This document shows, in pieces, positions 1 through 53,347 of a stretch of DNA of 53,347 nucleotides (positions are counted from its first letter, which is position 1; each line of letters begins with the position of its first letter). The DNA comes from Nemertoderma westbladi (Eukaryota > Animalia > Xenacoelomorpha), in NCBI GenBank assembly GCA_032718475.1, contig JAUCBJ010002816.1:1-53347 (forward strand). The letters are read 5' to 3'. The notes under the pieces are model-generated. The model was not told the DNA's origin, made no database searches, and saw only the letters and a list, made by a program, of their open reading frames with translations. The translations under genes and the position numbers were made by a program.

Positions 1-212
1 CTCGTCATCCCCCTACTATTCTCTGTCGTTGGGTGCTGCGGTTCACCTAACTTGCCCTGCGCATTATCTGCTGACGCCTGTAGGACATTGTCTGCCCCCC
101 CCCCCCCCCACCCCCCCCCCTCTCGCCACTAATCTCTCGTGGTGGGGCGCCTGTAGCCCCCCCCCCCCCCCCCCACTCGCCATTACTTACTTCACTATCT
201 CTTACTTCACTT

Positions 213-2083
213 CTACGCCCCTCTTGTGGGGCATTCTCTGCCCCCCCCCCCCCCCCCCCCCCCCCACTCGCCACTCCTTACTTCACTACCTCTTACTTCG
301 CTTCTACACCCCTCTCTAGTCGACGCACTATCTCTACTGCGGCTGGGTCTACTTACCCCCGCCTCTCCCTGTGCAACTGCGTGGCCTGGCAGGCTCACGT
401 CGGGTTGACTCACCCCCGCTGCTCCTTGCCTAACTACGTGGCCTTGCAGGCTCCCGTCGGGGTCTCTCACCCCCGCTACTCCCTGCGTACTAACTACGTG
501 GCCTTGCAGGCTCCCGTTGGCCAGACCACCTGTATCTCCTATATCAGTATTAATAGCCCCGTTATCAATATTATTATTTTCTAAATTATTCAAATTATTT
601 GAATTATTCTGTATATTTAAATTTAAATTATTATTCGAATTATTTTGAATATTTGAATTAGAATTATTTTGTACATTTAAATTAATATTAATATTTGGAT
701 TATTTGTATTTAAATTTAAATTACCGGGTAAAGGGTTATTTCCTGCAATGAAAGTTTGGTTAGGGTTGTCTACTACGGTACTATTAATATTAATTTCTTC
801 TAACGTATTATTATTACCCCCGCCCGTATGGTTACACCAGATCTGGTTCTGTCGTCCGGTGCCTGTAAGTGGGGTATTAACAAACGTTTCCATAACTTCT
901 GGCTCCTCGTAAATACTACCCGAGCCAGCCTCACTCTCTGATAGTCCCAACTGCGCCAGTTCTAGTCGGTGCTTCTGCTTGGCCTGATATTGCATAAGTG
1001 CCCTCAACCGGGCATGCATATCATCCCGGATGCGCTTTCCCGCTCTCTCTCTCTCTCTCTATCCTCTCGTAAACTTTGGTCGGCCAACTCTGCCTCCCTC
1101 GTCTCCCGCTCTCTACTCTCGTTCTCTACTTATGCCTATCGCTCTCTATGCTCGTTCTCTACTCTCTCTGCCCTCTCTTTATTCTTTCTCGCCAACTCTC
1201 TCTCTCTTTCTAATAACGCAGTTCCCTCATCCAAGTGCCTCTCTAATTCTTTCTGGTCTAGCGCCGCAATGTCTAGTTGACATGCCAGATCTATCTCTAA
1301 CACCGTTCTTGCTTTCGCGGAGGATGTAGCGGACTTATCGGTCACGACGGACTCCCGTCGCCTCTCTGTCCTACTAATTTTCCCCCGCGTTCTGGGGTTC
1401 TCGCTAACCGACGAGACCGAATCCTTGGGGTTAACCTCGGGTTCGCCCTCGTGCGGATCTGCCCAACCCACTAACTTAATTCCCCTAGCATCCACTAAAT
1501 ACAGCCCTACGTACACCACTTCAGGCTCCATAACCCTGGATCGCCACAGTTCGAATAGTTCGGTGGCGACCCCCCTCGCTCTCTCACTCGCCAGTTCTCC
1601 CTGCCCGAAACGGACTAGATATCTGAAATGTATATTCGACTCACCTAGCCGCAGGCTCAACTTCCCCTGGTTTACCTTCTCTCCCTCTTTGGCTTCCCTC
1701 AATAGTTTATTGGTGGCATTGTAGGCCCGTCGAAGCCGATCGCTGGTCCCGACGTCCTCTTCGCCGACATCTCCTCCTCCTCTCCTGGTTCGGCGTAGTA
1801 CCGGCGGCCCCACCGTCACCGTTCCGGTGGGCCATCCGTCGCCCTCGGCCTGTGGCTGGCCGGCGACTTCGGTACCTCGACCGCCGCCGTGCGTCGACTC
1901 GTCCCTTCCTTGTGATAGACGGCCGCCCTCCGCTTGGGCTGCCGGATCGTCTCTCGTCGACGAATCCGGCGTCGCAGGTCGGTACCATCGCGTCGCGGCC
2001 TCGTGGATCGTTTGGTTGGTATCGTCCGGGGTCTGCGGCGGTGTCCTCTCTCCCTCCGACAATCGTGGTTGTCCTGTGCTCAT
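213..2083 (-). pseudogene. gag: BEL/Pao gag N-terminal region with in-frame stops (~1130-1138) and a frameshift near the (CT)n tract at ~1045-1060
   Basis: ORFs 1136-2083 and 213-1019; coiled coil, Asn-rich tract and three 57-60 bp repeats (GSLQGHVV...) at ~350-525. Confidence 0.65.
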
Positions 2084-2126
2084 CTTGTCTGGCAGTCACA
2101 GTTTCGTGGTAGCTGGTATCTTTCAC

Positions 2127-2744
2127 TGTGACGGGATCAAGGGATCCCGACCGGTTTGTTAGACTACGCGTCACCGTGTGGTATTGAAATAAAATGGAAA
2201 TGGCAGTTTGTTGTTATCGCTTTGATATTCGTTGGTTACCATCAATAAATGAATAACAGATAATAGCACAGTTGATAGATTGAATTGACAATAGCAGTAT
2301 ACCGGTAGGTAGGATATATAATATGTAATGACGGTGACGGTGAAAGATGTCACCTGTCTGCACTCAAACTAATGACTGGAATAACTGAACTGACACCTGA
2401 ATGCATTGACAATATATGTAATCATTTCTACATTACCGTGGCCTTTGTCCAGTGGATGCTTTCCCCCGCTCCTATTGGTTGATAACCTACTTCACGCCTC
2501 TCACCTCTGTGGGAGTGCTCCCCCCCCCCCCCCTGTTGGCCCTTGTTGGTTATTTTTCCCTCTCGAGGTGGTTTGACCTCAAACCTCCCTTCGTGTGGCT
2601 TTCCCCGTTATTGGGTGTGATACGAGATTGGTTGTTATCAATCTCGTATCTCCAATATTGCGGGTCTCGTATCTCCAATATTGCTGAAAAGGTGCCACTT
2701 CCCAACTTTGTGAGGGTAATGGAGCGGAATTTAATCCGCTCACA
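2127..2744 (-). repeat. 5' LTR of element 1 (618 bp)
   Basis: Inverted termini TGTGA...TCACA; sharp junction with the satellite at 2745; TATA-like sequence (~2411-2418) about 30 nt before TCAGTT initiator-like motifs (~2383-2393) on the minus strand. The partner LTR is outside the window. Confidence 0.7.
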
Positions 2745-5518
2745 ATGTATGAGAAACACTCGCTCGTCAACTGAAACACACAGTATCTAACGTATGAGAA
2801 ACACTCGCTTGTCCACTGAAACACACAGGCTATAATGAATGAGAAACACTCGCTCGTCAACTGAAACACACAGACTCTAATGTATGAGAAACACTCGCTC
2901 GTCAACTGAAACACACAGACTCTAACGTATGAGAAACACTCACTCGTCCACTGAAACACACAGACTATAATGAATGAGAAACACTCGCTCGGCAACTGAA
3001 ACACACACACTCTAATGTATGAGAAACACTCGCTCGTCCACTGAAACACACAGACTATAATGAATGAGAAACACTCGCTCGTCAACTGAAACACACAGAC
3101 TATAATGAATGAGAAACACTCGCTCATCAACTGAAACACACAGACTCTAACGTATGAGAAACACTCGCTCGTCCACTGAATCACACAGACTATAATGAAT
3201 GAGAAACACTCGCTCGTCAACTGAAACACACAGACTCTAATTTATGAGAAACACTAGCTCGTCAACTGAAACACACAAACTCTAACGTATGAGAAACACT
3301 CGCTCGTCCACTGAAACACACAGACTGTAATGAATGAGAAACACTCGCTCGTCAACTGAAACACACAGACTCTAATGTATGAGAAACACTCGCTCGTCAA
3401 CTGAAACACATAGACTCTATTGTATGAGAAACACTCGCTCGTCAACTGAAACACATAGACTCTAATGTATGAGAAACACTCGCTCGTCAACTGAAACACA
3501 CACACTCTAATGAATGAGAAACACTCGCTCGTCAACTGAAACACAGACTCTAACGTATGAGAAACACTCGTTCGTCAACTGAAACACACAGACTCTTATG
3601 AATGAGAAACACTCGCTCGTCAACTGAAACACACAGACTCTAATGTATGAGAAACACTCGCTCGTCAACTGAAACACACAGCCTCTAATGAATGAGAAAC
3701 ACTCGCTCGTCAACTGAAACACACAGACTATAATTTATGAGAAACACTCGCTCGTCAACTGAAACACAGAATCTAATGTATGAGAAACACTCGCTCGTCA
3801 ACTGAAACACAGACTCTAACGTATGAGAAACACTCGCTCGTCAACTGAAACACAGACTCTAATGTGTGAGAAACACTCGCTCGTCAACTGAAACACAGAC
3901 TCTAATGTATGAGAAACACTGGCTCGTCAATTGAAACACACAGACTCTAATGAATGAGAAACACTCGCTCGTCAACTGAAGCACACAGACTCTAATGAAT
4001 TAGAAACACTCGCTCGTCAACTGAAACACAGACTCTAACGTATGAGAAACACTCTCATACACTATAATTTATGAGAAACACTCGCTCGTCAACTGAAACA
4101 CAGAATCTAATGTATGAGAAACACTCGCTCGTCAACTGAAACACAGACTCTAACGTATGAGAAACACTCGCTCGTCAACTGAAACACAGACTCTAATGTA
4201 TGAGAAACACTCGCTCGTCAACTGAAACACAGACTCTAATGTATGAGAAACACTGGCTCGTCAATTGAAACACACAGACTCTAATGAATGAGAAACACTC
4301 GCTCGTCAACTGAAGCACACAGACTCTAATGAATGAGAAACACTCGCTCGTCAACTGAAACACAGACTCTAACGTATGAGAAACACTCGCTCGTCAACTG
4401 AAACACACAGTCTCTAATGTATGAGAAACACTCGCTCGTCAACTGAAACACACAGAAACACTCGCTCGTCAACTGAAACACAGACTCTAGTGTATGAGAA
4501 ATACTCGCTCGTCAACTGAAACACACAGTCTCTTATATATGAGAAACACTCGCTCATAAACTGAAACAAACAGACTCTAATGTATGAGAAACACTTGCTC
4601 GTCAACTGAAACACACAGACTCTAACGTATGAGAAAAACTCGCTCGTCAACTGAAACACAGACTCTAATGTATAAGAAACACCCGCTCGTCAACTGAAAC
4701 ACAGACTCTAACGTATGAGAAACACTCGATCGTTAACTGAAACACAGACTCTAATGTATGAGAAACACTCGCTCGTCAACTGAAATACATAGACTCTAAT
4801 GTATGAGAAACACTCACTCGTCAACTGAAACACACAGACTCTAATGTATGAGAAACACTCGCTCATCAACTGAAACACTGACTCTAACGTATGAAAAACC
4901 CTCGCTCGTCAACTGAAACACAGACTCTAATGTATGAGAAACACTCGCTCGTCAACTGAAACACAGACTCTAACGTATGAGAAACACTCGCTCGTAAACT
5001 GAAACACAGACTCTAATGTATGAGAAACACTCGCTCGTCAACTGAAACACACAGTCTCTAATGTATGAAAAACACTCGCTCGTCAACCGAAACACACAGA
5101 CTCTAACGTATGAGAAACACTCGCTCGTCAACTGAAAAACACAGACACATACAGACTGTAATGTATGAGAAACACTCGCTCGTCAACTGAAACACAGACT
5201 CTAACCTATGAGAAACACTCGCTCTTCAACTGAAACACACAGACTCTAATGTATGAGAAACACTCGCTCGTCAACTGAAACACAGACACTAACGTATGAG
5301 AAACACTCGCTCGTCAACTGAAACACACAGACTCTAATGTATGAGAAACACTCGCTCTTCAACTGAAACACAGACTCTAACGTATGAGAAAAACCCGCTC
5401 GTCAACTGAAACACAGTCTCTAATGTATGAGAAACACTCGCTCGTCAACTGAAACACAAAGACTCTATTGTATGAGAAACACTCGCTCGTCAACTGAAAG
5501 ACACAGTCTTTAATGTAT
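2745..5518. repeat. 45/43-bp tandem satellite, about 60 copies
   Basis: Unit GAGAAACACTCGCTCGTCAACTGAAACACACAGACTCTAATGTAT, with 43-bp variants lacking one CA. Confidence 0.97.
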
Positions 5519-5731
5519 AGACATGTAGATATTGATGATTAAATGGTCGTATTAGTTGAACTTTGTCGTTGCATCATGTTTCACGCCATATGCTTCTGCA
5601 AATTGCCGGATTATTTTTACTGGAAGATGTTCTTTTATGTTCTTAATAAGTTTCCGTTATCCGATTGAAATGATTATATATAATGTTTTTAATTGTTTTT
5701 ATCACAATATTATATTCACATTAAAACTAAC

Positions 5732-5971
5732 CTGGGCAAACGAGATTAGAAGTCTCTAATTGCATCTCCATACAATGTCCACACATTCGATGCCCACACG
5801 TGAGTATCTGTACAGGATAACGCAGTACATTGTCGCACTTGGGACAAATGTACTTGCTGTCAAGCGGACGATCGAAACACAAGTCGTACCCTTTGAATTT
5901 GTATCGTGGAAATAGGTAATCTATGGCTGGGGAAGTCGTTGTACCCCAAGGAGCCCACGATTGACTAGAAC
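5732..5971 (-). CDS. Internal coding exon encoding a TRAF-family (TRAF6-like) RING finger
   Basis: Polypyrimidine acceptor CTCCTTCTTATAG, donor G|GTTAGT, 240 nt, phase 1-1, no stops: ...KGYDLCFDRPLDSKYICPKCDNVLRYPVQILTCGHRMCGHCMEMQLETSNLVCP, matching the TRAF GYD..F..PL.SKY.CP.C...LR..VQ..CGHR.C..C pattern. Confidence 0.8.
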
Positions 5972-6063
5972 CTATAAGAAGGAGGGGGGGGGGGGGGGGT
6001 CATCTTAATTCGCCGAGATGGGATATAAGTCTCCACCCCTACCTATGGGTAACCAGGGCAGGA

Positions 6064-6609
6064 GTAATGTAATGAAATGTAATGTAATGTAATGTAATGT
6101 AACGTAACGTAACGTAACGTAACGCAACGCAACGCAACGCAACGTAACGTAACGTAACGTAACGTAACGTAACGTAACGTAAAGTAACGTAACGCAACGC
6201 AACGCAACGCAACGTAACGTAACGTAACGTAACGTAACGTAACGTAACGTAACGCAACGCAACGTAACGTAACGTATCGTAACGTAACGTAACGTAACGC
6301 AACGCAACGCAACGTAACGTGACGTAACGTAACGTAACGTAACGCAACGTAACGTAACGTAACGTAACGTAACGTAACGTAACGTAACGTAACGTAACGT
6401 AACGTAACGTAACGTAATGTAACGTAACGTAACGTAACGTAACGTAACGTAACGTAACGTAACGTAACGTAACGTAACGTAACGTAACGTAACGTAACGT
6501 AACGTAATGTAATGCAATGTAATGTAATGTAATGTAATGTAATGTAATGTAATGTAATGTAATGTAATGTAATGTAATGTAATGTAATGTAATGTAATGT
6601 AATGTAATG
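6064..6609. repeat. Compound pentanucleotide microsatellite (TAATG)n/(TAACG)n/(CAACG)n, left part
   Basis: Read directly; interrupted at 6610 by the LTR. Confidence 0.98.
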
Positions 6610-8741
6610 TGTTAAACGAACTACCCCGGCCTAACCAATAAAGACACAAAACTGCTCTATTTACTAGATGGGGCAATCAGGAGCGTATAATTACTAATGT
6701 ATGGTTTCAGGTACGGAAAACCACTACTTACCGTTGGATGGCGCTAATCTGCCGTCCGCTAATATATTTTACTTAATTTATACGACTCCTTCTAAATTCT
6801 CGTTCCTTTCTCTACCAATTACTCGATAGAGAGCTAACTGTTCGAATATATGAGCCACGCGGGAATAACCAAAAAATAAACCCGAATCGGCTCCCTAAGC
6901 TGACTTAAAACGAGTGTGAGAGATTTTACACTCAGAGTGTATTCTATAGCCTAATATTACTGTAAATTTGCGCTTACAACTACGTCCTTTCTAATCGCAT
7001 CTAATCGCAATACTGGGGTTCCCTAACGGAATGTGTGAATGTGAGAATATTTAAATAATCGAAAATCGGTACGGCAATTATTTCGGGACTCAAACTTATC
7101 TGCGGCTGGCTTTAGGCCAACAATTTACTGATGCGCGTTGCGTACTGTACTACGATGTGAATTTTGTCCACTAATTCAAATAACCGCCCAGCGTGAATAG
7201 TGTACGGTACTCTAAAATTATTACCTTAACTACCCTCCGCTATGCAGCGTACAAATTCTTAATTTTACTAATTAATTTCAGTCACAAATATGTAACGGCG
7301 TACTAAATACTAAGTATTCCAGAATGCGCAATTCTAAATTATTACGCAACGGGTCACACTAGCAACAGCCTAAGATACCGTATTATTTTCGACCTAATCA
7401 GAAATTAATTACAGTAAGCTAAGAAATAGAAATCAATCAAAGGGAAAGAGCGCCTATCCAAGCATTCGTGATTCATTAGGCACACTTTAGTAACGCACCA
7501 ATCAGCATAACAACAATCGCAATCTACAGTTTAGCTAGCAATTCACAACTCGCAATTCGCAACGTAAAGGACGCAGATCTCTCCCGGCTACGTCTAGGCT
7601 TCCTAACAAACCCAATTCCTGTCCCCCTAATACTACAAAAGAGAGACAAAACCTGGATCATCAGCCCCTAATTACTGAACCGGCGTACCTGACCCACTCT
7701 ACGCTGCAAACTTGCGCGCGCAATAGTAATCCCCCCAATGTTACTTGTCTTTGAATCCTCCGCACTCCCGTCGTCGCTAACCCCCCGATGCGCCCGCCGC
7801 GCTTACCGGTACCCTAGCCCTCCATCAGAATGAGTAGCTACCGTAGCGGCACATGCAAATCACAAAAGTCTGACAGTCTGAGAAATCCCGTAGGATTATT
7901 GTCGAAAGGAATCACATAGAACCATTTACTAAAGGGTAGAAATCATAGTTCCAACTTGTAATTAACAGCGATCATTGAGATTGATTGAGAAACACAAACA
8001 AGAATCAAACAGAAATTGCAAATTAGCGAATCATTGCAAGAAAATCAAAAGGGCAGTAATTTACACAGAAAAACTAAGCATCGAATAATAGTTGAAGGTG
8101 AGCTGTGTGGGGTGTGTGACTAAGCAGAATGTGAGATAGGTAACAATGGAAGTAGACCAATTTATAGGTGATTTGAGAAGGGTGATGCAATCGATCTCTC
8201 ATTGGCTCCCCAATCCGAGCTAACATCAGACCAACCTGGAAGCAGTTAGGCCAATAAGAGAGCCGGATTGTGGGCCTATAGCTCCCTGAAATCGTAAATT
8301 GCCACCATATAAGGTAATTTTCCCGATGCTTAATTTGGCGGTACTAATAATATCATGCACAAATATAAATTTAGCGCAATTATAGAGAAATTAAAACCAA
8401 TAGCTAGCCTCATCAAGGCTAATAACGGCAAGCCCAGATCCAGGGTCCAACAAGGACTTGCTACCCTGGAACTATCTACTTATATCCTATTAAAAAACTA
8501 CATAGGTAGGGCTACATACTATACAAAATGGATGAGTTCAAAATATATGGGCGTTTCAACTTCCTTATCTAAATATCATTGCGCGTTATGCCTTATCTAA
8601 ATAATTATACTGCATCACGGACTAATATATGATACTATATAATGGACTAATATATTATACTGTATAATGGACTAACATTATTATACTGTATAACGGACTA
8701 ATATATTACGTAATGTAGGTACAGCGCCATATACCGTAACA
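6610..8741 (-). repeat. 3' LTR (2132 bp)
   Basis: Near-identical to 22523-24431 (about 20 substitutions by eye); internal ~27-bp tandem repeats at ~8615-8710. Confidence 0.97.
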
Positions 8742-8752
8742 CCGCTCCAAGG
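8742..8752 (-). other. Weak polypurine-tract position (CCTTGGAGCGG|TGTTAC)
   Basis: Short G-rich stretch abutting the 3' LTR on the minus strand. Confidence 0.45.
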
Positions 8753-9244
8753 GAAATCATGCAATGTTTCCCTCCAATTGTAGAAGAGTGTAAGGCGATG
8801 TATACAAAATAAAATAACTCTCCTTCAAATAATCTAAATATCTTGATACTATACTATTTACAAATATTGCTATAGATATTGCATAATGAATTACATACAA
8901 ATTAAATTTACAAATATTATCTCTCTCAATGTTAACGATTATTACATACAAATTAAATTTACAAAAATACTGTTTCTCATTCGTTCTACATAATGATTAC
9001 TACATACAAATTAAATTTACAAAATACTTTCGAATTATAAAAATTTTGCTAGGGTAGGTGAAAGGAGTAAGCCAAACCCGCATGTTTGTCTCCCCAATCA
9101 CCTCCTTCGCCTCTCTCATAATATAAATCCAAATCAGTGCGACTAGTGTATATGAGTCAAGTCGGATATTTACAAATGCTACAATATACATCAGAGCGAC
9201 GATGATGTATATATCTAGAGTCTGTCGCCCCGTGATATGATGCA

Positions 9245-12200
9245 TTACTGACCCGCTCCTGGGTTCTTCGGGCTCGCTCCTCTCTTTCGCCCCCTACCCA
9301 GATACACCAATCGTCCTCCAGTTGACTCTGTTGACGTGGTCCATAAGGCGTCACTCCCCGGAACCGGCGACGATGTTCCCTGAGCTCTGACAGATTCCCG
9401 GCTAGTGCTTCGTCCTCGGCCTCGTCCCAATTGTCGTGCTCCTGTGGTCGCTTCCGCCAACTCTTCCTTTTGCAATTGCACGCGCGCCTTCTCCGACGCA
9501 CCCTGCGCCTTGCGCTACAATCGCTGAGCCTCTATAATCGAGTGATAGTGGTCGTCCTTGATTTGACGCTTGTCTTGGACCTCTCCTCCTGGTTCCTTCC
9601 GTGAGCCTTGAGCTCCAACGGTCGTCGTTGTGGGCGCTGCGGTTCGCTGTTCCTCGATCCTTTGAGCGGTCAATGACCCCACTGGTACGTGAGTCAACAG
9701 GAATTCGTTGCGGTATTGAATAGCCGCCATCCTCCAATCTCCTCGCGCGTGCACCACTTTCATAGTTTCCGAAAACAAACCCTTTGTAATACGGTCGCAA
9801 ATAGCAACAAAGTTCCAAGTGTACTTGTTGTCCATATTTAGTTGTCTGAAGTATTCCCGAACGACTATGACTCCAGTGTTCTGTGGAAGATCTTGAGCAG
9901 TTAGGATGAGCTCCTGATATTGTGGTAGCGACTGTAGATATGGTTCGTACGCAACATGTGACGGGTCTACCGCCCAAAGTCCATATCCCGCCTTAAATGG
10001 TAACCAACGCATCTGCGCTTGAATGTGGTAGTCAGCCACACTCTCCCACTTATCTAGCATCTCCCGAAGTAGGTTAGCGCTATGGTTCTGGAAGGAATCG
10101 TCTCGCAGTTGGCATCTCGCGCTACGATGTCCCTTTACTCCACAATATCCACATTGAGAAATGAAAACGGTGCACGTATGAAACGAATGGTCGGTCTCAT
10201 TGCACCAACGGCAGACCTTATGCGCCGCCTCCACTACAGTGTCGCACGATTTTTGATTGTGCCTTGTGCTGCCGCACAACTTGCACCTACGCGCTTGTGG
10301 AAACCAGGCCCTCTCGTATATGAGGTCTCCAATCGGTTTCGCACTTCCTTCTTTCCCAATGTCTAATACGATGTTGTCCTCTCCAGTTAAAGGTTGTCGA
10401 TCCGGAACAAAGTAAACATCCTCGCCCTTGTCCTCTATCTCCAATATTTCCTCCCGCGTTCGTTCAATAGCAAAATAAATAATAAAAATAAAATCGATAG
10501 CAAAATGTGCTATGAAGCCCATACCAGTCTTGGCAGAGTTGGGATACTCCCTATAAATTCCCATGTCTTGTGCCCATAGCAACAATAGCTTGGTGTCGAC
10601 AAACGGTCTCGGCAATCTATCTTCTAAATCAGTCATGGCGTTGAAGTCACTCTCCAAATCACTCTGGACTCCCGATCCCACCTTGACGTAATCTTGGCTA
10701 AGAATCGCCTCTCTAACCTTCTTGGGTAGCATCCTGGTGTCGATACGCTCCGCTCCGTGCATACCTCCTCGCCTGCATACCTCCAAAATCTGTTCCCTAG
10801 GATCCTTCCCCTTCCGATAATGTGTCGTGATTATGGGCTCCGGTCTCTCTCTATCTGCCCTTACGCGCATAAACACATGAGTCACACCATCGGTCGCGCG
10901 AATTTGAATGCACTTACTAGTCAAGCATTCCTGATGAGACCCTCCTTCATTGTCGTAAAACATCACTCTCCAATCTTGTAGTGATTCCTCCATTTTCCTC
11001 CACTGACGCTGAATCTCGTCGGATGGGGTCCACATGATCGATAGCCTTGTGGTCGTCATATCGGGTGTAAGATCCCTTTCTCCTCAGCCACACCTGGTCT
11101 ACCTCCTCGTCATCTGGGAATGTAACCACCGCGACCCATACCTTGATGTACTTTTCTAACCATCCAAATAACTTGCTCTCTTTTCCCGGAGCTCCAATCT
11201 TATCCAATGTGTCGTAGTCTGTGATCTGCATCGGGACATCACGCAAGAACTTCGCGCATAAAACGTCCCATAGACAGTCGACGTTCCAATGATCCGACAT
11301 CCTCACCATCGGCAAGAATCTAATCGCTTCTCGCGACTCCGGGTGATCTACCAATATCGCAGGTTCGCTACCGTCGGAATAATACACCGGTCGGGGTTGA
11401 GATACGGCCTGTGGAACAAATCCGGTCACTCTCCTCGTCTCCTCTTGATGTCTATCCGCGGTCTTATTATATTCCGCTATCCGCGCTTCGAATAATTGTT
11501 TCGCCTTCGCCGCTCGCTCCTCCTGCCGCAACGCGTCTATGTCGTCCTGATGCTCAGGCGTGAGTGTTCTCGCTCGATGAGGCAAAGTAATGTAGTCCAG
11601 GGACTCGAGAGCTCCAAACCCGCAGGTTTGGTACCCGAGTCCCGTGCCGCTTCGCGCCGCGCCTCTAGGTCCTTGTAGGCTCGGTACAGCGAAATGGCCG
11701 CTGCTGTCTCTATCAAACTGGGTGTCGAACAGGGTTTAATCTCCGTATACGGATCTAAAGTCGTAACGGTCGGCGTAATGGGTCTTGGAGGTCGCTTTCC
11801 GCTGAAGTCGATACTGATCATCGGGTTGCTCATTGGGTAACCTCCCTCGTTATATCTAAGGAACTGATGAGCTTGGCATCGCGTTAATATCGGTTCGGGA
11901 TGTTGCTCGTCCAATCGGTCGGGAATCGCCACGTCTTGTTTGTTCATGCATTCACCACATTTGTAGAACAACTTGTATACACTGAAGACCTTCGACGTCT
12001 CTTGATCCTCGCTGCGAGTCCTCCGATACAGATGCATTCCGTCGAACTGATCTCGGACTGCAGGTAGCGGCTCTTCGTGTCGTAAATACATATTCATGTG
12101 GTACAGCCGCGCAATCTCCTCATCCGGGTCTGCGCTAATGTTGCACACGTCTAACGCGAAATCGTAGGGATACCGAGTGCGATACTCTTTCCGCAAAACT

Positions 12201-12403
12201 TCCATATGGTCCCCCAACGCTCTCATTCTTTCCCTCCTTAATTCTTTATCATAAGCGGGTTTATATTTCCCATTTAGCTCCATCACCGACCTCCCGTGGT
12301 AGTAAACATTCGAATCCTTACATCCCGGTCGGGCAAATGGCAGCTCCGCCTCCTCTCTGGCAGTAAATCCTCTCCGCGGTTGCGCTCTAATTTCCTTCTC
12401 CAT
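9245..12403 (-). pseudogene. Accessory ORF3 of element 2: unknown N-terminal region, DEDDy (WRN/RNase D-like) 3'-5' exonuclease and three CCHC knuckles; two probable frameshifts and one in-frame TAG
   Basis: Overlapping ORFs 11537-12403, 10947-11585 and 9515-11059; after TAG (9515-9517) the frame stays open to 9245. Motifs FYDNEG (ExoI), LPKKVREAILSQDYVKVGSGVQSD (ExoII), FVDT, GMGFIA; knuckles CKLC-H-C, CRWC-H-C, CGYC-H-C. Confidence 0.8.
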
Positions 12404-13099
12404 TATGCGCCGCGTATATACATATATATATCCCAATAAGGTTCTGTTACGTAACTAATTACACTGTGGGTAAATCAGTTAGATGTCGCCGAAGGACAGA
12501 CCTCTTGAGCCCCCCCCCCCCCCCCCCCCCCCGCCTTACAGCAGTTCAGGTTCGACTCTCTAGATCCCGTCTCATTCCTAACTATCCTCTAACATATTCC
12601 CATGCATAGCGCAAAAACTTCGGAGATAAACTGGCCGTGACCAACTCACTTTTTGATGCCCAAACTACTCCCATTACTTGTACTAAACTACAGTAGTTAG
12701 AAAGGACCATAATCTCAATGCTCGACTATACCAAACCCACAGGTTTGATAATCGAACATCACACTTCACTGCAAACTACTAAGTGGGGTCCGTGTACGCC
12801 CTGATGCTACTAACCTTTAGCACCTTAGTTGTACTGCTGGCACCAATCTGTGGCAGTTGCTAAACTCAATTTACACTCCTACGTAATATAGCCGTCACCA
12901 TGGTTTCTAAATGCTATTTTCCTGGCTTCACGACTTTTCAAATTACTGTATATCTATAGACGAATTCTAAAACGTGTCTATACACAGCGTCTGGAATTGT
13001 CTTGTGTTCACTTCTAATTTTTAAAATTTTTTAATTTTCCAAAATTTTGAAAATAAAATTTTATTTGGGGAATGCATACGAAGTGAGTTGCGTCCAACA

Positions 13100-14458
13100 C
13101 TAATTTTTGTTAGAGGCAGGAGACAAATTATAATCTCCTGTCTCGATGCGTGTCTCCTCTAATAACACGATATCTTGGACCGGTCGGTCCAAGGTGTGTA
13201 AACCATTAGTTTTACACTTCTTTGGGTGCGGACACTTGCACCTAATTTTCACAGTGACTGTGCGCACTATGTTTTGCACGTCTGGGTGTGTGTGCAAGAT
13301 GACACCGGTTTCCCAATACTTTCTCTTGACAATCGGTTCGGTTATCAATACGTAATCTCCCCTTTGGAGACTCTGAACCGTTTTGTACCACTTTGTTCTG
13401 GTGGATATGGTGGGAAGATAGTATTCCCGCCAATATTCCCAGAATGTGTACGCTACGAATTGTGTCATTTTCCAGCTCTTACGACTATATAGGTCGGCAC
13501 TAATGGGATCTGATGTCGGCACAAGAAATGCTGGACTCTGCATTAGCAAATGATTCGGCGTTAATGCAACACCGTCTGGCAACATAGCTATCGGCCTCGA
13601 GTTTAGTGTATGCTCGATTTCGATGAAAGCTGTGACCAGTTCGTCATCGGTAAGTTGTATATTTACAGGCAACGTTTTGGCAATGGCCTGTTTTACAGAG
13701 CGAACTAAACGCTCCCAACTTCCTCCTCTCCAAGGACTTTCTGGAGTATTAAATCTCCATTCTATTCTTTGCGGCAAAAGTGCTGCAGAAATTTCCTTAT
13801 TCCGTGCCGCTTTGTGAGCCGCGTTTAACTCGCTGTTCCCTCCGACAAAGTTTGTACCCTTATCGGAGTAGAACGCCTTTACTAGTCCTCTTCTGGCCAT
13901 AAATCTCTTTAAGGCCAGGAGCAGAGATTTGGTCGACATGTCTGCCACACGCTCAATGTGTATGGCTCTACTAGCCATACATGTCAGTAGCAGGCCCCAT
14001 CGTTTGTGGGTCAGCCGTCCACTCTTTGCCTCAATCGGACCAAAACAATCCACCCCTGTGTTCGTAAAGGGTGGGTCATATGCCTGCACTCTCGCTTCCG
14101 GGAGTTCAGCCATCTCCTGTTCCAATACTCTGGCGTTCACCCTCTTGCAAACCAGACAGGCGTCATACATAGTGCCTACTGCCCTGCTTGGCTGCAATAG
14201 AATGAATCGCTGTCTCGCTGCCGACAAACAGTGTAACTTTCCCGCATGATGCAACCTCTTGTGTATATCCCATAGAATCGCTCTTTGCAATTCTATTGGG
14301 TGACTAGGGATTATCACTGGGAACCTAAACTGTGAGTTTATGTCGACAGTCTGGATTTTCGATCTATGACAAATTAAACCCTTATGGATTAATGGACTAA
14401 ATTTAATAGAGAACTGGTCGTTGAGCCGATAATAGATGGAATTCTTTTGGGAAGGCAC
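13100..14458 (-). pseudogene. pol: BEL/Pao integrase, separated from RT/RH by frameshifts (linker fragment 14503-14736)
   Basis: HKRLHH...CLVC zinc finger; DDE triad in VDCFGP, SDKGTNF, GGSWERLV; LNSRP, LTPNHLL and FW..W..EY BEL motifs. Confidence 0.93.
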
Positions 14459-14714
14459 ACATTTGATAATGCTTCAAATGCTTTAATTCCGCTTGATCAA
14501 TTTCATCCTCTGTCAGAGGTTGTTTCGCTCTGAATTCGCTCACTATTAGTGCTCATTTGTTCTCCCAAATGTTTCGAATGTTTTATACAAAGGTACGAAA
14601 TGTATCGGCTTAACCACGCAGTTCTTTTACAAATTGTCAGCCAAGAGGCAGACGAATTTAGTAATTTGTCATAAATACTACATGGCTCTAATGCCAGCGA
14701 CGGTTGTCCGCTAA

Positions 14715-17573
14715 TTAATGGAAGTTTCGAATCCAAACCAAAGGCTCCATTTTGTCGGTCATTTTCATTCCATCACTTACCAATTGTGACTCTGGTTTAG
14801 TCTGTAAGGGTGGTTTTATGTCATAACTTACCCTTCCGGACCTAGTACTCACGTAAGTCTGTTGGTCTGACAGGTCTCTAGGCCGCTCCAATGACTCTTC
14901 AGGCCGCTCCAATGACTCTTCAGGCCGCTCCAATGACTTGAGTTTGGCTTTAGACTTTGACTTAGAGACTTTCTCCACCTTGACTTCTGCATCTTCAGGC
15001 ATCGGATTGGTCACTATCTTTAGTCGCTCTGGCCAATGTTCCTGTGTCCTCGTTAGAAAATCAGGCCCATGCAACCAAAACTCCTGCGACTCTTCCTGAC
15101 AGAATTCCGCCGGCATTGCACCTCTCGAAGTTATGTCGGCCGGGTTCAACACTCCCGGACAATGTCTCCATTGTTCCTTCGTCGAAAAGTCAACGATCTG
15201 AGCGCCTCTGTTGGCCACAAATGTCTTTAGTGCAATATTGTCGGCCGCAATGTATACTAACACTAAGGATGCGTCCGTCCAATAGAATAAGGTCAATGTC
15301 GTGTCTAACTCCTCTGTTATCTGCCTACTTACCTCGACTGAAACTACAGCCGCCTGTAACTCTGCACGAGGGACAGTCATGTATTTGACCGGCATTGTCT
15401 TTGATCTAGAAGTCACAAAAGCCGTCTCAAATTTATCCTGACTTACCTCTCGGCGAAGGTAGGCTACCATACCAAAGCCGGTGTCACTTGCGTCACTAAA
15501 TAAATGGAGTTCGAGATCAGCTGGGAATACCAGCTGATTCGGAAAGTAGGAGCGGGGTACATCTATGTTTTTCAATAGATGCAACTCGGCTTCCCACTCT
15601 CTCCACTGCTTTGTATGTATAGGAGATATTGGTTCGTCCCACTCTAGGTCGGACAACCAAATTTTCCTCATGCACGCTCGTGCCTGTAATATTACTGGAC
15701 TGATAAAGTTCATCGGGTCAAATAGTCTACTTAATGTCGATAAGCAAATTCTCTTAGTCAAAACTTTATCTGGGCTACTGGGCTCAAATCTAACTCTTAC
15801 CTGGAATTTATCCGTGTTCGGATTCCAAGCGAGTCCCAGTACTCGCGCCATGGGGATGGGTTCTACCCCCAATTCTATGTCTCCGCTCCCGCGATCCTTT
15901 ACCGGGAACGACTCTAATAGGGCCTCCGAGTTCGTAGTGAACTTGGTCAGAGGAAATCCCCCTGTAGCCAAGCACTCTTGCAGGCCGTGAGCCACTTCTA
16001 TGGCTTGTTCTGCCGCGTCCTTGGACACCAATCCGTCGTCCATATAGAAGTTTCTCAAGATGGACTCGATTACTTCTACTGGATACTTACCAATCTGGGC
16101 TGTTGCCGTTTTCTTTAGAACAAACAGCGTGCCGTTTGGACTATCGCGGGCGCCAAATATCCTAACGTACATTTGGTATGTAACCACTGGGCCGGATATG
16201 TCTTCATTCTCGTACCAGAGAAATCGAAGGCTATCCTGGTCTGCCTTACAGGCTCTTACCTGGTGGAACATCGCCTCGATGTCACAAGTAAACACGAATC
16301 GCCGCTGTCTAAAACGCAACAGTATTCCTATCAAATAATTATTCAGGTTGGGACCATCCATCAACTCTGAATTCAGGGACATACCTCTATAGACTGCTGC
16401 GCAGTCGTTGACTACTCGGACTTTGTCAGGCTTGTCAGGGTGAGTCACATAGTGGTGTGGGAGGTAATAAGTCTGGTCTGTCACTAAGACAGGGTCCTCT
16501 ACCTTCCCAGCAAATCCCTTGGCGAAATAGTTGTTGATCTGGGCGCAATACTTCTCCCTAATGTCCGGATTCTTTAGCAACCGAGCCCTTACTCCGTTCA
16601 ATCTTTTTAAGGCTAAGCTGTAGTTGTTCTCCAACTTAGGAGGTTGTCGACGCCACAACATTCCAACTTCAAAATGTCCAGTCGGTAGCAAACGTATGGT
16701 GTCTTCCATCATCTCCAGCGACCGTTTCTCATCAGTGGACATGGCTAGGTCATATCCACCGGGTTCCATTGCGTCCCTATCCAGCCATTCGACGGTTCTA
16801 GCTCCTGTCTCGAGGTCCTGGCGTATCAATTCCTTCTGTAGCTCCTCCTCACTGTATTGGAAAATGTCGAGGTCGCGATATTTAGCCACCTGACCCTCCA
16901 CTATGTCGGTATAAGTCAAAACGTTACTCAGATAAGTAGCGTGGGCCGCTGAACCAGACCCACGGGTCTGATAACAGTAGTCCTTGGGTTCACTATCTGT
17001 CCGGTCGTTGTGAAGTGGTTCCGACAACCTAACATTATCGGGAATCAACTCCTCGTCTGACTCGCTAAAGTCACTATAGTGGTCAATACAGGTTCTCCTA
17101 AACTCGTCTATGTCTGGTAGTTCTACTAACGGTGGTTGAGTTATAGGCTGTAATTCGTCGTATCTGTCTATTGGCTTGTCGCCACCTGTAAACTCATAAG
17201 ACATGGGTACTCTTGTATACCAACCTAGTATAGTCCTATGGGCATGTGGTCCATTGACATGCGGCTCAGCTGGTCTCGTTTCCCATATTTGGTGTGCGAT
17301 CAGCTGTTCTGCACCAATCAACATAGAAACATTCCTATAACCTACCTGGTGTCTCGGTATCCTGAGCTTGTCAAAATACTCCTGTGCTATGGGACTCATC
17401 GGCGGCACCTTACCTAACTGCCTGCCGAATCCCTTCATAGCTAGACACTTAAATCCGTCCAATGGCAAAGGTCTTCGTTCTTGTCGAGTGTGTTGGTCTC
17501 TCGGAAGTAGGGAGTCTAGTTCTACCGAAATTCTGTGTCCCTTGAGGTCTCCTACTCCATGCATAGACTTCAA
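14715..17573 (-). pseudogene. pol: BEL/Pao protease C-terminal part, reverse transcriptase and RNase H
   Basis: YLPHH, KVRVVNDCAA, SLNSELMDGP, DIEAMFHQV, FGARDSP, NFYMDD; RNase H FSDAS, PRAELQAA, WTDAS, NPADITSRG; 21-bp triple repeat at ~14880-14938. Confidence 0.95.
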
Positions 17574-17597
17574 CTCTATTTGGATTTCCTCGGCGTC

Positions 17598-20500
17598 CTA
17601 GAAGCTAGAAACGGCTCTCGCCACTTCCTCGTCGATATACGATAATGTGGACGCAGTGTCCAACATCACATATATTCGCTTAGATCCCTTATCGCCAGTA
17701 AGTTTCACCGGAATCACGCTAAATATTTCCGACGTGGCCGATGATAAATACGTCCGCGCGCTGGTCGATGAACTATCCGCGGTGAAACCTTGGCAGGTCA
17801 CCTCTCTTGCGCTCAACTCGCCATCCTCGTCCGACGAACCTGGTTGATAACCATCGTCCTGAATGCCGGTATACGTATTTCTTCTTATCGATACGGGTTC
17901 TTCGCTCCCCTTCCTGTGAGGATTTCGCTGTAAGTAACGGTCCGTTGGGGTGTGAAAATCCGCATGTAGCAACTTGTGATGTAGTCTGCCGCATTCCATA
18001 CATCCGTCCTTACTGTTCGGGCACTGCCGCCGTACATGACCTGGCGCAAGACATGCCCAACAGGTGTCCAACGTCCGCACTTGAACTCTTCTCTGTTCCG
18101 AATTTAATTCTTTGAACCGTCTGCAACTATCTAACTTATGGTCGTCAGATCTTACCTCCTTTAGTAAACAGTATTGGCAACCTACAAATCCATCCGGCAA
18201 CTCCTGTTGCTTTAACCTAGGTCTATCTAACCGCTCACCTGACCATACTCGCGAGTCTGATCTAAAGGCTGGGGTAATCGAATTATATCTGTCTACTGAG
18301 TTAAATGTCACAGTGGTCCTGTCATCGTCAAAACTTACCATAGACTTACCGGTAACAGGTTTAGACTCTCTCATATTCTCCTCTGAGAAGTTTGATTTCA
18401 TCTCTGCTACTGCGTCTGTGGCTATCATGTCATGAATATGCTGAAGTGTCAACACCTCACCTTGACCATCCAACTTATTCTCTAATTTGCGCCATTTCTG
18501 TCGGTAACGCATGTTTAAACGTCTTATTACGCTCTTTAAATCTTCGGCGTGATCACCATGATGAGGTAGATTCACCATCCTCAAGATGTCCAATGCGTTC
18601 GAAATAGCGTTCGCTAAGTTCAACAGCTCTAACGGAGTTGTAATCCTTCTGCCCTTACCCAAGTCTTCCACTATCGACTGTGCCATCTTGGTTTTATTCC
18701 CGTAGATGTCGCTAAGCGTCTTCATTGCCAACTCAAATGCCCTTTCATTGCCGACGAAGTTATCAGCAATGGCTCTAGGTTCTCGATGGAGCATCTGAAG
18801 CAAATAGTTGAACTTCTCGTTGGGAGTAAAGGTGCTGTTGGTTAGCTGCTCGTCGACATAGGTTTTAAACGTCCTCCAATGCTTATGGTTGCCCATAAAC
18901 TTCTGGGGTTGTTGCGTCGGCAGTCCTTGCCTAGCAGCAAACTTACCTATGTCCCTAAGGATTGCGTCGTTCCGGGTTAACAAATGGTTTAGTTCCGCAG
19001 GGTTGTTAAGTCTGGTCCTTTCCCGGGGATTGAGACTTACCTGCTCCGCGTCCGTCCTTCTTTCCTTATAGTTTCGGGACTTCTGACGTCTCATGTCTTC
19101 CTCTTCATCACTTGATTCGGTGTCATTCCTTAGCGCTTGCGATGGTTTGCGCACCGAGGCCCTGACCCAGGCGTCCTGAATAAACTTTTCGGCTGAATTT
19201 TCGAAATCGGGATTATGGATATTTGGGACAGGCGTCCTTACCAGAGGTCTATGTGGTATAGTCTCCTCCGATATGCGTACTCGTTGACTAGGTTGGACTT
19301 TATCTAACTCAGGCCTGCTAGGATTAGAATTACTTCTTACCTGGGCTGCTTCCTTTAACCGTAGGTTGCTAAGCATGTCCGTTATAGGTTGGATGTGCGG
19401 CGATATAGCTTGCGCTAAACTAGCACTTAACTCATCCCTCGTAATAAATTCCTGGCTAGGGTTCTGTTGTATAGTCGGCTCTATCTGAGTAATCCGCTGT
19501 CTCTCATATGATCCCTCTTCCGGTTTAACCCGGAAGTTCTCCGTCGAACTGGGTCGGCGCTCCGTCCGCGTATTCCAAACCCGCGGGTTCGGTTCGCCCA
19601 ATACTCGGCCCGTCAGAGTTTCTCCTCTAAACTCTTCGTTGTCTCGTTCGGTATGTAGTGGTGCGGTGCGCTGATACGCTGGATTCTGCGCGATAGGTGA
19701 AGCACTAATACCAATTGGCGTGCGATATGTAGAGAACGGTTTAGCGATCCGTGTACTCGTAATAGCTGGACCGTGTATAGGAATTCTGATCGTCGTCGAC
19801 TCGCGTATGGTCGGAGTTCTCGCTTCCTGTTCGGCCTTCTGCAGTGCGAACAGTTCTCGCAACTCAGTCCCTACACTTGCCCCACATTCTTCGATCATTC
19901 GCATCCCCTTCTCGGCGATTTCATTCGCCTTCCTGGTCCGTTCCTCGCTCTCTAGGTTTAATCTCGCACTTTCCAACTGCGCCAGTTTACGTTCTTCTTC
20001 TTCCCTCGCTCGTCTCGCTGCGCTCTCTTCTTCCACACGCGCCTTTTCTTCATACAACGCTTGTCGCTCTTTCTCGATCTCGAGTTCGCGTTCCTTGCAT
20101 TCGCGTTCAAGTTCGAGTTCGCGTTCCTTCTGTTCGCGTTCGAGCTGGAGTTCGCGTTCTTTCTGTTCGTGTTCAAGTTGGAGTTCGCGTTCCTTCTGTT
20201 CGCGTTCCGCTCGCTCACGCTTACCCTATCTTCCAACTCGCGCAACTTTGCGTCTAACTTACGTGTTCGCTCCCTTTCCCGCTCGGCTTCCTTCCGTGCT
20301 TCCGATGCACGCAAAACTTCCGCCTGTTGTTCGTCCAATCGGCGTCTTCTCTCCTCCGCCGAATTGTGAGAAACAAGGGATCTAGCACATATAACTTTAC
20401 CTCGCGCGTGACTAACCTGGGAATTGCCACTGCCTCTAGATGCGTCGTCGGGTGGAGTTAACGTTCTCAGTTGGATATTCTCCGTCGTCGGTAGCATCTG

Positions 20501-21367
20501 ACCCGGTACCACCACTCCACTCTGCATCAGCCAGCTGGTAACTTCCCGCTGATAACGGCGCTCCTCCTTATCTTGCGTCTCTTCTCGCTCCACTAAATCT
20601 CTCGACTCTGCGTCACTCACCTGAGTCGCCTGCGCTTGTGATGCCCATAGCAGCCAGTTCTCCGTCCTAACTCGTCGGAATCGCTCCGATAACGTGCGGT
20701 GCTCCAACAAGGCTGCTAAAACCCTGTCGTAAATCCTCGTCGCCACGTCGTTCGACTGAGACTCTACTGCCTTCTTCGCTAGGACTGCAAGCTCCTCCGT
20801 CTGGTTGAATAACGCTGAGTTGTATCCTCTTCTAATCTCTACTAACCCTTCCCTTCCGATGTTCGCTGAGTCGGCTAACATCTTCCTTACCTTGTCCGCC
20901 GTCCGGGTTATATGTCCGGCATGCGCGCGAAGTTTTTTCTTTATCGCGATATCAAGTTCTCTCTCGCTTACCTGACTCACACTTGGTGGACTTGAAGGAT
21001 TATTTCTGGAACTATGGGTACTCCTTTTAGCCGCTGGGACCACGGCACTTACCATACCCACAGGTCTGGAAACCGGGCTCCGGGCTCTCGCTTCTGCTAC
21101 ACTACCCTCCCTATCACTCACCTCTGGTTGGGTTGCTGTACAATCCTTCCTTACAGTAGCGGTAGGGGATCCTAATACTATTACCTGAGGTGGTTCTTCT
21201 TCCTCACTAGTTACTGTCTCGTCCTCCTGTTCACTTACGTCAGCATCACTCGCTGCGTCATCATAGTCGGCATTGTCGTCAACAGTAATATTAACGCTAT
21301 CGTCAGTCGGCGGTTCTGCCGCCGTCTCATAGCTGTCCTCTAGTGCCTCCTTCTCTGAGGCACTCAT
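17598..21367 (-). pseudogene. gag: BEL/Pao gag and aspartic protease active site; frameshifts at ~20225 and ~17610
   Basis: EREQKERELQL coiled-coil repeats; KFMGNHKHWRTF capsid-like region; three Cys/His knuckles ending CMECGRLHHKLLH; protease motif VMLDTAS. Confidence 0.93.
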
Positions 21368-22522
21368 AGTCTAAATAATATTTGCCTTCCGGCAAAAATA
21401 TATCTCGCAAAAGTTCGAGATATATATATATATAATTTAATCGAAAATACGATCAAATTATTTGTCAAATATCCAATTGTCCAAAATGTCAAAATAAATT
21501 CGCAATGCAATATTGTGAATTTAATGGTGTATAGTTATAGCAAATACCGGTATAATATTTAAACAAAATATTATTATATAGTTATTATATAGTATTTAAA
21601 TACCGGTATGACACAAATAATTTTTTGAATCTAATACAAAATATTCAAAATAAACTTGCCACCCGAATATTTCTAATTTTACATAGATAACTCTAATCCA
21701 CGCAATTTTAATTTCAAATATTATATGTATCCACTAGCGCGTGGCTACATCTTCGGGTTGCGACTCTCTCTCTCTCTCTAACTCGAGCGATTCAAAAACC
21801 CATGGTCGGCTAAACCTAACTATCCTAACTAATAAATTGAGTTCACCTTCGCAGTTAAACAACCGATAATTTTTTACTGCTTCCACAAACACAATGGTGC
21901 CAACATAACAACTAACCTTGTTTGCTGTGAGATTCCACGTCCGCGTCCAAAGTTTCAGTCCTTTCGCTGATTGCAAACCGAACCCGCAGACCCACACGAA
22001 CCCCAAACTCAGAAGCTCCGTCTTGCCATGTATCTCCAGATGGTATAAAATAACTAAGCGGTTATCCAACATACCGGTACAAAACTCTAGATTTTATTAC
22101 AAAATAATTTTGACCAAAACTGAATTCTCACAAACCTAGCTAAAAATTTCAAAAAACTTACTAATTACGGCCTGCCCTAACGGCCTAAGGAACCGCTGTA
22201 TTTGTGATTAGTAAACGCACTACCGTATATCCACTGTACGCAATACAGTAAGTAAAACAGTACACCAACCTAACAGCCTAATGAATACTGTGTGCGGTAC
22301 AGCAAAACAAATGTATTTTCTACTTGTATGCAGTAACAGCAATCAGCCTAATGTACTACTGTACTATTGTACGCGACCAGTGAATACAGTAATCTAACTT
22401 AACAGCCTAAAGAATACACTTGATGTTCTACCGTACGCAGTACAGTGCCTAATACAGTAATCTAATTAGTACTTTCTGACTTTACTGTACGCAGTACAGC
22501 AAAACACAAAAACGTCCTTTAC

Positions 22523-24431
22523 TGTTAAACGAACTACCCCAGCCTAACCAATAAAGACACAAAACTGCTCTATTTACTAGACGGGGCAATCAGGAGCGTA
22601 TTACTACTAATGTATGGTTTCAGGTACGGAAAACCACTACTTACCGTTGGATGGCGCTAATCTGCCGTCCGCTAATATATTTTACTAAATTTCTACGACT
22701 CCTTCTAAATTCTCGTTCCTTTCTCTACCAATTACTCGATAGAGAGCTAACTGTTCGAATATATGAGCCACGCGGGAATAACCAAAACAATAAACCCGAA
22801 TCGGCTCCCTAAGCTGACTTAAAACGAGTGTGAGAGATTTTACACTCAGAGTGTATTCTATAGCCTAATATTACTGTAAATTTGCGCTTACAACTACGTC
22901 CTTTCTAATCGCATCTAATCGCAATACTGGGGTTCCCTAACGGAATGTGTGAATGTGAGAATATTTAAATAATCGAAAATCGGTACGGCAATTATTTCGG
23001 GACTCAAACTTATCTGCGGCTGGCTTTAGGCCAACAATTTACTGATGCGCGTTGCGTACTGTACTACGATGTGAATTTTGTCCGCTAATTCAAATAACCG
23101 CCCAGCGTGAATAGTGTACGGTACTCTAAAATTATTACCTTAACTACCCTCCGCTATGCAGCGTACAAATTCTTAATTTTACTAATTAATTTCAGTCACA
23201 AATATGTAACGGCGTACTAATTACTAAGTATTCCAGAATGCGCAATTCTAAATTATTACGCAACGGGTCACACTAGCAACAGCCTAAGATACCGTATTAT
23301 TTTCGACCTAATCAGAAATTAATTACAGTAAGCTAAGAAATAGAAATCAATCAAAGGGAAAGAGCGCCTATCCAAGCATTCGTGATTAATTAGGCAAACT
23401 TTAGTAACGCACCAATCAGCATAACATAACAACAATCGCAATCTACAGTTTAGCTAGCAATTCACAACTCGCAATTCGCAACGTAAAGGACGCAGATCTC
23501 TCCCGGCTACGTCTAGGCTTCCTAACTAACCCAATTCCTGTCCCCCTAATACTACAAAATAGAGACAAAACCTGGATCATCAGCCCCTAATTACTAAACC
23601 GGCGTACCTGACCCACTCTACGCTGCAAACTTGCGCGCGCAATAGTAATCCCCCCAATGTTACTTGTCTTTGAATCCTCCGCACTCCCGTCGTCGCTAAC
23701 CCCCCGATGCGCCCGCCGCACTTACCAGTACCCTAGCCCTCCATCAGAATGAGTAGCTACCATAGCGGCACATGCAAATCACAAAAGTCTGACAGTCTGA
23801 GAAATCCCGTAGGATTATTGTCGAAAGGAATCACATAGAACAATTTACTAAAGGGTAGAAATCATAGTTCCAACTTGTAATTAACAGCGATCATTGAGAT
23901 TGATTGAGAAACACAAACAAGAATCAAACAGAAATTGCAAATTAGCGAATCATTGCAAGAAAATCAAAAGGGCAGTAATTTACACAGAAAAACTAAGCAT
24001 CGAATAATAGTTGAAGGTGAGCTGTGTGGGGTGTGTGACTAAGCAGAATGTGAGATAGGTAACAATGGAAGTAGGCCAATTTATAGGTGATAGCTAGCCT
24101 CATCAAGGCTAATAACGGCAAGCCCAGATCCAGGGTCCAACAAGGACTTGCTACCCTGGAACTATCTACTTATATCCTATTACAAAACTACATAGGTAGG
24201 GCTACATACTATACAAAATGGATGAGTTCAAAATATATGGGCATTTCAACTTCCTTATCTAAATATCATTGCGCGTTATGCCTTATCTAAATAATTATAC
24301 TGCATCACGGACTAATATATGATACTATATAATGGACTAATATATTATAATGTATAATGGACTAACATTATTATACTGTATAACGGACTAATATATTACG
24401 TAATGTAGGTACAGCGCCATATACCGTAACA
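22523..24431 (-). repeat. 5' LTR (1909 bp) with a ~229-bp deletion relative to the 3' LTR
   Basis: Alignment by eye; the segment matching 8172-8400 is missing at ~24090. Confidence 0.97.
24037..24087 (-). promoter_or_regulatory. Putative LTR core promoter (TATAAA plus initiator-like CACATTC/TTAGTC)
   Basis: CCTATAAATT on the minus strand at ~24078-24087, with initiator-like motifs ~30-45 nt downstream; same site at ~8160 in the 3' LTR. Confidence 0.45.
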
Positions 24432-24890
24432 TAATGTAATGTAATGTAATGTAATGTAATGTAATGTAATGTAATGTAATGTAATGTAATGTAATGTAAT
24501 GTAATGTAATGTAATGTAATATAATGTAATGTAATGTAATGTAATGTAATGTAATGTAATGTAATGTATTGTAATGTAATGTAATGTAATGTAATGTAAT
24601 GTAATGTAATGTAATGTAATGTAATGTAATGTAATGTAATGTAATGTAATGTAATGTAATGTAATGTAATGTAATGTAATGTAATGTAATGTAATGTAAT
24701 GTAATGTAATGTAATGTAATGTAATGTAATGTAATGTAATGTAATGTAATGTAATGTAATGTAATGTAATGTAATGTAATGTAATGTAATGTAATGTAAT
24801 GTAATGTAATGTAATGTAATGTAATGTAATGTAATGTAATGTAATGTAATGTAATGCAATGTAATGTAATGTAATGTAATGTAATGTAAT
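24432..24890. repeat. (TAATG)n microsatellite, right part
   Basis: Almost pure array, read directly. Confidence 0.98.
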
Positions 24891-24925
24891 TAAAATTAAT
24901 ACGAATTAAATTAATTATAATATAT

Positions 24926-25425
24926 TTAATACGCTACACGGTGAGATTTCTGCACTACATCTTTCTCAGCAACTTTAATTCCACACACACCCAGATTGTG
25001 GACGATAACCTTAACTGATGTCTTGTTCGAGAGTCTATAAACGAATATACTAGTGGGTGCAGGACAGAATTTCCGAAGTAAAACTCCGCTACCAACTGAT
25101 CCACCACGGAACTGGTCGCACCTGGTATGGTGGCGCGGTACCCAGAACATGTGGGCGATTATGTTGGCGTCTCTTACTCGTAACCGTCGTGAAACCATCC
25201 ATATCCTTAATGTTCTCCCGGTATGTTAGCGAATCAGATTGTCTCGGACGTTTAGCACTGCCGCCACTAACAAAACTACCAGCGCCGGTGGAACTGCGGT
25301 TCGGTATCGCACGGGGGGCGTAACTGACGGCGAAGACGACAGGCTACCACGCCACCCAACCTTTGACTGAACGTCAGGAACAACCCTATTGGTAGGTTCT
25401 GCGCTACCAACATTCTGAAGCACAA
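24926..25425 (-). mobile_element. Frameshifted fragment of a CR1/L2-like LINE ORF1
   Basis: Joined frames give DGFTTVTSKRR...VLGT...SIFVYRLSNKTS...I...LGVCGIKV...SH, the usual lead-in to the ORF1 RRM domain. Confidence 0.6.
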
Positions 25426-25737
25426 GGCCCAGTAATTATAACTGCGCCATGTGCTGCTAACATCTACTGACTGACATAAACGTAGAGTAATGTAGCAAAA
25501 TATGCTAAATTAATGCATTCACTCACTTTTCTAAAGCTAATGAATATTTATTAAATAGGAATGGCCACAGATGGTACCATTTTAACAGAATATAAATACA
25601 TAGATACTGAAATAATTCTTGAAATCGTTCCAGTTACAAGTTAACGTTATTAAATTTTTTACATTCAAACACATATAAATATTCATTAATAATAATAATA
25701 AAGAAAGTTTTGTTTCGCTACCGCCGTACAAACTGAG

Positions 25738-25960
25738 GCTGTGGGGCGAGCCACGAAAGTAAGCAAGCTTAGCATACGGGTACCACTAACTGAATCGGTT
25801 TGTCTGTTGTTCTGTCGTGTTCAATTTTAAACGTTAATAACTAAGCCAAATGTTAATGAAATCTTTCCAAAATTGGTACACATGTAGTCTGGCAAAAGTT
25901 TAGAAATTTTCCAAGTTGAATTTCCTTGTGGCCTTCGAGAAGCTAAGATAATAACAATTA
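25738..25960 (+). mobile_element. Fragment of a dispersed repeat, possibly Helentron/DINE-like
   Basis: GTGGGGCGAGCCACG at 25741 recurs inverted at ~43101-43115, both beside GTCT/GTCC-type microsatellite. Confidence 0.4.
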
Positions 25961-26740
25961 ATTCGTTAATTAAGTTGATTACGTATTACGTAGTTGATTA
26001 AGTTGTATAAAACAGCATTTTGTCTACAGTCCTTTATTGGAAATTAATTATTTTCTAATATAAGATTTTTTATTAGATTTATCATGATTTATAAGAGCAT
26101 TTTCAACCTGCCTCTTAAAAGGATAGTAATATATAGTTTTTAATTAGTTCAATAGATTTGCTTTAAGAAATGTGTTTTTAATTGATCTAAACGTAATTAA
26201 CTTATTGAAATGCCCAGTCTCATAGCTCCCTCCTTCCTTGGCATGCTTGCCTAGCTTGGAAGGGGAACCAGTCCAACCACAAACCTCACCTCTACTCAAC
26301 GGCAGCATTGTAATGAGCCAGACTAATAAGTCAGCTTGTTTATTGTTTTTAGCTTACAAAATGATTGGCCGAGTACTTAATCATGATTCTTTAGTATAAT
26401 TAGCGGATCTAGGACACTTCCCCCCCGGACACTTCCCCCCCGGACACTTCCCCCCCGCCCAAGTAGGACACTTCCCCCCCGGACACTTCCCCCCCCCGCC
26501 CAAGTAGGACACTTCCCCCCCCCGCACACTTCCCCCCGCCCAAGTAGGACACTTCCCCCCCAGTTAAAGTGTTAAAATTAATCTGGGTGCATCAAAGCAA
26601 TAAACAAAAGTTAAAGATGGTTACAGGACAAGTTGTATCTAGTTTTTTCAAAATTATAAAAGAAACATTTTTATAGTCAACTTTTGTTTGTTTTTCTTTT
26701 AATTCCTTTAATTCTTTTAATTACTTTTAATTTCTTTTAA

Positions 26741-26930
26741 TTGGGGGCTGCCGCCCCCAAACCCCCGCTTCTTTTGTTGGGGGCTACCGCCCCCAAACCC
26801 CCGCTTCTTTTCTTGGGTGCTGCCGCCCCCAAACCCCGGCTTCTTTTGTTAGGGGCTACCGCCCCCAAACCCCCGCTTCTTTTCTTGGGGCCTGCCGCCC
26901 CCAAACCCCCGCTTCTTTTCTTGGGGGTTA
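26741..26930. repeat. 36-bp tandem repeat, about 5 copies, each with a GGGGG-CT(G/A)CCG-CCCCC hairpin
   Basis: Read directly. Confidence 0.9.
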
Positions 26931-27002
26931 TCGCCCATTCATTGTGTCAAGTACAATGCACACATCTCCAACCAGACACTATATAACATTGGAGGTGTCT
27001 CA

Positions 27003-27290
27003 TTGGTTCCTCCAAGCTTGACACTAGAACAAAATCGCCTCCGCTTTGCAGGACATTGCTTTCGCCGTGAGGACCAGCCAGTGCATAATCTTGTACTTTG
27101 GCAGCCTCATGGAGTGAATAAGCATGGTGGACAGCCCATGACTTTCTTGAGACGCATTTTAAAGGACACTGGCCTTAAAGATGCGGATGATCTAGCAAAT
27201 GTCATGGGTGATAGGGAGTTGTGGCGGTGCAATTTTGTTGACAAGCCGGCACAGCATTCTTAAAAATGCAGCTGCAATGCAGCATGCCGA
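27003..27290 (+). mobile_element. 3' end fragment of an RTE-like LINE
   Basis: RLRFAGHCFR...LVLWQP....GG.P.TF...I.KD......A..M.DRELWR matches the C-terminus of RTE ORF2. Confidence 0.75.
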
Positions 27291-28629
27291 TCCTAGTATC
27301 CTAGCCCCCAGACCCCGGCATTTCCCTGAGTGCCCGTGGTGAAAGACTTAAGACCACTTTGAAATAATTAATTCATGTTTGTATCATCAGATAATTAATT
27401 GACTAAGCCTAAAGTAGGAGCTGTATTGAATGTTAACCAATTTAATATATAAATTACTACAATATTATATCATTCAACAAAATCCTATTAAAAATATTGC
27501 AAGTAACCAGGAAATTTAATATGTAGTGTGTATAATATCTATATTGTATGTATAGTAGTAATATGTATATCAATATGTAATGCTGAACACAGAATACAGA
27601 TCGACGCATGTCGATTTTACCCTGGAGAGGTATAATTTTGATTGCAACAATAATATTCATCCCCATCTGCTACAATTTGAAGAAGACTATTACATAATAA
27701 TACCTATAATTAAAACAATTAATTATTATAATTCTATAGTTTATAAAAACAGTATATCATTCCGGGGATGGAATTTATAGGTCATCTAATATAATTAATT
27801 GTTTAAAGATTAGCAAACAATACGATGTAATTGCATTGATAAAACCCATAAATAAAACTTGGATATAAAATGTAAAATCGGGATGCAAAAGATCACTTTC
27901 TTAGCTACAGTACGAAAGGAAAATTGGATACAACTTATCTGGATACAAGCGGTCCGTTTACCTTACAAAATGAAAAATACGAATGTGCGAAGTTAAGAAC
28001 AGTCGGGGGGGAAGTGTCCGCGGGGGGGAAGTGTCTGTGGGGGAAGTGTCCGGGGGGGAAGTGTCCTACTTGAGCGGGGGGGAACTGTCCGGGGGAAGTG
28101 TCCGAACACCTAATTAGCTAAATAATTTCGTTGAGGTGTTGACATGATAAATTAATATCTCATTATCAATACTATCGGCATAAGGTAAGTTTTATATTTC
28201 TTACAAATTGGGTCGCCTCCACGCCTAAAATACTTAATAATATTATTTTATGAGTTTAACATGTTACCAATAACATGAGTTTATTGATTTCTTTGTTGGT
28301 TGAATAAATTAAATTATATGCGATCTTTAATTATTTTTGCATGAAATTTGTCCTGTTTGTACAGTATATCTGTGAATCGCTTCCAGATGTATTTTGTGTT
28401 ATATTAAAAATAACTATAATAACATGTTACTTTTAAAACACAAATTTTATGTTAATAACTCTGCCTTTCATCAATCCTGTTTGCGCCTTTGGGTTGGGGT
28501 GGTGCAGATTAAGAGGGGGGGGGGGGGGGGGGGGTGGGGCTTTCCCTCTCTTTGATTTACTGGTGTTTGGTTAAATTTCTTAGATACCGAGTTTGTGATA
28601 CGGTAGATTCGCTCAATATTAATCTGTAT

Positions 28630-28690
28630 CAAATAACTGAGCCTCGTGCTGCGCGAAGGCCCCACGAACGTGTTACCAACATGTGAGTTT
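28630..28690 (+). repeat. Dispersed repeat fragment, inverted copy of 42826-42853
   Basis: CGTGCTGCGCGAAGGCCCCACGAACGTGT is nearly the reverse complement of ACACGTTCGTGGGGCGTCGCGCAGCACG. Confidence 0.55.
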
Positions 28691-29434
28691 CATGCCAGCC
28701 ATCCGGGTATTACCAACAACACGCCTATTGCTTTCGATCCATGGCCAAAATAGTGACAATTCCCGAACTGGTGTGCCGACCGAAATATTTTTATAAACCT
28801 GGCTTCCTGCATTGGGATTATAAAATAAGGTAAAGGAATGGATGGTGAGAATCTATTCAACTTTAGGGTTAAGAGAGATGCCCTCCTAGACTTGTATCGG
28901 AGTCATTCTCTGCTAACTTCACATTTATATTGAAATAAATAAACCTTACAAAAAATTAAAATAAATATATTACTTAAAAAAATTATTGACATGTTGAAAT
29001 TTCAGTCATGGATTATGCCAACTTTTTTTCAATATGCTCAGTAGAGGGAGATTTAACCAATTTATTATGCTTTGATATTATTATTAATATTCCTTATTTT
29101 AGTTTTGATTTTTTTTTGGGTCAGAAGGATGGCAAGGTGCTGATGGTCCCTGCAAGGATTCTAAATGTTTACTGACATGCGTTTTGCCTTCTTGCTATTA
29201 AAAAAAGACCAACATTTGAGGTAAATTCTTTTAAGCTGCGTAACACATTTTCTGCTCCCAGCAATGTATCCTAGAAAACACGAATGGCATCGTCATCTTC
29301 ATAGTGGAAAACGTCAACATTCGTTTAGCAGTGATCCCATCGACGGAGGACTTAAACTATTACAGTTTAACAGCTTTCACAGCATCTCAAAAGACCACTT
29401 GTACTACTATAGAGTACAGTAGATACTTACTTAC

Positions 29435-29502
29435 CAGTACGTATTTCTTGATTTTCAACGTTTTTCCCGTTACGCGTGTTTGTAGATTTCTTTCCCTTCG
29501 AC
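29435..29502 (-). other. Candidate exon of an unidentified host gene or pseudogene
   Basis: TTTTTAG acceptor, G|GTAAGT donor, open frame. Confidence 0.45.
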
Positions 29503-30213
29503 CTAAAAATAATGCACAGTACAATTAATTGAATTAGATACTGCATAAGATTAAAGGATGTGATGTTAGACAAACACGACTTTAGAGGGATTGTGATATT
29601 AATATGAAAACAATAAAATAGGAAATGGGGTCTTATTCCCTCAGATACTACCTAGCCTTTAGGGCCACTTGGGCCACTGTTAGTACTCAGGCACTAAGGC
29701 CTATTAAAAAAACGACTAGCCCTATACCTTTATTGTTGGCGCCTTACATGAAAGAACTGCACCTTTGGGATGGGTAATGGAAGCTTGGTTGTATTCATAA
29801 AAACTATTAATTGCTTTTGTTTCGAGTTCTCACACATTTTCTTTGGATTCATATAATGAATCCAACATTTGGATACTTAGGAGTGCTCTCTGAATCACTA
29901 GAGGGAGTCCAACGGCTCCTCAGCTCATTAGAACAGGCTGCATCTAATGGTAGACTTTTTGGTAATTTCGAGGTGGACCAAAATTTAGACAGTTAGACTT
30001 TGATCATATGAACATACACTCTAAGGATGATGGTGTGCTTGAGCATGTGGATGACTAGTCCTAGCTAGAACCAGGGATCCCAAAGTCAGGTGAAGATCTT
30101 TGAATTTGCATTGAAAGGGCTGTCCAGGATGAATATTTAGTAATAATTAAACTAAAGCGTTATATTATAGAACCCTGTGATCAACCTTTACCTCTACTTT
30201 TTAGTACACCCGT

Positions 30214-33200
30214 TCATATTTCTTACCATTGTTGTTCAACCTTAGTATCTCCACTCATATTTCTTACCATTGTTGTTCAACCTTTGTATCTCCACTCATA
30301 ATTCTTACCATTGTTGTTAAACCTTAGTATCTCCACCACTCATATTTCTTACCATTGTTGTTCAACCTTTGTATCTCCACTCATATTTCTTACCATTGTT
30401 GTTCAACCTTAGTATCTCCACTCATATTTCTTACCATTGTTGTTAAACCTTAGCATCTCCACTCATATTTCTTACCATTGTTGTTAAACCTTAGTATCTC
30501 CACTCATATTTCTTACCATTGTTGTTCAACCTTACTATCTCCACTCATATTTCTTACCATTGTTGTTCAACCTTAGTATCTCCACTCATATTTCTTACAA
30601 TTGTTGTTCAACCTTACTATCTCCACTCATATTTCTTACCATTGTTGTTCAACCTTAGTATCTCCACTCATATATCTTACCATTGTTGTTCAACCTTAGT
30701 ATCTCCACTCATATTTCTTACAATTGTTGTTCAACCTTAGTATCTCCACTCATATTTCTTACCATTGTTGTTAAACCTTACTACAGTATCTCCACTCATA
30801 TTTCTTACAATTGTTGTTCAACCTTAGTATCTCCACCACTCATATTTCTTACCATTGTTGTTAAACCTTAGTATCTCCACTCATATTTCTTACCATTGTT
30901 GTTAAACCTTAGTATCTCCACTCATATTTCTTACCATTGTTGATAAACCTTACTACAGTATCTCCACTCATATTTCTTACAATTGTTGTTCAACCTTAGT
31001 ATCTCCACTCATATTTCTTACCATTGTTGTTCAACCTTAGTATCTCCACTCATATTTCTTACCATTGCTGTTCAACCTTAGTATCTCCACCACTCATATT
31101 TCTTACCATTGTTGTTCAACCTTAGTATCAGCCACTCATATATCTTACCATTGTTGTTCAACCTTAGTATCTCCACTCATATTTCTTACCATTGTTGTTA
31201 AACCTTAGTATCTCCACTCATATTTCTTACAATTGTTGTTCAACCTTAGTATCAGCCACTCATATATCTTACCATTGTTGTTCAACCTTAGTATCTCCAC
31301 TCATATTTCTTACCATTGTTGTTAAACCTTACTACAGTATCTCCACTCATATTTCTTACAATTGTTGTTCAACCTTAGTATCTCCACTCATATTTCTTAC
31401 CATTGTTGTTCAACCTTAGTATCTCCACTCATATTTCTTACCATTGCTGTTCAACCTTAGTATCTCCACCACTCATATTTCTTACCATTGTTGTTCAACC
31501 TTAGTATCAGCCACTCATATATCTTACCATTGTTGTTCAACCTTAGTATCAGCCACTCATATATCTTACCATTGTTGTTCAACCTTAGTATCTCCACTCA
31601 TATTTCTTACCATTGTTGTTAAACCTTAGTATCTCCACTCATATTTCTTACAATTGTTGTTCAACCTTAGTATCAGCCACTCATATATCTTACCATTGTT
31701 GTTCAACCTTAGTATCTCCACTCATATTTCTTACCATTGTTGTTAAACCTTACTACAGTATCTCCACTCATATTTCTTACAATTGTTGTTCAACCTTAGT
31801 ATCTCCACTCATATTTCTTACCATTGTTGTTCAACCTTAGTATATCCACTCATATTTCTTACCATTGCTGTTCAATCTTAGTATCTCCACCACTCATATT
31901 TCTTACCATTGTTGTTCAACCTTAGTATCAGCCACTCATATATCTTACCATTGTTGTTCAACCTTAGTATCTCCACTCATATTTCTTACCATTGTTGTTC
32001 AACCTTAGTATCTCCACTCATATTTCTTACCATTGTTGTTAAACCTTAGTATCTCCACTCATATTTCTTACCATTGTTGTTCAACCTTAGTATCTCCACT
32101 CATATTTCTTACCATTGTTGTTCAACCTTAGTATCTCCACTCATATTTCTTACCATTGTTGTTAAACCTTAGTATCTCCACTCATATTTCTTACCAATGT
32201 TGTTAAACCTTACTACAGTATCTCCACTCATATTTCTTACAATTGTTGTTCAACCTTAGTATCTCCACTCATATTTCTTACCATTGTTGTTCAACCTTAG
32301 TATCTCCACTCATATTTCTTACCATTGTTGTTAAACCTTAGTATCTCCACTCATATTTATTACCATTGTTGTTAAACCTTAGTATCTCCACTCATATTTC
32401 TTACCATTGTTGTTAAACCTTAGTATCTCCACTCATATTTCTTACCATTGTTGTTAAACCTTACTACAGTATCTCCACTCATATTTCTTACAATTGTTGT
32501 TCAACCTTAGTATCTCCACTCATATTTCTTACCATTGTTGTTCAACCTTAGTATCTCCACTCATATTTCTTACCATTGTTGTTAAACCTTGGTATCTCCA
32601 CTCATATTTCTTACAATTGTTGTTCAACCTTAGTATCTCCACTCATATTTCTTACCATTGTTGTTCAACCTTAGTATCTCCACTCATATTTCTTACCATT
32701 GCTGTTCAACCTTAGTATCTCCACCACTCATATTTCTTACCATTGTTGTTCAACCTTAGTATCAGCCACTCATATATCTTACCATTGTTGTTCAACCTTA
32801 GTATCTCCACTCATATTTCTTACCATTGTTGTTCAACCTTAGTATCTCCACTCATATTTCTTACCATTGTTGTTAAACCTTAGTATCTCCACTCATATTT
32901 ATTACCATTGTTGTTAAACCTTACTACAGTATCTCCACTCATATTTCTTACAATTGTTGTTCAACCTTAGTATCTCCACTCATATTTCTTACCATTGTTG
33001 TTCAACCTTAGTATCTCCACTCATATTTCTTACCATTGCTGTTCAACCTTAGTATCTCCACCACTCATATTTCTTACCATTGTTGTTCAACCTTAGTATC
33101 AGCCACTCATATATCTTACCATTGTTGTTCAACCTTAGTATCTCCACTCATATTTCTTACCATTGTTGTTAAACCTTACTACAGTATCTCCACTCATATT

Positions 33201-34840
33201 TCTTACAATTGTTGTTCAACCTTAGTATCTCCACTCATATTTCTTACCATTGTTGTTCAACCTTAGTATCTCCACTCATATTTCTTACCATTGTTGTTCA
33301 ACCTTAGTATCTCCACTCATATTTCTTACCATTGCTGTTCAACCTTAGTATCTCCACTCATATTTCTTACCATTGTTGTTCAACCTTAGTATCTCCACTC
33401 ATATTTCTTACCATTGCTGTTCAACCTTAGTATCTCCACTCATATTTCTTACCATTGTTGTTCAACCTTAGTATCAGCCACTCATATATCTTACCATTGT
33501 TGTTCAACCTTAGTATCTCCACTCATATTTCTTACAATTGTTGTTCAACCTTAGTATCTCCACTCATATTTCTTACCATTGTTGTTCAACCTTAGTATCT
33601 CCACTCATATTTCTTACCATTGTTGTTCAACCTTAGTATCTCCACTCATATTTCTTACCATTGTTGTTCAACCTTAGTATCAGCCACTCATATATCTTAC
33701 CATTGTTGTTCAACCTTAGTATCTCCACTCATATTTCTTACCATTGCTGTTCAACCTTAGTATCTCCACCACTCATATTTCTTACCATTGTTGTTCAACC
33801 TTAGTATCAGCCACTCATATATCTTACCATTGTTGTTCAACCTTAGTATCTCCACTCATATATCTTACCATTGTTGTTAAACCTTAGTATCTCCACTCAT
33901 ATTTCTTACCATTGTTGTTCAACCTTAGTATCTCCACTCATATTTCTTACCATTGTTGTTCAACCTTAGTATATCCACACATATTTCTTACCATTGTTGT
34001 TAAACCTTAGTATCTCCACTCATATTTCTTACCATTTTTGTTAAACCTTGGTATCTCCACTCATATTTCATACCATTTTTGTTAAACCTTAGTATCTCCA
34101 CTCATATTTCTTACCATTGTTGTTCAACCTTACTATCTCCACTCATATTTCTTACCATTGTTGTTAAACCTTAGTATCTCCACTCATATTTCTTACCATT
34201 TTTGTTAAACCTTAGTATCTCCACTCATATTTCTTACAATTGTTGTTCAACCTTAGTATCTCCACTCATATTTCTTACCATTGTTGTTCAACCTTAGTAT
34301 CTCCACTCATATTTCTTACCATTGTTGTTAAACCTTAGTATCTCCACTCATATTTCATACCATTTTTGTTAAACCTTAGTATCTCCACTCATATTTCTTA
34401 CCATTTTTGTTAAACCTTAGTATCTCCACTCATATTTCTTACCATTGTTGTTAAACCTTAGTATATCTCCACTCATATTTCTTACCAATTTTGTTAAACC
34501 TTAGTATCTCCACTCATATTTCTTACCATTGTTGTTAAAACTTAGTATCTCCACTCATATTTCTTACCATTGTTGTTAAACCTTAGCATCTCCACTCATA
34601 TTTCTTACCATTTTTGTTAAACCTTAGTATCGCCACTCATATTTCTTACCATTGTTGTTCAACCTTAGTATCTCCACTCATATTTCTTACCATTGTTGTT
34701 CAACCTTAGTATCTCCACTCATATTTCTTACCATTGTTGTTAAACCTTAGTATCTCCACTCATATTTCTTACCATTTTTGTTAAACCTTAGTATCTCCAC
34801 TCATATTTCTTACCGTTGTGGATCAACTTTAGTATCTCCT
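30214..34840. repeat. 41-bp tandem satellite, about 110 copies, with higher-order structure
   Basis: Unit TCATATTTCTTACCATTGTTGTTCAACCTTAGTATCTCCAC with recurring +1, +3 and +5 variants. Confidence 0.97.
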
Positions 34841-34844
34841 TTAC

Positions 34845-34934
34845 CAATTCTTTGTTTCTTTGGCGGTTCACTGGCCTTCTCCCCTTTACGGTGTTCTTCC
34901 AGTTGTTGGGGTTTGGCACGGTTAGATTGGTTTC
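34845..34934 (-). other. Candidate 90-nt phase 1-1 exon (NQSNRAKPQQLEEHRKGEKASEPPKKQRI)
   Basis: CAG acceptor, G|GTAAAG donor, open frame, NLS-like PPKKQR. Confidence 0.5.
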
Positions 34935-35638
34935 CTGATATTTGTTCAGGTGGAGACATGGTTCAAATGAAAAAATATATACAATAAACTGTATATTATT
35001 GACTTAAAAATATATAAATAGTTAAGATGATTAAATGCATGCAGCCAAGGCCAGGCTTATTATAGTAATAGATATCGCCTTGTATATAAGATTATTACGA
35101 TCGAATACAGTAGGCCTAACAGTACTAAAATTTTATAATCAAGAATAACAAGGGAATAGATTTATTTTTCTTGCTGATGAGTAATTTTTCTTTCCTGTAA
35201 TATGTAACTTATTCTACAAAATTTCCTTTTCAGACCTCCACTAGAGTTAACCATACCACATGTAGATTTTATTGGTAATGTGTTGATGTTGAGGCATACT
35301 GTATTTATAACTGTGCCGCTAACGGTAGGCTTCATAGTGTAGTTCATATGAAGTGGAGGCCCTTTATGTAAATATCGCATACGATTCAATACATTATTGT
35401 TCACTTACATAATAAGGCTGCTATCGTTTGGAGTGTCTTAGCGAAAAAATTGTGACAAAGGTGCCAAAAGTATTTTGTGAGTCTATGGGTATATAAATGA
35501 CATAAATCCCATGCTCCTATTGCATAACATTTATTTATTGATGGAGAAATTGACATAATACTCTACAAGGCAAACAAAGTGTAGAGTAGGGGAAAAAGGA
35601 TCGAAAATAGCCCTACTGCCAGAATAATTTAATTAACT

Positions 35639-38600
35639 CGTCCCTATTAAAACATAAGGCCCTAACTCAAAAAATCATGTTTTGAGAAAATCGACTTTTT
35701 TTACTATAAATTCATGGATCCTTGTAAGGCGCTGAAAATGCGATTTTTAGGCAAAAGGAATACAAAGAATTTGATTTTGCTATTAAAATTTGGAATGGAA
35801 ATTTTAAAAAATATTAGTTAGGGCGTTTTGAAAAAACCAACTTTGGCAGATGTGTGTCAATTCAAATCGCCCTAACATTTCGCTGCACTGTATATATGTA
35901 TTAAAGAGTGGAAAATACAACGCGTTTTTGGTATATTGAAAAAATTTTCTCATGTCGTGTGTCTGTGTGTGTTTGGAACTGTCAATCACACTGCAGGAAA
36001 TGTCTTGCAGCAGCCTTTATGTCTTGCCATTATTGAAAATTTTCGATTTCAATGCAACGTCACTCAAGTATTGATTTAACATCGATATGAATAAAAAACA
36101 ACAAAGTATAAAGTAGAGTAGAGTACAGAGGAAAGAACAAGAAAGAAACCGTTGATATTCATTAGTCCAAACTCGGATCTCCGCTATAACAATCTACTGT
36201 ACTCCAGTCTATGAGAGATAAATGTTTCAGTTAGTCACCGTTTCATTCCTCATCTATGACCTCCTCCTCGTCGGTTTCATCTAGAGAGTCGCGAACCTCA
36301 TCACCTGGTCTGAGAGCCAAGTATTCCCGATGAAAGATTTTAGGAATAACGCCATTCTTCACTAACTTCATTAAGTCATTATATTTGGCTCTGGATATGC
36401 AAGGCTTAAACTCAAAGGCTCGCTTTGGTAGATCTAGCAAATTAGACCGACGACCAAAACCACGTATGAACTTGACATTCACCGGCTGGGAATTCGACGT
36501 ATACTGTATGTCCATTGTATCGCTGCCCCGAAGAAATAACACCCTTCGCATTTTCGACCACCTGACTCTTTCATTTGCCTCATCCACCATCATTAAAGGA
36601 AGAATGTCATCTGCAGCTTCCATCCACTTCAGAACGTTCTTAGTTTCCAACACCTGAACCTCGTAAGGAACAGTAGCTTCATCTTGTCTAGAACCTAAGA
36701 TAATCCCTGCCCACATGGATGGTGCCCAAACCATCATGTTGGAAACAGATCTCTCAATGGTGCTGTGGATCGAATCGACTGGCATATACGTGTGGCCAGG
36801 AACGAGATAATTGAGCTCGATTGTTTCAATGTGATCGGAACGGATTAGTTGGTGATAAATCATGGCTAGGACTCCCCGATTTTTATTTTGCCCCCCACAA
36901 CTGTCACAAAACAACTCTTTACATTCAGATTCGTTGGCAGATCGATGCTTCGTAAGTACTGATAAACACAACTAGTTGTTTCATTGGCTCCACGTCCTGC
37001 CTGCCACTCCCCCCAAATGTAACATATACCACGATTCGAATTGCTTTCGTAGACAGACTGATTATACTGTGCCAGTTTCCTACTATAACCAGTTAACATA
37101 GAGTCACCATGGGGTGTATTCAATACCTTTTGTAGGTCAAAACTAGCAACAATGTAATTATATTCGGCCTCCTTGGACTCACTTTGACATTTCAAGAAAT
37201 AGTTATTCACAGCATTCTTCTCTTCCACGTGAGCTTTGTATTCTTCCTCACTGTAATCACCACCAGTATCTTTTCGATGACAAATAACGCATTTATCCTT
37301 CTTGGGTTGGTGAAAACCAACGTTATAGTCACTTAGAAAAATCGATCGAAATGTCGATTTTGAGACCTTGTCTTTAAGCAACGTGTCTTTCTTATAAATG
37401 CGATAAAGATTGGTCAGGTTCTTGAAACGCTGAGGCAGGTACTTGCGGCGGGAATTATTTCGAACGTAGTGCGGCTCCATTATTGGCAGCTTATTTATGA
37501 ATTTGTGAACAGATGCTCTTATACCAGCTTTTCCACGAGTGTTTCCACCACGTTTATCTTTAGACGGAAGCTTAGCCTCAGTTCTGTGGCCCAACATCCA
37601 CCTAACCTCCTTTTCACCAACACTCAATGTTCCCAGGAAGAATGCTCTGCACCCCTGCTCTTTTTGGCCATCTTTGAGCAAGAAATACCTCTTAGAACTT
37701 GATCTATGTTTCATTATTACACTCGATGACTTCTGCTGTGTTCCACCTACACGAATCATGGAATTGAGAAAGTTATGGCGACCTTGCCTCTCATCTGTTT
37801 CCTTCCAGTACAAGTCGAAATTATGCTGTCGATCTCCATCTGTCCATTTCCCAGAGCATCCATGGGGACACTTACATTGCAATTGCCTCATACTGCGAGC
37901 TGGTTTGACCTTCCCGGATTTCGTGGTATATGACAGACCCTTCTCTCGTAGGTTGTGCCCCTCTTTGCTGCTATATGGTTTGATTTTCCTACCTTTCTTC
38001 ATTGGATTGGGGGCTTCAATATAAGTCTCTGTAGGCTGCTCAACATCTGCAGAATCCTCACTCTCGCTACTTGGATAATAGTTTGGATCACTACTCGGAT
38101 CTTGGGGTGCACTTCCTAACTCACAATCCTGTGGTTGATAGCAGAAACCTGTATTAAATATGCTACCATATGTACCTGGATCTAGTGATGCTCGTAAATC
38201 ATGTTCTCCATCTTCGCCAATCTCACCTACAGCACGCACAACCCCAAGGTCTAAATATTGTAATCCACCCCATTGATCTATATCTTGAAAACCTCCCAAT
38301 AAATCATCGTCCCGAAATCGACAGAATTGCAAATCCACGTCGTGGAATGCATCTGATATCCCCGCATCAACTTCAGTATCCTGCTGTACTTCAAACTGTA
38401 TTTCCTGGGCTTCTCCCAAGATTATATCCTGAAGCCCACTCCACAAGTTGACATCATGTGGGCCAAGAACATTATCACTGTCGCTGGAGATATCTAGGAC
38501 ACATAACATAGGATCCAGATCTGTTGTGATCTCTTCATCCTGTGCAGCCACAGAAAGTTTTTCTGTGGCTGCATTGACGAAATTACCGTTTGGGGGTCTA

Positions 38601-39159
38601 TATGCAGTGCTACAGTATGTATGATCTGACAGAAGCACTACAGAATCTATAGAGCACCCAGCTTTACTTTTCTTCTTTTCGTGTTGTTTGGCGTTGTAGC
38701 AGTAGGAGTCCACTCTACATTTCCTCAGCCTCTTTGGGTAAGTCTTTCTTGACGACATCGCGGATGTGAAATGAAAATGCCTAAATGCAGTATAGTAGTA
38801 TCTGCAGTATGGTGATTCTGCATACAGCACACCATGCACGTAACACTACTTTAAATACCCCTCGTTGTTTTTGAAAGGCTTTCCTATGAATAATACTATT
38901 GGATTGGTTGTTAGGAGTGGATACTATGTAATGTCTATGGTAGATGGGAGTTAGGGCGTTATGAAAAAATATTGGCTGCCATTCGAACAGTGTAAATTGC
39001 GGAGTTAGGGCGTTATGCAAAGCTTAATATCTCGAGAATGGCTAATGCTATGGCTTTGAAAGTGCGATTTTCTGAAAGCACGTATGCGAATTACTTAGAA
39101 TCGTCGATTTTCTCAAAACATGATTTTGTGAGTTAGGGCCTTATGTTTTAATAGGGACG
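35639..39159 (-). mobile_element. Sola (Sola1-like) DNA transposon, 3.5 kb
   Basis: ~57-bp TIRs starting CGTCCCTATTAAAACATAAGGCCCTAACTC; 4-bp TSD AACT (35635-35638 and 39160-39163); subterminal GTTAGGGCGTT copies. Confidence 0.88.
36243..38758 (-). pseudogene. Sola-type DDD transposase with one frameshift at ~36920
   Basis: FDLQKVL..P....Y.RKL..YN, CDSCGGQNKN, PGHTYMPVDSIH; PKKDKC..C zinc motif. Confidence 0.88.
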
Positions 39160-40389
39160 AACTGTAGGCCTACAATTAGCTGTATTTATTGGGAAAGAAA
39201 AAATATTTAAACTGAAGTGTCGCATCGCACATTGTACAGTAATTCAGTCACGCGATCGATAGGCACTGGAGTTCGTTTTTACAAGATTTATGAAAAATCC
39301 AATAGTTACCTAGTTTCTATGTAAAATATATGTAGCTACTCTAGGGAAAGAAACATTGAATTGAAAGTTCTAATATAGTCAGATTTTTTGGAGCATGGGA
39401 TTTTTGACAATATAGGCCTACTCAAAGGTAAATGTACTGTACTTCCAAAAATTTTGGTAGTTTTGTAACTTTTGTCACAATTATACATTTTTATGTTACT
39501 AAGCTACACCAATAATTGCTTCATTAAATATATTATCCACTTTAATAACTTACAGTATAAGTTGTTTAATAATGAGCAAACTTAATTTAATTTAAATTAA
39601 ATTAATCTACATTTTTGTATTGGATTATTAGTAATTAGATTACAGTCCATATTATTATTGTATGCAATATTTTTATACTCTTTAGGGCATATAATTTTCT
39701 ACACAAATAGCCCTACTGTAAATAGTCAGCCTAATACTGAATTTACCTTTGTTGCCAAGATACTGTATTGATTTTGTACTTTCTGCTCCTTGAAGTTTTC
39801 CTTCTGCTGTAGGTTTTAGCGCATTTTGAAATACAGTTTAATATGCATTTGTAAAACATTTATTCACAGCAGCTGCAATGTATAGTAGGCCTACAGGCGT
39901 AATGTACAGTAGATATACAGTACTGCACAACATGGTTCTTCACCGCGAGCATTATATATTTTCTCGGCCAATTACGAAATACACAATAGGCCTACTACAG
40001 TAGAACACAAGACTCAATCAGATTGTCCTGTCCCAGACGGAATCAAGGTTTCATTTGTAGTAATTCGAGCTACACTGGGAATTGCATCGGGGAATCAAGG
40101 TCTAAATGGCCAAGTTGTTTTGGGTTGTTGTTTAGCGTTGTTGTTGTGTAATAACCTCTATTATCCAGTATTGGAGTTATCAATTATCATTATTTCCAAA
40201 TGATGACAGCTAATCTAATTCGCCCCGCAACTACAGTAAAGTGATTCTCAGGTGGCAAAGTTCGGAAATGACACTAGAGTGTGATTTCCCTATTTTTTTA
40301 GCTATAATTTCCATAGCTATAATTTCCATAGCTATAATTTCAATTTAATGATGAAGATTGATCATCAGGATGGCGCATGAAATGAGGAT

Positions 40390-40715
40390 GATGGTTACCA
40401 GAAATAATATATCCTATAATATATTCCTATATCACCAGCCTGGGGTGGGTAAGGTTGAAACATTTCACGAGGACGATTCATCTCACCTGGGTAACGTCCA
40501 TCACCTGGTTGATTCATGTCACCAGGATGATACATAACACCGGGACGATGAATCGGTATGTTATTTAGAAGATCTGTGAAACTGGGATGGTATACATTTC
40601 TAGAATTACTTATATCTCCCGGATGAAGCGGATTTTCACTAAGTAAATGCGGATAAAAGGCCTATACAGACAGTCCCGTAGTACTTGCTGACTGTTCTGG
40701 AGAGGGCGTGCCACA
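40390..40715 (-). pseudogene. Decayed exon-like segment with hexapeptide repeats (HPGDMN, QPGDGR, YPGEMN)
   Basis: Long protein-like frame broken by a TAG, then frameshifts and stops; 18-nt periodicity at ~40470-40555. Confidence 0.4.
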
Positions 40716-41163
40716 TACCTTACAATTCATTTTGGAAAAGTCATATTAAATTTTGGTTCTAGAATATATTTTATGAATACAAATTAGGCATTAAAACAAT
40801 GTTTTGGATAAATTATATATTTGCATTAACATATGTAAATAAATATATTTTGGTGTAAATATAAATAATTTAGGAATTAGAAGTATGTAATTAGGGACAA
40901 AAATAATATATTTAGAAGGTACATTTTATATATTAGGTACCAATACAGTTAAAAAGGTGTAAAAATTAATAAATAATAAATATATCTGTGGAAAAAGTAT
41001 GTATTCTGGAATGAAATAATTCCGGCCATCTAAACCTCTGCATTTGTACAATAGGCCTACACAATAAATGTTCACACAATAAATGCCTGTAATATTATTC
41101 AACAATAGGCTTGTTTTGTTAATTATTTTTTAAATTATTTAGTCCCTAGAAAAATTAATAAGG

Positions 41164-42186
41164 ATGTCAAATCAAGAGGTAATCTCGAAAGTCAGGTTCA
41201 TAGCGCAGGTATTTGAAAACAATTCGTGTTTGGTTGCCTTCTCTCAATTGAAATTAGCCGATGCGTTTCCTAGAACATCCACATCTAGCTACCAGCAGAT
41301 AGCTACAACCGCAGGGCTAAACCAAAGTAATTGCTACCGTTTGTTGCGCGCAATGACTATAACAGATATTGTCTACCAAACCCCAAACAATCCTGACGAG
41401 TTTGGCTTAACTGAGTTGGGTCTGTCTTTCCGCAGTGACAGTCCAATGCATGTCAGCGACTTGATTAGTTATATCGGTTCTCGACAAGTGGATGAGGCAT
41501 GGCGCACACTCCCTCAACTAATCCGCAATGGTGGCTCCAATGGATGGGCCATCGCCCATGGTGAATCTGTTTTCGAAACATTTTCGAAAGATGCCAATCT
41601 CGCCAGAGCATTTAATGGAAGTATGGGATTTCTTACCAATTACGCCCTCGATGATATTTTGGAAATAGCCAAAAATCAGAATCTATTCGCAAAGTTTGAC
41701 AAGATAGTGGATGTTGGAGGTGGTCATGGAATGCTAATGCGTAAAATTAAACCATTTACTAAGGAGACTTCAAGAATGATCATTCAAGAATTGGATCATG
41801 TCGTTGACTCTTCTGATGCTCTCGAAGGTATAGAATTCGTGGCAATGGATATGTTTAAGGAGGTTGTTTCTGGTGGTGATTGTTACATTTTAAAATTAAT
41901 GATGCATAATTGGGGTGATTATGATTGTATTGTTATATTGAATAACATCAGCGCTGTGTGTCTTCCTAATGCTTCTGTTTTCATTATTGACGAAGTTCTA
42001 CCGCACTCTGGATCACATAAATATCGGTTATCGTTGGATTTGGAAATGTTATGCATATCACCTTCTGGAAGGGAAAGAACTCGAAGTGAGTTCGAAAAAC
42101 TCATTCAAAACACGGATCTTCAACTCATCAACATTTACCCAACAGAATCAACAGAACTTTCTATCATTGAGACCCGGAAGAAATAG
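41164..42186 (+). CDS. Class II SAM-dependent O-methyltransferase (Methyltransf_2; ASMT/COMT-like), 340 aa, intronless CDS
   Basis: N-terminal dimerisation region (YRLLRAM, FGLTELG), IVDVGGGHG, DMF, GDCYILKLMMHNWGD, GRERTRSEF; intact ATG to TAG. Confidence 0.93.
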   Translation: MSNQEVISKVRFIAQVFENNSCLVAFSQLKLADAFPRTSTSSYQQIATTAGLNQSNCYRLLRAMTITDIVYQTPNNPDEFGLTELGLSFRSDSPMHVSDLISYIGSRQVDEAWRTLPQLIRNGGSNGWAIAHGESVFETFSKDANLARAFNGSMGFLTNYALDDILEIAKNQNLFAKFDKIVDVGGGHGMLMRKIKPFTKETSRMIIQELDHVVDSSDALEGIEFVAMDMFKEVVSGGDCYILKLMMHNWGDYDCIVILNNISAVCLPNASVFIIDEVLPHSGSHKYRLSLDLEMLCISPSGRERTRSEFEKLIQNTDLQLINIYPTESTELSIIETRKK

Positions 42187-42682
42187 ACATTGTCATACAG
42201 AAATATCTCAATGAATAACAACTTGCATCATTTAGGAGGGTTATGATCCGGGCGTATTTATGTACCGTGCGTGCGCAGTGAGGGAGCTTTACGTAAATAT
42301 AAACACCCTAACAGATCAGTAATGCCCTTTTCACACAATGGTTTAGGTAATTTGTTAGAATATGTAAACTTATCGGTGTTCTGATTGCTTAATTATTAGC
42401 TTTAATATTATAATGTTTAGGAATATTAATACAATTAAAACCCCTGTTTATGCAATTAAATAGTTACAGTACTGTACTACTGTATAACAACCAACAGTAC
42501 AGTTACTGTACAGTTAAATTTTACATGCCTATGTCTTACAATGCCTACTATGGCTATCATAAATGGAATATACCAGAGGTGTACTTAAAAATAACAGGTC
42601 ATGCATCGAGCGGATTGCTGCTGAAATTAGCTTGGGAAATCTTTTCCTACAGTATTTATGCATTGTTTCCTAATATTTCCTT

Positions 42683-42760
42683 GGGGCCGTGCACAAATTA
42701 TGTCGCGGTCGAAGGGGGGTGGGGGGGGGGGGGGGGGGTGGGGTTGTTGCAATTTTATGA
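42683..42760 (+). mobile_element. PIF/Harbinger-like MITE left end
   Basis: GGGGCCGTGCACAAAT; inverted counterpart at 45308-45324. Confidence 0.5.
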
Positions 42761-42779
42761 CATGGGGGAGAGTGGGGAG

Positions 42780-43116
42780 TAGCTTGCTGTGACCTCACAA
42801 TAGCACTTTGGTGAACAAATAAAATACACGTTCGTGGGGCGTCGCGCAGCACGCGAACTTGAGCAAGTTCGAAACAAGTTAGATTTGATCTGGAGTCAAA
42901 AGTTCGAGAGGTATTTGCCCGTAACTTTAAAAAATATTGGAACTTTTTCTCTAGTATGCCCACAAATTTGGTTGAAAATGGTTAAAATCTTCAAAAGTTA
43001 TTTACGAATGAATTTTTAATTACAGACGGACAGACAGACGGACATGAAATTTTGCCCTATTTATCTAATTATAATTGTACGCTAAGGCTCGCCCTGACTG
43101 CGTGGCTCGCCCCACA
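42780..43116 (-). mobile_element. Copy of the Helentron/DINE-like dispersed repeat
   Basis: Shares motifs with 25741 and 28654; (GACA/GACG)n tract at ~43023-43044. Confidence 0.4.
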
Positions 43117-43916
43117 TTTACAAATACAAAACTTATTACAATAAAATATATTATTATTTGCTTCATTTGCTATAGATTTGGGTCATCCTATGTTCTGTTT
43201 AAATTACTTAATAATTTATACAATGTCATGGATGTTAAAAAAATATAAACAATACAATGTATTATTTCAATAATAATAGTACTGTATTTATTCGAACGAG
43301 CACCATGCCATAGATTAATAAATATTTCATTTACCGAAAACTATTAACATGTACAGTACAGTATATTACAGAGGTATGGTGGATCATGGAGGCCATCAAT
43401 AAAATTTATTGATATCACCTTTATATAACAAAATTAATATATTAAATATTATTTTTTTACACTAGGCCTACAACTGTCTGACTGCTGTATGTATCGGTAC
43501 GTGGTAAAGACTCAGGTTGCTGGATTGTTAGTAGGCTGCTACAGTTTTAGAAGTTGTTTCACTATTAGAGCTACCGGCACGCTCACCGACTTACTGCAAC
43601 TGTAGCCTACTACAGTCTCCATTTAAATCGGAGTCTGACGATGTGTATTGAACAACGCACTGTCAGACTCAGTTGAACGTGTTTACCGAGTCTGTAAGTT
43701 GTATTTTGCCTCCAAAACTCCACTTAGAAAAAGCATCATAAAGCTTTACACATTGGAATAAAATTCACAACACCAACACCAACTCATCAACAGCTAAAGT
43801 GAAATTTATTCCAGCAATCGCAAATCGAGGTGATGAAGTGTTAAAACTAAGTGGCAATAAAGATGAAGAACACCACATTGACTGGGTACAGTAGACAAGG
43901 ACGAGGTAGAGTAGAC

Positions 43917-44957
43917 CAAGGTGTACTAAATATAAGAGGTCATGCAGCGAGCGGATTGCTGAAATTAGCATGGGCCGAACCTTCCCTATTTATCGCACTA
44001 TTTTCATAATGTGCTACTTTGGTTAGGTGGATATGATGACTAGGATTCATAGCAATCAATGTAATAAAATATCTTTCTGGAATTTTTATCTTGTAGTTGC
44101 CAAGGTAACCGGGTTCAAAGTTGAAATTTCGAAGGCCTGTAATAATACAAGACAGCGATAGATTCTGTTCTTGAGATTTGGTATACTGTAGGAGTAAAGG
44201 GAATAAAAGTCTATTAAAATATTTAACATTTAAATTTTTTCTCAATCCAGTTTCCATGGTGACGGGAATTACGATAATTTCCCATTATGACCGCCAGATA
44301 AAAATTGGGCTACTATTTACTACTTATATAATTTTCAACAAACATTCCTGTTGACTGTCCTTTATTTCTAATAATTGCTAACCAAAATTTAATATTCTGG
44401 AATGTCAAAATCATGCTATCACAGATCTTGCTCTCTGATTGGACAGTTTAGTTTAATGGCAAATATTGACTTTAATAAATATGGTTCACAATTGACGAAT
44501 TATAAAATAAAATGTTGGCACTTTTAACTTATTATTTAGACTGACAAACCGAATAAAAATGGTGTTTTATAGAATTGGTAGACAATTTTTCATTATAGGC
44601 CCCTACTTATTTCCATGGCAACGGGAATGTAAACAAATTCAAATGTAAAATATTTTGATCACCTACAAAATCTCAAGAACAGAATCCATTGCCGCCTTGA
44701 AATACAGGCATACAAAGTTTGAAATTTGCACCCGGTTCCCTTGGAAACTATACAAGATAAAAATTCCAGAAATTATAAGCCTACATTTTATTACATTCCT
44801 ATGACAAACCCTAGTCATCATATCCACCTAACAAAAGTAGCATAAAAGAAGTTTCTAAGGAAATATTATGAAAAAAGTGCCATAAATAGGGAAAAGATCG
44901 GCCCACGCTAATTTCAGCAATCCGCTCGCTGCATGACCTTTTATTTAGTACACCTTG
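43917..44957. mobile_element. MITE with long (~260 bp) imperfect TIRs and P-element-like ends
   Basis: CAAGGTGTACTAAATA...TATTTAGTACACCTTG; imperfect TSD AGTAGAC / AGTTAGAC; related TIR remnant at ~42573-42640. Confidence 0.75.
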
Positions 44958-45194
44958 AGTTAGACCCAGGAAGTTGCACAATAGTCGATCGTATACCTGG
45001 TGCACTTCCGGTGATCGATGTCGAAACTCAGATGTCGTCATTCCCATCCCACGGGAGTGAATACTGTATGTGGGGTGTCTTCATTGTTTAGTCATTGTGT
45101 ACAGCTGAATTAATTAAGTATTAACATTTAGTATTAACAACATAATATTTTCAAATTAAATTTTTTTTATTAACTACAGTATAATAGGCCTACG

Positions 45195-45324
45195 GGGTGT
45201 TTTTGTGACGTGACGTTCAAGGGGGTAGAGCGGTTACAAAATTAGTGACAGATTGTGACAGAGAGGGGGGGAGGGGGTAGAAAATCATCAAAAAAAAGCG
45301 TGACATCATTTGTGCACGGGCCCC
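45195..45324 (+). mobile_element. PIF/Harbinger-like MITE right end
   Basis: ...TGACATCATTTGTGCACGGGCCCC followed by TTA. Confidence 0.5.
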
Positions 45325-47176
45325 TTATATGCTTCTTATATTGAAGAGTCAAATGGTAGATTCGAGTGCTGTTTTGTGGTGAAAAAAAATTCAATGGTGA
45401 AAACCGTCCGAAGTCACCACATGAAAGCCATTCTATCAAACTACAATAATTAAACTGATAAAATATTTTTGACACTTATAAATTTTCGATAATTTCACTT
45501 CCTTTGGGGTTGGGGGTAATGGTCCACCCCCTTAAGGTAAGGGGGGGGGGGGGGGGGGGGGGGGGTGGGTACACCATTTTGGTACAAAATCTGTCGAAAT
45601 TATTTTTATGATCTAATATGTATAATGCACGATTAAATGGTGTTTCCAAATCTGAAAACCGCTATTTAATAGCTCTTTTAGTTTTCAAGTTATAACAATT
45701 TCCATTTAGGGAATCCTATTGAAATTACTATTACAGTACTATGTATAATGAAAGTTCTATCATCTTCAAATATTTGTTTTTGAAATTGTCAACTTCAAAA
45801 CCCTACTACTTTTACAATTTTTGAGCAATTAGTCTGAAAATTTCTGAGGGTGTCTACATAGCCACCCTGCAAAAAAGTATCAGTCAACTTTTCGAAACTT
45901 TTTGTTAATAAAATTTAATACTTAACAAACCTAAAAAAATCACATAAAATTGCAGCGCCACCTAGCGGTGCAGAATTATTTTCACCACATTTCGCCCGAT
46001 ATACTGTAGTTATGTTATTTCCCCATCTTTGGTCTATCATATAAAAAACTTTCATGTGATTAGATTCAAAACTGTAAAAGCCCTTACGGTTTTAAGCGCA
46101 ACCAAGTTTATTTTCTTGTTAACTATTATTAAAGACCTGTCATGTACAGTAGAATAGCATCTTATTAGGGACCTTTATTCAAAATTGTAGCCAAAAACCA
46201 AACAATTTTTAAAAGCTGAGAGTGATAAATCGAAGAGTTTTCCGAAAATGGTGTATAGATAGCCCCATAGATCTCGAAAGTCGACTTTCAGCAAATAAAA
46301 TATATATAAAAAATGCCCCTTCAGCACTACCGTAGAACACATCGCTTAAATTTAATATTAAAGAAAAAATACCATAATTTAATTTCATATAAATTTATAT
46401 TACGGTATATATTAAAATTTCACTAATCTACCGTAGTTATCTAGTTGATGATATTGGTTCTAGTGAATGTTAGTGTCAGTATAAAGACGGTACTCGCAGC
46501 GAGAATGAGATCTCGCAGTGAGAAAAAATCTCGCAGCGAGAAAAAATCTCGTAGCGAGAGATCCCGGTCTCCTGTAAATTTTAAGGATTTGATAGTAAAT
46601 TAAGTATGTGAGCAATAGAGAGTGACATTGTTGTTTTTCAATAAAATAAGGTTTATAACTACTGTATTTACATAGCTACTTGTGTGTAAAGTAGCACTTT
46701 ACAGTGTGATGATCCGAGTGGCTTTGTTACACGAACGAACGTTAGTGAGTGAGTGAAAATAAAGCCACGAGGATCAGAACACTGAAAGTACTTTTCAACA
46801 AGTATGTATGTTGTTTTATTCCAAAATTTTAACATTACGAATAAATGATTGTACATATACATTATAAGTGATAGAAACTGCACAAATTATATTAGTTGCT
46901 GTATACATAAATGTAACTACTACTACTAGGTCGGGCGAACGCGGACATTGCGTCAATGCGAAAATGACATAAATTATGTTACAAATAAGTTACAGCAGCT
47001 TATATTTATTGTGGCGTTTGGAGCCATGTTATAATAATATCGCTAGGCCCTACTGGTTATTAATAGCTATACCCAGCTTACCGGTAGGTAATGCAATAGG
47101 CCTAAGGCCTATCTGGGTGTCAGGCAAATTTATACCTATTGTTTACGTGGTAACCATGACGGCGTTAAGTAATGTC

Positions 47177-47604
47177 AGCCCTCCCAGCCAAAAAAATCAA
47201 GAAAAAAAAAGGAAAAAAGGATTTAATATTTTCAAAAAAAAAGGAAAAAAAGGATCGGATGCAGTTCAAAAAAACATTGTTATTAGTTTACTACCAAGCC
47301 AAGGACAACTATACTGATAGTATATAGTAAGTACTGAAATCGTCATATATGGAACTACAGTCAGACAGTGGTACAGTACCGGTAATTGATTAAATTGCAC
47401 GACCAGTCCATCTGTCTCCCGCTGCCTTGTACTGAATAGATGTTACAACTTACAGCAGGCTATTTTCTGAACTAAAAAAAGGAAAAAAGGTGTGAAAATG
47501 GACAAAATAAAAGGAAAAAAGGGAAAATTCTAAAAAAAAGGAAAAAAAGGAAACGTTCTAGAAAAAAGGAAAAAAAAAGGAAAAAAGGAAACTCTGGGAG
47601 GCCT
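47177..47604. mobile_element. MITE with 8-bp TSD (hAT- or Merlin-like)
   Basis: TSD GTAATGTC (47169-47176 and 47605-47612); TIR AG(C/G)CCTCCCAG; AAAAAAGG subterminal arrays. Confidence 0.75.
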
Positions 47605-47838
47605 GTAATGTCCACTAGGGGGACATTACGTTATGGTTACCACATAAACAATAACACCAAATACTGTACAATACTAAATGTAGGCCAATACAATGCTGTA
47701 ATGTCCTCTAAAGTTGTAAAGTGCTAAATAACAAATAACTGTTAATACTAACGGCGTTGAGTAATGTTACAATTTTGGAATACTATCAATTTACATAAAA
47801 GTTTGCAAGCAATAAACAAATTCTAAATTGGTTTTCAG

Positions 47839-48705
47839 TCAGTTTTTGATTGCGTGTATAGCGTAATTAATGCTGGTATCCGCAATCCAACTCCATTTAT
47901 TAGTGAACGGATTGTAAAGCATACCCTGGAGTTTAGCTACAGACAATCCGGTAGATTGTAGGAGAGAACGTAACTCACGGGGGGTAATAAACTTACTCCA
48001 GTCATGTGTACCTCGAGGCACCACGTGGAACAGCTGTTCTGCAGCAACCACGCCGAGCAACCACGATAAACAATTCCTATTGATCGTAGTCACGAATAGC
48101 GAACCTCCTGGTTTAATGATACGACAGCAAGAAGCGAGGAGTTCCGGTACGTCATCGACGTGCTCAACAACTTCACTGACGACGACAGCATCGAAAGATT
48201 CATCGCTTTGGAATTCGGCTAGTTCCGCGGGTACGTACCGGATGGATGGCTGTTGGATGGCGGACGCCTCGAAGTGGCGTTGCGCTACTCGAATTGCCGC
48301 AACGGAGGAGTCTATACCGGTGACTATAGCACCCAATCTCGCTAATGGTTCGCTCAGCAGACCTCCCCCGCAACCTACGTCAAGTACAGACAGACCACTC
48401 AACGGTTGTCCCACTGACTCCCGTGTATGTGCGCGGCTCAGGGCGTCTCGAATAAACGCAACTCGAAGTTCGTTTAAACTCCGCAGCGCCACGAACTCTG
48501 AAGATTCGCTCCAGAAGAGAGGGGCGAGTGTATCGAAATGAGTTAGTTCTTCCCTCGTATCTCGCGAGTAGTACCGATGAGATAAGCAACTCATATGCAC
48601 GGCATTCAGTGTACCGGAGTATAGGTGTCTTCGTAAATGTAAAACATTACGTAGAGGAGTTCCCCTCGTCAATAAATTTGATAGAAACGATAGATTAAAA
48701 TTCAT
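47839..48705 (-). CDS. COQ3: Mitochondrial ubiquinone biosynthesis O-methyltransferase, 288 aa, intronless CDS
   Basis: L.SLNELRV.FI, VLDVGCGGGLLSEPLARLGA.VTGID, SEVVEHV, TINR, AAE...VPRGTHDWSKFITP, YNP; basic N-terminal targeting-like peptide; TTCAG acceptor just upstream of ATG. Confidence 0.96.
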   Translation of the reverse strand: MNFNLSFLSNLLTRGTPLRNVLHLRRHLYSGTLNAVHMSCLSHRYYSRDTREELTHFDTLAPLFWSESSEFVALRSLNELRVAFIRDALSRAHTRESVGQPLSGLSVLDVGCGGGLLSEPLARLGAIVTGIDSSVAAIRVAQRHFEASAIQQPSIRYVPAELAEFQSDESFDAVVVSEVVEHVDDVPELLASCCRIIKPGGSLFVTTINRNCLSWLLGVVAAEQLFHVVPRGTHDWSKFITPRELRSLLQSTGLSVAKLQGMLYNPFTNKWSWIADTSINYAIHAIKN

Positions 48706-48848
48706 TTTAACCCTGAAGTAACTCGACTTCGTATGACAAACAGAAACAATTCAGTCTTGTTTTAAATTCAGTAATATACGGTCGCACTGCAGTCTCACAG
48801 CAATAGGGTAATAATATCGTTGCGTTATTTACTATAAGAAAATTCAAA

Positions 48849-48860
48849 CTTCCCGCCAAT
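48849..48860 (+). promoter_or_regulatory. E2F-like motif TTCCCGCCAA upstream of COQ3
   Basis: Motif match only. Confidence 0.3.
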
Positions 48861-49699
48861 GATGATGCCATTTAACAAATTAATGGTGGCAAATTTAAAT
48901 CTTTGTCCTTCTTCAGGTTAACAAATAAAGCCAGTAAACTTTAACTCAAATCCTTATAAAAAAAACAGTGCTGTTCAACTAGTTGAAAGTTCAACTAGTT
49001 AAGTTGTCATTTGATGTTATTTAGTTAAAGTGGTTTTATTTACTGCGAATTTAGTTAGTTATTTATATTTAGTTATATAAAAAAAATAGTTGACTTTTAG
49101 TTTCAACTAAAATCTAACTAAATTCTGAAAGTTGAAAACAGGGAAAAAACCGAGACAGTGGACCTAACAAGTTAAAATTTAGTAATTCCCACCCACAGTA
49201 CAAAGCTGCAAAATCCTCTCACTATCCGCTGTAAAGTTAACAGTGTTGTAGTGCTAATCATATGAAAAGCTAATACTCAATACAGTAGTGTGTGAGGTGT
49301 TGCGAAATGGCAATAACAACCGTTGCTATGCTATGCTCACCTAAAATATTCAAAATTTTGGTATTTAGTTAATTAAGTTCTTACCGGTATTTTAACTCAA
49401 TCTGTAACTCATTTATTAGATAAACACTGTTTACAGTTATTATTATATGAACCAGATAATATATAATAATGACAAGAATGATTTTTATTCCAAAATTGTA
49501 ACATTAGCCTACCCAATGCCGTTAGTATTATAGTGGGGTCGCTTAAGGTGAAAATCGTTAATTACCGGACAAAAGTGTGTCACTACATATGTTACTACAT
49601 ATGTAATGTATGATATAAATGCATAATGTATTTGCATAAATGCAAATTAATGCATAATGTGTAGATTAATCTGAGCCTGTGTACCAAAAAAATTGACTA

Positions 49700-50380
49700 T
49701 TACTTCCCTAGCAACAGGGTGACTTTTTCATAGCAACCGGGTAAAATTGGTCGATTCTGTTATTGAAACTCGCCATATACAAAAATTACGATTATATAAC
49801 TGGGTTAGTTTATAATATAAGTCTGTACACGTTTCCATATCAACAAGGATACTTTACCTAACAACCGCTCTATAATTAATGAAATTATGATTGAAACTTG
49901 GGATAATCAACCTGACTTGCAATAGAAGATTGTTAGTAATGACATAGGCGCTGATACACGTTTCCATAGCAACATGGTGACCTTTCCCTAGCAACCGCTG
50001 TATAATTAATGAAATTATGATTGAAACCTGGGATAATCAACCTGACTAGCAATATAAGATTGTTACAGTAATGACTCAGAGGCTGATGCACGTTTCCATA
50101 GCAACAGGGTGACCTTTCCCTAGCAACCGCTGTATATTTAATGAAATCATGATTGAAACTTGGGATAATCAGCCTGTCTAGCAAAAGAAGATTGTTAGTA
50201 ATAACATTGGCGCTGATACACGTGTCCATAGCAACAAGATGACCTTTCCCTAGGAACTGCCTGAAATTTAGTGTAATTAAGATTGAAACTGGAGATAAAC
50301 AGCATTTATATGTAGCAATATAAGATGGTTAGTACAGTAGTTGTATTGGAGCTGTGACGCACGTTTCCATAGAAACAAAA
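49700..50380. repeat. ~130-bp diverged tandem repeat, 5-6 units
   Basis: Recurring CACGTTTCCATAGCAAC at ~49828, 49957, 50089, 50219 and 50360. Confidence 0.9.
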
Positions 50381-50419
50381 GGTGATACCCATATTTAAAA
50401 AATATTGGGTAGTTTTCGA

Positions 50420-51826
50420 GTTCTAGCACCATTTTTTAACCCTACTTTTGGCACTTTTTTTGAGACGTTTTTTGAAAATTACATTTCATTAAATATTAAT
50501 TGTAACATCTCTATTTTTGATTTAAACCGGTTTTTTGGTGTTAGCAATTGGATGGAATTCATATAAATTGATTTAGAAATTTCAAACTTGTTTTTTTCGG
50601 CGGGTGCTAAATTTTGGTGCCATAGCACCAAATTTTGAAATACAGTATGTCAATTTTGTAAATTGATTGTTTGAAACTTGTTTTTTACGCAAATGGGGTT
50701 TTTTGGGGTTCTGGTTTCGATGAAATATATACGAGTTGCACCAAGCGTATCAAACTTGTATTTTTCGGTGCTGTGTGCAAATTTTGGTGCTAGCACGAAA
50801 TTTTGAAAATCCATTCAATAGATAAAATTGCTTGTGACAATTTATTTCTTGCATTTTAGAGGTTTATGGCTGTTCTGAATTCAATGGAATATATAATTAT
50901 CGAACTAGACATCTCAAACTTGTATTTTTCGGAAGTGCGGGTGCAAAATGTGCCAAATTTTGAAAACCATATCAATTGATTGTGTCATCTTGTTTCTTGC
51001 GTTATACGGGTTTGTTAGGGTTCTGAATTCAATGGAATCAGTAAAAATTTCATAAGAGTTTTCAAACTTGTATTTTTCGCCGGTGGGTGAAAATTGTTGT
51101 GCCAGCACCAAATTTTGGAAAATGAGTAAATTGATCAGTAGATATAGTATCATCTTGTTTCTTGCGTTATACGGGTTTATGAGGGTCTTGAATCCGATGG
51201 AATCAATAAAAACAGCACTGGAGATCGCAAACTTGTACTTTTTGGTGATGGGTGCGAAATTTGGTGCTAGCACCAAAATTTGCCAAACTACGCCGAAAAA
51301 TACAAGTAGCAATGATCTGGCATATTTGAAATGTATTCCATTAGAATCAGCGCCCTAGAAAACCTGAAAATGTGAATTTATAGCATCGTATAAGTGAATT
51401 AAATATTTTGTGTTCTAACTGAAAAGTGCTGGTTACTTGTTTTTTTCATTTTTTTCCTACGCATAGAGGACTAAACAGCCATTTATGGTAATCATATCAT
51501 ATTTAAATATTTTACAATGTATTTTGCGCCCCAGAAATCCTGTATTGAAAAACAATTAGCCGAAAAATGTAACTTTCAAATTTTGTGAAAACTGTGCACT
51601 ACTTGTAATTTTGGTGCTGCAATATTACCACCCCAGTACATTTTTTCGAAAATTGTTTTTTTCGGTCGGATCCAGACTAGTGATACCTACGTACAAACAA
51701 AAAATCAGACGTTTTCGTTAATATTTGTAGATTTTAGAGGGAGAGGTCAATATGACCCCCCCCCCCCCCCCCACCCCCGGTATTTGTACTGTACATCATT
51801 TTATAGCCCGGTACTAATAGGGTTAA
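50420..51826. mobile_element. ~160-bp diverged tandem repeat, probably inside a DNA transposon remnant ending ...TAATAGGG|TTAA
   Basis: CAAACTTGTATTTTTC...GCACCAAATTTTG recurs at ~50583, 50751, 50915, 51063 and 51228; piggyBac-like right end only. Confidence 0.5.
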
Positions 51827-52708
51827 ACAACAACTTTTAACAAAACTTTAAATTAAAATTATTTAGTATTACCCAGGTCAGGATATTTAATAGATTTAAG
51901 ATAAACCCCAAGTAAACGTGACCTACACTTTTAATAATTAAGCATATTACATATTACTTTTAATAACTTAGCCCTCGCTTCAAATTATCAGCTTTATTTT
52001 ACCTAGAGCATAATTTAATGGGATTTCAAATATGAAAATGGCTTGGCGAGATCTGTTTGTATGCATTTTCATAAATTACCTGAAGAAGCCCTGATGGGAG
52101 AAAGTTTGTAATAACTGTTGTTAATAATTCCATTAGTCACCTGAGGTCAACCCGCCCTACACCATAACAAGAACCCCTTCTTAAGTGCTTTAAGGGAGAT
52201 CAAAATTTAAAAAAGTCATAATGTTAAGTCCAGCCACAGGCTGACCAATAGTCAAAGAGACTAGATTATACCGAACATAAAAATGATATTGGATATGAAA
52301 TCACGGACCTCGAAAACCACCATAATGAATATTATAGCTCTGTGGTGTACTTCCTTCATGCCACACGCACACAACCAACCAGACCCCATACAGGCAGTTT
52401 TGTGAATGTTTAAACTTTCAAGGCAATTTTCTCGGAATGAAAGTTTTTCACGCAAAAAACACTACGTTCCTCTTTAACCGTTTTTTGTAATTTTCGCTTC
52501 ATATGACAGGTAATTTAAATAAACTTCGTCAAATTTCGGGCAGTTTTTTTTATTTCATAATATTTCCTCGTCCCCAAGTTTTTTTTGTTTATGCAACCAC
52601 ATTGAGTTATTTACAAATAAAACCGAGGTGCTGTTGCCCCCCCCAATTTGAGCATTAAATTTATACAATTAACAATATAACAATACACCGCAACTGACAG
52701 ACTTGCAG

Positions 52709-52795
52709 TGTTTTGTCATTGTGACATTTGTTTTGTCATTGTGACATTTGTTTTGTCATTGTGACATTTGTTTTGTTATTGTGACATTTGTTTTT
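52709..52795. repeat. 20-bp tandem repeat, 4 copies, with a TGTCA-TTG-TGACA palindrome
   Basis: Read directly. Confidence 0.9.
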
Positions 52796-53347
52796 GCATT
52801 GTATCGTGTATTTACATGCAGGTTGTACAATGCAAAAAGACCGTAAGTACAAAAAATAACCCTGAAGTCAAAATATTAATGGAAAGTGAAAACGTAGAAT
52901 CACGTAGAAAAATTTCCCACCCCCAATTGCGTAGGGTTATTAAAAATTAGTAATTTACGGACATTTTAAACCAACAATCTGAAGGCAAACACTAATTTGC
53001 GTTTTACTCGAAATGACTTTTTGTGACTTGCGGTCTTTTTACATTGCACGGCAGTAACAGTCTTAGTTTATACTAAATACTGAAATACAGAAACCATCGA
53101 CTATTGTTAATTTGACCCTGAATGCCTAATTTGTAAAAAGGAACGCCACTTGTTCTGCTAGGTCTTTTCATGTCCAACTACGTTACATGGTGGACTGGAC
53201 ATGTCTCAAGTGTAACGCTATTGATTGTGACAGCGTTACATGATGGACATTGAAGACATTTTTCATTAGCATGGCGTTGACTATAGTCTGTTTTGAAACT
53301 ATATTAAAATAAAATATGTGATTCGATAGATCTGCGATTGCTCTTTC

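Follow-up and report, generated by a model that had tools for sequence, protein, structure and literature searches.

An element bearing long terminal repeats (LTRs) near the left end of a contig of Nemertoderma westbladi appears to prime its reverse transcription in cis with an internal, intron-less piece of its own RNA and not with a tRNA. The element (element 1) is likely, although not surely, a member of the BEL/Pao superfamily, and the proposal, which is drawn from sequence comparison and predicted folding, is given a probability of about 0.68; self-priming of either kind, whether in cis or in trans, is regarded as very probable. The window (the whole stretch of DNA that was analysed, 53,347 nucleotides in length) contains two minus-strand LTR elements, element 1 and element 2. 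An initial annotation of the window had described a real LTR edge in element 1, the lack of a tRNA-type primer-binding site (PBS), a complement of the PBS encoded by the element itself and covariation between the two, and this core is supported by the analysis. The features of element 1 are as follows.

2127 to 2744, minus strand: 5′ LTR, 618 bp, TG...CA; supported by loose contig ends with mixed flanking sequence before 2127 and by the satellite from 2744
2118 to 2126, minus strand: predicted PBS GTGAAAGAT, abutting the LTR, without TGG; common variant at 2120
2340 to 2348, minus strand: predicted 3′ end of the self-primer, ATCTTTCAC, exact complement of the PBS with no intron; common variant at 2346, which pairs with 2120
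2331 to 2339, minus strand: arm A of helix 2, adjoining the predicted primer end on its 3′ side; all nine bases complementary to 2177-2169
2169 to 2177, minus strand: arm B of helix 2, in the LTR's terminal part, at the edge of the block conserved among copies
2132 to 2149, minus strand: predicted 7-bp hairpin by the LTR end, U5-IR-like; six inner pairs at 0.98-1.0, common variant 2140 in the loop
2333 to 2354, minus strand: predicted rival local hairpin (2354-2349 with 2338-2333), with the primer in its loop; incompatible with helix 2, and the winner in two of four folds
2368 to 2478, minus strand: promoter-like landmarks from a motif scan only (CCAAT at 2478, TATA-like at 2416, TCAGT at 2393 and 2388, TTAGT at 2372)
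1136 to 2095, minus strand: first open reading frame (ORF), gag-like, with ATG at 2083 and the motif VNPKDSVS
213 to 1058, minus strand: second ORF, of low complexity and in another frame, without a Pfam match

The 3′ edge of the LTR had been placed at 2127 on the basis of its TGTGA/TCACA ends only, and comparison with other genomic copies had been proposed as a check. The boundary is now fixed independently by such copies: in public runs that carry the same organism label, their contigs turn into mixed flank sequence before 2127, and among the matches listed (24 of 186) these loose ends were found in at least 11 contigs in run X1, at least 13 in X3 and at least 2 in X5, where X1 and X3 represent one sample. 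Agreement of the flanks beyond 2127 was 0.42 in X1 and in X3. The 5′ edge at 2744 is the start of a 45-bp satellite, so that element 1 is represented by a single TG...CA LTR with both edges supported; a second copy of this LTR is absent from the window. Some contigs agree up to the LTR end and on through 2-6 bases of the PBS (2121-2126 and 2125-2126) before they diverge, and these may be subfamilies with another PBS, or 3′ flanks.

At the LTR end the minus strand reads ...GATCCCGTCACA followed, across the edge, by GTGAAAGAT, with the letters and coordinates that had been claimed, and within 40 nt past the LTR neither element 1 nor element 2 has a TGG-type (tRNA) PBS. The exact complement reported inside the LTR, at 2348-2340 and ending in AC, was likewise confirmed and is unique in the window, as each of the two 9-mers GTGAAAGAT and ATCTTTCAC occurs there once. 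The initiator-like motifs upstream of it were also recovered: TCAGT starts at 2393 and 2388, 45 and 40 nt before the complement. In 5000 Markov resamplings a 9-mer complement of this kind arose by chance with p 0.0026 at offset 0 and 0.0094 at any offset from 0 to 5. A contiguous match of 9 nt was also reached in 7 of 210 cross-pairs, one of them involving element 1's own PBS, and the 9-mer on its own is therefore only modest evidence that needs further support; its length lies below the 10-15 nt of the relatives. The LTR contains no AATAAA or ATTAAA after the primer. Its best splice donor scores 5.6 as against a median near 10.4 in the relatives, and for lack of a strong donor element 1 is grouped with the intron-less forms; an intron able to lengthen the primer was sought in elements 1 and 2 and none was found.

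Further support comes from the surroundings of the match. The claim that the pairing stops at the LTR edge holds, since the next position would set C2339 against A2127, but it had been missed that a second helix (2339-2331 with 2177-2169) stacks upon the first: helix 2 consists of nine perfect base pairs that abut the primer:PBS helix (p 2e-4). A predicted fold beginning at 2393 contains all three helices, with a primer:PBS pair probability of about 0.9, and this three-duplex arrangement is predicted from starts at either 2393 or 2348. The folding models are nevertheless mixed in their support, which is fragile and dependent on the folding window: the primer:PBS pairing reached at least 0.5 in only 48 of 120 choices of start and end and fell near 0 with long leaders, its competitors being the local hairpin and a helix between the LTR end and the leader. 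The overall fold of the element 1 region is of ordinary stability (z -1.25). Immediately 5′ of the primer a GAC/GAT triplet is predicted to be bulged, with 2-4 further PBS pairs beyond it, in loci L049, L030, L032, L051 and L046 and in element 1 (2351-2349), as judged by eye with no control.

Variation among copies of element 1 also touches the pairing. Within the PBS, C to T at 2120 accounts for 39, 61 and 69% of depth in X1, X2 and X3, and within the complement, G to A at 2346 accounts for 33, 48, 34 and 59% in X1, X2, X3 and X5. The two are partner positions at which the new letters still pair, the alleles being unphased, and the chance that such unphased variants would pair is about 1 in 9. 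Among the variants listed (40 of 127), that at 2120 is the only one within the PBS and that at 2346 the main one within the complement, and a lesser variant at 2343 (3-6% of depth; 41% in X5) is without a partner. The letter at 2355 differs in most of the depth, and the change lengthens the rival hairpin. Depth over the primer block in X1 is about 3100-3460 as against 280-1070 on its flanks; the summed depth is raised at 2325-2372 and very high at 2127-2158, and similarity among the copies breaks off at 2177/2179. Compensatory covariation had originally been read from the two LTRs of the window, where it is not readable because the LTRs of elements 1 and 2 do not align; as had been noted, they are unlike (618 bp as against 1909 and 2132 bp), with no blastn match between the element 1 LTR and the element 2 3′ LTR at E<=1. 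Covariation does find support in the 2120/2346 pair within the element 1 family, and among relatives in 24 loci, chosen because they match, which carry 21 distinct PBS 10-mers, each matched by its own LTR.

The placement of element 1 in BEL/Pao is a likely one, weakly shown by its gag-like motif, because the pol region would lie outside the window, off whose left end the element appears to run. Among 192 ORFs of the window its first ORF was the sole match of a profile built from BEL/Pao loci (E 0.02); 26 of 1000 local shuffles scored as high, the motif occurring in none of them, and the VNPKDSVS motif class is present in 23 of 80 related BEL/Pao loci. Homologues of the ORF were found neither in a metagenome scan nor in protein searches.

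Element 2 offers a second instance of the arrangement within the window, with the following features.

6610 to 24431, minus strand: whole element, LTRs 98.5-99.1% identical
22523 to 24431, minus strand: 5′ LTR, 1909 bp
6610 to 8741, minus strand: 3′ LTR, 2132 bp, with the same contiguous primer segment at about 7573-7564
22512 to 22522, minus strand: predicted PBS GTAAAGGACGT, without TGG
23470 to 23493, minus strand: predicted self-primer (23492-23483) and the arm after it, paired to the LTR end with the terminal A bulged out
13100 to 21370, minus strand: gag-pol in four ORFs, with DUF1759, Peptidase_A17, Integrase_H2C2 and DUF5641 domains

These domains assign element 2 to BEL/Pao, and its protein is about 40% identical to Peptidase_A17 polyproteins; the domain search gave no match to a chromodomain. 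The copy is broken by an in-frame stop (17598-17600) and by frame breaks. Its LTR pair has TG...CA ends, and since it lies within a (CATTA)n array a 5-bp target-site duplication there is trivial. The match length of 9 originally given for element 2 was corrected to ten Watson-Crick pairs plus one G-U, contiguous (p 0.0016-0.005). In the predicted duplex the terminal A of the LTR is bulged at the 3′ end of the primer, and the duplex between primer region and LTR end is the best of a scan of the LTR (-29.9 as against -24.8 kcal/mol for the next). A PBS-like decoy in the LTR (22894-22904, minus strand) is predicted to pair with the primer segment in about 45%, roughly half, of the ensemble; in the 3′ copy the segment could be kept engaged in this way, and the local hairpin may do likewise in element 1. 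Neither AATAAA nor ATTAAA occurs between the primer and the end of the LTR, only AGTAAA. Strong splice-donor motifs are found in the LTR at 23725, 22891 and 22644 (minus strand), and with an acceptor-like site at 23552 (60 nt ahead of the primer) they outline a candidate intron which leaves the primer unsplit. About 228 bp with CCAAT-like motifs in the 3′ LTR (8173-8399) are missing from the 5′ LTR. After the integrase, about 3 kb of extra ORFs (9515-12454, minus strand) include CCHC-knuckle-like repeats (lin-28 match, E 0.2) and a stretch which, by eye, we take to be 3′-5′ exonuclease-like; these ORFs gave no significant match in Pfam or PDB. A scan of viral contigs with the element 2 reverse transcriptase (RT) gave no match, and in the RT tree the element sits on a long branch (1.49) and is not placed.

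Both elements lie in tandem arrays, element 1 abutting the 45-bp satellite (arrays at 2744-5518) and element 2 within (CATTA)n (6064-6607/24432-24890), and targeting of repeats is a possible explanation. Elsewhere the window carries elements with terminal inverted repeats at 35638-39160 (with a DUF7869 ORF), 26410-28095 and 42577-44955, and two uninterrupted methyltransferase ORFs (O-methyltransferase; class I SAM type) at 41143-42186 (plus strand) and 47839-48750 (minus strand), in repeat-rich surroundings.

A scan with an RT-RNase H alignment yielded 80 BEL/Pao loci, and in these it was found that most readable relatives have their complement split by a predicted intron, which the earlier reading had missed. 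For 13 family representatives the LTR 3′ end had been set beforehand from the divergence of the two copies, picked by eye (L024 was left out as a duplicate of L028). Eight of these carry a complement of 10-15 nt whose two halves meet only if a putative GT-AG intron is taken out of the LTR, two carry a contiguous complement of 11 nt, two (L045 and L068) have TGG sites and no complement, and the remaining locus, L073, has a split complement only if its LTR end is moved by 8 nt; matches in these fixed-end loci start 0-4 nt past the LTR end. None of 210 cross-pairs reached 10 nt across a junction, a null that is weakened by three LTR pools without a candidate junction. The TGG site of L045 (408-419) is the same as the tRNA-Met PBS given for GalEa copia elements in the accessible part of that report (PMC3587641). 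Under a blind fixed rule with a GTAAG donor, 20 of 61 representatives (the 80 loci minus 19 near-duplicate rows) gave a match, 18 of them with at least 11 nt, as against 1 of 61 in the reversed control; one of the 20, the L031 match at 905, was rejected as chance since it lies in coding sequence, and in many of the 41 misses the LTR is absent from the contig. A looser blind search reached 11 in 33 of 80 loci as against 11 in the reversed and 2 in the complement control (a ‘same’ control was discarded as invalid owing to self-matches), and because of this noisy control the fixed-end test and the fixed rule are relied on instead. With only GT..AG required, the donor was GTAAG in 13 of 48 matches; in 22 chosen cases the introns measured 71-426 nt and 19 had the GTAAG donor.

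In elements 1 and 2 an intron of this kind is absent and the complement is contiguous in both. Re-examination of 26 loci added L047 (11 nt), L080 (13 nt) and perhaps L078 to the intron-less cases; the control gave none. On the tree the intron-less L047 is sister to the intron-bearing L050, and the splice label, assigned by eye from the looser search and with 35 rows unlabelled, shows no more clustering than in shuffled data, where 142 of 500 sets were as low. In L057 one LTR (130-160) has the acceptor site and the other (6900-6940) is without the intron and joined exactly at the junction, the two being only 88% alike, so that the contig may be chimeric. Most families retain the intron in both of their LTRs. 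In 15 of 19 relatives a poly(A)-type signal is found 6-93 nt past the primer and ahead of the PBS, which places the primer in R, and predicted primer:PBS pairing exceeded 0.7 in 9 of 19 spliced as against 1 of 19 unspliced RNAs, being at most 0.05 in 7 of the 19 spliced ones.

The cis reading can be set out as a series of steps. Transcription of element 1 would start near 2391, to judge from the CCAAT, TATA-like and TCAGT motifs, and the primer segment would then lie about 45-50 nt inside the RNA. This segment would fold back and pair with the PBS, the duplex being stacked upon helix 2 and next to the terminal hairpin, and the RNA would be cut after the AC at 2340 to leave a 3′-OH, probably by the element's RNase H, by analogy with Tf1; minus-strand synthesis would proceed from the cut primer into the LTR end. 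In retroelements generally, the new PBS is copied from the primer during plus-strand synthesis. Such copying would keep PBS and primer matched, and would explain both a PBS that mirrors the spliced joint and the paired variants. The strong-stop DNA would cover only sequence after the cut, so that the rest of both new LTRs would come from the 3′ copy: an unspliced 3′ copy would retain the intron, and a spliced one would cause both LTRs to lose it, as in element 2. Since an LTR intron splits the segment in most readable relatives, their primer would exist only after splicing, and elements 1 and 2 would be intron-less forms, probably derived from a 3′ LTR copy spliced before reverse transcription. 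It is about evenly balanced whether, more broadly, a large part of BEL/Pao has dropped tRNA priming for a primer assembled by the spliceosome, in which splicing of the 5′ copy would license reverse transcription, the unspliced 3′ copy would pass the intron on, and elements 1 and 2 would be processed LTRs that escape this gate, their PBS and primer kept matched by copying.

The main rival, which we consider unlikely, is that the primer acts in trans: a short RNA transcribed from the LTR only, whether 5′, 3′ or solo, and spliced if it has the intron, would be trimmed or cut so as to end in AC and would anneal to an unspliced genomic RNA at its PBS. It accounts simply, and as well as priming in cis, for the persistence of introns in both LTRs of most families; the poly(A)-type signals close behind the primer in the relatives would suit it, although element 1 has no canonical signal there, and the depth of LTR ends, far above internal depth, fits many extra LTR ends. 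Helix 2 of element 1 and the long duplex of element 2, however, link the primer flank to the LTR end, as a cis fold would. Rather improbable is a pairing that is real but structural or regulatory, hiding or presenting the leader for packaging, translation or dimer formation whilst another primer is used. Alternative folds do compete with the pairing, and in fungal GalEa a conserved hairpin takes the place of the PBS with, in the portion of that account available, no known priming model (PMC5445492); against this, matches in the fixed-end loci begin within 4 nt of the LTR end, their length of about 11 nt is like that of Tf1, and the complement replaces TGG sites, whose carriers are without it.

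Priming by a tRNA fragment is very doubtful. Half-tRNAs prime in some copia elements, according to the part of the source consulted (PMC6317226), yet such a fragment leaves unexplained why the LTR holds a copy of the complement, as well as the diversity of PBS 10-mers among the relatives and the sequence of element 2. ARAGORN found no tRNA genes in the window, and Rfam gave two sub-threshold matches only. The last seven letters of the element 1 complement resemble what we take to be the anticodon loop of tRNA-Glu(UUC), and both common alleles fit this loop, which speaks for a fragment. Least credible is that the 9-nt match of element 1 is chance; the cross-pairs of the same length and the ordinary fold stability point that way, and they are opposed by the paired variants, the island of depth, the adjoining perfect helix and the recurrence of the arrangement in element 2 and the relatives. 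Priming in cis by the element's own RNA is retained as the preferred reading.

The closest known parallel is found in Tf1, in which the RNA's opening 11 bases pair with the PBS within a three-duplex fold and are cut off by RNase H, as given in the accessible parts of these reports (PMC7175516, PMC10085805, PMC4600332, PMC5341516). Like the elements described here, Tf1, Tf2 and Tj1 of the Tf1/sushi group (Ty3/gypsy chromoviruses) have no tRNA PBS, and about 11 nt encoded in the LTR pair with the site that follows it (PMC7175516, PMC10085805, PMC4600332, all in part); the neighbouring duplexes predicted in element 1, including the hairpin at the LTR end, resemble the Tf1 ‘pretzel’ as far as it is described there. 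Unlike Tf1/sushi, element 2 carries the domains of BEL/Pao and gave no chromodomain match, and unlike in Tf1 the primer would be internal, about 45-50 nt from the start, with an intron splitting the primer segment in most relatives. The elements stand outside the Tf1/sushi group by membership, yet on the self-priming reading would be similar in working. Self-priming is described for Tf1/sushi and the Tcn1 gypsy elements and is predicted for the Houba/Osr-1/TAR copia elements (PMC6317226, in the sections available); for the plant Houba/Osr-1/TAR copia and Tcn1 gypsy elements, as here, the prediction comes from complementarity between PBS and LTR, but these belong to other superfamilies and hosts, and the same sections mention no primer intron for them (PMC6317226). 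The Conserved Hairpin Site of fungal GalEa copia elements is similar in that a conserved complementary pair replaces the PBS, and differs in that both arms lie downstream of the LTR, with no LTR complement found, in the excerpts of that paper (PMC5445492).

BEL/Pao has been reported only from animals, according to the accessible part of one source (PMC3601003). Within it, Achilles has a tRNA-Tyr PBS (PMC4580426, in part), and tRNA-primed members of this kind share superfamily and layout with the elements described here, L045 and L068 having TGG sites; elements 1 and 2 differ in having no TGG within 40 nt and in carrying their own complement. The terms primer, tRNA, PBS and intron are absent from a BEL/Pao survey (PMC3118150), tRNA and PBS are absent from the Sinbad paper (PMC554778), and the portions seen of two further papers (PMC8220671 and PMC3286476) add nothing on BEL/Pao priming. 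Searches of the openly available full-text literature returned no report of self-priming or of an LTR intron in BEL/Pao in the text they reached. In this literature BEL/Pao priming is by a tRNA site or is not mentioned, and self-priming is known for gypsy and copia groups. The natural sets of intron-less and intron-bearing forms (L047 and L050, the two L057 LTRs, elements 1 and 2) make the proposal testable from RNA alone. An internal primer encoded by the element, if true, would bring self-priming to BEL/Pao as the third of the LTR superfamilies and would account for members of it without a findable PBS. A primer that depends on splicing would make the opening step of retroelement DNA synthesis dependent on the host spliceosome, and would presumably also evade silencing by tRNA fragments aimed at tRNA-type sites.

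Follow-up and report, generated by a model that had tools for sequence, protein, structure and literature searches.

How does a BEL/Pao-type retrotransposon begin reverse transcription when no tRNA primer-binding site follows its 5' LTR, and does an exonuclease gene carried by the same element take part? The question is raised by an element in the window, that is, the whole 53,347-nt stretch of Nemertoderma westbladi DNA that was analysed (contig JAUCBJ010002816.1). For this family, the ICTV profile describes replication as tRNA-primed and poorly understood (PMC8742986). The original prediction was one of exonuclease-assisted self-priming, in which the 3' LTR would fold onto the primer site and an exonuclease would trim the RNA back to the duplex. 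Self-priming held up, on the grounds of family-specific complementarity; priming from the 3' copy after exonuclease trimming did not.

Organization and assignment of the element

The element spans positions 24431 to 6610 on the minus strand (17,822 nt, about 17.8 kb), as do all features below unless stated otherwise. Its 5' LTR (22523-24431, 1909 nt, TG...CA ends) and 3' LTR (6610-8741, 2132 nt, with an extra 229 nt relative to the 5' LTR at about 8171-8399) differ by 21 substitutions over 1903 aligned positions. A TAATG flank is found on the plus strand at 6605-6609, with a second copy at 24432-24436, but target duplication is ambiguous, because the insertion sits within a (TAATG)n satellite. 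A weak polypurine tract (8742-8752) lies just before the 3' LTR. The region encoding gag (coiled coil, DUF1759, CCHC) and the start of the protease (17598-21370) occupies two frames and is disrupted in this copy. It is followed by reverse transcriptase and a Pao-type RNase H (14715-17597; YMDD at 16046, RNase H acidic motifs at 15500, 15368, 15281 and 15146) and by an integrase with an H2C2 finger and DUF5641 (13100-14473). Pfam matches in the element proteins are DUF1759, zf-CCHC, Peptidase_A17 (3.7e-39), H2C2 and DUF5641, and PF05380 is present in all pol homologues among the at least 120 matches listed.

A gag-pol flanked by TG...CA LTRs and the order PR-RT-RH-IN are of BEL/Pao type, and the likeness to Belpaoviridae (PMC8742986) includes the Gag-PR-RT-RH-IN order, DUF1759, Peptidase_A17, DUF5641 and the LTR ends. 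In contrast to that family, the element measures 17.8 kb instead of 4.2-10 kb, its LTRs 1.9-2.1 kb instead of 0.2-1.2 kb, and its third ORF encodes an exonuclease-knuckle protein, not an env-like one. The 18-nt tRNA-Arg/tRNA-Gly site of the ICTV profile is lacking as well, TGG being absent after the LTR. Because of its proteins we assign the element as BEL/Pao-type, but not as a typical Semotivirus. An Rfam and ARAGORN scan of the window returned no matches, and a search for BEL pol among viral contigs found none.

The primer site and its match in the LTR

The primer-binding site, GTAAAGGACG (22513-22522), directly abuts the 5' LTR end (22523) and has no TGG. A 10-mer complementary to it on the sense (minus) strand, pairing with 22522-22513, is present at 23483-23492 and, as had been claimed for the 3' LTR, at 7564-7573. 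In the 5' LTR, the predicted self-primer covers 23483-23493, forms 10 Watson-Crick pairs and one G-U pair with 22512-22522, and ends in ...AC. A match of at least 10 nt was obtained in 2 of 3000 dinucleotide shuffles at offset 0, and in 14 of 3000 at offsets 0-5. When a longer, spliced primer was sought in the window's own LTR, the best candidate reached only 4 nt, and no TATA box was found near the primer. Primer and primer site are free of changes among the 40 copy substitutions listed, an observation from which we draw no inference. The contigs from sequencing runs that were compared with the element revealed neither a start nor an end, and no GT-AG joint.

Self-priming is described for Tf1, Tf2 and Tj1, for the Tf1/sushi chromoviruses and for the plant Tcn1 and TAR lineages (PMC7175516, PMC4600332, PMC5341516, PMC6317226, bioRxiv 2022.12.06.519325). 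The Tf1 primer is described as 11 nt long and cut by RNase H (PMC7175516), with pairing that continues 3' of the primer in a 'pretzel' (bioRxiv 2022.12.06.519325). As these sources present the group, the window element shares with it the absence of a tRNA site, an LTR complement of about 11 nt beside the 5' LTR, an adjacent helix formed with the LTR end, and an encoded RNase H. It would work similarly without being a member, its proteins being BEL/Pao and not Ty3/gypsy or copia. We consider it probable that the element primes itself in a Tf1-like manner from its 5' LTR copy, with the exonuclease as an unrelated passenger. Transcripts would begin at the 10-mer or further upstream, and the 10-mer of the 5' LTR would fold back and pair with the site next to that LTR. 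Cleavage behind ...AC, for which the element-encoded RNase H is the likely enzyme, would then leave a paired primer of about 11 nt, and priming would be followed by strand transfer through R, the stretch reaching from the cut to the poly(A) site. In favour of self-priming are the complementarity itself, the additional helix that involves the LTR end, the acidic motifs of the RNase H and the recurrence of this geometry in relatives with gag-pol alone. Unlike in Tf1, the primer is 960 nt away from the LTR end, and its position as the first nucleotides of the RNA is only putative.

The second helix is formed by an arm directly 3' of the primer (23471-23482) with the LTR (U5) end (22524-22537), the terminal A of CA being bulged. 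As good an extension occurred in 5 of 908 control 16-mers; on the 5' side of the primer, 184 of 908 controls did as well, that is, there is no extension. A third arm (23057-23068, with leader 22491-22502) is tentative: none of 150 shuffles and 4 of 150 random 25-mers were as good, but the helix is weak and disrupted by indels in many copies. The partial second copy of the primer site that had been noticed at 6982 and 22896 does exist, in the same sense as the primer site, at 6980-6990 and 22894-22904. It offers a competing or decoy pairing, which again differs from Tf1. Among 300 Markov controls, 7 formed a helix at least as good as its 11 pairs with the primer region, a borderline result. In a single-sequence fold of the 1.1-kb leader, the primer pairs with the second site (p 0.97) and hardly with the primer site (p 0.02), and forcing the latter pairing costs 3.2 of 304 kcal/mol.

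In the original prediction the primer was instead the 3' LTR copy, whose pairing with the primer site would let the element's exonuclease trim the tail, with a 3'-OH then left at the edge of the LTR. This is geometrically possible: the 3' LTR does contain the 10-mer, ORF3 falls within an exonuclease-plus-knuckle family, and Rodriguez et al. suggest that such ORFs may serve in 3'-end processing (PMC5408684). However, the tail taken to be unpaired is not: its first 12 nt beyond the 10-mer form pairs with the end of the LTR. With pairing running 12 nt beyond the LTR edge, trimming would halt prematurely, and the cDNA would start about 14 nt inside the LTR, with loss of the terminal CA. In any RNA that extends to 6981, moreover, the 3' copy is predicted to be hidden by local pairing with the second site at 6981-6990 (p about 0.99). 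In one relative, L008, only about 5 nt separate the likely start from the intron, an overlap that would be too small to allow strand transfer if priming were from the 3' end. Some copies also lack the entire exonuclease domain (skip 10137-11080). The absence of a canonical AATAAA from the LTR had been taken to fit unusual 3' end formation. Neither AATAAA nor ATTAAA was indeed found there in the sense orientation, but we reject this as a sign of an unusual 3' end, the absence being at chance level: AATAAA is likewise missing from 451 of 1000 shuffles, and both hexamers from 134 of 1000. The variants AGTAAA (22578) and AATAGA (22574) lie ahead of a GU-rich stretch. We give trimming from the 3' copy hardly any weight.

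Own-LTR complementarity among relatives

Among 13 related elements with both LTR right ends readable, 12 show an own-LTR match over 10-15 nt (11 with controls at 0-1 of 500 each, and L050 after correction of its LTR end), and the primer sequences differ between these 12. A TGG primer site is absent from all 14 elements, the window element included. In a cross-swap, the own LTR matched in 13 of the 14, and the LTRs of other families in 1 of 182 combinations. This family-specific complementarity strongly supports self-priming and suggests that a third LTR superfamily does without tRNA primers. Alternatively, the primer might be a fragment of a host tRNA or some other small RNA, the LTR match being a by-product; tRNA priming is what the ICTV profile gives for the family (PMC8742986), and half-tRNA primers are described for copia elements (PMC6317226). 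We nevertheless find this very improbable, in view of 13 distinct primer-site sequences, each of which finds its complement in its own LTR and hardly ever in that of another element.

Helix statistics were drawn from 20 families, 11 scored and 9 located by eye. The helix measures 10-15 nt (exactly 11 nt in 11 of the 20) and starts 0-4 nt from the LTR end, L070 excepted. The primer 3' end is AC or AT in 19 families (AC in 15), and AATAAA or ATTAAA lies downstream of the primer in 15. The helix could be real but regulatory, acting in translation, packaging or as a switch with the second site, with priming achieved otherwise, and the leader fold does favour the second site. That reading is unlikely in our judgement, the helix starting where minus-strand synthesis must begin and an alternative primer site being absent. 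Of 34 loci scored in a blind search, only 15 reached at least 11 nt, and five cases located by eye escaped it. No self-match was seen in L074 or in L002, the locus nearest to the window element, and a 12-nt match in L037 was left uncounted because of its poor splice acceptor. Element 1, which has no LTR pair within the window, gave a best self-match of 9 nt. A Tf1-type pretzel conserved across relatives was rejected: in the 11 relatives tested, the second helix was not conserved (best 18 of 300), and in their flanking helices the BEL relatives differ from Tf1. L008 has a TATA box 31 nt ahead of the primer start. Over 20 relatives, TATA was located at -31 in one, at -15 in one and 122-167 nt upstream in three, and none was found in 15; with -31 in a single case, the primer may be internal, unlike that of Tf1.

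A further difference from Tf1 is that the primer is split by an intron in many BEL relatives: in 7 of the 12 that match, the match requires removal of a GT-AG intron from the LTR. In such relatives, cap-proximal splicing would build the primer in the 5' copy only. Since the LTR intron would be removed from that copy alone, only the 5' end could prime, and the unspliced 3' copy would pass the intron on to the progeny. The window family is likely the intron-less form. There is a good chance, in our estimation, that a wide marine BEL/Pao lineage dropped tRNA priming, and that the host spliceosome builds its primer from the cap-proximal LTR copy; a literature search for splice-built BEL primers found no paper. 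A primer of this kind would couple the initiation of reverse transcription to RNA processing by the host, and would account for the retention of an intron within an LTR. The priming model yields exact predictions as to the cut site, the splice junction and the use of the 5' versus the 3' copy. Split and contiguous primers are not clustered on a tree built by a quick method (5 changes, 232 of 500 shuffles as low), a scatter compatible with repeated intron loss or gain that gives no direction. The window pol forms a long branch, with 34-43% identity to relatives.

The exonuclease and knuckle ORF

The accessory ORF3 (9515-12403) comprises about 960 codons in three frames. A predicted splice acceptor and CTAAC branch site precede it (12464-12485), suggesting a subgenomic mRNA, and ORF3 is likely made from spliced mRNA. 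Its N-terminal part is of no recognised kind. An RNase D/EXD2-like exonuclease domain (10499-10960) and three CCHC-type zinc knuckles (10127-10285) follow. Of the DEDDy motifs, Exo I D-x-E and Exo II D are present, and the Exo III Y...D block is gone after about 10500. The element-encoded exonuclease is thus real as a family, but this copy encodes no intact enzyme, because the ORF is split over three frames and the Exo III block is missing. Among six homologues, Exo III Y...D is found in four and its D in five, and the exonuclease-family profile matched the EXD2 core in the PDB (6k17, E 7e-8), as well as Lin28 and TbRND knuckles. An intact protein would likely bind and trim RNA 3' ends. No match came from a Pfam search of the three ORF3 frames or from PDB searches with two N-terminal frames. 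Word searches found no further homologues, a search for the DNA context of the six (P0001, P0002 and P0004 among them) found none, and an AlphaFold model of the exonuclease (pLDDT 38.9) was too poor for use.

Self-complementary relatives lacking the ORF had been named in the original prediction as evidence against it, and such relatives exist. None of the 12 self-complementary relatives encodes an exonuclease or carries any additional ORF from the end of gag-pol to the 3' LTR, and the exonuclease-knuckle profile matched none of 80 loci. For the lineage, 3'-copy trimming is thereby largely refuted. Because relatives without the gene show the same own-LTR match, the exonuclease is likely a passenger unrelated to priming. 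It might still be a local add-on to an older mechanism, priming being from the 5' copy and an imprecise downstream cut being trimmed back by the exonuclease. The window family stands on a long branch, its LTRs are of unusual length and it has an additional ORF, and T. brucei RND, with an RNase D core and a C-terminal knuckle array, is described as trimming RNA tails (PMC7797062). This hybrid is nonetheless quite improbable, as the second helix would stop trimming short of the primer end, and the AC end is common to relatives without an exonuclease.

With the exonuclease removed from the priming story, exonuclease-knuckle cargo on a BEL element becomes a separate question. Our best guess, a tentative one, is counter-defence against small-RNA or tailing pathways. 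More doubtful is the full combination of a lineage with spliceosome-built primers, a giant family that lost the intron, a second-site decoy that hides the 3' copy and controls access to the 5' copy, and a nuclease-knuckle counter-defence. An accessory RNase D-like exonuclease behind pol is likewise described as the DEDDy ORF3 of the bdelloid LTR elements Juno and Vesta and in Athena/Terminons (PMC5408684, PMC6431247). The likeness is one of domain type and position; the window ORF differs in its BEL/Pao context, greater length and three CCHC knuckles. T. brucei RNase D (PDB 7c42/7c45, PMC7797062) is described with the same exonuclease-then-CCHC layout, the profile match being via the knuckles only. 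Unlike this enzyme and EXD2 (PDB 6k17), the window ORF is mobile-element cargo, without Exo III in this copy.

A primer site complementary to its own LTR

The LTR retrotransposon at 24431 to 6610 (minus strand) is surrounded by (TAATG)n satellite and carries BEL/Pao-type Gag and Pol, with reading frames broken in this copy. Its LTRs, 1909 and 2132 nt long, differ by 21 substitutions per 1903 aligned positions; 229 nt at 8171-8399 are present in the 3' LTR only. When the element is divided into 30 bins, every bin is covered by contigs of three DNA runs, and the many variants among them mark it as a multi-copy family. For BEL/Pao, the ICTV profile gives an 18-nt tRNA-Arg or tRNA-Gly site (PMC8742986), and the words primer, PBS and tRNA are absent from the survey PMC3118150. 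Here, the ten bases behind the 5' LTR (22522-22513) are complementary to a 10-mer found in the 5' LTR (23492-23483) and, as the original prediction had observed, in the 3' LTR (7573-7564). Of 3000 shuffles, 2 gave such a match at offset 0, while 14 did so when offsets 0-5 were allowed, and the helix grows to 11 with one added G-U pair. The site starts with GT and the predicted primer ends with AC, as in relatives.

The sequence behind the 10-mer had been taken for an unpaired tail. We found that the 12 nt following the 10-mer form a helix with the LTR end in which the A of the closing CA is bulged, a pairing equalled by 5 of 908 control 16-mers; on the 5' side of the 10-mer, pairing is ordinary (184 of 908 as good). 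A third helix, 23068-23057 with 22502-22491, outscored every one of 150 shuffles, along with 146 of 150 random 25-mers, but has indels in many copies of the family; we regard it as weak. The partial second copy of the primer site (22894-22904 and 6980-6990), proposed as an alternative pairing, is favoured over the true site in single-sequence folds (0.97 vs 0.02, an advantage of 3.2 of 304 kcal/mol); its match is borderline, 7 of 300 controls being as good. As for the missing AATAAA, read as a sign of unusual 3' end formation, 451 of 1000 shuffled LTRs also lack it. On the antisense (plus) strand, AATAAA occurs at 6637 and 22550, 27 nt inside the LTR end. In the 1.15-kb leader (22512-21371, minus strand), TACTG/CAGTA-type motifs recur and a long hairpin is predicted at 22507-22423 (minus strand).

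Contiguous and intron-split complements in related loci

Related loci were searched with an alignment of the window's pol and 26 of at least 120 homologues. Of the 532 BEL loci that this gave on metagenome contigs, the best 80 (62 families, 34-43% identity to the query) were sampled. A long-range direct repeat was present in 33 of these best 80, and in 13 of the 33 the flank behind the 3' copy fixed the LTR end independently of complementarity. No primer site starting with TGG was seen among these 13. Five have a contiguous LTR complement of 10-12 nt, and in six an 11-15-nt complement emerges only once a GT-AG intron of 76-186 nt, which has a pyrimidine tract, is taken out; without splicing, the match is just 6-9 nt (controls 0-1 in 500 for each locus of both groups). 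L050 joins the split group after correct placing of its LTR end, and L074 has no LTR complement to its primer site. When sites and LTRs were swapped, 13 of 14 elements, counting the window's, had a site that matched their own LTR, against 1 match in 182 pairings with a foreign LTR.

In a blind search, 34 loci could be scored (11 were skipped for short upstream sequence, and the rest had no long gag-pol frame); 15 of them gave at least 11 nt, and one of these was discarded. Nine further families, located by eye and hence subject to selection bias, show the same geometry. The helix measures 11 nt in 11 of 20 families, the primer ends with AC in 15 of the 20 and with AT in four, and a poly(A) hexamer lies downstream in 15. 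Intron-split complements (L008, L010, L013, L018, L024, L026, L036, L040, L050/L051, L055 and others) have 4-9 nt next to the donor and the remaining 4-7 nt next to the acceptor. In a quick tree, which does not give the direction of change, contiguous families are scattered among split ones. The LTRs of L010, L036 and L040 have an extra GTAAG donor upstream of the primer-building one, and alternative splicing there could yield a primer-less mRNA. In L059, whose LTR end is not fixed, a TGG behind CA at about 240-260, close to the gag start, may be a tRNA-type site.

Probable self-priming and the exonuclease

Tf1/sushi, Tcn1 and TAR elements are reported to prime themselves (PMC6317226). Our search of parts of the literature (including PMC5443660, PMC3601003 and PMC8220671), with subscription journals, Repbase entries and supplements outside its scope, found no such report for BEL/Pao. 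In Tf1, the RNA's first 11 bases anneal to the primer site and RNase H cleaves between bases 11 and 12 (PMC7175516), the pairing being set in a three-helix pretzel (bioRxiv 2022.12.06.519325; PMC4600332; PMC5341516). By analogy, we infer the same chemistry in the window's element, and consider the following mechanism likely. The 5' LTR copy would pair with the primer site and be cut behind ...AC; reverse transcriptase would copy U5 and R as far as the cut; strand transfer would use the R stretch between cut and poly(A) site; and the sequence upstream of the cut would be restored from the 3' LTR. Splicing is cap-aided. Provided that the intron is removed from the cap-proximal copy only, this restoration would explain why it persists; if the 3' copy were spliced now and then, contiguous families would arise. 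The Tf1 primer is the very 5' end of the RNA. The window's candidate, which may be internal, lies about 590 nt past the nearest TATAAA (24085), with a strong donor (23725) and acceptor (23551) in between. TATA lies at -31 relative to the primer in L008 and 122-167 nt upstream in three other relatives.

The original prediction instead had the 3' copy of the 10-mer fold onto the primer site, the element's own exonuclease trimming the tail. ORF3 (12403-9515, minus strand) is spread over three frames and is preceded by a predicted acceptor at 12464. It has no Pfam match; HMMER, run in full against 1.84 billion representatives, returned six homologues, whose profile alone recovers the window ORF among 304 ORFs of the window (E 1.7e-36). 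The family profile also matches EXD2 (E 7e-8) and the knuckles of Lin28 and T. brucei RNase D (TbRND structure entries are named in PMC7797062). Exo I and Exo II are kept in the window's ORF3, and by these matches the family probably represents an RNA-binding 3'-5' exonuclease. The Exo III block (Y...D in four of six homologues) is missing from the window copy, whose exonuclease is therefore dead; at this break, other family copies continue with different letters. Juno, Vesta and Athena, all elements of rotifers, are known to carry exonuclease cargo (PMC5408684, PMC6431247). Other family copies commonly skip 328 nt of the N-terminal part (11928-12257), and some skip 942 nt (10137-11080), the whole exonuclease domain; one homologue, P0001, combines a degenerate nuclease core with a doubled knuckle module.

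The observation behind the prediction is largely real. Its exonuclease link to priming, expected to appear as co-occurrence of the ORF with self-complementarity across BEL families, is refuted: absence of the ORF from self-complementary relatives, which the prediction itself had named as refuting, is the rule, as all 12 of them lack it, their gag-pol leaving no room behind for an extra ORF, and an exonuclease-knuckle profile matched none of the best 80 of 532 loci. Priming from the 3' copy after trimming is highly improbable: this copy is likely masked by the second partial site (probability about 0.99 in the single-sequence fold), and an enzyme stalling at the duplex would halt about 14 nt inside the LTR, losing the CA end. 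Trimming as an add-on to priming from the 5' copy is very unlikely. What gives the finding its weight is the probable priming of BEL/Pao elements without tRNA and with splice-built primers, not the exonuclease hypothesis.

Other features of the window

Gag-like frames of another LTR element, Element 1 (2095-213, minus strand), have no second LTR within the window and no exonuclease match, their best self-match being 9 nt. At 35638-39160, ORFs with DUF7869 are flanked by 69-nt inverted repeats, likely a DNA transposon. A non-coding element at 26410-28095 is MITE-like: short G/C-run repeats make up its inverted arms, and it has an internal 36-nt tandem. Satellites occupy 2744-5521 (43-45 nt units) and 30214-34839 (41 nt units). 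Two methyltransferase ORFs, 41143-42186 (plus strand) and 47839-48750 (minus strand), are uninterrupted; one is an O-methyltransferase and the other is presumably UbiG/COQ3-like. An exon-like stretch at about 5730-5900 (minus strand) has a RING-type cysteine pattern, which we take to be TRAF-like.

Follow-up and report, generated by a model that had tools for sequence, protein, structure and literature searches.

Third genes of the Belpaoviridae, which lie between pol and the 3' LTR, are described as env-like (PMC8742986). Within the 53,347-nucleotide stretch of Nemertoderma westbladi DNA analysed here (contig JAUCBJ010002816.1 of assembly GCA_032718475.1; hereafter, the window), the same slot of a BEL/Pao retrotransposon is occupied by an extra gene that lacks envelope features, which raises the question of what this gene encodes and what it does for the element. 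We propose, with a probability of roughly 0.4, that the best explanation is a constrained third gene encoding a knuckle-guided DEDDy exoribonuclease, which would trim the small silencing RNAs of the host.

The extra gene resides in a complete LTR retrotransposon of 17.8 kb on the minus strand at 6610-24431 (Table 1). By its sequence, the element is BEL/Pao (Belpaoviridae), in agreement with the initial annotation, as indicated by its Pfam domains and by the order gag, RT, RNase H, and integrase, with YMDD in RT. The element is longer than the 4.2-10 kb given by the ICTV for the family, as are its LTRs (1.9-2.1 kb) relative to the stated 0.2-1.2 kb (PMC8742986). The two LTRs differ by 21 substitutions over 1903 aligned bases (K2P 0.011), and the 229 bp missing from the 5' LTR lie at 8171-8399 of the 3' LTR, set against 24090, next to TATAAA at 24085. 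The copy in the window is considered decayed, since its gag-pol carries a frame change and stop codons; RT-RNase H and integrase are parted at about 14470-14715, where stops and frame breaks occur. A long (TAATG)n array surrounds the insertion (6070-6609 and 24432-24890), of which the left part grades into (TAACG)n; insertion in (TAATG)n could reflect target preference or chance, between which a single insertion cannot distinguish.

Table 1. Features of the retrotransposon and of its extra gene, in positions of the window.
Feature	Position	Strand	Basis or remark
Target-site duplication TAATG	6605..6609; second copy 24432-24436		within (TAATG)n microsatellite
3' LTR	6610..8741	-	2132 bp, TG...CA
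In-frame stop (9515-9517) and R/G-rich tail to stop at 9245	9245..9517	-	stop private to window copy
Conserved C-terminal domain behind knuckles	9905..10069	-	homologue motif FE.fAD.G..T...GF
Three CX2CX4HX4C zinc knuckles	10112..10285	-	motif pattern, shuffles
Acidic linker remnant	10286..10464	-	homologue comparison
AT-rich filler at deletion	10465..10505		41 bp; reads 'FAID...'
Predicted DEDDy 3'-5' exonuclease domain, to helix after ExoII	10506..11035	-	candidate ExoI D/E 10954-10946; ExoII D 10660-10658
N-terminal half, about 450 aa, two frames with break near 11590	11037..12403	-	first ATG 12403 (presumed start)
Poly-G run (sense strand)	12510..12532	-	about 110 bp upstream of extra gene
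Integrase	13103..14473	-	Integrase_H2C2; DUF5641, E 1.2e-17
pol: RT and RNase H	14718..17597	-	YMDD by eye; Peptidase_A17, E 3.7e-39
gag region	17601..21370	-	two overlapping frames, 21370-19961 and 20225-17601; DUF1759 (E 3.8e-9), Gag knuckle
5' LTR	22523..24431	-	1909 bp, TG...CA; without 229 bp found in 3' LTR

Elsewhere in the window, a DNA transposon bounded by terminal inverted repeats of 69 bp (35638-39160), which we take to be Sola-like, carries a broken transposase frame (38845-36246, minus strand; Pfam DUF7869, E 3.7e-10), and the stretches 26410-28095 and 30080-34900 hold a small element whose inverted ends are tandemly repeated and a large minisatellite with a 41-bp unit. At 213-2095 (minus strand), two open frames (281 and 319 aa) have no Pfam match, adjoin a tandem array of 43-45 bp at about 2750-5500, and are possibly another mobile element. 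Two frames are uninterrupted: a 347-aa O-methyltransferase frame on the plus strand at 41143-42186 (Methyltransf_2, E 2.5e-30, with a weak match to the dimerisation domain) and a 303-aa SAM methyltransferase frame on the minus strand at 47839-48750, presumably COQ3/UbiG-like.

Other copies of the family were sought as contigs of four public runs compared with 8750-13200, in which X1-X3 come from organism A and X4, a guessed RNA run with a depth of 3-5, from organism B; X2 and X3 stem from the same sample, and the window itself may derive from one of the runs. The extra gene, which is the third gene after pol and lies on the minus strand between integrase (ending at 13103) and the 3' LTR, consists of three open frames that overlap (12454-11540, 11735-10950, and 11083-9518), followed by one stop and a tail to 9245. 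Its extent had initially been given as 9245..11059. A small indel near 11036 distinguishes the window copy from the others, so that the nuclease frame is a continuation of the upstream frames; 11059 was therefore rejected as the gene start, and the gene opens about 1.3 kb further upstream, at approximately 12403, and is about twice as long. No known domain was found in the N-terminal half (no Pfam or PDB match). In X1-X3, a joint with good support omits 328 bases of this half (11929-12256) and has one letter between its sides; the net loss is 109 codons in frame and, as judged from the contigs, marks a subfamily in which the N-terminal part is shorter.

An envelope protein was rejected for this slot. 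Outside the filler, no segment reaches transmembrane strength (the best 19-residue hydropathy is 0.7 and 1.0 in the upstream frames, and 2.1 only across the filler), and none of the three frames contains an R-x-[KR]-R furin site, which bears out the earlier remark that fusion-protein features are missing. The three zinc knuckles (10285-10244, 10213-10172, and 10153-10112) likewise hold as first described: among 20,000 shuffles, none contains two or more knuckles and two contain one. The conserved domain behind them is recovered by a profile built from homologues only, with an E of 0.0036 among 542 window pieces. The R/G-rich tail that had been noted is present (89 aa, among them 12 R and 14 G) but sits behind the in-frame stop.

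The identity of the protein is best approached through its relatives. An exhaustive phmmer search among 1.84 billion proteins yielded six homologues (P0001-P0006; E 9e-12 to 8.5e-4), which are unannotated, one being called 'hypothetical protein'. Their best phmmer stretches lie over the knuckles, and all six possess a nuclease-like N-terminal part. The layout common to them consists of a DEDDy domain, an acidic or low-complexity linker, three CCHC knuckles, and the conserved C-terminal domain. A profile of the six homologues alone, searched against the PDB, places EXD2 (6k17) first with an E of 1.1e-7, followed by the knuckles of Lin28 and nucleocapsid proteins. The AF2 model of P0006, computed from a 7-row alignment that included the window protein, has a mean pLDDT of 53, with the nuclease core mostly at 60-78. 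Its Foldseek search retrieves EXD2 with an E of 3.8e-7, and VIA-align returns WRN (Z 14.1), RNase D (13.8), and Nibbler (13.3) with an rmsd of 3.2-3.4 over 174-186 residues. The matches listed by a fold search of the BFVD include 3'-5' exonucleases of giant viruses and phages, and none of those listed is a named retroelement protein. It is thus very probable that the domain adopts a DEDDy fold of the EXD2/WRN/Nibbler/RNase D group, a prediction modelled for the homologue and transferred to the window by alignment; this sustains the initial reading of a WRN/EXD2/RNase D-type nuclease with three knuckles.

Direct searches were less productive. Neither Pfam nor NCBIfam reports an exonuclease match for the window protein or for the six homologues, and no HRDC domain is found by Pfam in the window pieces or the homologues, where the knuckles stand instead. 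A phmmer search of the window nuclease domain alone against the PDB returned nothing, and word-indexed protein searches for near, longer, and shorter relatives gave no match. No match to the window protein or the homologues was obtained in metagenome and viral contigs, and tblastn against plasmids gave chance matches only. The single-sequence fold of the window protein (pLDDT 32) and the Foldseek search of that model were uninformative.

Fold membership leaves more than one activity to be considered, since WRN, RNase D, Pol I, and Nibbler tie at Z 13-14 against the P0006 model. EXD1 and Egalitarian are catalytically dead RNA binders of the same fold group. The presence of DNases (WRN and Pol I) and of such inactive members in the group, with tied Z-scores, weighs against the exoribonuclease reading. 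An enzyme acting on DNA, which would trim or proofread cDNA ends before integration, is decidedly improbable: the tie of WRN and Pol I exonucleases at the head of the structural list speaks for it, as does the proposal that the DEDDy domain of Dada transposases processes cleaved 3' ends (PMC3706591, in the part available), while the extra gene is separate from pol and fused to neither RT nor integrase, and the proteins that best match the knuckles bind RNA (Lin28, nucleocapsid, and TbRND).

The catalytic residues address a further alternative, in which the nuclease fold would be inactive or secondary and the protein would serve as an RNA-binding adaptor for transport or packaging, similar to Egalitarian or EXD1. 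Egalitarian-BicD RNA complexes, one of them with I-factor RNA, rank 15-26 in the Foldseek search of the P0006 model. P0001 has lost the ExoI glutamate and the ExoII aspartate and carries a duplication of the whole knuckle and C-terminal block, which suggests that this module may serve alone. On the other side, all four acidic residues are kept in 4/6 homologues, and ExoIII is represented by Y-x3-D in 4/6 of these remote proteins and by C-x3-D in a fifth. The window itself retains candidate D, E, and D residues. Its ExoII block (LPKKV...YVKVGSGVQSD, 10729-10658), correctly recognised at the outset, scores 39.5 bits against the homologue-only profile, with shuffles at or below 8.1 bits and an hhalign probability of 97%, a score that is partly circular because the window protein had been used to select the homologues; the ExoII aspartate is aligned by 4/4 methods, and D stands there in 5/6 homologues. 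The ExoI candidate FYDNE is present as described (10960-10946), but the block alone reaches -0.1 and 0.2 bits, values attained by 255 and 281 of 2000 shuffles, and is not significant. Its D and E are matched to ExoI of the homologues by 3/3 MAFFT modes, but not by hmmalign, and the motif pattern, which was defined post hoc, occurs in 159 of 20,000 shuffles. ExoI of the window is accordingly plausible as a candidate, and its unusual form is a further point for the adaptor, which we nevertheless regard as unlikely. The family is assigned to the DEDDy nucleases, and the window copy is regarded as a truncated member, because of the fold and profile matches of the homologues, the ExoII match, and the presence of ExoIII in the homologues.

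ExoIII is where the window copy departs from its relatives, no match to the ExoIII profile being found in the 542 window pieces. The initial annotation suspected that this motif had been damaged by a deletion; the deletion is real and private to this copy (between 10464 and 10506), but the motif is missing altogether. The letters FAID, which had been taken as the end of a shortened ExoIII stretch, lie wholly inside the filler, which has 17% GC against 46-47% in its flanks and repeats 10 of its own bases. The bin 10476-10499 has zero depth in X1-X3, where loose ends fall at 10464 and 10503/10506, and FAID was rejected as an ExoIII remnant on the strength of filler composition and depth. One X4 contig continues 519 bases beyond 10464 without further match to the window, which suggests, if that contig is colinear, that at least about 170 codons were removed. 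A loss of this size is consistent with the longer span between the G-x-G helix and the first knuckle in the homologues, i.e., 209-335 residues in 5/6 and 133 in P0001, compared with 80 in the window. The deletion removed ExoIII together with most of the linker, probably 170 residues or more. In addition to the deletion, the stop at 9515-9517 and the frame break near 11036 are private to the window copy, and a loose end at 11590 likely marks a fourth such lesion. The extra gene of the window copy is therefore broken by frameshifts, a private stop, and a deletion, whereas intact sister copies presumably keep ExoIII and would be catalytic.

The sister copies also bear on whether the gene belongs to the element at all. 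An unrelated nested insertion, or a host fragment carried passively without function for the element, is extremely improbable and largely refuted, although no single contig runs from pol to the 3' LTR. In X1-X3, 2396, 4744, and 3675 contigs are matched (their summed depth does not equal copy number) and 30/30 bins of 8750-13200 are covered, so the region is present in other copies; its absence from them is what would have refuted the initial annotation. The cover is even over both gene borders, overlapping contigs tie the gene to both sides, and no joint skipping the gene occurs among the 15 of 22 joints examined. For the nuclease block (10506-11034), 40 of 42 differences were listed, and 37 were classed once three had been dropped, of which two fall at the frame break and one lies beyond the block. 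Synonymous changes account for 31 of the 37, where a share of 0.29 would be expected for an equal proportion of transitions (binomial p 8e-12; crude omega 0.08), counted as sites and not as independent events; the remaining two frames give 3 and 8 of 37. All 28 sites that vary among the other copies are synonymous, and the six replacements all fall among the nine sites at which the window alone differs. None of the 37 listed differences touches the codons of the candidate ExoI D and E or of the ExoII D, which also argues against the adaptor. Outside the block, 21 window-alone differences (10 synonymous and 11 not) form part of about 490 places; they were left unused as a selection test because they mostly reflect post-insertion decay and are a partial set.

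From the pattern of substitution, the nuclease frame is clearly maintained as a protein under strong purifying selection. A nested unrelated insertion was rejected, as the sister copies cover all of the gene and the sites variable among them are synonymous throughout. We hold it as almost certain that the extra gene is a real and constrained gene of a high-copy BEL/Pao family.

The preferred reading, a knuckle-guided exoribonuclease that trims host small RNAs, may be envisaged as follows. The knuckles would bind a single-stranded RNA some bases short of the 3' end, and a two-metal site would remove nucleotides in the 3'-to-5' direction, as in trypanosome RNase D. The target would be a host piRNA or siRNA, the trimming of which would weaken silencing of the element. 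The knuckle-guided mode is favoured because the closest solved layout is that of T. brucei RNase D (TbRND). In that enzyme, the CCHC fingers contact RNA upstream of its 3' end, enhance RNA binding, and strongly increase cleavage (PMC7797062, as far as available). RNA rather than DNA is the likely substrate. Host small RNAs as the target are somewhat short of an even chance; two observations favour them: DEDDy genes turn up repeatedly in classes of elements that replicate in unrelated ways, and Nibbler acts at the ends of miRNA and piRNA, trimming the former and modulating the length of the latter (accessible text of PMC4406673 and PMC4760310). The recurrence across unrelated classes would fit a job that is independent of the replication mechanism. 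Conversely, the strong constraint would fit a cis-acting role in replication at least as well, because a diffusible suppressor benefits all copies. Among the roles first suggested, i.e., primer trimming, proofreading, and small-RNA interference, proofreading is the least favoured.

A cis-acting role is at the heart of a further alternative, which we rate as rather unlikely, in which the same enzyme would process the element's own RNA, trimming either the 3' end of the genomic RNA or a minus-strand primer of non-standard type so as to leave a paired 3'-OH. It is served by the constraint just mentioned, by the likeness of the knuckles to nucleocapsid knuckles, and by the region behind the 5' LTR. 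The standard BEL/Pao primer site is 18 nt long and complementary to tRNA-Arg or tRNA-Gly (PMC8742986), whereas in the window copy, which may be mutated here, the 5' LTR is followed by no TGG start. The first 10 nt after the 5' LTR (22513-22522) exactly complement 23492-23483 and 7573-7564, inside both LTRs; this match, read in the window copy, is post hoc and weakly beyond chance, as 81 of 5000 shuffles reach 10 nt, and in the window sequence no TATA box or AATAAA adjoins it. The leader folds into a long hairpin (z -4.0), and the 10-nt complement together with the hairpin makes self-priming or an LTR-leader stem possible. Rfam returned nothing at gathering score and one sub-threshold match near the primer site. 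A further consideration against such a role is that most BEL/Pao elements replicate without a gene of this kind, exonucleases having no mention in the available part of PMC3118150.

At the level of the whole protein family, two readings may tentatively be set out together, although we are doubtful of them: element-borne proteins with an exonuclease and triple knuckles would be counter-defence enzymes that mis-trim or destroy host piRNAs, or the lineage would have dropped tRNA priming and the nuclease would make the primer. In the former case, BEL/Pao elements, and perhaps other classes, would encode their own Nibbler-like nuclease, and the protein family would be widespread and unnamed. Should the substrate of the preferred trimming enzyme be piRNA or siRNA, the gene would be a case in animals of a transposon encoding an enzyme that suppresses small-RNA silencing, for which the literature search gave general papers only.

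In comparison with known systems, the extra gene in BEL/Pao is apparently undescribed, while the capture of DEDDy domains by transposons has precedent in the consulted parts of PMC5408684 and PMC3706591. No published BEL/Pao exonuclease was found in the open literature, with Repbase, supplements, and most subscription journals outside the scope of the search; a term search of the available part of PMC12440569 returned nothing, and PMC6338049, as far as accessible, cites the rotifer case alone. This case comprises the DEDDy ORF3 of the bdelloid rotifer gypsy-like elements Juno and Vesta, which is common with Athena/Terminons and for which activity is not demonstrated (Rodriguez et al. 2017, PMC5408684, text available in part). 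The rotifer half of the precedent first cited is thereby borne out, whereas the nematode half is not, the word being absent from the available text of PMC5408684. According to the same text, the rotifer ORF3 and the gene described here are both separate third genes for a DEDDy exonuclease in the env position without a transmembrane segment; here, however, the host is BEL/Pao, the gene is far longer, and it adds three CCHC knuckles and a conserved C-terminal domain, whereas the rotifer ORF3s, compared by description, have no knuckles and only a Cys-His-Cys motif in two. Strong purifying selection on an enzyme gene in a high-copy family indicates that a nuclease can pay for the element, a point beyond the reach of the rotifer study. 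In Dada DNA transposons, a DEDDy exonuclease has likewise been captured, but the domain lies in frame inside the DDE transposase, according to the part of PMC3706591 available, and not in a separate gene as in this retroelement.

Among cellular enzymes, EXD2 (6k17) is the best profile and Foldseek match, and WRN, RNase D, and Nibbler (Mut-7) are the top structural ties, although the identity is just 12-20% and no donor gene is claimed. To our knowledge, none of EXD2, the WRN exonuclease, and Nibbler has the knuckle layout. That layout is met in TbRND (PDB 7C42 and 7C45), in which a DEDD exonuclease is likewise followed by tandem CCHC fingers, and which is matched both by the family profile, through the knuckles, and by fold (Foldseek E 1.4e-4; VIA Z 12.6). 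TbRND is a mitochondrial enzyme of the cell that has four fingers and whose linker is short (PMC7797062, in the portion consulted), whereas the protein described here combines three knuckles with a long acidic linker and has additional N- and C-terminal parts; the shared layout is likely convergent. Since the layout matches that of TbRND, whose mechanism is solved, we propose that the activity is directly testable on the natural homologues.

Follow-up and report, generated by a model that had tools for sequence, protein, structure and literature searches.

A BEL/Pao retrotransposon of Nemertoderma westbladi that probably uses its own RNA as the primer of reverse transcription

The primer of reverse transcription in a BEL/Pao retrotransposon of Nemertoderma westbladi is likely to be the RNA of the element itself and not a tRNA. 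The element lies on the minus strand, at 24431-6610 (17,822 nt; 17.8 kb), of contig JAUCBJ010002816.1 (assembly GCA_032718475.1), of which we analyzed a stretch of 53,347 nucleotides, hereafter termed the window. This reading is based on the complementarity between the site that follows the 5' LTR and a stretch inside the LTR, on its register with the LTR edge, and on covariation within and between families.

RESULTS

Structure and classification of the element

The 5' LTR (24431-22523; 1,909 nt, TG...CA) and the 3' LTR (8741-6610; 2,132 nt), both on the minus strand, align with 98-99% identity, and the match ends exactly at 22523 and 6610. The 5' LTR lacks 229 nt that are present only in the 3' LTR (8399-8171, minus strand), just upstream of the TATA box; this stretch contains CCAAT-like motifs, and the length difference is probably due to a deletion in the promoter of the 5' LTR. 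Identical 5-base flanks at both ends of the element represent the target duplication, which is weak evidence because the insertion occurred inside a 5-base microsatellite (6060-6609 and 24432-24930).

The coding part, on the same strand, comprises a gag region (17598..21370) of two frames with DUF1759 and zinc knuckles, a region with the protease end, reverse transcriptase (YMDD) and RNase H (14715..17597; Peptidase_A17), and an integrase (13100..14473) with DUF5641 and an Integrase_H2C2 match below the cut-off. Stops and frameshifts interrupt the frames of this copy, the gag region included, and a break separates the integrase from the reverse transcriptase-RNase H part; as judged by eye, the acidic motifs of RNase H appear to be present (frame P0001). 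Between the integrase and the 3' LTR there are a further 3 kb of coding sequence in three frames (9515..12454, minus strand). Its last piece contains three CCHC-type knuckles and had no homologue among 5,019 candidates, a Pfam search with the three pieces returned no match, and inspection by eye revealed no resemblance to an envelope. A short purine-rich tract (8742..8748, minus strand) adjoins the 3' LTR. The LTR contains a TATA box (24080..24085, minus strand), an initiator-like motif (24042-24037) and, as predicted from GT-AG motifs, an intron of 174 nt (23552..23725, minus strand); a search for a canonical poly(A) hexamer in it gave none.

The element belongs to BEL/Pao (Belpaoviridae), as judged from the gag-PR-RT-RH-IN order of its domains, the BEL-specific Pfam matches (DUF1759, Peptidase_A17 and DUF5641) and the LTRs, which have TG...CA ends and are flanked by the target duplication. 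The 120 best listed homologues share 37-43% identity and all contain the Pao domain PF05380; the named ones among the matches listed are mostly from corals, echinoderms, molluscs and fish. The chromovirus phylogeny of Ty3/gypsy, to which the Tf1/sushi lineage belongs, does not apply, the domains being those of BEL/Pao. According to the ICTV, BEL/Pao elements are primed by tRNA-Arg or tRNA-Gly at an 18-nt site, their LTRs measuring 0.2-1.2 kb and their genomes 4.2-10 kb (PMC8742986). The window element differs in that it lacks the 18-nt site for a tRNA 3' end, possesses LTRs of 1.9-2.1 kb and a total length of 17.8 kb, and carries the extra 3' coding region; it was thus assigned by phylogeny and domains despite its primer site. 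Its family (21300-24431) shows great abundance and diversity in runs X1 and X3, where 3,077 and 2,143 contigs, respectively, were placed on it, and the viral contig collection searched contained no relatives.

Several other repeats and genes are found in the window. Positions 1-2745 (minus strand) may hold a second, truncated retroelement with gag-like low-complexity frames and no Pfam match, and a satellite with a 43/45-nt unit (2746-5500) adjoins it. Inverted repeats of 69 nt surround frames with a DUF7869 match at 35638-39160, which is likely a DNA transposon. Two inverted-repeat elements and a 41-nt tandem array occupy 26410-28095, 30082-34068 and 43932-44944. Two long unbroken frames encode methyltransferases, an O-methyltransferase and a class I SAM-dependent enzyme (41143-42186, plus strand, and 47839-48750, minus strand).

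The site next to the 5' LTR is complementary to the LTR

An earlier note on this DNA, made from the sequence alone, had reported that no TGG primer site follows the 5' LTR, and the end of the LTR-pair alignment at 22523 bears this out. The predicted primer-binding site, which is not of the tRNA type, is located directly at the LTR edge (22513..22522, minus strand). A search of the whole window recovered the exact complement of 22522-22513 that the note had pointed out, namely, the predicted self-primer at 23483..23492 and its copy in the 3' LTR at 7564..7573 (both minus strand), and nowhere else. The duplex of 10 bp abuts the LTR edge and can be extended by an 11th, G-U, pair, also as described. 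The duplex has the length and the distance from the LTR (at least 10 bp at 0-5 nt) by which a published screen predicts self-primers (PMC6317226). ARAGORN found 0 tRNAs in the window, and Rfam yielded 0 matches in 6500-24500. A search for a primer assembled by splicing within the window's own LTR came up empty, the best candidate pairing being 8 bp long and implausible.

The note had put the probability of a chance match at about 0.2%. For the fixed 10-mer this estimate is close, since its complement was present in 7 of 5,000 dinucleotide shuffles of the LTR; by the same test, 8 of 1,150 start positions in the 5' untranslated region gave at least 10 bp. The estimate does not hold for a wide search that includes offsets of 0-6 nt and spliced forms, in which 13 of 200 shuffles equaled the match, so that the match in the window is by itself suggestive only. 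This last figure speaks for chance; that the site begins with GT speaks for another simple explanation, raised in the note, by which CA|GTAAAG at the LTR edge serves solely as a splice donor. We regard both as highly improbable in view of the two sets of data that follow.

One base pair of the duplex flips within the family

Contigs from two DNA sequencing runs of one organism were placed on 22470-23560 (1,091 nt), and all sites that vary at 25% or more were tabulated. Among the 40 variable sites there is a single C>G change (22516; 6 and 3 contigs in the two runs) and a single G>C change (23489; 10 and 7 contigs), and these two positions face each other in pair 7 of the duplex. G-C is consequently exchanged for C-G, which preserves the pairing. 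For any one variable site, a partner that also changes, and to the complementary letter, is expected by chance with a probability of approximately 1.2%. The contigs are short and the two variants never occur together on one of them; the variant shares also differ (99% and 61% versus 48% and 81%), these being depth shares and not allele frequencies.

A mere splice donor does not account for the fact that the change at position 7 has a counterpart 970 nt away, and the compensatory flip argues likewise against chance. It also bears on the two competing partners of the primer stretch that are absent from the note, which are located inside the LTR at 22896..22904 and in the arm of a local hairpin at 23507..23513 (both minus strand), the latter being able to take up part of the primer. 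None of the 40 variable sites is a matching variant at the corresponding positions 22900 or 23513.

The folding of the leader gave a different picture. In three unchanged leader stretches of 1.1-1.6 kb the pair probability of the proposed duplex was at most 0.05 in all three, and folding of the window copy preferred the site at 22904-22896, with a pair probability of 0.75 in one of the three. As modeled, the folding of this copy counts against the proposed duplex; predictions over more than 1 kb are unreliable.

Most relatives without a tRNA site contain the same complement

A total of 217 relatives were retrieved, consisting of 125 loci and 92 loci from host contigs in genome bins. Among L079-L125, BEL/Pao elements of animals turned up in many genome bins of bacteria and archaea, which represents host contamination. 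A pair of repeats around the polymerase was detected in 54 of the 125 loci and was absent from 71. We retained 18 elements in which the 3' end of the LTR was readable in both copies, 5 of 32 later loci (near-duplicate tRNA-type copies and loci that lack repeat pairs were dropped) and the window element, giving 24 elements. Their LTR ends were set by LTR-pair alignment, with adjustments by eye in L025 and L091.

A Watson-Crick complement of 10-15 bp in the element's own LTR, beginning 0-4 nt past the LTR end, was found in 12 of the 13 elements that lack a TGG site and in none of the 11 tRNA-type elements, for which the best complement was 6 bp. The set was put together when the pattern was already known from inspection by eye, so that the comparison is not blind, and the corresponding Fisher p value (~1e-5) is optimistic because the elements are related. 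The exception, L081, has no exact complement and shows one mismatch as judged by eye. In control searches the observed length was reached, depending on the element, in 0-13 of 200 shuffles and with 0-2 of 23 swapped sites.

The contrast between the two classes of elements is difficult to reconcile with chance. It also disagrees with the splice-donor explanation, given that the sites of several relatives are not donor-like and start 1-4 nt from the LTR. Another explanation, to which we give hardly any credence, is that an internal tRNA fragment primes and the LTR match is incidental. Such priming by half-tRNAs exists in some Copia lineages, as stated in the available excerpt of PMC6317226. Against it stand the 12 site sequences, which are all different from one another and each match their own LTR, as well as the family-level change of pair 7, which is mirrored in the LTR. 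ARAGORN produced three tRNA-Thr calls in the 217 loci, which were uninformative.

The same data can be read as a conserved structural stem with a role in packaging, dimerization, poly(A) read-through or splicing control, the true primer being something else. Covariation demonstrates pairing and not priming, and U5-leader stems are present in retroviral leaders. We nevertheless consider a stem of this kind quite unlikely, because the pairing stops in every case at a distance of 0-4 nt from the LTR edge, the place at which a primer has to terminate, is missing from all 11 elements with a tRNA site, and coexists with no alternative primer site. Moreover, an uninterrupted run of 10 or more Watson-Crick pairs, as found in 12 of the 13 elements, would be unusual for structural stems. 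Priming by the element's own RNA thus remains the preferred reading, and the covariation that the note had proposed as a check on it is seen both across families and in the flipped pair of the window's family.

The primer of most relatives is split by a predicted intron

The note had missed a feature of most of these relatives. In 10 of the 12 elements, the full duplex requires the excision from the LTR of a predicted GT-AG intron (67-511 nt), and the best unspliced pairing is 6-9 bp; a contiguous, ready-made complement is present in the window element and L005. A consensus-like donor motif occurs in all 13 LTRs of the elements that lack a TGG site versus 3 of the 11 tRNA-type LTRs. In the close relatives L082 and L085, two differences in the primer site are each matched at the predicted end of exon 1. 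A poly(A) hexamer is located 0-93 nt past the primer in 8 of the 12 elements.

A blind scan of 85 further loci detected at least 11 bp across an intron in 15 of them (one is a low-complexity artefact), compared with 11 of 255 local shuffles; 19 of the 85 loci, many of which have no LTR, gave no candidate. A complement scan that was unconstrained proved too noisy and was discarded.

In L004 (6465-6864) a TATA box lies 36 nt ahead of the donor; exon 1 may therefore have some 6 nt and the primer may consist of the first bases of the RNA, as in Tf1. An exon 1 of a few bases was rejected as a general rule, since it fits only this one of six elements with a recognizable TATA box.

Phylogeny of the relatives

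A FastTree phylogeny of 64 reverse transcriptase-RNase H rows was built from which unlabeled loci were left out. It was rooted at the midpoint, with rows from BEL/Pao only and no named reference elements, and L016, L023, L028, L041, L043, L050, L061 and L078 were labeled by eye. Twelve tRNA-type elements split from a branch of 52 rows that contains all 32 intron-type elements, the 4 contiguous ones and a group of 4 tRNA-type elements. The contiguous forms are scattered in the tree and thus probably have separate origins. The four tRNA-type elements (L011, L020, L062 and L075) group together with support within this branch, to which all self-primers belong; either tRNA priming was regained there or self-priming arose more than once. 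The window element falls among the BEL/Pao rows on a long branch (1.17) and has no resolved sister; the host range of the relatives is consistent with the Sinbad/Sparrow/Surcouf (Sailor) or the Suzu clade.

DISCUSSION

The inference of the earlier note that this BEL lineage primes itself is supported by the complement found across families and by the flip of pair 7. From these sequence data we infer cleavage, splicing and priming, which would proceed as follows. Transcription would start at approximately 24055-24040, as judged from the TATA box and the initiator-like motif, about 570 nt upstream of the primer, which would thus lie inside R. This is consistent with the distance of approximately 560 nt given in the note, since 603 nt separate the TATA box at 24085 from the downstream 3' end of the complement. 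In most relatives a predicted intron in R would divide the primer and splicing would join its halves. In the window's family the primer would be ready-made and downstream of the predicted intron, the end of which (23725-23552) lies 59 nt upstream of it and leaves it unsplit. The RNA would then be cut just 3' of the paired stretch, after 23483 (between 23483 and 23482), probably by the RNase H of the element, on the model of Tf1. The 3' end so formed would prime minus-strand DNA across the remaining ~960 nt of R-U5, and the poly(A) site would need to be downstream of the cut.

Plus-strand synthesis would copy the primer back into the site in each cycle, which would account for the pure Watson-Crick pairing, for flips of a pair in one step and for the presence in DNA of a complement to a spliced junction. 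As a speculative advantage, a split primer would make a working primer only in the spliced 5' repeat. The long 5' tail on the primer is a difficulty for this model, namely, how plus-strand copying would stop.

The primer may also act in trans, in that a short spliced and polyadenylated RNA of the 5' LTR or of a solo LTR is trimmed and anneals to a separate genomic RNA. The poly(A) hexamer that closely follows the primer in most elements fits this route, as does the folding of the window copy, which disfavors cis pairing over 960 nt, and the intron could persist without splicing of the genomic RNA. The route requires an extra trimming step, for which we know of no precedent, and the LTR of the window lacks the canonical hexamer. 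The model for Tf1, as given in the available excerpt of PMC7175516, is also one in cis. We consider priming in trans rather unlikely; it would still be free of tRNA and makes up about a quarter of our confidence in the RNA of the element as primer.

Priming by an element's own transcript has been shown for Tf1. The available excerpts of PMC7175516 and PMC4600332 describe a primer formed by the transcript's first 11 bases and released by an RNase H cut, and in Tf1 cDNA the site forms a single-stranded 3' end (PMC11042837, available excerpt). Tf1 and Tf2 of Schizosaccharomyces pombe, Tj1 and the Tf1/sushi group of Ty3/gypsy likewise have no tRNA site, and the window element shares with them some 11 bases of its own LTR transcript that are complementary to the site, as well as the need for a cut 3' of the paired stretch (PMC7175516 and PMC4600332, as excerpted). 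It differs in belonging to another superfamily, BEL/Pao instead of Ty3/gypsy, and in that RNase H cleavage, shown for Tf1, is only predicted. Furthermore, the primer of Tf1 consists of the first bases of the transcript, whereas that of the window element would be internal, as the note had also suggested and as judged from the motifs that place the start, and that of most BEL/Pao relatives is split by a predicted intron. We judge it probable that the window element, standing outside the Tf1/sushi group, nonetheless works like Tf1 in that its own RNA is the primer.

By a sequence criterion that also picks out the window element, self-priming has been predicted for Tcn1 and for the TAR/Houba/Osr-1 lineage of Ty1/copia. 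These are plant and fungal-related lineages, and splicing is not mentioned in the available excerpt of that article (PMC6317226). A keyword look-up in the available text of three BEL/Pao papers (PMC554778, PMC3118150 and PMC6238403) retrieved no mention of primer-binding sites or tRNA. We found no report of self-priming or of a splice-built primer in BEL/Pao in the openly accessible literature searched.

In a broader version of this reading, which we favor with somewhat less confidence than the use of the element's own RNA, a large branch of marine and vertebrate BEL/Pao elements has replaced tRNA priming by a primer that the host spliceosome assembles from two pieces of the LTR. A working primer would then exist only in the capped 5' repeat, the spliced junction would be rewritten in each cycle, and the window's family would be one of several in which the primer became ready-made independently.

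A site that is not of the tRNA type would explain the failure of primer-site finders on such elements. The exact predicted junctions and cut sites supplied here can be tested by RNA sequencing. These elements would also be predicted to evade silencing in which tRNA fragments target the primer site. If the reading is correct, self-priming would have had a further independent origin among LTR elements, and the start of reverse transcription would be tied to splicing, a link that we did not find in the literature searched. The textbook and ICTV view of BEL/Pao as tRNA-primed would then be overturned for an apparently large part of the family.
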